The notes below the pieces were generated by a model. It made no database searches. It was not told where the DNA came from and saw only the letters and a program-made list of their open reading frames with translations. From NCBI GenBank assembly GCA_963700985.1, contig OY969554.1, positions 1,856,001 to 1,920,000 on the forward strand: a DNA stretch of 64,000 nt, given 5' to 3'. Each line of letters begins with the position of its first letter. Position 1 is the stretch's first letter. Made by a program: the position numbers and the translations under genes. This document shows positions 1 through 64,000 of this stretch, in pieces. The stretch comes from an uncultured Chlamydiales bacterium (GTDB lineage Bacteria; Chlamydiota; Chlamydiia; Chlamydiales; Rhabdochlamydiaceae).

Positions 1-981
1 AAGTGTGAGTTTGGCGCTGCGTATGCCTCTACGGCAGAAGAGGGCATACTTGATTTGAGGGTCTAACTGGGACATGTCGAAAGAGCTCATGGGCATTTTA
101 AGGCAGGGTCTTTCGAGGTAGGGGTTTGAATCAGTCTCTTCTACCTCTCGAATATCGATTAGTTCAAAGAGGCTCGTTTCGAGATCAGAGGCATGCAGCT
201 CCCACGACTCTTTTTCGCAGGGTTGCTGGAGTGAGGGAGCCTCACCACATAGAGGGCAGCTAGGCTTGCGTTCGAAAGAGATAACGCGTTGTGAATAGTA
301 AAGAAGATCCGTAAAGAGGATCTCATGCGCTTGCAGGGTTGGTAGTCCTAGGAAGAACTTAATTGCCTCCATAGCTTGCAAGATTCCAAAGTAGCCGGGT
401 ACAGGACCTAAAACCCCCACTTGTTGACAAGTTCCCACGCATCCTTCTTGAGGAACTTCTTCCCAAAGACAGCGTAGGCAGGCATCTTTTCTGGCCGGCA
501 AATAGGTTTGAATCTGTCCCTCGAATTGGTAGATGCTCGCACGCACAACAGGCTTTTGGGCGAAGTAGGCCGAATCATTGATCAGAAATTTGGTGCGGAA
601 GTTATCGGTGCAATCCAACACGATGTCATAGAGTAAAAAAAGGGAAAGGGCATTTTCGGCAGTTAGGCGATAAGGATAGGAGACAACGTGGATTAGGGGA
701 TTGAGATTTTTCACGCGCTCAGTAGCTAAATCAGCTTTTGATTTACCCACATCTTTTGCGTTATAAATCGGTTGGCGGTGCAGATTGCTCTCTTCGAGTA
801 GATCACCATCGCAAATCCCTAAAGTGCCAATGCCGGCCGCTGCTAGATACAAAAGGGCTGGCGCTCCCAATCCTCCTGCTCCAACAACTAAGCATTTAGC
901 ATTTTGCAGACGCGTCTGGCCTTCGTTTCCAACTTCAGGAAGACGCATTTGTCTAGAATAATAGAGATTAGGGTCTACCAT
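1..981 (-). CDS. moeB: MoeB/ThiF-family E1-like adenylyltransferase with C-terminal rhodanese domain (runs off the window edge)
   Basis: Manual translation from ATG at 981 (overlaps moaD stop, TAATG): YSRQMRLPEVG, VVGAGGLG, SNLHRQ, DCTDNF, CLRC and CPLC Zn motifs, then rhodanese-like LIDIRE...FCRRGIRS. Not in ORF track because there is no stop in the window. Confidence 0.9.
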   Translation of the reverse strand, partial: MVDPNLYYSRQMRLPEVGNEGQTRLQNAKCLVVGAGGLGAPALLYLAAAGIGTLGICDGDLLEESNLHRQPIYNAKDVGKSKADLATERVKNLNPLIHVVSYPYRLTAENALSLFLLYDIVLDCTDNFRTKFLINDSAYFAQKPVVRASIYQFEGQIQTYLPARKDACLRCLWEEVPQEGCVGTCQQVGVLGPVPGYFGILQAMEAIKFFLGLPTLQAHEILFTDLLYYSQRVISFERKPSCPLCGEAPSLQQPCEKESWELHASDLETSLFELIDIREVEETDSNPYLERPCLKMPMSSFDMSQLDPQIKYALFCRRGIRSAKLTL

Positions 982-1226
982 TACCCTCCTGCAACAGGGG
1001 GGATTAGTAAGACGGTGTCTCCCTCATTCAGCGAGGTCTCCCAAGAGGAAATTTTAGAGTTGACCGATGCCTTGACTTGCGACTCTAAGAGCTTAAAGGC
1101 ATGACGCTGTTTAAGCTCTTGATAGAGTTCGCGAACCGTTGCTACCTCAGACTCAACAACCTCTTCAGCAAGGCCTCTTTCTTGTCTGAGCAAGGCGTAA
1201 TAACCCACGCGAATTTTCTTTTTCAT
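981..1226 (-). CDS. moaD: MoaD/ThiS-family sulfur carrier protein
   Basis: 81 aa ubiquitin-like size, ends GDTVLLIPPVAGG (C-terminal Gly-Gly); translationally coupled to moeB. Confidence 0.88.
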   Translation of the reverse strand: MKKKIRVGYYALLRQERGLAEEVVESEVATVRELYQELKQRHAFKLLESQVKASVNSKISSWETSLNEGDTVLLIPPVAGG

Positions 1227-1268
1227 AGCGCTTCTGTAATTATCGTTTATCTTTGCAGAAAACCTCGA

Positions 1269-1547
1269 CTAAGGCTGCAGTGATAGGTATGCTAAGCTAG
1301 CTCCTGCGGCAGCCACCTGTTTCAACTCTGCTTCATTTAACTCATTTACGTTCTTAGGAGCAGCCGGCAGCACAAAAGTAAAATGACCGGCGTCATCTTG
1401 CTGGATACGCACCTCAATATTAGCAGGAACGTCGAAGCCCATTTCTTTTAGAGTCTCTTTGGGCTTAGCAATGAGTTTTTTGCGGAAAGCTGGATCTTTC
1501 CAAGCTTTAGCAATGATTTTAGCTTTCAGATCTTCATTTTTTGCCAT
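1269..1547 (-). CDS. NHLP (nitrile-hydratase-like leader) RiPP precursor peptide
   Basis: Leader IIAKAWKDPAFRKKLIAKPK...FVLP...ELNEAELKQVAAAG is typical of NHLP leaders; short core (G)ASLAYLSLQP; divergent from LanM. Confidence 0.9.
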   Translation of the reverse strand: MAKNEDLKAKIIAKAWKDPAFRKKLIAKPKETLKEMGFDVPANIEVRIQQDDAGHFTFVLPAAPKNVNELNEAELKQVAAAGASLAYLSLQP

Positions 1548-1579
1548 ACTAATTCTCCATTTTGTAATCGTGCATTTAG

Positions 1580-1604
1580 ATTGACAGTTAAGCTATTTGT
1601 CAAT
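1580..1604. promoter_or_regulatory. Inverted repeat ATTGACA-N11-TGTCAAT between divergent precursor and LanM genes
   Basis: 7-bp arms, each containing TTGACA, in the 95-bp intergenic gap; matching -10 boxes are weak. Confidence 0.4.
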
Positions 1605-1642
1605 TTCTATACAGATATTTCTAAAACAGGATAGGTTCAGAG

Positions 1643-4495
1643 ATGTGGCACGAGCTTTTTTTGGACGAAAATGTATCTGGTGAAATACCCCGTGAAGTTT
1701 CTGCTCTGCCCTTTGGAATGGTGGTTTGGCCTTGGGCAGTTGCCATCAGAAGGCAGCTACGCTCTTCGGAAAGCTTATCTAGCATTGCATATGACCAACT
1801 TCAGTTCGCTCTTGCGCAAGATTTAAGCCTATTATGTGCGCCTGCAATGACTATGGAACTTGGGCTCGCGCGTTTAACAGGTCGATTGGAGGGTGAAACT
1901 CCCGAGGAGCGGTTCCAGAATTTCGCACGCCAGAGATTAATGCAAAAAGAGGGCCTGGAAGAATTTTTTGCTGAATATGGCGAGCTTAGGAAATATGTCG
2001 AGTTGGCTGTGCATTTCTGGATTGAGCATGTAAATGAACTGATAGAGCACTTAGAGCAAGACTTGCCTCTACTTCAAGAAAAATTTGGGAAGGGCACTCT
2101 GCTTGGGCAGGTAAGTGAGATAGTTTGTGGCGTTGGAGATAAGCATCAAGAGGGAAGAGAGGTCTTTATTTTGCACTTTGCTGGTGGGCAGAAGTGTATT
2201 TATAAACCCAAAGATCTAAAGATTGTCGCCGCATTTCAAAACCTGCTTGAAATCGCTAATTCGCTAAACCCTTCTATTAAGCTCAAAAATTATCTCGTGT
2301 TGCCGCGAGGAGAGTATGGATGGGAGGAATATGTCCCCGCTTTTGCTTGTCTTAATCAAGCCGAGGTAGAGCGTTATTTTACGCGGTCGGGCATGCTGCT
2401 TTGTCTCTTCTATTTGGCTGGCGGATCAGATGCGCATTTTGAAAATCTAATTGCATCTGGTGAAAATCCCATGCTGATCGATTGTGAAACACTTTTTTTC
2501 GCTAGGATTGCTTATTCCTATTCTCATGGCTCAATACAAAAGCCAAGTGTTTTGAACACAGGTATGCTTCCATTTTTGTACGTAGGTAAGCTCGGGAAAA
2601 AAGGCATAGATATGAGCGCGCTAGGATCGGAATCAGATCAAGTGATTCCGAATCTCTTGCCATATTGGGCTAATATGAATACCGATGAGATGCAGCTCAA
2701 TTATCAAAGTAGTGTTTTGGAAACGAGTAAACAGCAGGTGTTTTTAGCAGGCAAGCCGATTGCTGCTAAAGAATATGTTGAACAGATCGTTCAAGGCTTC
2801 AATGAGATGTACAGTTTGATCGGTAGCAGCAAAGCAGTGATAAGTGCATGGATTGAGGAAGCAGCTGAGCATCCTGTCAGATTCATTGCAAAACCTACCT
2901 TCGTTTATTTTCTGCTGCTGCGAAACTTGCGTCAGCCTCAGGCGCTTTTGCATGTGGAGGAGCGCCAAAAAATCCTCGCTCACCTAGATGAGCTTCTTCA
3001 AGATCAGGAGCGATTCAAGGCGATTCGAAAAGAGGAGGAAAGGGCTCTTTTTAGAGGTGATATTCCTATGTTCCACTCCTTTCCCAAGAAAACTGATCTC
3101 TTCTGCGGCAGCAAACTTATTCTTGAGAATTGCCTGAGCGGCAGCGCTTATGATGCAGTAAAAAAACTGCTTGATCAATGGGGCGAAAAAGACCGGCAGC
3201 TGCAAGCGCGCTTCATACGCGATGCTTTTCTTGTAAAAGAGTTAGCCGTGCATGAGGAGGCAGAGCTGCCTGTTTCTGACGCGCCTTTGATTGTTAATAA
3301 AAATGAAATTTGGGAGAGCATTCTTGCCATTGCTCATGATTTGAAGAAGCGGGCGATTGTCTCAGAAGATGGCTCGCTTAATTGGGTTGGCTTTGAGCCA
3401 AATGCTTTAAGCGATCAATATACGCTTCAGCCGCTCAGTGAAAATCTTTACTCAGGAAAGATTGGCATCGCTCTTTTTTTTGCAGCTTTGGCGGCTGCAG
3501 GTCATCCTCAGTGGGAAGAGGAAGCCCTTAATACTTTAAAGGGGATAAGGCAAATTTTAGCGCAGGAAAAAGAAGCTATTAATCAATTTGCTGGGCTTGG
3601 CGTAGGCGCTATGTCGGGAGCCAGCGGAATTGCTTATGTGCTTTTGTCGGTGGGCCAGATGTTAGACCTGCCCGAGCTTATCGAAGAAGCGCATAGATTT
3701 CTGCTGCTGCTTGATTCTGAAATTATCGAAAAAGATACATTCAATGACGTGATTGGAGGGAGTGCGGGTTTAATTCTCGTTTTACTAGCTGTGTATCGAA
3801 AGGTTTTAGATCCCAAATTGTTAACACTTGCCAGCACGGCAGCGGATAGTTTGTGTAAAAAAGTCGTTGCTATTGAACAGGGAATGGCCTGGCTAAACAA
3901 CAATACCCCAGAGGCACTTCTTGGGTTTTCGCATGGCACTGCCGGATGCGCCTATGCTTTGCTTAAGCTTGCAGAATATGTTCCAAATCCCCAATACCAG
4001 AAAGTTGCAGCGGGAGCTTTAGCTTATGAGCGCAGTTTATTTTCTAAAGATAAGCAAAATTGGCCTCACTTCACACCCATTGGTACAAAAGAAACCGTGG
4101 GCTGGTGTCATGGAGCTACCGGGATTGGACTGAGTCGCCTGGCGCTCAGCAAGATAATGCGGAATTCGAGCATCGAGGAGGAGATCCAAGTTGCGCTTGC
4201 CACCACATTGCGTGAAGCTGAAACACACTTTTCGTGCAATCTATGCTGTGGTTCTCTTGGCCACCTCGAATTTCTCCAAGAAGCCGCAAAAATCCATCCA
4301 CATCCTTTATTGAATGAGGCCATCGAGAAATTGGTCTCAAGAACCGTTGCGCACCATAAGAGAATCAGCAAAAATGGAACCGACGGTGGATTTCATGTGC
4401 CTAGTTTCATGAAAGGCGCAGCAGGTGTTGGCTATACGCTACTACGCCATCTTCATCCCGAAAAAAACTTCCCTCAAGCTCTCCTCCTCACATAA
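1643..4495 (+). CDS. lanM: Class II lanthipeptide synthetase LanM (dehydratase + LanC-like cyclase, CCG type)
   Basis: Dehydratase motifs GDKH..G, YKPK, GWEEYV, DAHFEN, IDCETLF, RFIAKPT, GDIPMF; cyclase motifs LYSG, GFSHG, WCHG, LCCG, MKGAAG. Confidence 0.92.
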   Translation: MWHELFLDENVSGEIPREVSALPFGMVVWPWAVAIRRQLRSSESLSSIAYDQLQFALAQDLSLLCAPAMTMELGLARLTGRLEGETPEERFQNFARQRLMQKEGLEEFFAEYGELRKYVELAVHFWIEHVNELIEHLEQDLPLLQEKFGKGTLLGQVSEIVCGVGDKHQEGREVFILHFAGGQKCIYKPKDLKIVAAFQNLLEIANSLNPSIKLKNYLVLPRGEYGWEEYVPAFACLNQAEVERYFTRSGMLLCLFYLAGGSDAHFENLIASGENPMLIDCETLFFARIAYSYSHGSIQKPSVLNTGMLPFLYVGKLGKKGIDMSALGSESDQVIPNLLPYWANMNTDEMQLNYQSSVLETSKQQVFLAGKPIAAKEYVEQIVQGFNEMYSLIGSSKAVISAWIEEAAEHPVRFIAKPTFVYFLLLRNLRQPQALLHVEERQKILAHLDELLQDQERFKAIRKEEERALFRGDIPMFHSFPKKTDLFCGSKLILENCLSGSAYDAVKKLLDQWGEKDRQLQARFIRDAFLVKELAVHEEAELPVSDAPLIVNKNEIWESILAIAHDLKKRAIVSEDGSLNWVGFEPNALSDQYTLQPLSENLYSGKIGIALFFAALAAAGHPQWEEEALNTLKGIRQILAQEKEAINQFAGLGVGAMSGASGIAYVLLSVGQMLDLPELIEEAHRFLLLLDSEIIEKDTFNDVIGGSAGLILVLLAVYRKVLDPKLLTLASTAADSLCKKVVAIEQGMAWLNNNTPEALLGFSHGTAGCAYALLKLAEYVPNPQYQKVAAGALAYERSLFSKDKQNWPHFTPIGTKETVGWCHGATGIGLSRLALSKIMRNSSIEEEIQVALATTLREAETHFSCNLCCGSLGHLEFLQEAAKIHPHPLLNEAIEKLVSRTVAHHKRISKNGTDGGFHVPSFMKGAAGVGYTLLRHLHPEKNFPQALLLT

Positions 4496-4675
4496 AGATG
4501 GAAGATGAGGTTCTTCAGGAGACACCCAAAGCAACCTAAAAAGATCTCCAGAGAATTTATTGGGACAGGCTCTGGGAAATCCCAGTCTTTCGGTTGTTAA
4601 AATTCTCCCTATTTAGCTAATGTCACTTAAAGAGGATAGAAACCCTAAGGCACGTGTTTAGCAGAGAATAAATGG

Positions 4676-5344
4676 ATGATTATCACATCTCGATCTCACA
4701 ATTTATCTTTGCCTGAGCTAAGGGGAGCACTCTTTTATATAATTGAATTGCAGAAAATTCAAGATACAGAAATCGAACAGGCAAAAGCATATCTTGACAG
4801 TGCAACGCTAGATCGAGCTCAGAAATTCATATTTGATGAAGATCGAAAGAGGAGACTTCTTGTTCATGCTATTTTGAGGTTTCATCTTGAAAAACTAATA
4901 AAGCAAAAAGCTTCCTCGATTAAGATTTTACGTGATGGTATTGGCAAACCTTATCTCGAAGGGCACCCGATTCATTTTAATCTTTCTTATTCCGACCAGT
5001 ATGCTTTTCTAGCATTTCATCCTCATTCTCCCATCGGAGTAGACATCGAACGAATTCAAGATGGTTTGCCTTTTCTAAGAATTGCCGATCTATTCATGCA
5101 TCCTTCTGAAAAGCGACAAATGAATGAAAATAAAAACCCTCGCGACTATTTTTTTACCTTATGGTGTGCCAAAGAAGCTCTTCTCAAAGCTAAGGGGCTT
5201 AATTTTGATGGGTTACGCTATTTACAGCTAGAAAACGCATCTTCATCTCACGATGTCGAGCACTTTTTCTCAATGGATTTTGAAGTTTACGTCTATAAAA
5301 ATAGGGTTATGAGCCATAGAATGGCTACATGTCATGCTTTATGA
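4676..5344 (+). CDS. Sfp-type 4'-phosphopantetheinyl transferase
   Basis: GKPYL, HFNLSYS, IGVDIE, WCAKEALLKA motifs; next to an NRPS. Confidence 0.9.
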   Translation: MIITSRSHNLSLPELRGALFYIIELQKIQDTEIEQAKAYLDSATLDRAQKFIFDEDRKRRLLVHAILRFHLEKLIKQKASSIKILRDGIGKPYLEGHPIHFNLSYSDQYAFLAFHPHSPIGVDIERIQDGLPFLRIADLFMHPSEKRQMNENKNPRDYFFTLWCAKEALLKAKGLNFDGLRYLQLENASSSHDVEHFFSMDFEVYVYKNRVMSHRMATCHAL

Positions 5345-6526
5345 AGGCTCCCTTTCTATTGCTATAGCAATAGCCTCCCCTCCGCCAAGACATGTTACTG
5401 CGATGCCGCGCCGCATGTTTTTTTGTTTCAGGGCATATAATAATGTCACCAAAATTCTAGCTCCTGAAGCCCCAATAGGATGACCTAACACTATAGAACC
5501 ACCGTTAATATTGACTTTATCATTTGAAATATTTAGTTCTTTTATAACGGCGAGTATTGCTACTGCAAATGCTTCATTGATTTCAAATAAATCCACTTCG
5601 TCTTTTTCCCAACCAACCTTCTTGAGCAAGCCGTTGATAGCTCCAATGGGGGCTGTTGTAAACCACGACGGCTGGTGTGCATACGTATAATGGCCGATGA
5701 TTTTTCCTAAAAAATTGAGGCTTCTTTTTTCCGCTTCAGCTTGGTCCATTAATAGTAGCGCTGCAGCTCCATCTGCAAGTGAACTGGAATTAGCTGCTGT
5801 TATGGTGCCCTCTTTGATAAAAGCAGGAGGTAGAGTAGCTATTTTGGAGGGAATTACTTTTTTAAGTCCTTCATCGGTGTGTACGGAAATTTTTTCATTT
5901 AAATCATTTTCAATCGTAATCGGTACTATTTCTTCTAAGACTTCTCCTTTTTGACTCCGTTCAGCTCGTATAGCTGTTTCCAAGGCATAGGCATCTTGCG
6001 CTTCACGGGAGATATGATATTTTGTTGCACATTGTTCTGCCAGATGTCCCATCGACTTACCTTTATCATAAGCATCTTCTAATCCATCTCGCATCATATG
6101 GCTAAAAATTTCTGGCCGCGATGAAGTCGAGCCTGGTCGAGGGGCTATCATTAAATTAGGCGCTCGGCTCATATTTTCCATTCCACCAGCAATGACTATT
6201 TTGTAAGAACCTGCCAGAATTTCGTCATGAGCAATAAGAACGGCTTTCAGTCCAGATCCACAGACTTTATTTATTGTCGTGCAAGGAACGCAATTGGGAA
6301 TGCCACCGGCAATCGCTGCTTGCCTTGCAGGTCCCTGACCCAAACCCGCTGTTAAAACGCAACCCATCAAGACTTCTTCAACATCATTGGGATTTATATT
6401 TGCTCGAGAAATGGCAGCTTGGATCGCTATGCTGCCTAATACAGTAGCCGGCATATTTTTAAAGTAACCGTGTAAACTGCCGATTGGTGTGCGAGCCGCG
6501 CTAACGATAACTATTTTTGTTTTCAT
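5339..6526 (-). CDS. Acetyl-CoA C-acyltransferase (thiolase)
   Basis: TINKVCGSG (catalytic Cys), NEAFA, GHPIGASG, CLGGG; starts 24 bp after the NRPS stop. Confidence 0.93.
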   Translation of the reverse strand: MKTKIVIVSAARTPIGSLHGYFKNMPATVLGSIAIQAAISRANINPNDVEEVLMGCVLTAGLGQGPARQAAIAGGIPNCVPCTTINKVCGSGLKAVLIAHDEILAGSYKIVIAGGMENMSRAPNLMIAPRPGSTSSRPEIFSHMMRDGLEDAYDKGKSMGHLAEQCATKYHISREAQDAYALETAIRAERSQKGEVLEEIVPITIENDLNEKISVHTDEGLKKVIPSKIATLPPAFIKEGTITAANSSSLADGAAALLLMDQAEAEKRSLNFLGKIIGHYTYAHQPSWFTTAPIGAINGLLKKVGWEKDEVDLFEINEAFAVAILAVIKELNISNDKVNINGGSIVLGHPIGASGARILVTLLYALKQKNMRRGIAVTCLGGGEAIAIAIEREPS

Positions 6527-6550
6527 ACACTATTGGAAGGGGGTTGATCC

Positions 6551-9500
6551 TTAAGAGCTCTCATTTAAAAGAGGTGATATTTCGTCTGCAAATTTGGTAA
6601 GTAAGGAATAGTGATTGCCTGATATTTTTTCCACTTGAATGCCTCCCTCAGTATATGGAGACCACATAGTGCGGGCTTCATTTTTTGGTATTTTTTTTAT
6701 GTCGCCAATAGATTCTGAGGCTACTAAAACAAGAAGAGGGCTCTTTATGATATTAGGCAAATGCTCCTTAAGAGATCTCGCATTTAGCTGAACTTGGTAG
6801 ATCCATTGTTTGATTTGATCGATCCCCATCTCTTCATGGATCACTTTTGCTTCTTTAGCCTTACTTAAAAGAAGATGAATTTGTTCGTCTAAGGATAAAG
6901 GCTCTAATTCTTCTTGAGAGATATTTAAGACTATACCGTAACGAGAGGCGACATCTAAGGCAAATTGAGTCAAAACCCAAGCGGAATTATCAAAAGGATA
7001 AAGTTTTTTGCCCAGCCATAAGCTACTATCAATTAAAACAACACGGGCAACATTTTCACCCGCCTTTTCCAATTGGTAAGCCATTTCGTGGGCAATCACT
7101 CCTCCCATGGACCAACCGATAAGTGTATAAGGACCTTTAGGTTGTACTTGTTGCATTGCCCGAATGTAAGTGGCGGCCATCTGTTTTATGGATTCATGCT
7201 TATCGAATATGAAGATCTGTTGAATCCCATAAAAAGGTTGGTTTTTCCCTAAAGAACGACTTAAATCTATGTACCAATACGCATTTCCTCCAATAGGATG
7301 AACGGCAAAATAGGGTGTGTTGCTGCCCTTAGTTTGAATAGATACTATGTGTGATGCTAAGAAATTTTCGTTAGGTTGTTGAATGACTTCCGATAATGCA
7401 GAGATAGTTGGATTTTCAAAAACAATACTGAGAGGAACTTCTATTTGAAACTCATTTTTTATTCGAGATAGCATTTGAATAGCTAATAGGGAGTGTCCTC
7501 CAATATTAAAGAAACTGTCATTGATGCCAAATTCATCTGTTTTTAAAATATCGGACCAAATTTTTGCCAATTGTTTTTCAATTTTAGTTTTAGGCGGTTG
7601 ATGTTGTTTTTGTGTTACTTTATCTTTATGCAGTTCACCTAGTTTTTTCTTGTCTACCTTATTATTAATAGTAAGCGGAACAGTTTCGATAGGGATATAT
7701 ATCTGTGGCAACATGTAATCAGGCAAATGATCTTTTAAAAATTTCCGCAGTTGTGATTCTATTTTTGAAATAGGATTTTGTTCTGGGATGCTTGGGGCCT
7801 GCTTTAATTCATTATCGATGTACCCTCCGAGTATACCACATAAAAATGTTTCATTAGGTGCAATCAATGGTATCGAATGCATTGCTTTACTGCTTATGGC
7901 TGCTAATGGCGAATAGAAACCTATATCGCCTTCTAATCTATTTTCCATGATTTTTTGGATTTGCTCACCGACTTCTCGCAAAACCAATGGATTAGATTCG
8001 CCAATAAAAAAGATTGAAAAGGCAGCTTCATTTAAAAGATCTGCATTAAATCCGTACGCATAAGAATCTAAAACATAAGAAGGGTCTATGATTTCCAGTT
8101 TATTATCTTTCCAAATATATAATCCCTGAATCAAATCATAAAATCGATCGGGCTTTACATAGACAAAAACTTTTGGTGACTTAATGTTTTGAGAGCTTGG
8201 AAAAGTTTTTGAGGAATTGATGTAAAAGACAGATAACAAATGGTGATTTTTATCTAATTTCAATAGATCAAGCCACAGAGCTTCTTCCAAGTCATTTTCA
8301 CCTTCAATACAGCTGTATTTTTTTTCTTCGCAGGCGGATTTTAATAAATGCTGCATGCTGCCCGCCTCCAGTTCACATAATCGCATTGCTAGTGGCCCAT
8401 AAAGTGGGCTAATCGCATTTAGATTGGCAACAAACTCTATTCGTATTTCGTCTACTTGAGTTGGCGTAACTAAAAATAAGCCATGTAAAATTGGATTGTA
8501 GTAATAAACCCCTTCGGCCAGCTTGCAAGGATTCTGTGCAGTTAACCAAACATAAACATTTACAGGGTATAAACGACCGCCGGAAAAATAACGGTAATTC
8601 GGTAAAGCTAGATCTTTAGCGTAGGCTGCGAAAACACTTAACAACTGATCCAGGCCTTCTTCTGTTACGAGGTTGCACCCGACAACTTCTGTATCATCTT
8701 CGATATCGGTTTCTTTGATTGGAATCAGCTCTAGCAATCGAACAAGTTGGCGATGCTTTAACGTCCCTTCAGCAAATTTGCGATAGCGCTTTTGGTAGAA
8801 ATATTTTTCCTCGAAATTGAGAATATTATCTAGAGAACCTATCGGATACATCTTTGTATTAGATGGGAATTGTCTTATGCCTATTTGTTTAAGCCTAAAC
8901 GCATTTTTCTTTTGGAAGTCTCGAATTACTGCTTGACCCAACATTTCGTCTTCTTCTTTAATTCCCTTTGGCAATATATAAGCAACTAATTGACGATATG
9001 CTCCTTCACCAACAGCGTCAACAATGGCTTGTTCAACTGAAGGATTCCGAGATAACTGGTATTCAACTTCCCCTAACTCAACGCGGTGTCCGCTTATCTT
9101 TACCTGAAAATCATCTCTTCCTAGAAATTCGATATTTCCACTAGGCAGATACCGACCTAAATCCCCAGTATTATATAGCCGTTCTTGAGTTAGTGGATGG
9201 AAAATAAAACTGTCTCGAGTCATCTTTTCATCTTTCCAATACCCCTGAGCTAAACCTGAGCCGCCAATATATAATTTCCCTATAACCCAAGATGGTCTTA
9301 CTTCAAGGTTATCATCAAACACCCAAATTTGCTGATTGGATAGCGGCTTGCCGTAAGGGATGCTTTTCCAAGAGTCTTCAATTCGCTTTATAGGATAGTA
9401 AACAGACCAAATTGATGCTTCCGTAGCACCGCCCAAGCTAATGATTTCTATGGGAGAACTGCTTAGTTCATGAATTTTTGGAACGAGTTCCAAAGGAATC

Positions 9501-11974
9501 CAATCGCCACTTAGTAATATAAGTCTTAATGAATGAGGTATTTTTTGTTTTTGGCCTTGTAAATATTCTACCAGCATTTGCATCGCCATCGGAACTGAAT
9601 TCCAGATGGTTACTTCGTGCTGTTCAATCAACGCAAGCCAATGGTCAGGGTTCTTTATTTTATCTGCATCGGGAATTACGATGGATGCTCCCTCTGATAA
9701 CATACCAAAGATGTCATAGACAGATAGATCGAAGGATAAAGAGGAAAATGCCAGAATTTTATCCTTCTTTGAAATATGAAAACGTCGATTGATGTCGATA
9801 ATAGTGTTCATTGCGGAACGATGTTGGATCATTACACCTTTAGGGTTACCTGTGCTTCCTGAAGTGTAAATCACATAGGCTAAATCGTCGCTTTTTTGAA
9901 TTACTTTTAATGCTTGGGTGTCTTTGGTCTCGAGATAAGTGTCTACGCTAATGAGGTTTATGTTTTGGGGCCATAAGAGGGTATCTTGAAAGTGCTTTTG
10001 TGTTAAAACGATCTTGACTTCTGCTTGGGCTAATAAGTCTTTTAAACGTTGCGGCGGTATTGCGGGGTTGACTGGCAAATAGGCTCCGCCTGCTTTCTGA
10101 ATTGCTAGCACACTGACAATTTGCTCCCATCCCTTATCACAAACTATGGCAATTAATTCCCCAGATTTTATTTTGTGATTTTGAATTTGAAGAGCAAAAT
10201 TATTTGATAAAACATCTAATTCTCTGTACGTTATTTGTTTATTCGAAGTAATTATGGCTATTTCATCTGGATTTTTCTTAGCTTGAATTGAAAAAGGTGT
10301 AATCATTAACTGGCTAGGAATATCAGCTGATGTCGAATTGATCTGATCGCACAAACTCTGCATAACCTGAGAGGTCAAGTTATGTGTTGTTGCTTCCCAA
10401 GCTTTTTGATCCAGTAATTGAAGCAGGAGCCGTTGATACGCTTCAAACATGTCGTCGAGCAAATGTTGAGGAAACAAGGCTTCAATGGCATCCCAGCTAT
10501 AATGTAGTTCCCCATTTTCTTCTGCCACTTGATGATCTAAATAGACTTGTGGAGTTTCAGTAATAGCATATTTTATTTTTCCGAATCTTTCTTTATAAAG
10601 ACTGCCAATTCCCAGCCAACTAGTGAAAACGACAGGCATTAAAGGAAAAGGATTATGCTGGGCTTTTCCAAGCATCCGCAATACTTCTATCCCATGAATA
10701 ACGCTATGACTTAAATCTTCCAGTAATTGTTTTTGTGTTATTTGAGTTCTGTCAAAAAAACTACGGGTGATTGCGTTTTGGACTTCAAGCAAAATCAATG
10801 TTGTAAAATCTCCAACAAGTTGATTAACTTCAGGATGCATCGGAAAACGTCGAAATTGCGTTAAATTTAAAGTGAAATGCGGCGTTTTGCTCCAGTGACC
10901 TAATACTTCACAAAAAACCGTTATTAGTAGTGCTGCAGGGGTAATATTGGCTTCTTGAGCCAGCAACTGCAATTTCTGCCATTGCGTTTTTGTAAGTTTG
11001 CCTTCTCGACGGGAAAAATGAGATTTCTCTTTTAGGCTTTTAGTGAGTATTGGCAGTTCAGGAGGCCCAGGCAAACTTTGGACGCGTGATTGCCAATAGT
11101 TTAAATCATTTTGGTAAGCATCCGTATTTTTTAAAGTTGCTTCAGCTAATACATATTCACGAAAACTAATATCTAAATGTTTCGGTAATTCTTTGGGATT
11201 ATTATAAAGCCTGAATAGCTCATCCATTAAAAGGACGTAGCTCCACGCATCTCCAATTAACAAATCATAGTTAAAATGAATCCGTGTAAGATTGCCAGGC
11301 AGATGGCTGGCTTGCAAAGTAAATAAAGGCCAACGATTTGTGGACAAAACCTCATGCGATAATTCTGCTCGGGTCTTGGCTAGAGAGAGTTTTCTTTCAT
11401 TTTCAGGCAGCTCTCGCAAATCATGACATTCTATACGATAGTATTTAACTTCTCGTAAAATTCGCTGCTGTCCATCTTCTTCAATGATAGCACGCAACAT
11501 ATCATGTCGCTGAATGAGAAGATTCCAAGCTTTTTCAAATCGTTCTAGATCTAAATCTTTTGAGTCAATTTCAACATATATGTGGCAGGATGTCCCTCCC
11601 CAAATAAATTCACTTCTTCTACCCACCCAATATGCTTGCTGAATAGGGCTTAAGGGGAACGGCTCATATCTATTCTGAAGGTCGGCCTCAATTTGCGGAA
11701 TTTCTAAACCCTTATGTGCCTTTTTTGGGGCAATTTTGGCGATGTCCGCTATCGTTTGATTAAAAATATCGAGAATATTTAAATCTAAGTGCAGCTTTTC
11801 GTTAATTTTGTCTGCAATTTGAGCTGCTAGTAGAGAATGACCACCCAGCGCAAAAAAATTATCATGGCGCCCAATCTTTTCAAAGCCAAAGACTTCTTCC
11901 CATATTTTTGTTAGCTTTTCTTCTATTTCCCCTTGAGGAGGCTCGAAAAAACTTTCAGGATTATCATTCGACAT
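6551..11974 (-). CDS. Single-module NRPS: T - heterocyclization (Cy) - A(Cys) with embedded oxidase - T - TE
   Basis: T: FFALGGHSL; Cy: FPLSPIQQAY, DLLIGDAWS, PVVFTS, TPQVYLD; A: YTSGSTGNPKG, SFDLSVYD, TGDLGR; Ox: YFSGGRLYPV, LEAG; T: FNIGGHSL; TE: GWSMGG, GNHY. Confidence 0.93.
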   Translation of the reverse strand: MSNDNPESFFEPPQGEIEEKLTKIWEEVFGFEKIGRHDNFFALGGHSLLAAQIADKINEKLHLDLNILDIFNQTIADIAKIAPKKAHKGLEIPQIEADLQNRYEPFPLSPIQQAYWVGRRSEFIWGGTSCHIYVEIDSKDLDLERFEKAWNLLIQRHDMLRAIIEEDGQQRILREVKYYRIECHDLRELPENERKLSLAKTRAELSHEVLSTNRWPLFTLQASHLPGNLTRIHFNYDLLIGDAWSYVLLMDELFRLYNNPKELPKHLDISFREYVLAEATLKNTDAYQNDLNYWQSRVQSLPGPPELPILTKSLKEKSHFSRREGKLTKTQWQKLQLLAQEANITPAALLITVFCEVLGHWSKTPHFTLNLTQFRRFPMHPEVNQLVGDFTTLILLEVQNAITRSFFDRTQITQKQLLEDLSHSVIHGIEVLRMLGKAQHNPFPLMPVVFTSWLGIGSLYKERFGKIKYAITETPQVYLDHQVAEENGELHYSWDAIEALFPQHLLDDMFEAYQRLLLQLLDQKAWEATTHNLTSQVMQSLCDQINSTSADIPSQLMITPFSIQAKKNPDEIAIITSNKQITYRELDVLSNNFALQIQNHKIKSGELIAIVCDKGWEQIVSVLAIQKAGGAYLPVNPAIPPQRLKDLLAQAEVKIVLTQKHFQDTLLWPQNINLISVDTYLETKDTQALKVIQKSDDLAYVIYTSGSTGNPKGVMIQHRSAMNTIIDINRRFHISKKDKILAFSSLSFDLSVYDIFGMLSEGASIVIPDADKIKNPDHWLALIEQHEVTIWNSVPMAMQMLVEYLQGQKQKIPHSLRLILLSGDWIPLELVPKIHELSSSPIEIISLGGATEASIWSVYYPIKRIEDSWKSIPYGKPLSNQQIWVFDDNLEVRPSWVIGKLYIGGSGLAQGYWKDEKMTRDSFIFHPLTQERLYNTGDLGRYLPSGNIEFLGRDDFQVKISGHRVELGEVEYQLSRNPSVEQAIVDAVGEGAYRQLVAYILPKGIKEEDEMLGQAVIRDFQKKNAFRLKQIGIRQFPSNTKMYPIGSLDNILNFEEKYFYQKRYRKFAEGTLKHRQLVRLLELIPIKETDIEDDTEVVGCNLVTEEGLDQLLSVFAAYAKDLALPNYRYFSGGRLYPVNVYVWLTAQNPCKLAEGVYYYNPILHGLFLVTPTQVDEIRIEFVANLNAISPLYGPLAMRLCELEAGSMQHLLKSACEEKKYSCIEGENDLEEALWLDLLKLDKNHHLLSVFYINSSKTFPSSQNIKSPKVFVYVKPDRFYDLIQGLYIWKDNKLEIIDPSYVLDSYAYGFNADLLNEAAFSIFFIGESNPLVLREVGEQIQKIMENRLEGDIGFYSPLAAISSKAMHSIPLIAPNETFLCGILGGYIDNELKQAPSIPEQNPISKIESQLRKFLKDHLPDYMLPQIYIPIETVPLTINNKVDKKKLGELHKDKVTQKQHQPPKTKIEKQLAKIWSDILKTDEFGINDSFFNIGGHSLLAIQMLSRIKNEFQIEVPLSIVFENPTISALSEVIQQPNENFLASHIVSIQTKGSNTPYFAVHPIGGNAYWYIDLSRSLGKNQPFYGIQQIFIFDKHESIKQMAATYIRAMQQVQPKGPYTLIGWSMGGVIAHEMAYQLEKAGENVARVVLIDSSLWLGKKLYPFDNSAWVLTQFALDVASRYGIVLNISQEELEPLSLDEQIHLLLSKAKEAKVIHEEMGIDQIKQWIYQVQLNARSLKEHLPNIIKSPLLVLVASESIGDIKKIPKNEARTMWSPYTEGGIQVEKISGNHYSLLTKFADEISPLLNESS

Positions 11975-12189
11975 AGTTATTCTCTAAAGACGGCAGATTT
12001 AATTAGTCGAGTTTGTTTTGAGACATACAACTTTTTGATATTTTGAAATATAAGAAAATAGCAATAGTCCTCTTATTTTTTATCCAAGCTTTTATCTTCT
12101 TTCAGCATGTTTAGCGTTCCGCGTCTTATTACTGAGAAACTTTTTGCGCCATCTTCACCCTGACAAAAACTCCTTTTCCCAAGTCCTTA

Positions 12190-14394
12190 TTAGAGGTTGC
12201 CGGTTTGGACGAGATCGCGGTAGGTGCCTGGAGTGCTCTTGAGAGCTTCGTGGTTGCCTCTTTGGATGATTTTGCCTTTAGCAAGGACGATGATCTCATC
12301 GCAGTCACGAATGGAGCTTAGGCGGTGGGCGACCATCACGCATGAGCAGCCGCGCTGGCGAATATTTTGAATGATGGCTTCCTCGGTTTTGGTATCTAAG
12401 GAGCTTGTCGCTTCATCGAGCACGAGAATTTTGGGGTTGAGCAGAAGGCCGCGGGCAATTTCTAACCTCTGCCTTTGCCCGCCCCCGATATTCATGCCTC
12501 TTTCGGTCAATTGATAGGAGTAGCCGCCGGGCTTTTGCATGATTTCCTCGTGGATGCAGGCGTCTTTGGCCGCACGAATAATCTCATCATCACTCACGGT
12601 GTGATCATAGAGAGTAATGTTGTCTTTAATCGTTCCACTGAAGAGAAAGATCTCTTGATCGATTGTTGCAAGCGAAGCGAAGAGATCTTGCCTTGAATGC
12701 TCAAGGCGTGTTTTTCCATCGAAGAGAATATCTCCCGTCCAGGGTTGGACGAGCCCCGAAATCAATCTTCCAATTGTAGTCTTGCCGCACCCGGATGGCC
12801 CTACAAGCGCAATCTTTTGCCCAGGAGTGAGGTGCAAGTTGAAATCTTCGATAAAGGGTGGGTCGAGAGGTGAGTAGCCATAACTGACATTTCGCAATTC
12901 TAAATACCCTTCCAGGCGTTTTATGGGCTCTGTCCTCTCCTTATTCTTCTGAATGTCTTCATCTCTAAATAAGGGGTCGATGGGATTTTTCATGACATCA
13001 TCAATCCGGGCCATATCGATTTTGAGGTTCTGAATCGATTGGCCAAGATCCACGAGCTCTTTTACAGGAGTAGTAAAGTTAGTAATGAATAGTTGTAAGG
13101 AGGTGTAAAGACCCATGGTGAAATTCTCAGTCATGAGCATCCACCCACCAACTCCGAATAGAACTGTTGAAATAAGAGTCTGAGTGAAGGTGGGAAGAGA
13201 GATGCAGAAGACATTGATTTTGCCTAGCCGCTGCTCGGTGTTAAGTGATTTCTTAAAATATCCGATTAGCTTTGAGAAAAAAGCTGATTCATCACCCATC
13301 GCTTTGATCGACTCAATGCAACTTAAGCCTCCAATTGTAAATCCCATGAATTTGCCATAATCCTGTTGCAGCTTTGCATAGGCATCATTGCGACGCTTTT
13401 GCAGGAGCACAACAGCCACAAAATTGAGAGATGTTAACAGAATTACAATCACGGCGATGGTCGCGCTGAAAAGGAACATGAGGCTGGCGTAGATGATCAT
13501 GAAGAGCAGGCTTATGCAAGCAGGGGCAAGCCGGCCTGTGAGCTCATTGATTACTGTATCATTTAAGGAGAGACGATAAGCGATCTCTCCACCATAACGC
13601 TGTTGGAAAAATGTAATCGGAAGCTTAAGAATATGCATTAAATACTGGCCAGAAAGCGCGATGGAGAGCCTTGTATTCAGCCGGGTCAAAAGATATTGCT
13701 GTAGCCAGACCAAGAGTCCCGTCAATAGGACCAGCAGGCACATCGAAAAAATAAACCAATTTGACCAGGAGAACATATGTTTTTCGATGATGATGTCGAA
13801 AAATATCTTGTTAAAGAAAGGATATAGAGCGCCTGCAATCATGATGCAAAAACCGCTGAACAATAGAAAAAAGACCGCGGGTTTTGAATTTTTTAATCTG
13901 TCGAAGACGCCTGGCCAAATTGAAGGTGGCCTTCCAGAAGGTTTGAAGCTCTCAGTTTTAGCAAAAGTAAATACAATGCCGGAATAACTCTCTTCAAATT
14001 CAGAAAAGGGGATCTTTCTTGGACCAGAAGCCGGGTCATTGAGATACACATGGGTTTTCGAAAAACCCTCCACAACAAGAAAGTGACGAAAATCCCAGAG
14101 TACAATGAAGGGCAGTTCGAGTTCTTGTAGCTCCTCCACACTCTTTTTAAAGACTTTGGATTGCAGGCCGTAGGTCTCAGCCGCCTTTTTTATGTTTAGG
14201 GCGTTGCTGCCATCACGAGAGACGCCGCACTCAACCCGAAGCTCTTCTAAAGGGATAAAGTAGCCAAAATAGCCGAGAATGATGCCAAGAGAGGCCGCTC
14301 CACACTCTACGGCTTCCATTTGGATAACCGTCGGAGTTCGGACACGCTTTACGTGGCGCCAAGCTGAAAAAAAGGATTTCAGCTTCTCTATCAT
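12190..14394 (-). CDS. NHLP-type peptidase-containing ABC transporter (C39 peptidase + TMD + ATPase)
   Basis: TPTVIQMEAVECGAA (catalytic Cys), HFLV, NDPASG; Walker A GPSGCGKT; GGGQRQR; LDEATS. Confidence 0.93.
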   Translation of the reverse strand: MIEKLKSFFSAWRHVKRVRTPTVIQMEAVECGAASLGIILGYFGYFIPLEELRVECGVSRDGSNALNIKKAAETYGLQSKVFKKSVEELQELELPFIVLWDFRHFLVVEGFSKTHVYLNDPASGPRKIPFSEFEESYSGIVFTFAKTESFKPSGRPPSIWPGVFDRLKNSKPAVFFLLFSGFCIMIAGALYPFFNKIFFDIIIEKHMFSWSNWFIFSMCLLVLLTGLLVWLQQYLLTRLNTRLSIALSGQYLMHILKLPITFFQQRYGGEIAYRLSLNDTVINELTGRLAPACISLLFMIIYASLMFLFSATIAVIVILLTSLNFVAVVLLQKRRNDAYAKLQQDYGKFMGFTIGGLSCIESIKAMGDESAFFSKLIGYFKKSLNTEQRLGKINVFCISLPTFTQTLISTVLFGVGGWMLMTENFTMGLYTSLQLFITNFTTPVKELVDLGQSIQNLKIDMARIDDVMKNPIDPLFRDEDIQKNKERTEPIKRLEGYLELRNVSYGYSPLDPPFIEDFNLHLTPGQKIALVGPSGCGKTTIGRLISGLVQPWTGDILFDGKTRLEHSRQDLFASLATIDQEIFLFSGTIKDNITLYDHTVSDDEIIRAAKDACIHEEIMQKPGGYSYQLTERGMNIGGGQRQRLEIARGLLLNPKILVLDEATSSLDTKTEEAIIQNIRQRGCSCVMVAHRLSSIRDCDEIIVLAKGKIIQRGNHEALKSTPGTYRDLVQTGNL

Positions 14395-15698
14395 GGATTT
14401 GTGTCCTTAGATAAGTGGCGAAAGATATACGGAGCTATTTTGTCAGGCAAAATGTACATGATGGGGGGCTTTTCATCTGTAATAGTAAGCACTGTGCCTG
14501 TTGTGCCTGAATCGAGTAGCCATGGCGGCCCTTGTCCGGTAGACCAGCGGTAACCACTCTGTGTATGTGGGTCTTGATCTAAGCGGATAATTGCGAGGTA
14601 GACCAGTTTATTGTCATCCTTAAGAAAGTCGACAATGTCTTTGTTTTTTACTTGAGCCATAAGTTCTTGGCTCGTCACAGGGTAAGGCGTGATAAACTGC
14701 GTGGTGCCGAGAAGATAGCCATATTCTTTTGGATCGACACCTGACACTTCGATTTCTGTCTTGAGATTAACATCTAAGCTCTCTCCAAATTCTGCTCCAT
14801 AACAAGCGACATATTGAAGGAGCTGACCTTTTTGAAGCGGCAGTTCCAAAGAAGCAATTTCCATGCCAGAATCGACGTGATCTCCAGCCGAGACGACAAT
14901 CTCTAATACTTTGCCTGTTTTTCCTGCATAAACATTCAAAAACTTATCTTGTAATTCGAGGCGAGCAAGCTCATCTTTTTGGGCATCAATCACAGCTTTC
15001 TTAGCATTGATCTCATCTTGGGCATAAGACTTAGAAAATTGCGCTTGCAGAGATGAAACTTGAGCCATGTTCGACTCAATATCGAGATGCGCTTGCTGAA
15101 GGGCATTTCGCGCATTTTCTACATCGCGAGGTGCTAAAATTCCTATTTGCTCAAGTCGAATTTTGGAAGCTAAATCTTTTTCTAAAAATGGGATCTTACT
15201 TTGGGCAGACTTCATGGCGAGTTGAGTGGCTTCGATCTGCTTTTGGATAGAACTTTTTCGCGCAGCGTCTTCAGATTCTATTCTTACATTATAGGCTTGA
15301 AGATCGTTTTCGCTGACCTGGATTTGTTCTTTTTTCAACTGAATATCGAGCGCAAGGGAGGCGTTTTGTAGCCTTGCGATTAAGGTTCCCTCTCCCACGA
15401 GCTGTCCAGCTGTAGCATAGACTCTATTTACAGTTCCTGCAATCGATGTAGTAATGACATAAGGTCCTTCTTGAGTAAGAGAGATTCCCGAGCCCTTTAC
15501 CTTAATAGGAATGGTTCCAAAGAAACTCCAGACAAGGGCTATGAAGATAATCGCAAACGAAGTGCTGAGCGTGAGCCAGCTTTTAGAGGTGACGATTTGC
15601 ATCAACTCTTCTAAATCTTCGGCAGAAGTCAACCTGGTAAATTTTGCTTTTTCGTTTTCCTTTTCGACAGCTTCAGGATTTGGATTTTCTGCTTCCAT
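14391..15698 (-). CDS. HlyD-family membrane fusion protein of an NHLP export system
   Basis: N-terminal RLTSAEDLEELMQIV + TM + GTIPIKVKGSGI, long coiled coil, C-terminal SGYRWSTGQGP; overlaps the ABC gene. Confidence 0.88.
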   Translation of the reverse strand: MEAENPNPEAVEKENEKAKFTRLTSAEDLEELMQIVTSKSWLTLSTSFAIIFIALVWSFFGTIPIKVKGSGISLTQEGPYVITTSIAGTVNRVYATAGQLVGEGTLIARLQNASLALDIQLKKEQIQVSENDLQAYNVRIESEDAARKSSIQKQIEATQLAMKSAQSKIPFLEKDLASKIRLEQIGILAPRDVENARNALQQAHLDIESNMAQVSSLQAQFSKSYAQDEINAKKAVIDAQKDELARLELQDKFLNVYAGKTGKVLEIVVSAGDHVDSGMEIASLELPLQKGQLLQYVACYGAEFGESLDVNLKTEIEVSGVDPKEYGYLLGTTQFITPYPVTSQELMAQVKNKDIVDFLKDDNKLVYLAIIRLDQDPHTQSGYRWSTGQGPPWLLDSGTTGTVLTITDEKPPIMYILPDKIAPYIFRHLSKDTNP

Positions 15699-15703
15699 GA
15701 TGG

Positions 15704-17347
15704 CTATTCTCCAGGGGCTAATTTACAGCGTTCTTCAATGAAGCACTCAACTGGCGTAGAAGGAGTAGAGAGAACCACCGGATATGTCAATACATCCTCC
15801 ACTTCTGTCACAATTTCACCTTCTCGATCCCAACTGATAAGTGTTCCGGAAAGAAGACGCAGCTGCAGCAAATTCTCTGTAAATAGAGTTTGCGAATTGA
15901 TTAAGCTGAGAAGTGCAGTCAGCCAGTTATTTTCTAAAGTTAATACGACGAAGTAAGAACTGAGACCGTTTTGCAATTTTATTTTCTCCGCTTCCACAGT
16001 CTTTCGATATTCTTCAGCAGCCAGTTGGTTTTTCTTTACTTCTTCGAGCAGGGCGTTTGTGGATGTATAAGAGGTTTTAAAACTAGAGATAATCTGACTC
16101 TCTAAAAGATCCATATTCACGATGGCCTGAGACCTTAAAGCACGCTGCTGTTTGACAAGGCCTCTTGCGGTGTCATTGAAGATCGGGAATGAAAAGGTGA
16201 CTCCAACGGTGTAGTCTTTTTCTGGATTTTGCGCTCTAGTAGAGTCGAACACGTGTCTTGCCCTTCCGAGAGCCGCTGTATTAAGGAAATTCGCTTCACC
16301 GACGAGATCGACAGCTGGCAGAAGCGAATTTTTAGCCGATCTCAAGTTGAGCTCTGCGATTTTAATGAGAAGGTTTGCAGAGAGAATGTCAGCTCGATTA
16401 AAGGGGATTAGGTTGAGTAAGCTGTCATACCAAGTTAGATCTAGACCGCTATAAGTGTTGAAGTCTGGAAAATCCTCTATGTTGAACTCGGGAACCTGCT
16501 GATTTTCGTCAGGAATGAATCCCATGTTGAAAAGCAGAGTGTTATAGGCGGCTTTTAAATTTTGTTCGGCTTGAATTCGATTCGCTGTGGCTAGATTTAG
16601 ATCGGCATGCGGTTGATAAGCAGTTGTGTAGCCCTCTTGCCCCTCTTTAACCAACTCATCCGCATAGCGGGCAATTTCACAAAAACGCATCTCGAGATCT
16701 TTTTGAATAGCTAACACCTTTAAGGCAGAGACGTATTGCCAATACGCCGTAATCGAATTAAAGATCGCATTGGCGATATTCTGCACGTTTTGTAAGCGAA
16801 AGGCTTTGAGTTGTAGCCGCTGCGTCTCTTCGAGAGTAGTCTGTGGACTATACAGAAGGTTGCGCAAGAGCGGCTGATTAACCGATACCCCCACGGTGGT
16901 GGAATCTTGAGGCGAAGGGATAATTGTGGGGTTAATGATGTTGTCATTCGAGAAATTGATCGAATAGGTCGTTCCGAATCGAGAGAGCGTTTGCAACGAG
17001 ACTACGGTATTCGTGGTTCTTCCATGAAAATGGGTTTTATTTCCCGGAGGATTTTGAATATCTCTTTGAAACAGACGTGTTCCTTCTGAGGTTAGCAGGG
17101 GATTAAAAGCTCCCGTTGCCTGTTCAAGCAAGCCCTCTTGAGTCTTAATAGTAAGCTCGGATGTCTGCACAGACCATTGAAACTCAAGGGTATGCATGAT
17201 CACTTCATCCAAAGTAAGCAGAGGCTTTTCTTCCAAATACAGAATGGGCGCAGCGTGAACTGCAAGGGAAAACCCAACGACAAAAGCGATGGATAGATAG
17301 GCGAAAATCATGTCACTTCTGTGATATTTAAAATATTTGCTTGTCAC
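15704..17347 (-). CDS. TolC-family outer membrane protein
   Basis: Signal peptide, LTLDEVI, LLPAVDL, VTFSFPIF, GLSSYFVVL repeats; first gene of TolC-HlyD-ABC operon. Confidence 0.82.
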   Translation of the reverse strand: MTSKYFKYHRSDMIFAYLSIAFVVGFSLAVHAAPILYLEEKPLLTLDEVIMHTLEFQWSVQTSELTIKTQEGLLEQATGAFNPLLTSEGTRLFQRDIQNPPGNKTHFHGRTTNTVVSLQTLSRFGTTYSINFSNDNIINPTIIPSPQDSTTVGVSVNQPLLRNLLYSPQTTLEETQRLQLKAFRLQNVQNIANAIFNSITAYWQYVSALKVLAIQKDLEMRFCEIARYADELVKEGQEGYTTAYQPHADLNLATANRIQAEQNLKAAYNTLLFNMGFIPDENQQVPEFNIEDFPDFNTYSGLDLTWYDSLLNLIPFNRADILSANLLIKIAELNLRSAKNSLLPAVDLVGEANFLNTAALGRARHVFDSTRAQNPEKDYTVGVTFSFPIFNDTARGLVKQQRALRSQAIVNMDLLESQIISSFKTSYTSTNALLEEVKKNQLAAEEYRKTVEAEKIKLQNGLSSYFVVLTLENNWLTALLSLINSQTLFTENLLQLRLLSGTLISWDREGEIVTEVEDVLTYPVVLSTPSTPVECFIEERCKLAPGE

Positions 17348-17432
17348 ATCTTAGACATAGTTGATTCAAATATTTTTTAATAGCTGATTTACCAGTCGTA
17401 TAAAACGAGCAACAAAAGATACAAACGAATAG

Positions 17433-17479
17433 AACAGGATAAGCAAGATAAAAGATTAAAATATCCTTCGTATCCTGTT
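17433..17479. repeat. Intergenic inverted repeat, CAGGAT/ATCCTG family
   Basis: AACAGGATA ... TATCCTGTT arms; related arms at 50591-50636 and 62083-62171. Confidence 0.5.
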
Positions 17480-17483
17480 TTAT

Positions 17484-18434
17484 TTAAACAGGTTGAGTCG
17501 TGCTTAAGGAGGAGGGGAGGACTTCGCAGATGTGGCTTTTTTGATGGCGAAGCAGCATCAGGCGATCGAAGCCCACGGCAACGCCGCAGCATTCAGGGAG
17601 ACCTCGGTCTAGGGCTTGAATGAGAATCTCATCAAGAGGCAGGGGGGCTTTGCCTAGTTTTTGCCTCTCTTCATTGGATGCCAAAAACCGCCGCCGCTGT
17701 TCGACAACGTCAGTCAGCTCATGATAGCCATTAGCCAGTTCGATGCCGTTGAAGTAGACCTCAAAACGTTCGGCAATAGCTTCACCATCGCGAAGGCTCG
17801 TTCGGGCCAGTGCTGCTTGTGAGGCGGGAAAATCGCGAATGATAACTAACTCTTCTTTTGGCAGCTTGGGCTCAACTACAAAACTCATTAGACAATTTAG
17901 CAGAGTGTCGCGGTCCCACTCTTCCTTTTCAAAAGAGAGCGCAAGTTCATGCCTTTTCGCGCAATCGATGAGCTGCTCGATGGATGCCTGCATATAGTCG
18001 ATGCCAGCGTGGGTCTTGAAGATCTCGCGATAGATAAAGGTGGTTGAGGTTTTTTTTCCTAAGAACAATTGGATGAATTCGAGAGTCTCAGAAATCATCT
18101 TCTCAAAGGAAAATCCGCAGCGATACCACTCGACCATGGTAAATTCTGGCTCATGACGCGCGCCGATCTCACCCTTGCGAAAGACGTGGCTGAGTTGATA
18201 GATGTCGCCGATTCCCAAAGAAAGCAGGTGTTTCATGCCATATTCGGGAGAGGTATGGAGATAGCCGTTTTCTCCCTCTTTAACCTTTACTTCCATCACA
18301 TCGATGTGAGTATCGATATTGGCCGACAGGCTTAAAGCAGGACAATCTACTTCAAGCACAGATCTTTCTGCAAAAAAAGAGCGGGATCGCGCGAACATGC
18401 TCGCGCGATCTTTAAGCACATGAATTTTAGACAC
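17484..18434 (-). CDS. epmA: EF-P lysine aminoacylase EpmA (GenX/PoxA)
   Basis: LHTSPEYGMK, FRKGE...HEPEFTMVEWY, ERFEVY, ELANGYHEL, GVAVGFDRL; start moved to GTG 18434 overlapping the efp stop. Confidence 0.92.
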   Translation of the reverse strand: MSKIHVLKDRASMFARSRSFFAERSVLEVDCPALSLSANIDTHIDVMEVKVKEGENGYLHTSPEYGMKHLLSLGIGDIYQLSHVFRKGEIGARHEPEFTMVEWYRCGFSFEKMISETLEFIQLFLGKKTSTTFIYREIFKTHAGIDYMQASIEQLIDCAKRHELALSFEKEEWDRDTLLNCLMSFVVEPKLPKEELVIIRDFPASQAALARTSLRDGEAIAERFEVYFNGIELANGYHELTDVVEQRRRFLASNEERQKLGKAPLPLDEILIQALDRGLPECCGVAVGFDRLMLLRHQKSHICEVLPSSLSTTQPV

Positions 18435-18993
18435 GTGAAACGTATTCACCGGTGCGTGTATCAACTTTAATTTTTTCGCCTTCATTGACGAAAATAGGAA
18501 CTTGGATTTTAGCGCCACTCTCAGTAAGAGCAGGTTTAAGCACTCGACCAGATGTGTCACCGCGTAGGCCAGGAGAAGTTTCGACGACTTTCATTTCCAT
18601 AAACGTCGGAGGAGTAAAGTCGATTGGCTCGCCTTTATAGAAGATCACGTCATAGACGGTCTCTTCCATCAGCCACTGTTCCTTATCGCCGATCATTTTT
18701 AACGAAATGGTGATCTGATCGAAGGTCTCATCGTCCATGAAGACCACGCCATCACTCTCTTTGTAAAGCATGCGCATCTTGGATTCTTCTACATCCGCCA
18801 GATCGAGTTTCTCACCCGATTTGAAGGTATGCTCAACCACTCTGCCTGTTTTGAGGTGCTTGAGTTTAGTGCGATTAAACGGCTGGCCTTTGCCTGGCTT
18901 GACAAATTCATTGGCTACGATGGTATAGGGTTCGCCATTGATTTCGACTTTCAGACCCGTTTTAAATTCATTAGTAGCGACTTGCTTTGCCAT
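18427..18993 (-). CDS. efp: Elongation factor P
   Basis: VKPGKG loop, PGLRGDT, IKVDTRTGEYVSR. Confidence 0.96.
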   Translation of the reverse strand: MAKQVATNEFKTGLKVEINGEPYTIVANEFVKPGKGQPFNRTKLKHLKTGRVVEHTFKSGEKLDLADVEESKMRMLYKESDGVVFMDDETFDQITISLKMIGDKEQWLMEETVYDVIFYKGEPIDFTPPTFMEMKVVETSPGLRGDTSGRVLKPALTESGAKIQVPIFVNEGEKIKVDTRTGEYVSRV

Positions 18994-19048
18994 AAAACCC
19001 CAATGTAAAAAACGAAACTTTAGCGTGAGGATCGATAAACTTCAAGTT

Positions 19049-20293
19049 TCAGGTGATGGGAGGCTTAGCTTTTGCAGCTAGTTCTTGCAAAATCTTCAAT
19101 TTTTCTTGAATTTTGCTTTCGAGCGCTATAAGCGTCGCATTTTTTGTGTCTTCGAATTCTTTTAGCTGCTTGGTAAATGCATTTTCGGCTGTCACGACTT
19201 GTTGTTCTGCAGTCCTGAGACGTTCGAGCGTTTTTTGTAGTTCAGCCTGAGTGGCCGAGTTCTTGGCATTTAATTCTTGAAATTTCTTGTTTTGCGCTTC
19301 AAGATCTTGTTCGGCTTTTACAAAGGCGTTTTTAGTTTGAGTTAGCTGAGTCGAAAGTGCCTCTAGATCTATATTTTTTTGTTTAATATCAGCGTCAAAT
19401 TTTTGCAATAGTTCTAGCTTACTAGCCATGGCTTGTTCGCTTTGTCCTAATGCAAGCTTTGCTTCTTGGAGCTGTTTTATGGTGGCGTCAAGAGATTTTT
19501 GATGGGTAGTATAGTCTATCAGAATCTTTTTCGTAGCTTCATCAGCTTGAGCGATTTTATTCGCCAACTGCTGCATGAGCTGATCGACTAGTTTGTTAAA
19601 ATGCTCTGTTCTTTCTTTTAACTGACTGTTTTCTAGAGTAAGTTGGGTTTTCTCTTGTCCAAGCACACCGATTTGTGCGCCGAATTGGAGTTTTTGAGCA
19701 GTAAAATCATCCACAACTTTTTTAAGAGCTTCGATGTCACCATTTAGCGGTTGAGAGCGCAGCTGTTCATCTTTGATAGTTTGAAGCAGCCGTGCATTTT
19801 CTATCTTAAAAGCCTCTTCTGAAGCTCTCTGATCAGCGAGCTGCTTTTCTAAGCTGCTGACACTGCCTTGAAGATCGCGGTTGACTTTTTGCAGATTTGC
19901 AACGCTATTTTTGCCGCTTGCCACAGTCGTGCTAACTTTTGTAGCTACTCCTTCTAGTGCAACTCTTTCTTGATTCACATCCTGCTCAACAACCTCGAGT
20001 TCGGCCGCATCTCGCTCGATTTCTAGATCATCGGAAGATTGATAGTTAGCAAAGAGGTGATAGCCATTAATGAGGGCACTGACACTGCAAATAAAGACAA
20101 GTTCCAGCGAGCCATGAAAAAAGGCCAGGGCTATGCCAACTACGGATAAAACTGTGGCCGTTGTCCAGAGACATGAATCTATCCACTCATAAATCCTTCC
20201 GCAAATATCTGCCGGAATACAAGGAAAGGAGTCAAAAAACTGCTGCTGGACTACAAGATTAGGCTGTGTGATCAGTGCCAAGGATTCGGTCAT
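19049..20293 (-). CDS. Inc-like protein (bilobed hydrophobic domain + long coiled coil)
   Basis: Two close hydrophobic helices (LWTTATVLSVVGIALAFF / LVFICSVSALI) followed by ~300 aa Q/E/K/L heptad-rich region. Confidence 0.6.
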   Translation of the reverse strand: MTESLALITQPNLVVQQQFFDSFPCIPADICGRIYEWIDSCLWTTATVLSVVGIALAFFHGSLELVFICSVSALINGYHLFANYQSSDDLEIERDAAELEVVEQDVNQERVALEGVATKVSTTVASGKNSVANLQKVNRDLQGSVSSLEKQLADQRASEEAFKIENARLLQTIKDEQLRSQPLNGDIEALKKVVDDFTAQKLQFGAQIGVLGQEKTQLTLENSQLKERTEHFNKLVDQLMQQLANKIAQADEATKKILIDYTTHQKSLDATIKQLQEAKLALGQSEQAMASKLELLQKFDADIKQKNIDLEALSTQLTQTKNAFVKAEQDLEAQNKKFQELNAKNSATQAELQKTLERLRTAEQQVVTAENAFTKQLKEFEDTKNATLIALESKIQEKLKILQELAAKAKPPIT

Positions 20294-21513
20294 AGGTTTT
20301 CTATCTCTGCAAGACGCTGTTTATCGCGTTCTTGTTGGCTCTTTAAGCCATCTGTAATTTGGGCTGCAGTTGCAAGGAGGGGACCGAGCTGCGCGGTGGC
20401 AGAAGAGAACTCCCCAGATGCTTTTGCAAGACCCTCACCAATCTGCTGCGACTGCGCTAAGCTCGCTTGGAGTTTGGTTCTTTCTTCGGCGAGAGTGGTA
20501 GCAAAAGCAGCGCGCTCTTTTTCTAGCGTTTGGGCAAGAGCTGCATAATCCAGACGCGTTTTTTCTACTGCAGTTTGCAATTGAGCATATTTATCTTGCA
20601 GCGCGGCAAAATCGCGGCTCTCTTTACTCAATGCGCTAGAGGCTTGAGAGACTTGTGTAGCATCGCCTGCCAAACCTGTTTCGACTAATTCTAGAGTATG
20701 GCTTTTGGATGCAAGATCGGCAGCGATCTGTTTTTGTATGAGCTCCGTTTGGCCGATCTGCTGCGCGAGGTCTTTAATGTCCTTAGCGGTTTGGGCATCG
20801 ACTTTATCGAGAATCAACCCAAGATCTTTTTGCTCTTTCTGATCGAAACCTGTTTGCGCGCCAAGCTCTCTCACGTTGGATTTAAATCGCACCAACAAAT
20901 CGTTAGCTTGTGAAAGTTGTGTTTTAAAAGCACGGATAACAATTGCTAGCTGTTCGATTTGGGCGGCTTGCGTTGAAACGGTTTTTTGCAGGGCTGAGAG
21001 GTTGGTTTTTAGCTGCTGATTTTCCATATGAAGAGCGCTATCGGTTTTAGAGAGGTCGCTCGCAGCGCTTTCTAATCCGACTTGCGCGCCACTAAGCGCT
21101 ACCGTTCCTTTCTGCCATTCTGTTCCTGCAGTGTTAAGCTGAGCTGCGCTATTGTGAACAGAAACAGTAATCTGTCTTAACTGAATGTTTTCCGTGCCGA
21201 TTTTGGCCACAACCTGCTGCGCTACTCTATGCTGGTGCCTGGCGTAATAGTGCCCTATGAGTGTGACTGCAAAGAACAGCGCAGTGATGGCTTTAGCTGT
21301 GTCGCCTTCCCCACCACTAAACTCGAAAAAGGAGGCGATGAATCCCGCCGCTGCCAAGCCCTCTGCCAAACCAAATAGCGCATCATAGAATCTACAAGCA
21401 CCTGGCTCTTGACTTAAAAAAGACGGAACCACCGTTGTATCGATGACGGAGGGGAGGACGTCGAGACTGACCACCCCAGTATTAGTAGCAGCAGAACTCA
21501 AAGCAGCAGTCAT
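20290..21513 (-). CDS. Inc-like protein (bilobed hydrophobic domain + long coiled coil)
   Basis: ALFGLAEGLAAAGFIASFF / AITALFFAVTLIG then coiled coil; 4-bp overlap with the next gene. Confidence 0.6.
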   Translation of the reverse strand: MTAALSSAATNTGVVSLDVLPSVIDTTVVPSFLSQEPGACRFYDALFGLAEGLAAAGFIASFFEFSGGEGDTAKAITALFFAVTLIGHYYARHQHRVAQQVVAKIGTENIQLRQITVSVHNSAAQLNTAGTEWQKGTVALSGAQVGLESAASDLSKTDSALHMENQQLKTNLSALQKTVSTQAAQIEQLAIVIRAFKTQLSQANDLLVRFKSNVRELGAQTGFDQKEQKDLGLILDKVDAQTAKDIKDLAQQIGQTELIQKQIAADLASKSHTLELVETGLAGDATQVSQASSALSKESRDFAALQDKYAQLQTAVEKTRLDYAALAQTLEKERAAFATTLAEERTKLQASLAQSQQIGEGLAKASGEFSSATAQLGPLLATAAQITDGLKSQQERDKQRLAEIENL

Positions 21514-21514
21514 A

Positions 21515-22495
21515 TTATGTCACCAAACCTTCATTTTGGAATTGAGAGAGGCCGAAGCCAGAAGATCCTCCTTTTTGCGGAGAGAGAAATCCTTGCGAGG
21601 CAGTAGCAAGCTGTCTTACAAGTATGTGGGCGTCTATCGCCGTTTTTGCCATTGAAGCTTCGCTTTTTGCCATTGTATCTTGGCTAGAAGCGGCTGCTTT
21701 ATCAAGAAGTTCGGTTGCTTTTGCAAGTTCTTGCTTACGCAACTGAAGTTCTCGACTACTCTCTTTCAAATCTTTGCTAACTTGAGCACTTTGCTCGAGC
21801 TGAGCTTTTAGATGCGCTGACTGGGCTTCTATCTGTACGTTCTGAGCTTTTATCTGCTCATCTGCCACAGCTTTTTTTGTTTGGAGATCGCTGACCAAAT
21901 TAACAAGTGTTTTCACTTTTCCGTCGTCAAATGCTGTTTGAACTAATTTTGTAGCATTAATTAGATTTTGTTCTACTTGGGTTATTTTTACCGTTACAAC
22001 TTCAAGGCGCTCATTTTGAGCATCGAAGCGATTGAGTTGACCTTCTTGTGTGCCGATCTGCGTATCGACTTTCTCGAGTTGAATTCCATGCGTGTCGAGT
22101 TGCTGAGTAAAGAGATCAGCAGCTTTTCCAACGCGATCAACTTGCTCTCTCAACTCTGCATTGGCTCTATGCAACTCTTCGATTAGATAGTGTTGGATAA
22201 CGTAACTAGCAGAAAAGAGCAGAACGCTTGCGCAAATCACGAAACCAAGAGAGGTCATGACCATGCCAGAAAATAGAGATTCAATGGCGTGAATGACACA
22301 CCAGACTGTCATAGCGAGAATAGGGATGACTTGCCAGAATTGCGTGACGCGCCCGATGAGATTTCCAATGTCGCAGCAGCAGTTGCTGATGCATGATTGC
22401 ACGCCTTCCCAAGCCGAATTCCAATCGCATTCGATGCACCAGCTTGTTTGAGCAAAAACCGCATTAGTACCATTAATTTCCTGTGTCATAGCCAA
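21515..22495 (-). CDS. Inc-like protein (bilobed hydrophobic domain + coiled coil)
   Basis: Cys-rich N-terminus, ~50-aa bilobed hydrophobic stretch, coiled coil; GGAGG RBS upstream. Confidence 0.62.
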   Translation of the reverse strand: MAMTQEINGTNAVFAQTSWCIECDWNSAWEGVQSCISNCCCDIGNLIGRVTQFWQVIPILAMTVWCVIHAIESLFSGMVMTSLGFVICASVLLFSASYVIQHYLIEELHRANAELREQVDRVGKAADLFTQQLDTHGIQLEKVDTQIGTQEGQLNRFDAQNERLEVVTVKITQVEQNLINATKLVQTAFDDGKVKTLVNLVSDLQTKKAVADEQIKAQNVQIEAQSAHLKAQLEQSAQVSKDLKESSRELQLRKQELAKATELLDKAAASSQDTMAKSEASMAKTAIDAHILVRQLATASQGFLSPQKGGSSGFGLSQFQNEGLVT

Positions 22496-22658
22496 CCTCC
22501 CGCATAAAGCTTTTTGAGTGGCTTATCAAAATTTTGGCTTTCGATTTTTGCCAAAGTTTGAAAATACACTCTGGTTGCGGGAACTTATATAATTTTAACA
22601 ATGTTTTTATGCAATCTTAATTTTATTTGTCATCTGTCTCCGTGTCATAAGAGAGATT

Positions 22659-22778
22659 GAAGAATTGCACCACCGAGATCACAGAGCACACAGAGGAAGA
22701 GGGAAGAAGAAATAAGATGTAAGCTTTACTTCTTTTCTCACTCGGTGTTTTCTGTGCTCTCGGTGGTGAAAATTCTTC
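22659..22778. repeat. Long imperfect inverted repeat, CACCGAGATCACAGAG family
   Basis: GAAGAATTGCACCACCGAGATCACAGAG pairs with TTCTGTGCTCTCGGTGGTGAAAATTCTTC; related at 50671-50693 and 57371-57473. Confidence 0.75.
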
Positions 22779-22855
22779 CTCCGAAATGCGTAAAGCATCT
22801 GTGTATTGCTTTTTGCAGGATCTTGCATTACGATGCCGATAAAAGGTTTAAGACT

Positions 22856-23683
22856 ATGATAACAGTAGATCCACGCGAAGCACAATTTGCCAAAGACACT
22901 TTAGAACGGTATGCCGGATGCAACACAGAAGATTTCCAAAGCAATCTTCTGCTCACGAATTTTCCCCGCTATGTCGATTATTTTGCACAAAAGCGGAAAG
23001 TGAAAATTGTTGAGGGTGCGATGTTCAAGGTGGCGCACTGCCCCGAAGAAGGCATCAGCATTCTCGATTTTAAGATCGGATCACCTGCCGCTGCATTAGT
23101 GGTCGATCTCTGTTCATTTTTGCCCATTAAATCAAGCGTGCTACTAGGCATGTGTGGCGGCCTTCGAAGACGCTATCAAGTGGGCGACTATTTAGTGCCT
23201 GTGGCCAGCATCCGAGGTGAGGGCACCTCAGATTTCTATTTTCCGCCCGAAGTACCGGCTCTGGCTAATTTTCTTATGCAAAAGGCCGTAACTAGCGTCT
23301 TAGATGAACAGAAGGCAAATTATCACATCGGCATCACCTTTACGACGAACATGCGCTTTTGGGAGTTCAACGAAGAATTTAAAAGCCGCTTAAAAATGAG
23401 TAAGGCGCAAGCAATCGAAATGGAGTGTGCCACGCTCTTTGCTGCGAGCTACAAGCGTAAATACACTCTAGGTGCTCTGCTTCTCATCTCAGATCTACCT
23501 TTAAATGCGGACGGGATCAAAACAAAAAAGAGTTCCGAATTTGTTTATGAAAAACATATGCCCGATCATGTGGAAAAAGGCGTAGCTATCTTGAAGCTTG
23601 CGTGCTCATTGCAAGCGCATAACGTCAAAGGTGCATACCATCGTAACATAGGCCAGGTGCCACCCCAAAAAGAGGTCAAATGA
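22856..23683 (+). CDS. amn: AMP nucleosidase
   Basis: [44 protein letters not shown]; start set to ATG 22856. Confidence 0.9.
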
Positions 23684-26541
23684 CGAACGTTTTTAAAGCC
23701 CTAAGATCTTTAAAAAGCGATAAACGCGTTTATTATTACGCCTTATCTGCATTAGAGGAGCAAGGCATTGCAAAGATTAGTCGTCTGCCGGTCTCCATTC
23801 GCATTATGTTAGAATCTCTTTTACGCAACTGCGATGGGAAAGCTGTAACTGAAGAAGATGTTAAGCATCTGGCACAGTGGAAACCTAAACATGGCCATGC
23901 TGCAGGTCAAAGCGGTGGCGTGCCTTTTGTTGTAGCGCGTGTGCTCTTGCAAGATTTTACGGGCGTGCCGCTGATCGTAGATCTTGCCGCCATGCGCGAT
24001 GCCACAGCTAAAAAAGGGTTTGATCCTTCGATGATCGAACCGCAAGTGCCGGTTGATCTCGTGGTCGATCACTCTGTGCAAGTCGATCGCTCCGGCACAG
24101 AAGATGCGTTTTTATTCAACCTCAAGCTGGAATTTGCTCGCAATGGAGAGCGTTACTCTTTTCTCAAATGGGGTGAGCAAGCGTTTCAATCCTTTGGTGT
24201 TGTTCCCCCGGGCATCGGCATCGTACATCAGGTGAATTTAGAATATCTGGCAAGCGTTGTTATCGAGAAAAAAACTGAAGAGGGCACGCTTCTTTACCCT
24301 GATACATTGGTGGGAACAGACTCGCATACCACCATGATCAATGGTTTAGGCGTAATGGGATGGGGAGTCGGCGGCATCGAAGCGCAAGCGGCCATGCTCA
24401 GCCAGCCTGTAACAATTCCAACTCCAGAAGTGATCGGAGTGCATCTTTCCGGCAAATTGAATGAGGGCGTGACTGCCACCGATTTGACCTTGCGTATCAC
24501 CGAGATGCTGCGCAAAGAAAATGTGGTGGATAAATTCGTCGAATTTTATGGAGAGGGCGCTAGCAGCTTGACCGTTGCCGATCGAGCCACCATCGCCAAC
24601 ATGGCGCCTGAATATGGCGCAACAGTGGGCTTTTTCCCTGTCGATGACAAGACGCTTGAATATTTGCGCATGACCGGAAGAGAAGAGAATGCGATTGCTT
24701 TGATTAAAGAGTATCTCTCAGAACAGGGATTGTTTGGCATTCCGCGCAAAGGTGAAGTAGATTTTACCAAAGTGCTCGAGCTGAATCTTTCTGAGATTGT
24801 GCCTTCCGTTGCTGGCCCTAAAAGGCCCCAAGATCGTCTTGCGCTACCGCGTTTGAAATCGAAGTTTCAGGAGCTTTTAAAAGCGACTACAACAGACGGC
24901 GGCTACGGGAAGGGGAGTGAAAAAACCCCACCAGAGGTGTTTTTGCATACCGATGGATCTTTCTCGCTCAAAGCTCACCATGACGCAGGCGGTAAGGAAT
25001 ATCTCGGTGAAGATCCCTCGAAAAAACGCGGATGGAGCGAAGATGAGATGGTCTCTAATAGACCATTTACTGATCCGGTAGTTAACCCTGGCTATTCTGA
25101 ACTTCCGCCTTGTGATGCGATTTTAACACACGGGTCGGTGGTGATTGCGGCCATTACTAGCTGCACAAATACGAGCAATCCATCGGTGATGGTGGCAGCT
25201 GGGCTTGTGGCTAAAAAAGCTGTTGAGCGCGGATTAAAGATTAGCCACGCAGTGAAGACGAGCTTAGCGCCAGGTTCGCGCGTGGTGACCGATTATTTAA
25301 AAAATTCCGGTCTCCAAAAATACCTCGATGAACTCGGATTTGATCTGGTGGCATACGGGTGCACAACCTGCATTGGAAATAGCGGGCCGCTAGATGAAAA
25401 AATTGAGAACATCATTAAAGAGCATGATCTCATCGCGGCAAGCGTGCTTAGCGGCAATCGCAATTTTGAAGCGCGTATCCACAGTGCAGTTAAGGCCAAT
25501 TTTTTAATGTCACCGCCGCTTGTGGTGGCTTTCGCTTTAGCTGGTCGCATCGATATCGATCTCGAGAAAGAACCCGTGGGTTATGACAATAAAGGCTCTC
25601 CGGTGTTCTTGCGCGAGATCTGGCCGACTTCGCACGAGATCGAAACTGTGATGAAAAAACATCTGCAGCCGGAAATTTTCCGCACGCGCTATGCAAACAT
25701 TCGCAAAGACAACCCTGTGTGGGGTGAGATAGCCGTTGTAAAAGGTGCTAAGTATGCTTGGGATCCGAAGAGCACCTACATTCAAAATCCTCCCTATTTC
25801 GAGGAGTTCACGCTCACAGAGTTTCACCGCAGAGAACTTAAAAATCTGCGCTGCCTCGCGATTTTTGGCGATTCTGTCACCACCGACCACATCTCACCAG
25901 CAGGCTCATTTAGCAGCACGTCACCTGCCGGCAAATATCTCTTATCTCTCGGGGTGAAAGAGAACGATTTTAATAGTTACGGAAGCCGGCGCGGTAATCA
26001 CCAGGTGATGATGCGCGGCACCTTTGCAAATGTGCGCATCAAAAATAAGATGGCTGATGGAACAGAAGGCGGCTATACCAAAGTCATGCCTGAGGGCACC
26101 ATGCAGACGATTTTTGAGGCTAGTCAAGCTTATGCCAAGCGGGGAGTGCCCTTAATTGTCTTTGCCGGCAAAGATTATGGCATGGGGAGTTCACGCGACT
26201 GGGCCGCTAAAGGCACGATGCTGCTCGGCGTTAAAGCCGTGGTGGCTTGTAGTTTCGAGCGCATCCATCGTAGCAACTTAATCGGTATGGGAGTGCTTCC
26301 ACTTGAATTTCCGCATGATGAGAGCGCAGAAAGTCTGGGCATTAAAGGCGATGAGACCTTCACAATTCATGGAATCGATGGCAAACTTACACCTGGCCAG
26401 GAAGCCACTCTCGAGATCACACGAGGCGGAAAAGTCGACCAAGTTAAACTCCGCGTGCGTCTAGATACTCCCATTGAGATCGAGTATTACACACACGGCG
26501 GCATCATGCCCTACGTGCTTCGCAAAATCCTCATCTCCTAA
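23680..26541 (+). CDS. acnA: Aconitate hydratase AcnA
   Basis: [56 protein letters not shown]. Confidence 0.96.
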
Positions 26542-26568
26542 CAAGCTTAAGTAGATAAGGTTTTTTGC

Positions 26569-26913
26569 TTAGGCAAAAGATGCTTTTGCGATTCCAATGT
26601 TTTGCTTAATACGAAGGATTTCTCCGTTTTTGAGGATCGGCTTAACTTGAACATGTTTATGTTCGTACTCTTCAACCCATAGGTCATAATTTTGCTGTAA
26701 ATTAAGCCATAGTTGTGGAGTTGTATCAAGTGCCTCGGCGAGAGAAAGGGCAATAGAAGGGGTTATACTTGCTGCACCATCTCTAATCTTAAACAAGGTG
26801 TTGCGAGCGATGCCTAACCTATCAGCGAACTTCTGCAAATTCAGCTGTAGAGGTTCAATGTAAAGCTTATCGAGGATTTCTCCTGGATGTGAGGGCTTTC
26901 TTTTTTTTGCCAT
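26569..26913 (-). CDS. higA: HigA family antitoxin (HTH)
   Basis: HPGEIL, HTH, WLNLQQNYDL; downstream of toxin. Confidence 0.9.
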   Translation of the reverse strand: MAKKRKPSHPGEILDKLYIEPLQLNLQKFADRLGIARNTLFKIRDGAASITPSIALSLAEALDTTPQLWLNLQQNYDLWVEEYEHKHVQVKPILKNGEILRIKQNIGIAKASFA

Positions 26914-26929
26914 AAAATTACATTCTCTT

Positions 26930-27211
26930 TTAATGATAATCTATTAAATCTACGTCGCTGGCTTCACCATTTTCAAAGCGGAAAATAATCGTCCAGTTCC
27001 CATTGATGTGAACTGAATAAAATCCTTTGAGGTTTCCTTTTAATGGATGAAAGTCGGACCCTGGAAAACTCATATCTTTAACATCTAAGGCGGAGTTAAG
27101 AAGATCTAAAATAAGCTCGATTTTCTTAACATGAGCTGCTCGAATCCCAGCCTTACTTCCAGAATCAAAAAGCTTCTTCAGCCCTTTATGCTTAAAATTC
27201 TTAACCGCCAT
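26930..27211 (-). CDS. higB: HigB (RelE/ParE superfamily) toxin
   Basis: FKHKGLKKLF, HPLKGNLKGFYS, NGNWTIIFRF, C-terminal DYH; start set to ATG 27211. Confidence 0.9.
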   Translation of the reverse strand: MAVKNFKHKGLKKLFDSGSKAGIRAAHVKKIELILDLLNSALDVKDMSFPGSDFHPLKGNLKGFYSVHINGNWTIIFRFENGEASDVDLIDYH

Positions 27212-27229
27212 TAAACTCTCATTTAGCTT

Positions 27230-27259
27230 AATGTAACCAATTAGGTTACATTTTGTCAA
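27230..27259 (-). promoter_or_regulatory. higBA promoter with palindromic operator
   Basis: Minus strand TTGACA-N18-TACATT; perfect inverted repeat AATGTAACC-N5-GGTTACATT at 27230-27252 covers the spacer and -10. Confidence 0.75.
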
Positions 27260-27511
27260 GATGGCTCCAATGTTCAGCCATGATGCCATTTGAGAAGGGG
27301 AGTTTTTCTTTGCGTAGGTTGAGTAGCGCAGCCTTTTCAACCGGATATTCACTTTTAAACTGCACTAATGCGCGTGTCATTTCAGCATTAGGGGATGAAG
27401 AGAATTTGATCTCGTAAGCTTCAAAACGATCTCCCAGATCAACTAGTAGATCATCTATTGAATCCTTTAACTAAGGAAAGCGGGATAGCTGAAATAGTAT
27501 TAACGGTTTTT

Positions 27512-30500
27512 TTATTTAATAACTTTTAGCTGAAATTCTTGTGATAGAGAGGCGATGACCTCTTTTTCGAGCAAGGCAGGATTGGTGTTCTCTTTATAAA
27601 AGAGACGTCTTTTCTCGACTTCTTGGCCTACTTGTCGTTCGACATGCAGGGTGCGCGTTTCAAACTTGAGCAGAATGAAATGGTGCGCAGAGGCGAAGAG
27701 GCGCAGGCGGGTGAGATGGTAGAGCCAGAGGACCTCGGAAGGAGGCTCGCCGAAGCGGTCTTTAATCTCTTCCAGGATGGCATCGACCTCTTGTGGAGAA
27801 GAAGTTTCACCGAGACGGTGGTAGAGTTCCATGCGGAGCGAAGGCTCAGCGATGTAGTTATCTGGAAAGAGCGCTCTGAAAGGAAACTCCATCTTAGTTT
27901 CATAAAAGGTAGGAATATTCTTTTTGCTCATCGCATCGATGGTGCGCTTCAAGAGTTTGCAATAGAGGTGAAAGCCGATGGCAGAAACTTGGCCAGATTG
28001 TTCTGTTCCCAAAATATCGCCTGCTCCACGAATTTCTAAATCGCACATAGCGATTTTCATCCCGCCGCCAAAGCCTGAGGATTCCATCAAAGCGGCTAAG
28101 CGTTTGCGAGAAATTTCAGAGAGTTCGCGCTGTTTCGGCACAAGAAAATAGGCATAAGCAGGGCGGTTCCATCTGCCTACTCTTCCGCGTAATTGATAAA
28201 GATCTGCCAGGCCAAAGGTATCGGCGCGGTCGATGATGATGGTGTTGGCGTTGGGGATATCCACGCCATTTTCAATGATGGTGGTCGCCACCAGAATATC
28301 TGCAGAGCCTTTCTTAAAAGCATGAAAGACTGTGTCGAGCTCTTCGGCTGCCATGCTGCCATGTCCGGTGACGATGCGCGCTTGTGGCAGAAGCTTCTGG
28401 ATTTCATCAGTGATATGGAAAATGCTTTCCACGCGATTATGCACGAAGAAGGCTTGACCATCGCGTGAAAGCTCTCTTAACAGCGCATTTTGAATAATGC
28501 TGTTATCGCGCTCGACGATGATGCTTTTTATCGGCAGGCGATCTTGCGGAGGGGTGTTGATTGTCGAGATCTCACGTGCGCCAATTAAGGTGAGATAGAG
28601 TGTGCGTGGAATGGGCGTTGCAGTCAGTGTGAGACAGTCGACACCTACTTTGAGAGTTTTCAGCTGCTCTTTGGCACGCACGCCAAAGCGCTGCTCTTCG
28701 TCGATGATGATTAAGCCGAGATCTTTAAAGCGAATATCTTTGCTGAGTAGGCGATGGGTGCCCACAAGAATATCGATCTGGCCATTTTGAACTTTTTCAA
28801 GCGTGTCTTTAACTTCTTTTGCAGAGGAAAAACGCGAGATGTGGGCAACTTTAACCGGGTAATTGGCCATGCGCTCGACAAAAGTCTCATAATGTTGCAG
28901 AGCCAAAACCGTGGTAGGCACAAGCACGGCAACTTGCTTACCGCCATCGGCAACGGCTTTAAAGGCTGCGCGCATGGCTACTTCAGTTTTGCCATACCCA
29001 ACATCACCACAGATCAAACGATCCATGGCTTTAGAAGAGCACATGTCACTTTTTACAGCTGTGATCGCCTGTTGCTGATCTTCTGTTTCGGTAAATGGAA
29101 AATCGCTTTCAAATGAGATCATGTTTTCGCCGTCAGGCGCAAAGGCAAAGCCGCCGACAATGGCACGTTCGGCGTTGATTTTCAGCAGATCTTGCGCATA
29201 GCCGATAATGGCTTTTTGTGCGTTGAGGCGCGTTTTCTGCCAGCGCGTTGTCCCAAGCGTGGAAAAAGTGGGCAGCTCTTCTTTTGCGCCAATGTATCTG
29301 CTGACAAGATGCGATTGGGCGATGGGCACGTAGAGTTTGCTGCCTTCTGCATACTGAAGAGAGAGAAATTCCGTTTCCTGACCGACATGATTTGGACGTT
29401 TTTCCGTACCGAGAAATTTCCCAATCCCATGATGGAAGTGAACCACCACGTCTCCAGGTGCAAGGCTGTGAAATTCTGAAGGAGGAATATGCGTGACGGA
29501 ACGCCATTTCTGCCGGCGCACGCGCATGCGATGCGTAAATTCAGTCATGGGAATGAGCGCAGCTGAGCTATCAGCGAGCACAAAACCACTTGAGAGGTAG
29601 TTCAGCTCAAAGATCGCTTGCTCAGGGATAATGACCTCTTCTTTGGCCATTTTCTCTTTAAAAGCACGCTCTTCAGAAGCCGTTGCACAAAGAAAATAGA
29701 GTTGAAAAGCAGATTTATAAGCGCGATTAACGATTTGTAAAAGCTCTTCGGCAGTGAGCGCGGCTTGATTTTCGGCGCCCGAAAAGAAAGTAGCGATCTC
29801 TTGAAACGGATGTTGCCAGCGCTTTGTTTTGACCTCGTTTCCAAAGATGGAAAAATTTAAGGATTGAAACGGTTCTTTTCCGGTGTAATAGTCACGGCCG
29901 GTGCGTTTAGAAACTTGCACCTCGGAGAGTTCTTCAATGCGCTCTTTCGACCAGAAAAGTTGTTGGAAAGAAGCTACCTTCTGCATCAACTCTTCAAAAG
30001 TTAAGAAGAAGCGCGATGCCGCGCCCGGCATATTTTTGAAAGCGACATAACGGTCTTCGATCGCTAAGAGATCGTCAAAAACTACAAGTGTATTCGGCCC
30101 CAAAAATTCTAACAGTGTAACGGGCGCGGTTTCCGTTTTGAGCACGTCGAGCTCAGATGCGGGGCTCAAGAAGAGCGTCTCAACTTTTGAGATCGATTTT
30201 TGTGAGCCTGGATCAAAAAGACGAATAGCGTCGAGGGTATTTCCAAAGAAGTCGAGGCGATAGGGTTGTGTCGCGGTTACTGGAAAGAGATCGACCAGCC
30301 CACCACGAATGGCAAATTCACCCTTATCAGACACCACGGCTGCGCGTTTGTAGCCCAGAGAAACTAAAAAAGCGGGGAACTCATCAAATGAGAGCTCATC
30401 TCCAACTTTTAGGCGCTTAAAGAGTGATTTCAGGCGATTAGAAGCGGGGAGTTTCTGAAGACATGCTTGCAAGGGGCAGAGAAGCAGCTGAGGTTTTTTT

Positions 30501-49149: not shown

Positions 49150-50562
49150 ATGTCTAAAAAAACACTTACTGTTTTCACCCTCGCCATGATTAACGTCGCT
49201 GCTGTGAGCAGCGTGCGTAATTTGCCGACGATCGCCGAATATGGCTTTGCATCGCTTTTTTTCTTTGCGCTGGCCGCCGTTCTCTTTTTTATTCCTGTCT
49301 CAATGGTCGCGGCAGAGCTGGCTACTGGGTGGCCTCAAACCGGCGGCGTTTTTGCTTGGGTTAAAGAGGCTTTTGGACATCGCACCGGATTTTTAGCCAT
49401 TTGGCTTCTCTGGGCAGAAAATGTGATCTATTATCCAGCGCTTTTGTCATTTATCGCGGGCACCATCGCTTACATCGCAAGTCCAACCCTCGCGCAGAAC
49501 CCTTATTACACCTTATTTGTAATAGTCACTGTCTTTTGGGCTACAACGCTGGCGAATCTACTCGGTATGCGTATCTCTGGCTGGATCAGCGCTTTTGGGG
49601 TAATCACGGGGACGATCATTCCAGGGGGACTCATCATCATCTTGGGAATTCTCTGGTACTTTTCTGGAAACTCTTTGCAAGTTGCATTTACTACCCAGAA
49701 TTTAGTTCCAGACATGAGCTCTCCCACGCAACTTGTGCTTTTTTCAGGCGTTTTGGTCGCCTTTTGCGGTTTAGAGATGTCTGCTGTGCATGCACGCGAC
49801 GTACAAAATCCTCAAAAAAACTACCCAAGAGCCATTCTATTATCGGCTCTTCTCATCCTTGGACTTTATGTGCTTGGGGTATTGGCGATAGCCATCGTCA
49901 TTCCACAAAGCGAGATCAGCCTTACTGCGGGCTCGCTTCAAGCTTTTGCTGTTTTTGTGGATGCATATGGTTTGAGTTGGCTGACTCCGGTCATCGCCAT
50001 CCTTTTAACTCTTGGAGCTTTCGGAACATTGAGCACCTGGATTGCAGGGCCGAGCAAAGGTCTTTTAGGAGCGGCTCAAAGTGGCGATCTGCCGCCTTTC
50101 TTTCGCAAACTCAACCGTCATGGGATGCCCGTTGCGCTGCTCATCACGCAAGCCGTGATTGTGACATTCTTCTCGATGATCTTTTTAATCATGCCCACTG
50201 TAAGCAGCGGCTACTGGGTCTTGAACGCCATGGTAGCCCAGCTCTACCTCTTGATGTACATCCTCATGTTTGCCGCCGCCATCAAACTGCGTTACAAACA
50301 GCCGCAAGTAAAAAGAGCGTACAGAATTCCTGGAGGCAACTTTGGTATGTGGTTTGTGGCAGGGCTTGGACTCATCGGCTCTTTTGCCACATTCTGCATT
50401 GGTTTCTTTCCTCCTGCACAACTGCAAACTGGCAACGCAACTTTCTATGTCGCCTTCCTATTCTTGAGTGTCGTCATTGCGTGCATCGCACCTTCCGTTA
50501 TCCTTATGTTTAAAAAACCCAGCTGGACCAAGGCTTTAAGCCACGAAAAAGAGAAAGGCTGA
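49150..50562 (+). CDS. APC-family amino acid antiporter (GadC-like)
   Basis: About 12 TM, AELATGWPQTGGVFAWV, GLEMSAVHA, NYPRAI. Confidence 0.88.
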   Translation: MSKKTLTVFTLAMINVAAVSSVRNLPTIAEYGFASLFFFALAAVLFFIPVSMVAAELATGWPQTGGVFAWVKEAFGHRTGFLAIWLLWAENVIYYPALLSFIAGTIAYIASPTLAQNPYYTLFVIVTVFWATTLANLLGMRISGWISAFGVITGTIIPGGLIIILGILWYFSGNSLQVAFTTQNLVPDMSSPTQLVLFSGVLVAFCGLEMSAVHARDVQNPQKNYPRAILLSALLILGLYVLGVLAIAIVIPQSEISLTAGSLQAFAVFVDAYGLSWLTPVIAILLTLGAFGTLSTWIAGPSKGLLGAAQSGDLPPFFRKLNRHGMPVALLITQAVIVTFFSMIFLIMPTVSSGYWVLNAMVAQLYLLMYILMFAAAIKLRYKQPQVKRAYRIPGGNFGMWFVAGLGLIGSFATFCIGFFPPAQLQTGNATFYVAFLFLSVVIACIAPSVILMFKKPSWTKALSHEKEKG

Positions 50563-50692
50563 TTTATCGAGCTTTTTTAGTAAATCATTTACAGGATTTG
50601 CAGGATATTTTTTTTTATCCATGCTGCACTTCCTGTTCTCTTACTGAATTTTGCATAGCGCAGTTTTAGAAGAATTTCACCACCGAGATCAC

Positions 50693-51504
50693 ATGGAAAG
50701 TTCCTACTTGCCGTTTTTAAAAGGCTTTTTCACTGGAGCTGGTCTTATCATTGGGATTGGGGCGCAGAATGCTTTTGTCTTAAAGCAGGGCCTCAAGAAG
50801 AACCACGTTTTTGTTACCGCGCTCTTTTGCACACTCGCAGATATGCTATTAATTGGACTTGGTGTGGGTGGCTTAGCAGACATTTTTACACTCAACTGGA
50901 TCCTGCTCTTCATTGCAAAATGGGGCGGAGCCGCCTTTCTATTTTGGTGGGGGTTTCGCGCATTTCGTTCGATGTTCAAATCCGAGAGTTTGCAGGCTCA
51001 AAATGCACACGAGCCATCCTCGCACTCATTAGACTTCTTTCGAAATTCCATTTGCACGCTAAAACCGTCCTTTTTTCTCTGGTTTTTATCGCGCCTTCTC
51101 ACCGACCCTCTTTCGGGTCGCTTCGTCGGCGCGATATGAGCCGATAAATCGGCTCTAAAAAACCAGAGAAAGAATCACCGCTTTTTTCGCACAAAGCGAA
51201 TTTCGAAAGAAGTCTATTAAAAAAGACACTGCTTATCCTTGCCGCTTTGAGTTTTTTAAATCCTCATGTTTATCTCGATGCGGTAATCCTTTTAGGAAGC
51301 ATAGGAGCGCAGTTTGAAAAAATTGAAAGACCCTTTTTTGCAATTGGTGCTATGGTCGCGTCTGTGTGCTGGTTTTTCGGTCTCTGTTACGGCGCGCGGT
51401 TTTTAGCTCCTCTCATGAAAAGTCAAAAGTCATGGAAAATCATAGATTTCATCACGGGCTGCATCATGTGGGGGATTGCTCTAAGTATTCTTTTCAAGTT
51501 GTAA
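50693..51504 (+). pseudogene. LysE/ArgO amino acid exporter disrupted by MITE insertion
   Basis: N-half IGAQNAFVLKQGL and C-half LNPHVYLD in different frames, separated by the element at 51031-51215, which carries an in-frame TGA. Confidence 0.88.
51031..51215. mobile_element. Palindromic MITE-like element, copy 1 (185 bp)
   Basis: Perfect 15-bp TIRs AGACTTCTTTCGAAA / TTTCGAAAGAAGTCT, ATT (or TA) flanking duplication, second copy at 61778-61961. Confidence 0.88.
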
Positions 51505-51519
51505 ATGAGGATTTCTAAT

Positions 51520-52155
51520 ATGAAAAAGATTCTCTATCTCGGAACAAGTCCGACGCATTTTTCTTTCGACGGCCATCTCATTCATTATCCCGTAATTAAA
51601 ATTGTTCCAAGAAGTGTCGAGCATCCAGATGTGCAAGAGGCGTTCCAAGATCTCGCGGCTTATACGCATCTCATTTTTACGAGTAAAAACACAGTGCGCG
51701 TCTTTTTTGAACATCTGATCGCTCATGGGCTGAATCGAGAAATTATCAAACACAAATTCATTACAGCCATTGGCAAAGTTACTGCAGCGCATCTGGCATA
51801 TGAGGATGTGCGTGTAGATTTAATCGCTTATGACGAGACGCAAGAAGGAGTGATTGAAGCCTTACAACCCTATGATTTAACACATGCTTATGTGTTTATA
51901 CCTCGCTCATCAAGAGCGCGGCCGCATTTGGCTCAATACTTAGAAGAAAAGAAAATCCGCTTTCGCGCCTGCGACCTTTATGATACGCACGTCCAACGCC
52001 TTGAGCCTATCCCTAATCTTGAATCTATCGATGAGATCATTTTCACGAGTCCTTCGACAGTAGAAGCTTTTAAAGAGATCTTCGGTGCTTTGCCTGCAAA
52101 CAAGAAGCTTATCGCGATTGGCCCCATCACTGAAGAGGCGCTAAAGAAGCTCTAA
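51520..52155 (+). CDS. hemD: Uroporphyrinogen-III synthase
   Basis: LIFTSKNTV, AIGKVTA, YDT, IIFTSPSTV, AIGPIT. Confidence 0.88.
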   Translation: MKKILYLGTSPTHFSFDGHLIHYPVIKIVPRSVEHPDVQEAFQDLAAYTHLIFTSKNTVRVFFEHLIAHGLNREIIKHKFITAIGKVTAAHLAYEDVRVDLIAYDETQEGVIEALQPYDLTHAYVFIPRSSRARPHLAQYLEEKKIRFRACDLYDTHVQRLEPIPNLESIDEIIFTSPSTVEAFKEIFGALPANKKLIAIGPITEEALKKL

Positions 52156-52227
52156 AGCTTTCAAAAATTTGAGAGTTCATACTATGATGGCGTTCAATAC
52201 TTATTAAAATCTTTTTTGGAGAATTTT

Positions 52228-52845
52228 ATGGCGAATCCAGCACCTTATAAACTTCCTGAACTTCCTTACGATTTCAATGCTTTAGAGCCTGTGATTTCTG
52301 CTGAGATCATGCAGCTGCACTATACAAAGCATCATCAAACCTATGTAAATAACTTGAATGCTGCTTTAGAAAAATATCATGAAGCCGAAGCTAAGGGTGA
52401 TCTTGCCGCGATGATTTCCCTTCAACAGGCGATCAAATTTAACGGCGGTGGGCACGTCAATCACAGTATTTTTTGGACAAACTTGGCTCCTCCTTCAAAA
52501 GGAGGCGGAGAAGCTCCAAAAGGGCATCTTTTAGAAGCGATTCAAAGAGATTTTGGGGCTTTCGAAACTTTTGTTGAAAAGTTGAGCTCTCAAGCTGTTG
52601 CTATTCAAGGATCGGGCTGGGGCTGGTTGGGATACAACAAAACTGAAAAAAAACTTGTTGTTGCTACCTGTGCAAATCAAGATCCTTTAAGCACGCAGAA
52701 CTTTGTGCCTCTTTTAGGAATTGACGTGTGGGAGCATGCCTACTATCTCCAATATAAAAACGTTCGCGCAGACTATGTAAAAAATCTTTGGAAGATTGTG
52801 AATTGGAAAAATATTGAAGAACGTTTTATCAATGCAAGGACTTAA
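52228..52845 (+). CDS. sodA: Superoxide dismutase (Mn/Fe, Mn-like)
   Basis: [31 protein letters not shown]. Confidence 0.93.
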
Positions 52846-52914
52846 TTAACTTGTTTTATTTTAAAAACTTTGCTAATTTTGTCTTTTAATTAATTAAATT
52901 GTTTTTTCTATTTT

Positions 52915-53874
52915 ATGGGACTATTTTCTAGAAATAAGCCTAAGATCAAAGTCGCTACGACTAAGAAAGATGGCTATAGCGGATGGGTTAAATGTACGCA
53001 CTGTCATGAACTAATTCATGCCAAGGAATTACAACAAAATCAGCACTGCTGTCCAAAGTGCGATCATCACTACCGACTATCCGCAGCACAGCGCGTCGAA
53101 CTTCTGGCTGATAATGGAAGCTTCGTCGAATTTTTTGTTGGGCTTAAGCCTACTGATCCTCTTACCTTTGTAGATACAGAAGCGTATACCGATCGCATCA
53201 AAAATGCACAGGAGAAGTCAGGCCGAGATGAAGCTGCTATGGTGGGAACATGTACGCTGCATGGCTTGCAGATTGCGCTTGGCGTTTTAGATTTTAGCTT
53301 CATGGGTGGATCGATGGGTTCTGTGGTTGGAGAGCGCTTAACACGTCTTATTGAATACGCCTTAGATGAAAAACTTCCTTTAGTAATTGTTTCGGCTTCT
53401 GGTGGTGCGCGCATGCAAGAGTCGATCTTTTCTTTAATGCAGATGGCTAAAACATCCGCAGCACTTGCTCGCTTGCACGGAGAGGGCCTTCCTTATTTCT
53501 CAGTACTCACCAATCCTACAACCGGCGGCGTTACAGCTTCTTTTGCTGCTTTAGGCGATGTGATTATCGCAGAACCTGAAGCGTTAATCGGCTTTGCTGG
53601 GCCGCGTGTTGTAGAGCAAACAATCCGGCAAAAATTGCCGCCTGGCGCTCAAAAATCAGAATTTCTCTTAGAAAAAGGGATGATCGATTGCATTGTTAAT
53701 CGACATGCATTAAAAGATAAGCTATACACCTTGATCGAGTTCTTCACAGGTAACGAGCGCTCCTATCATTTTGACAAGGCGCTTTCGGAACAGGCGATGC
53801 AGAAGCTTCCTCAGAAGCTTAAAGAGTTGCTTGCTCTAGCCGAAGAAAATGAACTCGCTTCAGAGTTGAAATAA
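52915..53874 (+). CDS. accD: Acetyl-CoA carboxylase carboxyltransferase beta subunit
   Basis: CTHC..CPKC Zn finger, GGSMG, SGGARMQE, PTTGGVTAS. Confidence 0.96.
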   Translation: MGLFSRNKPKIKVATTKKDGYSGWVKCTHCHELIHAKELQQNQHCCPKCDHHYRLSAAQRVELLADNGSFVEFFVGLKPTDPLTFVDTEAYTDRIKNAQEKSGRDEAAMVGTCTLHGLQIALGVLDFSFMGGSMGSVVGERLTRLIEYALDEKLPLVIVSASGGARMQESIFSLMQMAKTSAALARLHGEGLPYFSVLTNPTTGGVTASFAALGDVIIAEPEALIGFAGPRVVEQTIRQKLPPGAQKSEFLLEKGMIDCIVNRHALKDKLYTLIEFFTGNERSYHFDKALSEQAMQKLPQKLKELLALAEENELASELK

Positions 53875-53886
53875 GGCTTATTTATC

Positions 53887-54345
53887 ATGGACACTACTCT
53901 ATCCGACACAGTGGAGATTTCCACTATTGCCGCAAAGGAAGAATATCTTCCTATGTACGGTTCTGCGCAAGCTGCTGGTGCCGATGTGCGCGCTTGCATT
54001 AAAGAAGACCTGATCATTGAATCTGGTTGTTCGCTATTGATTCCCACTGGGCTTAAGTTTGCGATTCCTGCAGGGTATGAGATTCAAGTGAGACCACGCA
54101 GCGGGCTTGCATTAAAGCACGGGATTACGGTGCTCAACTCTCCAGGGACGATCGATGCCGATTACCGTGGCGAGCTAGCAGTCATTTTGATCAACCATGG
54201 CAAGCAGCCTTTTGTAGTAACCCCAGGCATGCGTATCGCACAGATTGTCGTAGCTTCTGTTGTCACTGCTCAATTTCTAAGAGTAGAAAATTTGGACTCA
54301 ACATCGCGAGGAGAGGGGGGATTTGGTCATACTGGCACGAATTAA
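53887..54345 (+). CDS. dut: dUTP diphosphatase
   Basis: [29 protein letters not shown]. Confidence 0.96.
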
Positions 54346-54403
54346 CCATCAGATCTCTTCCGGAATTGGGGGATTTAAACGGCGTTTTAAACGGGTAGAT
54401 AAA

Positions 54404-54850
54404 GTGACGATCACCAGATATTTAGATGCGCGTCTTATCTCATTTTTAGATCTTTCTACACGCGATGAAGCTCTTCGTGCACTGGTCGATAATTTAGACC
54501 GCACAGGCAAACTTCATGACAAAGAAGCTTTTTTTGATGCGATTTTAGAGAGAGAAAAAATCGTATCTACAGGTGTAGGCATGGGTGTGGCTATTCCTCA
54601 TGCAAAACTAGAAGGTTACAGAGACTTTTTTATTGCCGTCGGAATTCAGAAGCGTGGAATAGAGTGGAATGCGTTGGACGGAGCGCCTGTTCGAGTCATT
54701 TTTATGATTGGCGGCCCAGACAATAAACAAACAGATTACCTCTATATTCTCTCGAAGCTCACGATGGCGATCAAAGATGAAGATAGACGTAAAAAGCTTT
54801 TCAAGGCAAAAACAGCCGAAGAGGTCATCGCTCTATTTGAAGGGTGGTGA
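54404..54850 (+). CDS. ptsN: PTS IIA(Ntr)-like protein
   Basis: EREKIVSTGVGMGVAIPHA; start set to GTG 54404. Confidence 0.88.
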   Translation: MTITRYLDARLISFLDLSTRDEALRALVDNLDRTGKLHDKEAFFDAILEREKIVSTGVGMGVAIPHAKLEGYRDFFIAVGIQKRGIEWNALDGAPVRVIFMIGGPDNKQTDYLYILSKLTMAIKDEDRRKKLFKAKTAEEVIALFEGW

Positions 54851-54880
54851 GGTTTAATAAAGAAATTCTGAGGAGGAGAT

Positions 54881-55627
54881 ATGGATCTTAAAGTCAAAGA
54901 TGTAGCTGAACTTCTCAACGTTTCTGAAAAGACTATTCGCCGCTGGCTTACTGCCGGCAAAATTCCTGCCTATCGCCTAAATCAACAGATCCGTTTCAGC
55001 CGTAGCGAAATTGAAAATTGGATGATGGGTTCTAAACAAGGCTCTCCGAATAGAGAGGGTTTCTCACCATTCGATGAGCAGTCTCTCGATTTGGATATCC
55101 AGGATAAAAAAGATGCTTCTCTGATGCAAAAAGGTGGCCCTCAACAATTCAGTCTCTATCGCGCTGTGCATAACGGGGGAATCTACACCGATATTTCAGG
55201 CGATACAAAAGAAGAAGTGATTCGTTCGGCTATGAAAATCGTAGCTCCAAGGCTTAATCTCGATCCAGAAGTCTTATCAGAACTTCTGCTCGATCGTGAA
55301 AAACTGATGCCTACCGCTTTTGGTCATGGCGTCGGCGTGCCGCATGCGCGCGACTTTCTTCTTCAGCAGCCAAAAGACATGGTAGTTGTTGTCTTTCCAA
55401 AAAAGCCTTTAGAATATGGCGCTTTAGACGGCTTGCCAGTACATACGCTTTTCTTTCTCTTCTCGAGCAATGATAAGCGCCACTTGCACCTATTAGCAAA
55501 ACTCGCGCACCTCAGCAGCGATCCAAAAGGTCTTGAGCTTCTACGTAGCAGACCTTCTGAAACAGATCTGCTCAACTTCATCCGCCAGTGGGAAATCCAA
55601 CAAGTCCGCCAGCCCGCTGAAGTCTAA
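54881..55627 (+). CDS. ptsN: PTS IIA(Ntr)-like protein with N-terminal excisionase-like HTH
   Basis: VKDVAELLNVSEKTIRRW HTH; DREKLMPTAFGHGVGVPH. Confidence 0.88.
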   Translation: MDLKVKDVAELLNVSEKTIRRWLTAGKIPAYRLNQQIRFSRSEIENWMMGSKQGSPNREGFSPFDEQSLDLDIQDKKDASLMQKGGPQQFSLYRAVHNGGIYTDISGDTKEEVIRSAMKIVAPRLNLDPEVLSELLLDREKLMPTAFGHGVGVPHARDFLLQQPKDMVVVVFPKKPLEYGALDGLPVHTLFFLFSSNDKRHLHLLAKLAHLSSDPKGLELLRSRPSETDLLNFIRQWEIQQVRQPAEV

Positions 55628-55730
55628 AAAAATCTTGTGCGCGCGCCTCATCTAAGGTGCTCAATTTTATCCGTCAGGGGAAAATTAACAAGTCCGTCAG
55701 TTCTCTAAAAATTAAAAAATAAAGTTTAAT

Positions 55731-55798
55731 TCTGACTATTCTGCAGCAGTTTGCAGAAAAGTCATGACTATTTTGCAAACTGTTGCAAAATAGTCAGA
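55731..55798. repeat. Nested palindrome (two tandem hairpins forming a 68-bp inverted repeat)
   Basis: 34-bp arms with 4 mismatches; each arm is itself palindromic. Confidence 0.85.
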
Positions 55799-55892
55799 TT
55801 TAGGTTGTGCTGTGGAATTTCTGGGCTAGCCCGAATTATCGACTATTTGTATACTCGCTCCTTTTTTATCAAAACCAAAGTTGAGAAAAAAC

Positions 55893-57359
55893 ATGTCTAA
55901 GGGTTTATTCGCAAAGAAGACAATTAAATCTCTCATAGATGAAGCAGCAGAAAGAAAGTCTGGGATGAAACGGACCCTAGGCCCATTAAATCTTACCATG
56001 ATGGGTATCGGTGCAATCATCGGGGGCGGGATTTTCGTAATGACAGGACAAGCTGCAGCACAATATGCCGGTCCTGGAATTGTGCTCTCTTTTGTTTTAG
56101 CGGCCTTTGTCTGCTTACTTGTGGCTCTTTGCTACGCTGAATTTGCCTCGCTTATCCCGATTGCCGGAAGCGCTTACTCTTACGCTTATGCAACCATGGG
56201 CGAGTTTGTAGCTTGGACGATCGGCTGGTGCGTCGCATTAGAGTATTTATTTTCCTCTTCTACTGTGGCGGTAGGCTGGTCGGCCTACTTTGTGAGTTTG
56301 CTGCGCGACTGGGGAATCACGATTCCGTCGGCCTTTTCTCAAGCTCCTTTGTCCTATGATGCTGTCTTGGGTTGGCAAGCAACAGGCGCTATTCTCAATC
56401 TTCCTGCGCTCTGCATTATGGCTATAATTGGAACACTGATCGCATTGGGAATCAAGCTCGCATCTGAAGTTAATACTATTCTGGTCATTGTAAAAATGGC
56501 TGTGATTGTGCTTTTTATCGCGTGTGGAGTGGCCTTTATTTCTACGGAAAACTGGGGCTCTTTTATCCCACAAAACACCGGTGTCTTCGGACAATTTGGC
56601 TGGAGTGGAATTTTAAGAGGAGCTGGTGTGGTGTTCTTTGCTTTCATCGGTTTTGATGCCGTTTCAACTCTGGCTCAAGAAGCGAAAGATCCGCAAAAAG
56701 ATATGCCTATCGGGATGTTAGGTTCACTCGGGATCTCTACACTGGTTTACGTGGTTATCGCTCTGGTTCTGACCGGGATTGTTAGCTACACCATGCTCAA
56801 CGTGCCAGATCCAATCGCAGTAGCTGTAAACGCACTTGGGCCTAAATTTATCTGGCTCAGAGTCGTTTCAAAGATCGCTATTTTGGCAGGCCTTACTTCT
56901 GTTGTGCTGGTAATGTTACTCGGCCAAACTCGAATTTTCTACACGATGGCGCATGATGGACTTCTTCCTTCTATTTTTGGGAAGATCCACCCACGTTTTC
57001 ATACACCTTTCTTTAGCACAGGTCTGATCACGTTCATTGCGATGACCATCGCAGCTGTTTTTCCAGTTGGTATCTTAGGGCAGCTAGTTTGCATTGGAAC
57101 GCTGCTTATCTTTGGTATCGTTTGTTTCGGCGTGCTGGTGTTGAGATATAAGCAACCACTGCTCCATCGCCCATTTAAAACGCCTTTCGTGCCATGGGTT
57201 CCGCTCGTTGGTACATTGGCATGCTTAGGGTTAATGCTGGGTCTGCCAGCTGTAACCTGGGTGCAACTCTTGGCATGGATTGTTCTCGGTTGCCTGGTCT
57301 ATTTCCAGTATGGACAAAAGCATAGCCGCGTGCGCCTTGCTCTGAACAAAAAGAAATAA
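55893..57359 (+). CDS. APC-family amino acid permease
   Basis: GIGAIIGGGIF, YAEFAS..PIAGSAYSY, FFAFIGFD; start set to ATG 55893. Confidence 0.9.
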   Translation: MSKGLFAKKTIKSLIDEAAERKSGMKRTLGPLNLTMMGIGAIIGGGIFVMTGQAAAQYAGPGIVLSFVLAAFVCLLVALCYAEFASLIPIAGSAYSYAYATMGEFVAWTIGWCVALEYLFSSSTVAVGWSAYFVSLLRDWGITIPSAFSQAPLSYDAVLGWQATGAILNLPALCIMAIIGTLIALGIKLASEVNTILVIVKMAVIVLFIACGVAFISTENWGSFIPQNTGVFGQFGWSGILRGAGVVFFAFIGFDAVSTLAQEAKDPQKDMPIGMLGSLGISTLVYVVIALVLTGIVSYTMLNVPDPIAVAVNALGPKFIWLRVVSKIAILAGLTSVVLVMLLGQTRIFYTMAHDGLLPSIFGKIHPRFHTPFFSTGLITFIAMTIAAVFPVGILGQLVCIGTLLIFGIVCFGVLVLRYKQPLLHRPFKTPFVPWVPLVGTLACLGLMLGLPAVTWVQLLAWIVLGCLVYFQYGQKHSRVRLALNKKK

Positions 57360-57370
57360 GTAAATCAAAT

Positions 57371-57473
57371 CACAGGGATCACAAAGAACATAGAGTTGAA
57401 GAGGTGACAGTCATTTTTTCCTTAAATGTAAAATGACTTCTTCTTTAAAGCTGTGTTCTTTGTGATTCCTGTG
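57371..57473. repeat. Intergenic inverted repeat, CACAG(A/G)GATCAC family
   Basis: CACAGGGATCACAAAGAACATAG versus CTGTGTTCTTTGTGATTCCTGTG (21/23 complementary) between convergent genes. Confidence 0.75.
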
Positions 57474-57478
57474 GTTGG

Positions 57479-59026
57479 CTATTCGGATGCGAGCACTGGA
57501 GTGTCCTTTCGAGAACCTGTGGGAGAAGTATCTCTGGCGAAAAAAAGAAGAAGACAGAGCAGTACAAATCCCCATCCCATCACATAGAAACAGTCGTTAA
57601 TCGCTAAAAGTGCCGCCTGATTGTCAACTGCCTGGTTGAGCAAATTAAGCGCCGGAGCTTGTGTTACTCCCGCTTGCGACGCTTCTTGGAAAAATGCAGC
57701 AGAATTCGGCGTATATTCGGTTATAGCTTCGCCCAATCTTTCGTGATGAAAATAGGTGCGTCTAGTCCACATCGTGGTAAAAATCGATGTCCCAATGCCT
57801 CCGCTAACAGCACGTACAAAGTGAAAGAGACTCGCCGCATTTGCAAGTCGCGAATCTGGTACGTCTTGTACGCTCATGCCGATTAGAGGTGTGATGAAAA
57901 AGATAAAACCAAAACCCAATAATAGTCTTGAAAAGGCTACGTGGTATATGTCGACATCGGTAGTGAAAAAAGCTGTATAGAAAGAGGCGATGCCAAAGCA
58001 GAGAAAGGCAGAGGCTAAGGGAAGGAGCTTTCCAAAACGTTTGAGAACCATTGGGACAAAAGGCGTAAAGAAAATAGGTGCTATTCCTACGGGAGCTACG
58101 GCAATTCCAGCCCAGGGAGAGGTGTATCCCATGTTGGTTTGCAGCCAAAGAGGGATGAGTACGACTGAGCCGAAATACATTCCGTAAGAGATAAAAATAC
58201 AGACAAGTGAGATCCAAAAACTGCGGATTTTGGCGAGCTTTAAATCGAGCAATGGACGAGGATGCGTCACCTCCCAAATGACCAGAAAACTCAGGCTAAT
58301 TAAAGTGGCAGTAGACAAGATACGGATTAAGGGTGAACGCCACCAATCCCATTGCTGACCTTTATCTAAAAATACCTGCAGACATGACATGCCTATGGTC
58401 AGCAAGATTAGTCCCACCACTTCCAAGGGAACTTTTTCGATTTTTTCCTTATGTCCGCCGATCATGCGCCAGATGAAAAAAGCAGCGATAAGTCCCACCG
58501 GAACGTTAATAAAAAAGATCCAAGGCCATTTATAGTCGAAGGTGAGCCAGCCGCCTAAAATTGGGCCAATGACGGGGCCGACTACCACCACCATGCTCCA
58601 GAAAGCCATTGCCATGTTGCGCTTTTCGGGCGGATTATATTGAAGAATAAGCGTCTGGCTAATGGGAATAAGAGGTCCTGCCACAGCACCCTGCAGAAAG
58701 CGCGCGAAGACCAAGAGTGCAAAATTTCTGGAAGCACCGCACACCCATGAAAGGGCTACAAAGAGCAGAAGCGAGATGAGCAAAAGTCGTATGGCGCCAA
58801 TGCGTTTGGTGAGCCACCCCGAAATTGCCAATACAATGCCGTTACCTACGGCAAAAGACGTAATGACATAGGTGCCCTGGTCTGAGCTTACGCCTAGATC
58901 TCCTGCGATGTAGGGAATTGAAACGTTAGCAATCGAATAGTCTAGCACAATCATGAAGGTAGCAAGCGCCAACATGATATTGAGAAATTTTAGCATCGCT
59001 GGAGAGAGGGGAGTATTTCCGTTCAT
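57479..59026 (-). CDS. emrB: DHA2 family MFS efflux permease (EmrB-like)
   Basis: LDYSIANVSIP, GPILGGWL, WIFFINVPVG, LDKGQQWDW. Confidence 0.92.
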   Translation of the reverse strand: MNGNTPLSPAMLKFLNIMLALATFMIVLDYSIANVSIPYIAGDLGVSSDQGTYVITSFAVGNGIVLAISGWLTKRIGAIRLLLISLLLFVALSWVCGASRNFALLVFARFLQGAVAGPLIPISQTLILQYNPPEKRNMAMAFWSMVVVVGPVIGPILGGWLTFDYKWPWIFFINVPVGLIAAFFIWRMIGGHKEKIEKVPLEVVGLILLTIGMSCLQVFLDKGQQWDWWRSPLIRILSTATLISLSFLVIWEVTHPRPLLDLKLAKIRSFWISLVCIFISYGMYFGSVVLIPLWLQTNMGYTSPWAGIAVAPVGIAPIFFTPFVPMVLKRFGKLLPLASAFLCFGIASFYTAFFTTDVDIYHVAFSRLLLGFGFIFFITPLIGMSVQDVPDSRLANAASLFHFVRAVSGGIGTSIFTTMWTRRTYFHHERLGEAITEYTPNSAAFFQEASQAGVTQAPALNLLNQAVDNQAALLAINDCFYVMGWGFVLLCLLLFFARDTSPTGSRKDTPVLASE

Positions 59027-60303
59027 TTATTTCCAGAAGGCTGCGCCAGAAGATTCTGGTAATACGCTTCGTCTAAGAAAACTGGAGAGACGTTAGCTTC
59101 GATGATTCCATCGATGATTTTGTCGATGCCAACTAGCTGCGTGTCGAAGATATCCGTTTCATAAACCGGTGCTGGAGATTTTGCGTAAGGAAGGGAGCTT
59201 CCTTGAGTATTATGTATGTCGACCTTGACCTCTAAGGAAAGTCCAAGCCTTAGTGGATGATTGATGATCTCATCCGCGTCAAGCGTAATACGTACGGGGA
59301 GACGCTGGACGATTTTGATCCAGTTACCCGTCGCATTTTGAGGGGGGATAATCGAAAAAACGCTGCCTGTTCCGCCAGCAATGCCGATTACTTTGCCGTG
59401 ATAGACAACTGAGTGACCATAAATATCAGCGGTCATTTTAACCGGTTGCCCAATCTTCATTTTTCTAAGTTGCGTCTCTTTGAAGTTGGCATATACCCAG
59501 ATTTGATCCAGTGGGATGATAGCCAGCATATTTCCAGCCGCTTCAACACGCTCACCTACTTGGACATTTCGTTGAGCGACCATTCCTGTTACCGGGGCAT
59601 AGATCCTGCAGCGATTCAACTGGACATAAGCTTCTTTAAGCTGCTCTTGTGCAACTTGGACAGTTGGGTGTGAAACTACCGTGGTTCTTTCTACCTGAGC
59701 TATGGCTGAAACCAGGCTATGTTCCGTATCGATCAATGACGCAAAGGCAGAGCGCAAATCTGCTTCAGAGTGTTCGAAATCTTCTATGGAGACGCCGCCT
59801 GATTGCACTAAGTTTTTGCGGTGTTCATAATCTAGAGCGCTTTTCCAAAGAACGGCCTTTTGCATCTCGACTTCAGCTTTAAGCTCTCCTACTTTTTCAA
59901 AAGAGGAGATGGCATAACGCAGCGCTTCGGCGAGCTCAGCTTTCTTTTGCTCGTATGCGATTGCAAAATCGGTTGGATCGAGCTCGACGATTAGTTGGTT
60001 TTTTTCGACAATGTCCGTTTCATCCGCATTGATCGAGGTTACAATTCCCGCAATCTGTGGCGTCAGCGAGACCATATTTCCGGCCACGTACGCATCGTCG
60101 GTATACTCTTCAAAACGCAGCCACCCCCACCAGTAGATAAAGATTGCTGCTGCAATAAGCAGTGTAATTAAAACATAGCCCCAGAGCCACGCTTTGCGGT
60201 GTGGCGAGCCTTTAGGGGCTGTGGATTCTGCAGGCTTAGATTCGGGTGCTTGGGGAGTTATAGGAGGAGCTGTAGGTCCTGGTAGTAGGGTTGGTTCAGC
60301 CAT
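59023..60303 (-). CDS. emrA: EmrA-like membrane fusion protein
   Basis: TDDAYV, ANFKETQL, NATGNWIKIVQRLPVRI. Confidence 0.92.
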   Translation of the reverse strand: MAEPTLLPGPTAPPITPQAPESKPAESTAPKGSPHRKAWLWGYVLITLLIAAAIFIYWWGWLRFEEYTDDAYVAGNMVSLTPQIAGIVTSINADETDIVEKNQLIVELDPTDFAIAYEQKKAELAEALRYAISSFEKVGELKAEVEMQKAVLWKSALDYEHRKNLVQSGGVSIEDFEHSEADLRSAFASLIDTEHSLVSAIAQVERTTVVSHPTVQVAQEQLKEAYVQLNRCRIYAPVTGMVAQRNVQVGERVEAAGNMLAIIPLDQIWVYANFKETQLRKMKIGQPVKMTADIYGHSVVYHGKVIGIAGGTGSVFSIIPPQNATGNWIKIVQRLPVRITLDADEIINHPLRLGLSLEVKVDIHNTQGSSLPYAKSPAPVYETDIFDTQLVGIDKIIDGIIEANVSPVFLDEAYYQNLLAQPSGNK

Positions 60304-61774
60304 TGGTTTCTCCTCCTTTCGAAGGTGTAAGAGGGGATGTTGTATTATATCCGCCGCCGAGTCCTTTGATGAGATTTACGAGAGCTTCGCGCTGCATCAA
60401 TTTTAGATCGATTAGCTGAATCTCGACGTCGAATAATTTCTCTTCGGTTTCAAGCGCTTCCAAATAGGGGGAAACGCCTTCTGCGTAGCGCAGGAGACTG
60501 AGCTCCGTATGGCTGCGTAAATTCTCCACAGTTAGCTGCTGAATACGCAACTGATCTTCGAGTTTAAGCAGGATGGTGAGCTGATCGACAACCTCTTTTG
60601 CTGCATTGAGCAGAGTGCTGTGATAAGAGGCCGTAGCTTGATGGAATTCTGCCCACTTTTCGCGCAGATTCGCTTGCAATCGCCCGCCGGTATAAATTGG
60701 CAGAGAAAGAGCAGGAATAAGCCCTGCAGCTCTATTCGACCATGAGAAGAGCTTGCCAATGTGCACACTTTCAAAGCCTGCTAGCGCGAATAAATTTAAA
60801 TCAGGATAGAAGTCGGCGCGTGCCGCTCCAATCTCATTTGCAACAGATTCGACTTGCCAGATAGATGCCATGAGATCGGGACGTCTAGATAAGAGATTTA
60901 ATGATAGATCCGAAGGCAGTGAGACCTTTTCTTCAAAGGGAATATGCAGCACTTCCAAGATGTTAGCGCTATCTGGCGTATGACCCATCAGCACTCTGAC
61001 CACGTGATCACTCAGTTCAATGCTCTGCTCGTTAATCGAGATCGCCTTTTCAATTTCTAGCAGATCCTGATCTGCTTCAAGCAGATCGATCTGTGTGTCT
61101 AAGCCATAAGCACGGCGTAGCTCATGCAGATGCAAAAGCGATCGGCGGCGTTGTGCTGTTTTCTTTAGCAGAGAGTTCCTTTCGATGTCCGCTTGCAGTT
61201 CAAAATAGCCTTTGGCTACCGCAGCTCCCAATGTGAGACGGACATCGGCACTCTCGGCTTGCTGAGCTTGAAGAAGGTTCAACGCCGCTTTGTAGCGGAA
61301 GCGATTCTTGCCAAAAAAATCGAGATCATAAGAGAGGTTAAGCACAACCCATGTATCATCCACCGTTCCTGGAATAGGCGGAGCATATGCACGGAAAAAG
61401 CCGGTTTTACTCAGATGCGTTAAGAGATTTCCGGCATCTAAATTTAAATTAGGGAGAATAGAGGCGCGTTGCTGCTTGGCATATTCCCTTGCCATGATCA
61501 CTTTGGCGTCTGCTTGTTGTAGGGTAGGGCTTCCACCGAGAGCTGCTCTGATGTAAGCCGCGAGCTGAGGATCGTTAAACATCTCCCACCACTCTTCGGA
61601 GGGCCAATCACCAGGCGTAAAGAGCGGGCTCTCACTAGCTCTTGCTAGAGAATTCGACAGAGTTGGAGTTTCTTGCAGGCTGCTTTCGATATCTTTTTTG
61701 GGGACGGACATGCAGCTGTGCAGAGCAATTAGCACAAGCAGAGCAGAGATGCGTTTTGTCCGATTGAAAAACAT
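60296..61774 (-). CDS. NodT/OprM-family outer membrane efflux lipoprotein
   Basis: Lipoprotein signal MFFNRTKRISALLVLIALHSC, WWEMFNDPQL, RRPDL, LGGG; start set to ATG 61774 (ORF track extension runs through the MITE). Confidence 0.88.
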   Translation of the reverse strand: MFFNRTKRISALLVLIALHSCMSVPKKDIESSLQETPTLSNSLARASESPLFTPGDWPSEEWWEMFNDPQLAAYIRAALGGSPTLQQADAKVIMAREYAKQQRASILPNLNLDAGNLLTHLSKTGFFRAYAPPIPGTVDDTWVVLNLSYDLDFFGKNRFRYKAALNLLQAQQAESADVRLTLGAAVAKGYFELQADIERNSLLKKTAQRRRSLLHLHELRRAYGLDTQIDLLEADQDLLEIEKAISINEQSIELSDHVVRVLMGHTPDSANILEVLHIPFEEKVSLPSDLSLNLLSRRPDLMASIWQVESVANEIGAARADFYPDLNLFALAGFESVHIGKLFSWSNRAAGLIPALSLPIYTGGRLQANLREKWAEFHQATASYHSTLLNAAKEVVDQLTILLKLEDQLRIQQLTVENLRSHTELSLLRYAEGVSPYLEALETEEKLFDVEIQLIDLKLMQREALVNLIKGLGGGYNTTSPLTPSKGGETNG

Positions 61775-61777
61775 ACG

Positions 61778-61961
61778 AGACTTCTTTCGAAACTCCATTT
61801 GCACGCTAAAATCGCCCTTTTTTCTCTGGTTTTTATCACGCCTTCTCACCGACCCACTTCGGGGTCGCCTCGTCAGCGCGATTCGAGCCGATAAATCAGC
61901 TCTAAGAACCAGAGAAAAAATCATCGATTTTTTCGCGCAAAGCGAGTTTTGAAAGAAGTCT
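61778..61961. mobile_element. Palindromic MITE-like element, copy 2 (184 bp)
   Basis: AGACTTCTTTCGAAA ... TTTTGAAAGAAGTCT; aligns end to end with 51031-51215. Confidence 0.88.
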
Positions 61962-62082
61962 GAGTCCCCCATACTCTTCCATAATGTAAAATAATTATTT
62001 TAGGAAGTGGGAAAATGCAAGATCAGAAAGTAGGGGAGATCTCGTATGCAACTACCGAGCAGCTGTTAATAGAATAGAAAAA

Positions 62083-62171
62083 ACAAGATAAGCAGGATCG
62101 GGGAAGATATAGAGGATAAATTTTATCTTACATCCTGTTTATCTTATCGCTTGCGATCCTGCACATCTTGT
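62083..62171. repeat. Intergenic inverted repeat, CAGGAT/ATCCTG family
   Basis: ACAAGATAAGCAGGATCG versus CGATCCTGCACATCTTGT (16/18 complementary). Confidence 0.65.
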
Positions 62172-62197
62172 AAATGATTTTATTCAAGAGAATCATA

Positions 62198-63282
62198 TTA
62201 ATTAGCCCAATGCGCCTGGATCATGGCGCCGCCTAGGCAGATCTCATCTTGGTAGAAGACGATCGATTGACGAGGCGTAACGGCGCGTTGAGGCTCAGGG
62301 AAACTGACGTGAACCATGTCCTGCTCAATTTTGGTGATTAAGCACTCTTGATCTTGTTGGCGGTAGCGCACCTTGGCTTTGCAGCGAAAGGGGAGCTTCG
62401 TTGGCGCAGCATTGACCCAGGAGACTTCAGTTGCGATCAAACTTGGAGAGTAAAGGGCGGGATGATCTTTGCCCTGCTCGACGAACACGATATTGCGCGC
62501 TATATCTTTGGCCACCACGAACCAGGCGTCGCCAGCGCCGCCGATGCCCAAACCTTTTCGTTGACCCAGCGTGTAATAAGCCACGCCATCGTGCTCACCT
62601 ACTACTTTGCCCTCAAGTGTTTGGAAGGGGCCTTTATGATAGGCGACGTAACGGCTGATGAACGATTTAAAATCGCGCTTACCGATGAAACAGATACCCG
62701 TGCTATCTTTTTTTTCTGCCGTGGCAAGCTGAGCTTTTTTAGCTAGTATGCGCACCTTTTTTTTTCGAGACTGCCAATAGGAAAGAGTATCGAAGGCAAA
62801 AGCTCTTGCTTCAATGTATAAAGGAAATAACTCTGGTCTTTTTGTGGATCATTGCCTTTAAGCAGAGTTAAATTCTGCGCGTCGATGCGGCAATAGTGAC
62901 CCGTAGCAAGAAAATCCGCTCCTAATGCACGTGCCTTATCTAGCAGAAGTTTAAACTTGATCTCGCGGTTGCATAAGATGTCTGGATTAGGTGTATATCC
63001 CTGTTTAAGCTCAGCTAAAAAATGCGTGAAGACATGATCCCAATACTCTTGAGCAAAATTAACTGAATAGTAGGGAATAGCTAGTTGATCGCAGACTCTG
63101 ACCACATCTTCATAATCTTGTACAGAGTGGCAAACGCCGCTGCCATCTTCCTCTTCCCAATTTTTCATGTAGAGGCCAATCACCTCATACCCTTGTTGTT
63201 TGAGCAGAAAAGCAGCAACGGAAGAGTCAACCCCTCCTGACATGCCGATAACGACTTTTTTCTTTGATTCGGTTTTAGCCAT
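62198..63282 (-). CDS. mnmA: tRNA 2-thiouridine(34) synthase MnmA, split by a frameshift in an A9 run
   Basis: N-part [27 protein letters not shown]-part [22 protein letters not shown]; frames join at 62757-62765. Confidence 0.93.
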
Positions 63283-63284
63283 AT

Positions 63285-63908
63285 TTATTTCAAAAGAAAG
63301 TGTGCCATAGAAACGCCATTATTTAACATATGGGCAGTTGAGGGAGCAACGATATCACCACTAATTTCCCGCAGGGCAGCAAAGACGCACCCCATGAGTC
63401 CTGTAATAAGAAAGATAGGAAGATTTGTCCATCCTTGAAATGGAGAGAGATGCGCGGCTCCAAAGAGCGTACCATTGACGAGAGTGCGCATCAAAGGGTT
63501 ATTTATGTTTTGCTGCAAGCAGCCGTGCAAAACTTCACGGAACATGAACTCTTCTATGATCGGCCCAATAATCACAATGTAAACTAAAAAAACTGTAAGT
63601 AAAAGTGCGCTTAAAGGGGGTGGCAAAACTGCCATGGATGTCCAAATTGCTATTACATCTTGTGAAGCAGTGAGCTCTATGCCCCAGGAGTTCATCAGAT
63701 TTTCAATGGCATATTCGGCCCAATTAAAAAGCGGAATGGAGATGAGAAAGACCAGCGCGCCTAAAGCCACGCGTTGGATAGTTTCCCAAGCTGAGTTTTG
63801 TGAAACAACATTTGCAAACTCGTTTAACCCGTCCTCACATAATTTAGGAATGCAGGCTACTATAGGATTTTGTAAGGCCGCAGCTACTGCCATAATATAT
63901 TTCTCCAA
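63285..63908 (-). CDS. CPBP family intramembrane protease (Abi / type II CAAX protease)
   Basis: EEFMFR, FGAAH, AHMLNN motifs. Confidence 0.88.
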
Positions 63909-64000
63909 TAATAAATGAAGAACTATAGCATTATTATTGTTTAATATGAGAACATAAAATATTTAATACAAAACATAACAAGTGTGGCATGAGAGTATCC

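Follow-up and report, generated by a model that had tools for sequence, protein, structure and literature searches.

An orphan starter carrier on a predicted thiazole-forming NRPS module, encoded with a thiolase and a PPTase in an apparently recent cassette inside a chlamydial RiPP cluster

Starter loading decides what a thiazole-forming NRPS module makes, and the locus described here raises the question of how the first carrier of such a module receives its acyl group. The window, that is, the whole stretch of 64,000 nucleotides that was analysed, comes from the genome of a small bacterium of intracellular type, an uncultured member of the Chlamydiales, and contains an NRPS gene that opens with a carrier domain. 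Known systems load the starter with a further A domain, with a ligase for aryl or fatty acids, with the loading module of a PKS, or with FkbH. The genome offers a rare clean case: it is small, complete and on one contig, the known loader classes were searched for and none was found, and a thiolase is the only co-inherited candidate. The gene and its domains, from the 3' end of the minus-strand gene to its 5' end, are as follows.

6551..11974, minus strand: NRPS gene, T1-Cy-A(Ox insert)-T2-TE, 1807 aa (ORF list, translation, Pfam, NCBIfam)
6596..7309, minus strand: type I thioesterase, residues 1556-1793, with Ser1622 in GWSMGG (Pfam Thioesterase, 2.1e-24)
7382..7666, minus strand: A10 (NNKVDKKKL, K1439) and T2 (residues 1468-1531, Ser1495 in GGHSL) (Pfam, motif)
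7715..8965, minus strand: Ox insert, residues 1004-1420, an Ox core with a second, degenerate one behind it (BLASTP against P0106)
8966..10288, minus strand: A-domain core A1-A8, residues 563-1003, with the code DLYNLSLIW(K) (Pfam, NCBIfam)
10367..11659, minus strand: Cy (heterocyclization) domain, residues 106-536, with DLLIGD at 237-242 (Pfam Condensation)
11735..11920, minus strand: T1, the N-terminal PCP-type carrier, residues 19-80, with Ser47 in GGHSL (Pfam PP-binding, structure matches)

The reading frame is uninterrupted over its 1807 codons, and its translation establishes an intact single module whose predicted domain functions are T1-Cy-A(Cys)-Ox-T2-TE. T1 alone matches Pfam PP-binding with an E value of 1.1e-12, Pfam AMP-binding covers residues 563-913 (E 8.8e-83), the NCBIfam model for amino-acid adenylation domains (TIGR01733) gives 409 bits (cut-off 317), and the active-site serines of T1, T2 and the TE are all in place. 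The first-pass annotation had given the order as T-Cy-A-Ox-T-TE; Pfam and motifs bear out the domains and their order, but the Ox is embedded in the A domain, between A8 and A10, and is not a separate domain after it. The Cy assignment made there from the DxxxxD motif holds as well: DLLIGD (window positions 11249-11266) lies within the Pfam Condensation domain, in a condensation-superfamily fold with DxxxxD replacing HHxxxDG. The closest solved structures are the Cy domains of BmdB, PchE, EpoB and HMWP2. The translation also contains FPLSPIQQAYWVGR, RAIIEEDGQQ, LPGPPELP, VGDFTT and PQVYLDHQ, which correspond to the other Cy core motifs (FPLTxxQxAYxxGR, RAILxxxGxQ, LPxxPxxP, GDFT and QVxLD). 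An architecture literature search found no paper on a T-Cy-A-Ox-T-TE-like arrangement by title or abstract start.

The insert in the A domain comprises 417 residues. It has no match to Pfam Nitroreductase (PF00881) even at E <= 10, and the SagB model TIGR03605 scores 42.2 bits, below its cut-off of 78.4. We name it Ox because it aligns to the Ox inserts of NRPSs with PF00881: against the insert of one of these, P0106, BLASTP gives E values of 5e-19 and 8e-12. Its place among A-embedded Ox domains is thus one of homology to nitroreductase/SagB-bearing Ox inserts, at scores below those of the curated family models. Both halves of the insert align to one Ox segment of P0106, and matches to OxA fall within 41 inserts of collected homologues. 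In other proteins, too, the halves match a single Ox segment, which points to a duplication within the insert, although the two halves match each other weakly (E 0.037). An AlphaFold2 model of the insert, computed from a two-sequence alignment, has a mean pLDDT of 31, too low for a usable fold. The insert is collinear over its 417 residues with the long insert of an NRPS from a genome of the same family (G019).

The specificity code of the A domain was read by hand at positions set by the FDxS motif, the A4-A5 stretch and A10, following the GrsA numbering. The residues are D749, L750, Y753, N792, L820, S822, L847, I855, W856 and K1439, giving DLYNLSLIWK. The same string had been read in the first-pass annotation as a Cys code, and PMC12283262 lists it among the Cys-activating signatures linked to Ox-modified units, so that the re-reading agrees with a published code and supports the prediction of a Cys-activating A domain.

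The search for a partner of T1 covered the whole 2.07-Mb genome, which is one contig and 99% complete. Condensation domains match in one place, the NRPS itself, and no second one was found in the genome. AMP-binding domains match in four places that belong to three genes: the NRPS, MenE (beside MenC, in the men operon) and an Aas-like gene with an acyltransferase (PlsC)-ACP-ligase arrangement. PP-binding domains also match in four places, namely T1, T2, AcpP and the Aas-like gene. The genome encodes one KS (FabF) and one AT (FabD), and with these as its only KS and AT it has no KS-AT-ACP loading module of the EpoA/EpoB type that could provide an acetyl donor; neither an aryl carrier with a stand-alone aryl-acid adenylating enzyme of the PchE/HMWP2 type nor, by tblastn, an FkbH-like homologue was found in it. 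The first-pass annotation had called the module stand-alone and its starter unexplained, noting that the window has no acyl-CoA ligase, aryl-adenylating enzyme or PKS. Domain annotation confirms this for the window, and the genome-wide search carries it further: free A domains and acyl ligases are represented by MenE and the Aas-like gene only, and no conventional upstream NRPS or PKS partner is present elsewhere. In the absence of such a partner or conventional loader genome-wide, T1 is an orphan across the genome, and the usual loading routes do not explain it. As the assembly is a single contig, an unassembled plasmid carrying a loader is conceivable.

T1 itself may carry a trace of its origin. 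Its matches among solved structures number 47, all of them PCP or ACP carriers from NRPS or NRPS-PKS assembly lines, the best being carriers of PvdL, PaxA, LgrA, SrfA-C and TycC, and neither an EntB-type aryl carrier nor the N-terminal carrier of PchE is among the 47. A lead-in of the form PP-x4-IE-x2-L-x2-IW is common to T1 and T2, where in T2 it follows the A domain; this suggests that the ancestor of T1 was likewise loaded by an A domain. By its sequence T1 is PCP-type and looks as if it had once belonged to an upstream module that is now lost.

The NRPS gene does not stand alone in the window. The genes and repeats around it are listed here.

1643..4495, plus strand: LanM of the host RiPP cluster (TIGR03897, 817 bits; GC3 0.424)
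4445..4469, plus strand: left copy of a 25-nt direct repeat, inside the 3' end of LanM
4676..5344, plus strand: Sfp-type 4'-phosphopantetheinyl transferase (PPTase), 222 aa (Pfam ACPS and AASDHPPT_N; GC3 0.297)
5339..6526, minus strand: biosynthetic-type thiolase (acetyl-CoA C-acetyltransferase), 395 aa (Pfam Thiolase_N and Thiolase_C; GC3 0.316)
12147..12171, plus strand: right copy of the 25-nt direct repeat, in the spacer from the ABC1 stop to the NRPS start
12190..17347, minus strand: NHLP-type exporter genes ABC1 (with C39 peptidase), HlyD and TolC (TIGR03796, 931 bits; TIGR03794, 190 bits; OEP)

The GC3 of the NRPS gene is 0.318. Those of the PPTase, thiolase and NRPS genes rank 14th, 30th and 32nd lowest among the 1344 ORFs of at least 200 aa, whereas the neighbouring genes have values of 0.39-0.53. 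The two copies of the direct repeat, identical at 22 of 25 positions, bracket the three genes, and none of 1000 shuffles reaches 22. The three genes sit between LanM and the exporter genes, inside an NHLP/LanM/YcaO-TfuA RiPP cluster that is conserved in the genus: four of five same-genus genomes have LanM and none of the five has a homologue of the Cy module. Composition, repeat and distribution together establish, as far as sequence comparison can, that the NRPS, thiolase and PPTase genes form a laterally acquired three-gene cassette, and they document what appears to be a recent insertion. A promoter/terminator scan gave fewer sites in the sequence than in shuffles (13 versus 21.7, and 4 versus 7.5) and is uninformative on operon structure. 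In soil-metagenome DNA contigs from one study the cassette and its flanks occur at similar low depth, and among the soil-metagenome matches listed no contig bridges the cassette borders; none of the data sets listed for the cassette is RNA. A search of the genome for the Chlam_PMP family gave no match. What is new here is the low-GC3 NRPS-thiolase-PPTase cassette, its bracketing repeat and its site inside a RiPP cluster. It would represent a recent insertion of an NRPS gene into such a cluster in a probably chlamydial lineage, where such pathways are sporadic according to an excerpt of PMC9666466.

The first-pass annotation did not mention the thiolase and PPTase genes next to the NRPS. The thiolase gene starts 24 bp downstream of the NRPS stop on the same strand. 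Its product scores 393 bits with TIGR01930 (cut-off 241), and an alignment that includes 8gqk places the catalytic C89, H349 and C379 in invariant columns, which identifies it as a thiolase; a look at the literature on PDB entries 8GQK and 8GQL yielded nothing relevant. Its sequence shares about 60% identity with housekeeping thiolases from Coxiellaceae and other Gammaproteobacteria, and a strong Thiolase_N match occurs in only three of 41 related genomes (G000, G030 and G039). HMG-CoA synthase and CoA-transferase were not found in its own genome, 3-hydroxyacyl-CoA dehydrogenase has no full match there, and the sole crotonase lies in the men cluster. No other use of acetoacetyl-CoA is thus visible in the gene content, and the thiolase appears to have no other visible role. 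The PPTase matches PF22624 (2e-10) and PF01648 (7e-15), as a two-lobed Sfp-type enzyme does; with the equivalog models HetI and AusB it stays below the cut-offs. The genome's other PPTase is AcpS; an Sfp-type N-domain is found in five of the 41 genomes, among them the three that have NRPS genes in f1 (G000, G001 and G019).

From the domain logic we infer that the product class is a 2-substituted thiazole-4-carboxylate. The PPTase would turn T1 and T2 into their holo forms, and the A domain would load L-Cys onto T2. Cy would then join the acyl group carried by T1 to Cys-S-T2 and close the ring by cyclodehydration to a thiazoline, which the FMN-type Ox insert would oxidise to a thiazole, and the TE would hydrolyse the thioester to free the 2-substituted thiazole-4-carboxylic acid. 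The weakest step is the origin of the substituent, for which we turn to the co-transferred thiolase. Our leading, though tentative, reading is that the starter is an acetyl or acetoacetyl group which the thiolase provides or passes on, so that the end product would be 2-methyl- or 2-acetonyl-thiazole-4-carboxylate. Thiolase ping-pong chemistry runs via an acyl-Cys intermediate; in the scheme proposed here the phosphopantetheine thiol of holo-T1 would resolve the acetyl-Cys or acetoacetyl intermediate in place of CoA. Alternatively, the thiolase would make acetoacetyl-CoA, to be taken up by Cy or T1. The stricter form of the proposal, in which the thiolase primes the NRPS directly, the phosphopantetheine of the PCP resolves the acyl-Cys, and PPTase, thiolase and module make up a self-sufficient mobile pathway, we consider unlikely. 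If true, direct priming by a thiolase would load an NRPS carrier without an adenylation, AT, KS or FkbH enzyme; full-text searches found no paper on a thiolase that acylates an NRPS carrier domain. Against a starter from the thiolase it can be held that the enzyme is ordinary, with all its catalytic residues kept, that it could be a hitch-hiker on the island, and that T1 is PCP-type rather than ACP-type, with a lead-in that suggests an ancestor charged by an A domain.

The nature of T1 is also the starting point for the best of the alternatives, which we rate as somewhat unlikely. The Cys-activating A domain might load T1 as well as T2, either in cis or from one synthetase molecule to another, with the thiolase as unrelated cargo. 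Cy would then join Cys-S-T1 to Cys-S-T2, and oxidation and hydrolysis would give 2-(1-amino-2-sulfanylethyl)thiazole-4-carboxylate, or a longer chain if T1 also served as the waiting position for iterative use. The A domain of the NRPS is the only amino-acid A domain of the genome, T1 is by its structure matches an aminoacyl/peptidyl-type PCP, and it shares with T2 35% identity in addition to the lead-in motif. One A domain serving several carriers is established for yersiniabactin HMWP2; however, we know of no precedent for an A domain that loads the carrier upstream of its own Cy. T1 is also not a recent copy of T2, because the two are no closer to each other than T1 is to carriers of G019 (43% and 36%), and the co-transferred thiolase would be left unexplained, though its product has no other user in the genome. 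With three small genes, both thiolase-to-carrier transacylation and A-domain loading upstream of its own Cy come within reach of a direct test.

Distinctly unlikely, in our judgement, is that the gene is the captured 3' part of a ...C-A-T-Cy-A-Ox-T-... line, severed at the A-T linker as it was transferred. T1 would then be a relic without a loader, and the enzyme would make nothing, or only turn over Cys, and would be intact because it arrived recently. Among the 150 best representatives the matching T-Cy pair is indeed nearly always internal, after an upstream module, and G019 encodes a C-A-T-Cy-A-Ox-T-R protein that shares the long Ox insert and is 40% identical over residues 81-1546. The GC3 of the cassette is still far from the host value, and with its composition unameliorated the cassette is possibly too recent for intactness to prove function. 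However, tblastn with the G019 NRPSs found no remnant of an A domain in the 215-bp upstream spacer, and with its own PPTase and a terminal TE the NRPS is a complete, release-competent unit. All 1807 codons are open although the assembly carries frameshifts elsewhere (mnmA), the differences from a second strain within the NRPS are synonymous (3 of 3), and a second assembly differs from it at nine amino acids over 1400 residues, with a cluster of five in the Ox-Ox' linker. The gene therefore looks maintained, as judged from these comparisons.

It is improbable that T1 is acylated in trans by the Aas-like acyl-ACP synthetase, MenE or FabD, which would yield a 2-alkyl-, 2-aryl- or malonyl-derived thiazole-4-carboxylate. 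These are the only other adenylating or acyl-transferring enzymes of the genome, and chlamydial acyl-ACP synthetases load free fatty acids on ACP. However, the Aas-like gene has its own ACP domain, and AMP-binding ORFs of about 900 aa recur in relatives without the NRPS, which indicates a housekeeping role for it; MenE has its place in the men operon, T1 is PCP-type, and the thiolase would again be left over. Very improbable is a RiPP-NRPS hybrid, in which the thiazole acid would be joined to, or act with, NHLP-leader peptides and leave by the same ABC/HlyD/TolC exporter: LanM and the exporter genes flank the cassette and the NRPS has the strand of ABC1-HlyD-TolC, but the composition of the cassette is unlike that of the RiPP genes, same-genus genomes have the RiPP cluster without it, removal of the leader by C39 is coupled to export, and no ligase or GNAT to join the two products was seen in the domain annotation.

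The starter from the thiolase, our preferred reading, can be set against the relatives and the known systems. A search of 5.8 billion proteins found only one 99%-identical partial copy (P0002), everything else being at most 48% identical, and scans for the gene or cassette found ten loci in genome contigs and eight in metagenome contigs; a plasmid search returned 2695 records with a match, every one below 60% identity. Such relatives of the module have a loader gene as neighbour, for example FkbH beside a lone T in L044, an A-T protein in L041 and, on a Halotia plasmid, a ligase for fatty acids with an ACP. No thiolase is present in the annotated neighbourhoods of L040, L041, L043, L044 and the Halotia plasmid, and none was seen in the NRPS-PKS cluster of G019. 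The closest relatives in the genome collection are Acidobacteriota Cy-A-T-TE loci (L040-L049), with 42-47% identity in the best segments and a terminal Cy-A(Cys)-T-TE; they differ in having no Ox, a donor carrier on a separate protein and an adjoining loader gene, such as the FkbH of L044 (TIGR01686, 308 bits), while L040 and L043 have a two-module NRPS next door. The same-family cluster of G019 shares, besides the Ox insert, an Sfp-type PPTase, but is a large cluster of NRPS and PKS genes that also encodes MbtH, a type II TE and a terminal reductase, and in which the upstream C-A-T loads the donor carrier.

Among the characterised systems, PchE (7emy) and HMWP2/Irp2 are solved relatives that likewise open with a carrier followed by Cy-A(Cys). 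In these, a stand-alone salicylate-AMP ligase charges the N-terminal carrier, which is an aryl carrier, whereas T1 is PCP-type and the genome is without such a ligase; nor do PchE and HMWP2 have an embedded Ox or the form of a single module plus TE. The closest match among solved structures is BmdB (7ly7, 754 bits, residues 96-1003). As is predicted for the module here, BmdB with BmdC forms a thiazoline by Cy-A(Cys)-T, which a flavin oxidase turns into a thiazole. In BmdB, however, an upstream Ala-activating module loads the donor carrier and the oxidase BmdC is a separate protein, whereas the NRPS here lacks the upstream A domain and has its Ox embedded. The nearest parallel in logic is the carrier of EpoA with EpoB, whose Cy (5t7z) matches that of the NRPS at 292 bits: there, too, Cy-A(Cys)-Ox-PCP with the Ox within A corresponds to the arrangement found here, and an acyl thioester held on an upstream carrier leads to a 2-substituted thiazole. 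In epothilone biosynthesis the donor is acetyl-S-ACP from the PKS loading module and the thiazolyl chain passes to a PKS. Here, unlike in epothilone, the carrier is a fused PCP, there is no KS or AT beyond FabF and FabD, release is by a TE, and the thiolase is the candidate acyl source. The scheme that we propose would thus follow the logic of EpoA-ACP and EpoB, with a thiolase replacing the PKS loading module.

The NRPS is encoded by a stop-free ORF of 1807 codons on the minus strand, laid out as follows.

Window 6551-11974, minus strand: NRPS ORF
Residues 19-80: PP-binding (T1), Pfam
Residues 106-536: Condensation (Cy), Pfam
Residues 237-242: Cy motif DLLIGD
Residues 563-913: AMP-binding (A), Pfam
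Residues 952-971: A8, GRDDFQVKISGHRVELGEVE
Residues 1004-1420 (417 residues; window 7715-8965): Ox insert, inside the A domain, between A8 and A10
Residues 1437-1445: A10, NNKVDKKKL
Residues 1468-1531: PP-binding (T2), Pfam
Residues 1556-1793: Thioesterase (TE), Pfam
Ser47 (T1) and Ser1495 (T2): carrier serines, each within GGHSL
Ser1622: TE serine, within GWSMGG

The Pfam matches, the motif positions and the homology of the Ox insert bear out the order T-Cy-A-Ox-T-TE and the DxxxxD Cy motif given in the first-pass annotation; further Cy core motifs can be made out by eye in the translation. The NRPS passes the NCBIfam amino-acid adenylation model (409 bits, cut-off 317). The specificity code, read by hand against the A4, A5 and A10 motifs at positions taken from the GrsA numbering, is D749 L750 Y753 N792 L820 S822 L847 I855 W856 K1439. 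This re-reading returns the cysteine code DLYNLSLIWK proposed earlier, and a passage of PMC12283262 gives the exact string as one of the Cys-activating signatures linked to Ox-modified units. The top solved relative is the bacillamide module BmdB (7ly7; 754 bits across residues 96-1003), and the other best ones are the NRPS deposited as 6lta, PchE (7emy), and the Cy domains of EpoB and HMWP2.

No Pfam nitroreductase match to the Ox insert was found even at E<=10, and the SagB-type model TIGR03605 stays below threshold (42 bits, cut-off 78). Residues 15-251 of the insert align with the Ox insert of P0106, a cyanobacterial NRPS with a precomputed PF00881 assignment, at E 5e-19, and residues 259-421 align again with the same segment at E 8e-12. 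Because both parts align to one Ox segment, the insert seems to consist of an Ox core and, after it, a second, degenerate one; matched directly, the two halves resemble each other weakly (E 0.037). The nitroreductase fold is normally dimeric, and the insert might possibly form a pseudo-dimer of it within one chain; its AlphaFold2 model, from a two-row alignment, has a pLDDT of 31, too low to inform on the fold. The long form is not unique to this NRPS: of 41 A-embedded Ox inserts delimited in the collected proteins, 24 measure 245-300 residues and 17 measure 384-568, some of the latter with two clear Ox matches, and a collinear insert of the long form occurs in G019, a genome of the same family.

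T1 has 47 matches among solved structures, every one a PCP or ACP carrier of an NRPS or hybrid line, with PvdL, PaxA, LgrA, SrfA-C and TycC scoring highest; no EntB-type aryl carrier is among them, and PchE's N-terminal carrier is absent too. T1 is 35% identical to T2; its identity to two G019 synthetase carriers is 43% and 36%. It shares a lead-in with T2 (EPPQGEIEEKLTKIW vs QPPKTKIEKQLAKIW), and that of T2 follows an A domain. When residues 1-540 were searched with HMMER against 1.84 billion representatives, nearly all of the top 150 matches had the T-Cy pair at an internal position; only in P0381, P0452 and P0014 does it begin, T included, in the first 120 residues. This count is indicative only, as the ranking favours multi-Cy giants. 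The PCP-type matches, the T2-like lead-in and the mostly internal position of T-Cy suggest that T1 is the carrier of a lost upstream module, yet it is intact. No remnant of an A domain was found in the 215-bp spacer upstream of the NRPS.

The starter had been called unexplained and T1 an orphan, with a conventional upstream NRPS or PKS partner elsewhere in the genome named as what would overturn this. That view stands, because six-frame family searches of the whole genome (2,067,302 bases in one contig, 99% complete by markers) reveal no such partner. The one Condensation match is the NRPS itself, and AMP-binding matches fall in four places in three genes: the NRPS, a 456-aa ligase, which we assign as MenE because it directly follows an o-succinylbenzoate-synthase-like gene, and a gene running across the contig ends, whose order of acyltransferase, carrier domain and ligase identifies it as an Aas-like acyl-ACP synthetase. 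PP-binding matches are confined to T1, T2, an 87-aa ACP and the Aas-like gene. The genome has one ketosynthase (452 aa, FabF-like) and one acyltransferase (317 aa, FabD-like, near the ACP gene), and tblastn found no FkbH-like protein in it. A loader could still conceivably reside on a plasmid missing from the assembly. At the contig ends (G000:C1, 2065.4-2067.3 kb and 1-1448) the two parts of the Aas-like gene differ in frame at the junction, probably an artefact of circle closure.

Together with two neighbours, the NRPS forms a foreign three-gene cassette, which interrupts a large NHLP-leader RiPP cluster.

4445-4469: 25-nt direct repeat, left copy, inside the last 50 nt of LanM
4676-5344, plus strand: Sfp-type PPTase, convergent with the thiolase
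5339-6526, minus strand: thiolase, 395 aa, same strand as the NRPS, its start 24 bp downstream of the NRPS stop
12147-12171: 25-nt direct repeat, right copy, immediately beyond the convergent exporter gene's stop

GC3 is 0.297 in the PPTase, 0.316 in the thiolase and 0.318 in the NRPS (14th, 30th and 32nd lowest among the 1344 genomic ORFs of at least 200 aa; mean 0.44, sd 0.06) and 0.39-0.53 in the genes on either side. The repeat copies are identical at 22 of 25 positions, a score that 1000 shufflings of both border zones never reached (maximum 20). A Cy-module homologue was found in none of the five same-genus genomes (G001 has just a different A-T gene), and among 40 relatives only G019 (40% identity) and G035 (27%) match it strongly. 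Sfp-type PPTase N-domains occur in five of 41 genomes, including the NRPS-bearing G000 (this genome), G001 and G019.

In the short-read contigs of one soil-metagenome study, cassette and flanks have similar low depth, and no bridging of the cassette borders was found among the contigs listed from it. The second strain that these contigs represent differs from the whole NRPS at three positions, all synonymous, and from the exporter gene at 12 positions in ~480 nt (window 12269-12750), with 11 of 13 exporter-gene differences synonymous; the cassette is therefore less diverged between strains than its flank, although at a contig depth of <6 some differences may be errors. A partial copy from a second assembly (P0002, 1404 aa) differs from the NRPS at 13 positions, four at its cut end and five in the Ox-Ox' linker.

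The RiPP genes have host-like composition. They occupy positions 2012-11226 of L058, an extended stretch of the same genome (= G000:C1:1848012-1857226), and window 1-4495 and 12190-17347.

Left of the cassette, towards the NRPS: NHLP-type ABC subunit (second), YcaO of the thioamidation type, TfuA-related protein, six NHLP-leader precursors, ThiF/MoeZ-like E1, MoaD/ThiS-like carrier ending in GG, seventh precursor, LanM
Right of the cassette: C39-peptidase ABC exporter, HlyD, TolC

LanM scores above cut-off in four of the five same-genus genomes, and in G004, of the same genus, MoaD, ThiF and LanM are adjacent, with six precursors flanking them. Cleavage at an AAG/AAGG-like site would leave cores of ~8-12 residues, of which just one in seven contains Cys, odd for a lanthipeptide synthetase.

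Elsewhere the window holds housekeeping genes, whose orders mfd-alaS-tkt and sod-accD-dut-ptsN-ptsN recall Chlamydia genomes. A HigB-like toxin and an HTH antitoxin are encoded next to mfd (26569-27352); three consecutive genes at 19049-22495 (414, 407 and 326 aa) match no Pfam family and give weak SMC-like coiled-coil matches only; and two MORN-repeat proteins of ~320 aa are adjacent at 39270-41423. The mnmA-like tRNA 2-thiouridylase gene (62198-63282) consists of two overlapping ORFs with a frameshift at a lysine-codon run, probably a homopolymer error of the assembly, otherwise a real pseudogene. The genome also has two full-length TLC-family nucleotide transporters (746 and 616 bits) and a menaquinone operon; those of its relatives measure 0.8-3.6 Mb. 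The organism is probably an environmental member of the Chlamydiota. Passages of PMC9666466 and PMC13229535 describe biosynthetic clusters in this phylum as sporadic, with NRPS genes in a few lineages, and neither mentions the T1-Cy-A-Ox-T2-TE architecture.

To judge from its sequence, the thiolase is canonical, with no obvious specialisation: it has both Pfam domains, passes the TIGR01930 cut-off, and carries the catalytic Cys89, His349 and Cys379 in invariant columns. Thiolases named from Coxiella, Coxiellaceae and other Gammaproteobacteria share ~60% identity with it. Compared with 43 close homologues, it deviates at 23 positions that at least 85% of them conserve, six of these within residues 124-146, a stretch that would correspond to the tetramerisation loop of the Zoogloea enzyme. 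The thiolase is alien to its lineage, with strong Thiolase_N matches in three of 41 related genomes (G000, G030 and G039) and weak ones elsewhere in FabH/FabF-sized ORFs. No further consumer of acetoacetyl-CoA is evident in the genome: neither an HMG-CoA synthase nor a CoA-transferase was found there, the 3-hydroxyacyl-CoA dehydrogenase family gives partial Rossmann-type matches only, and the single crotonase-family gene lies beside men genes.

From established NRPS logic and the domains present, the PPTase would convert both carriers to the holo form, the A domain would load Cys on T2, Cy would condense the T1-bound acyl group with Cys and cyclodehydrate the product, Ox would oxidise it to the thiazole, and TE would hydrolyse the thioester to a 2-substituted thiazole-4-carboxylate. 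In annotated neighbourhoods of relatives, a loader or upstream module lies beside the carrier.

L041 (Acidobacteriota): A-T protein
L040, L043 (Acidobacteriota): two-module NRPS
L044 (Acidobacteriota): FkbH and lone carrier (TIGR01686, 308 bits)
Halotia plasmid: fatty-acid ligase and ACP

On the MAG contig L044, an apparently uncharacterised operon (8094-14601) encodes a Cy-A-T-TE module along with an FkbH-domain protein and a stand-alone 152-aa carrier; its product would be a thiazoline acid primed with a glyceryl unit.

Beside the NRPS lies the co-inherited, otherwise jobless thiolase, and for this reason we rank the thiolase first, if tentatively, as the source of the T1 starter. Its acyl-cysteine intermediate could be resolved by T1's pantetheine thiol, the same half-reaction by which thiolases pass the acyl group to the CoA thiol; alternatively, it could make acetoacetyl-CoA that is then taken up. 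No precedent for a thiolase as NRPS starter source was found in the literature. Self-priming, in which the sole A domain loads Cys on both T1 and T2, agrees with T1 being a PCP but gives the thiolase no role, and we consider it second and somewhat unlikely. Third, and unlikely, the NRPS could be a recently captured fragment, the 3' piece of a longer assembly line with T1 as its relic. Loading of T1 in trans by the Aas-like enzyme, MenE or FabD is improbable, and a RiPP-NRPS hybrid, for which nothing joining the NRPS product to the RiPP peptides was found, is very improbable. The loading of T1 is a clean, cheaply testable puzzle, whose outcome might also be a dull one, a captured fragment.

Taken singly, each part of the NRPS is already known: Cy-A(Cys)-Ox-T is the thiazole module of the EpoB and bleomycin type, and a carrier before Cy is the PchE/HMWP2 layout. 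A search of 5.8 billion proteins, restricted to lengths of 993-3163 aa, found no twin except the 99%-identical partial copy, and identity did not exceed 47% in the scans of genomes, metagenomes and plasmids. What is new is the single release-competent module with a fused PCP-type donor carrier, with no loader anywhere in the complete genome, the co-transferred thiolase, and the insertion in a RiPP cluster. Aryl-capped siderophore synthetases have an aryl carrier and a ligase; the NRPS has neither and therefore does not belong with them. Nor is it a member of the EpoA/EpoB system, because that system has a PKS loader and the NRPS does not; a starter supplied by the thiolase would nevertheless follow the same logic as EpoA/EpoB, without the PKS.
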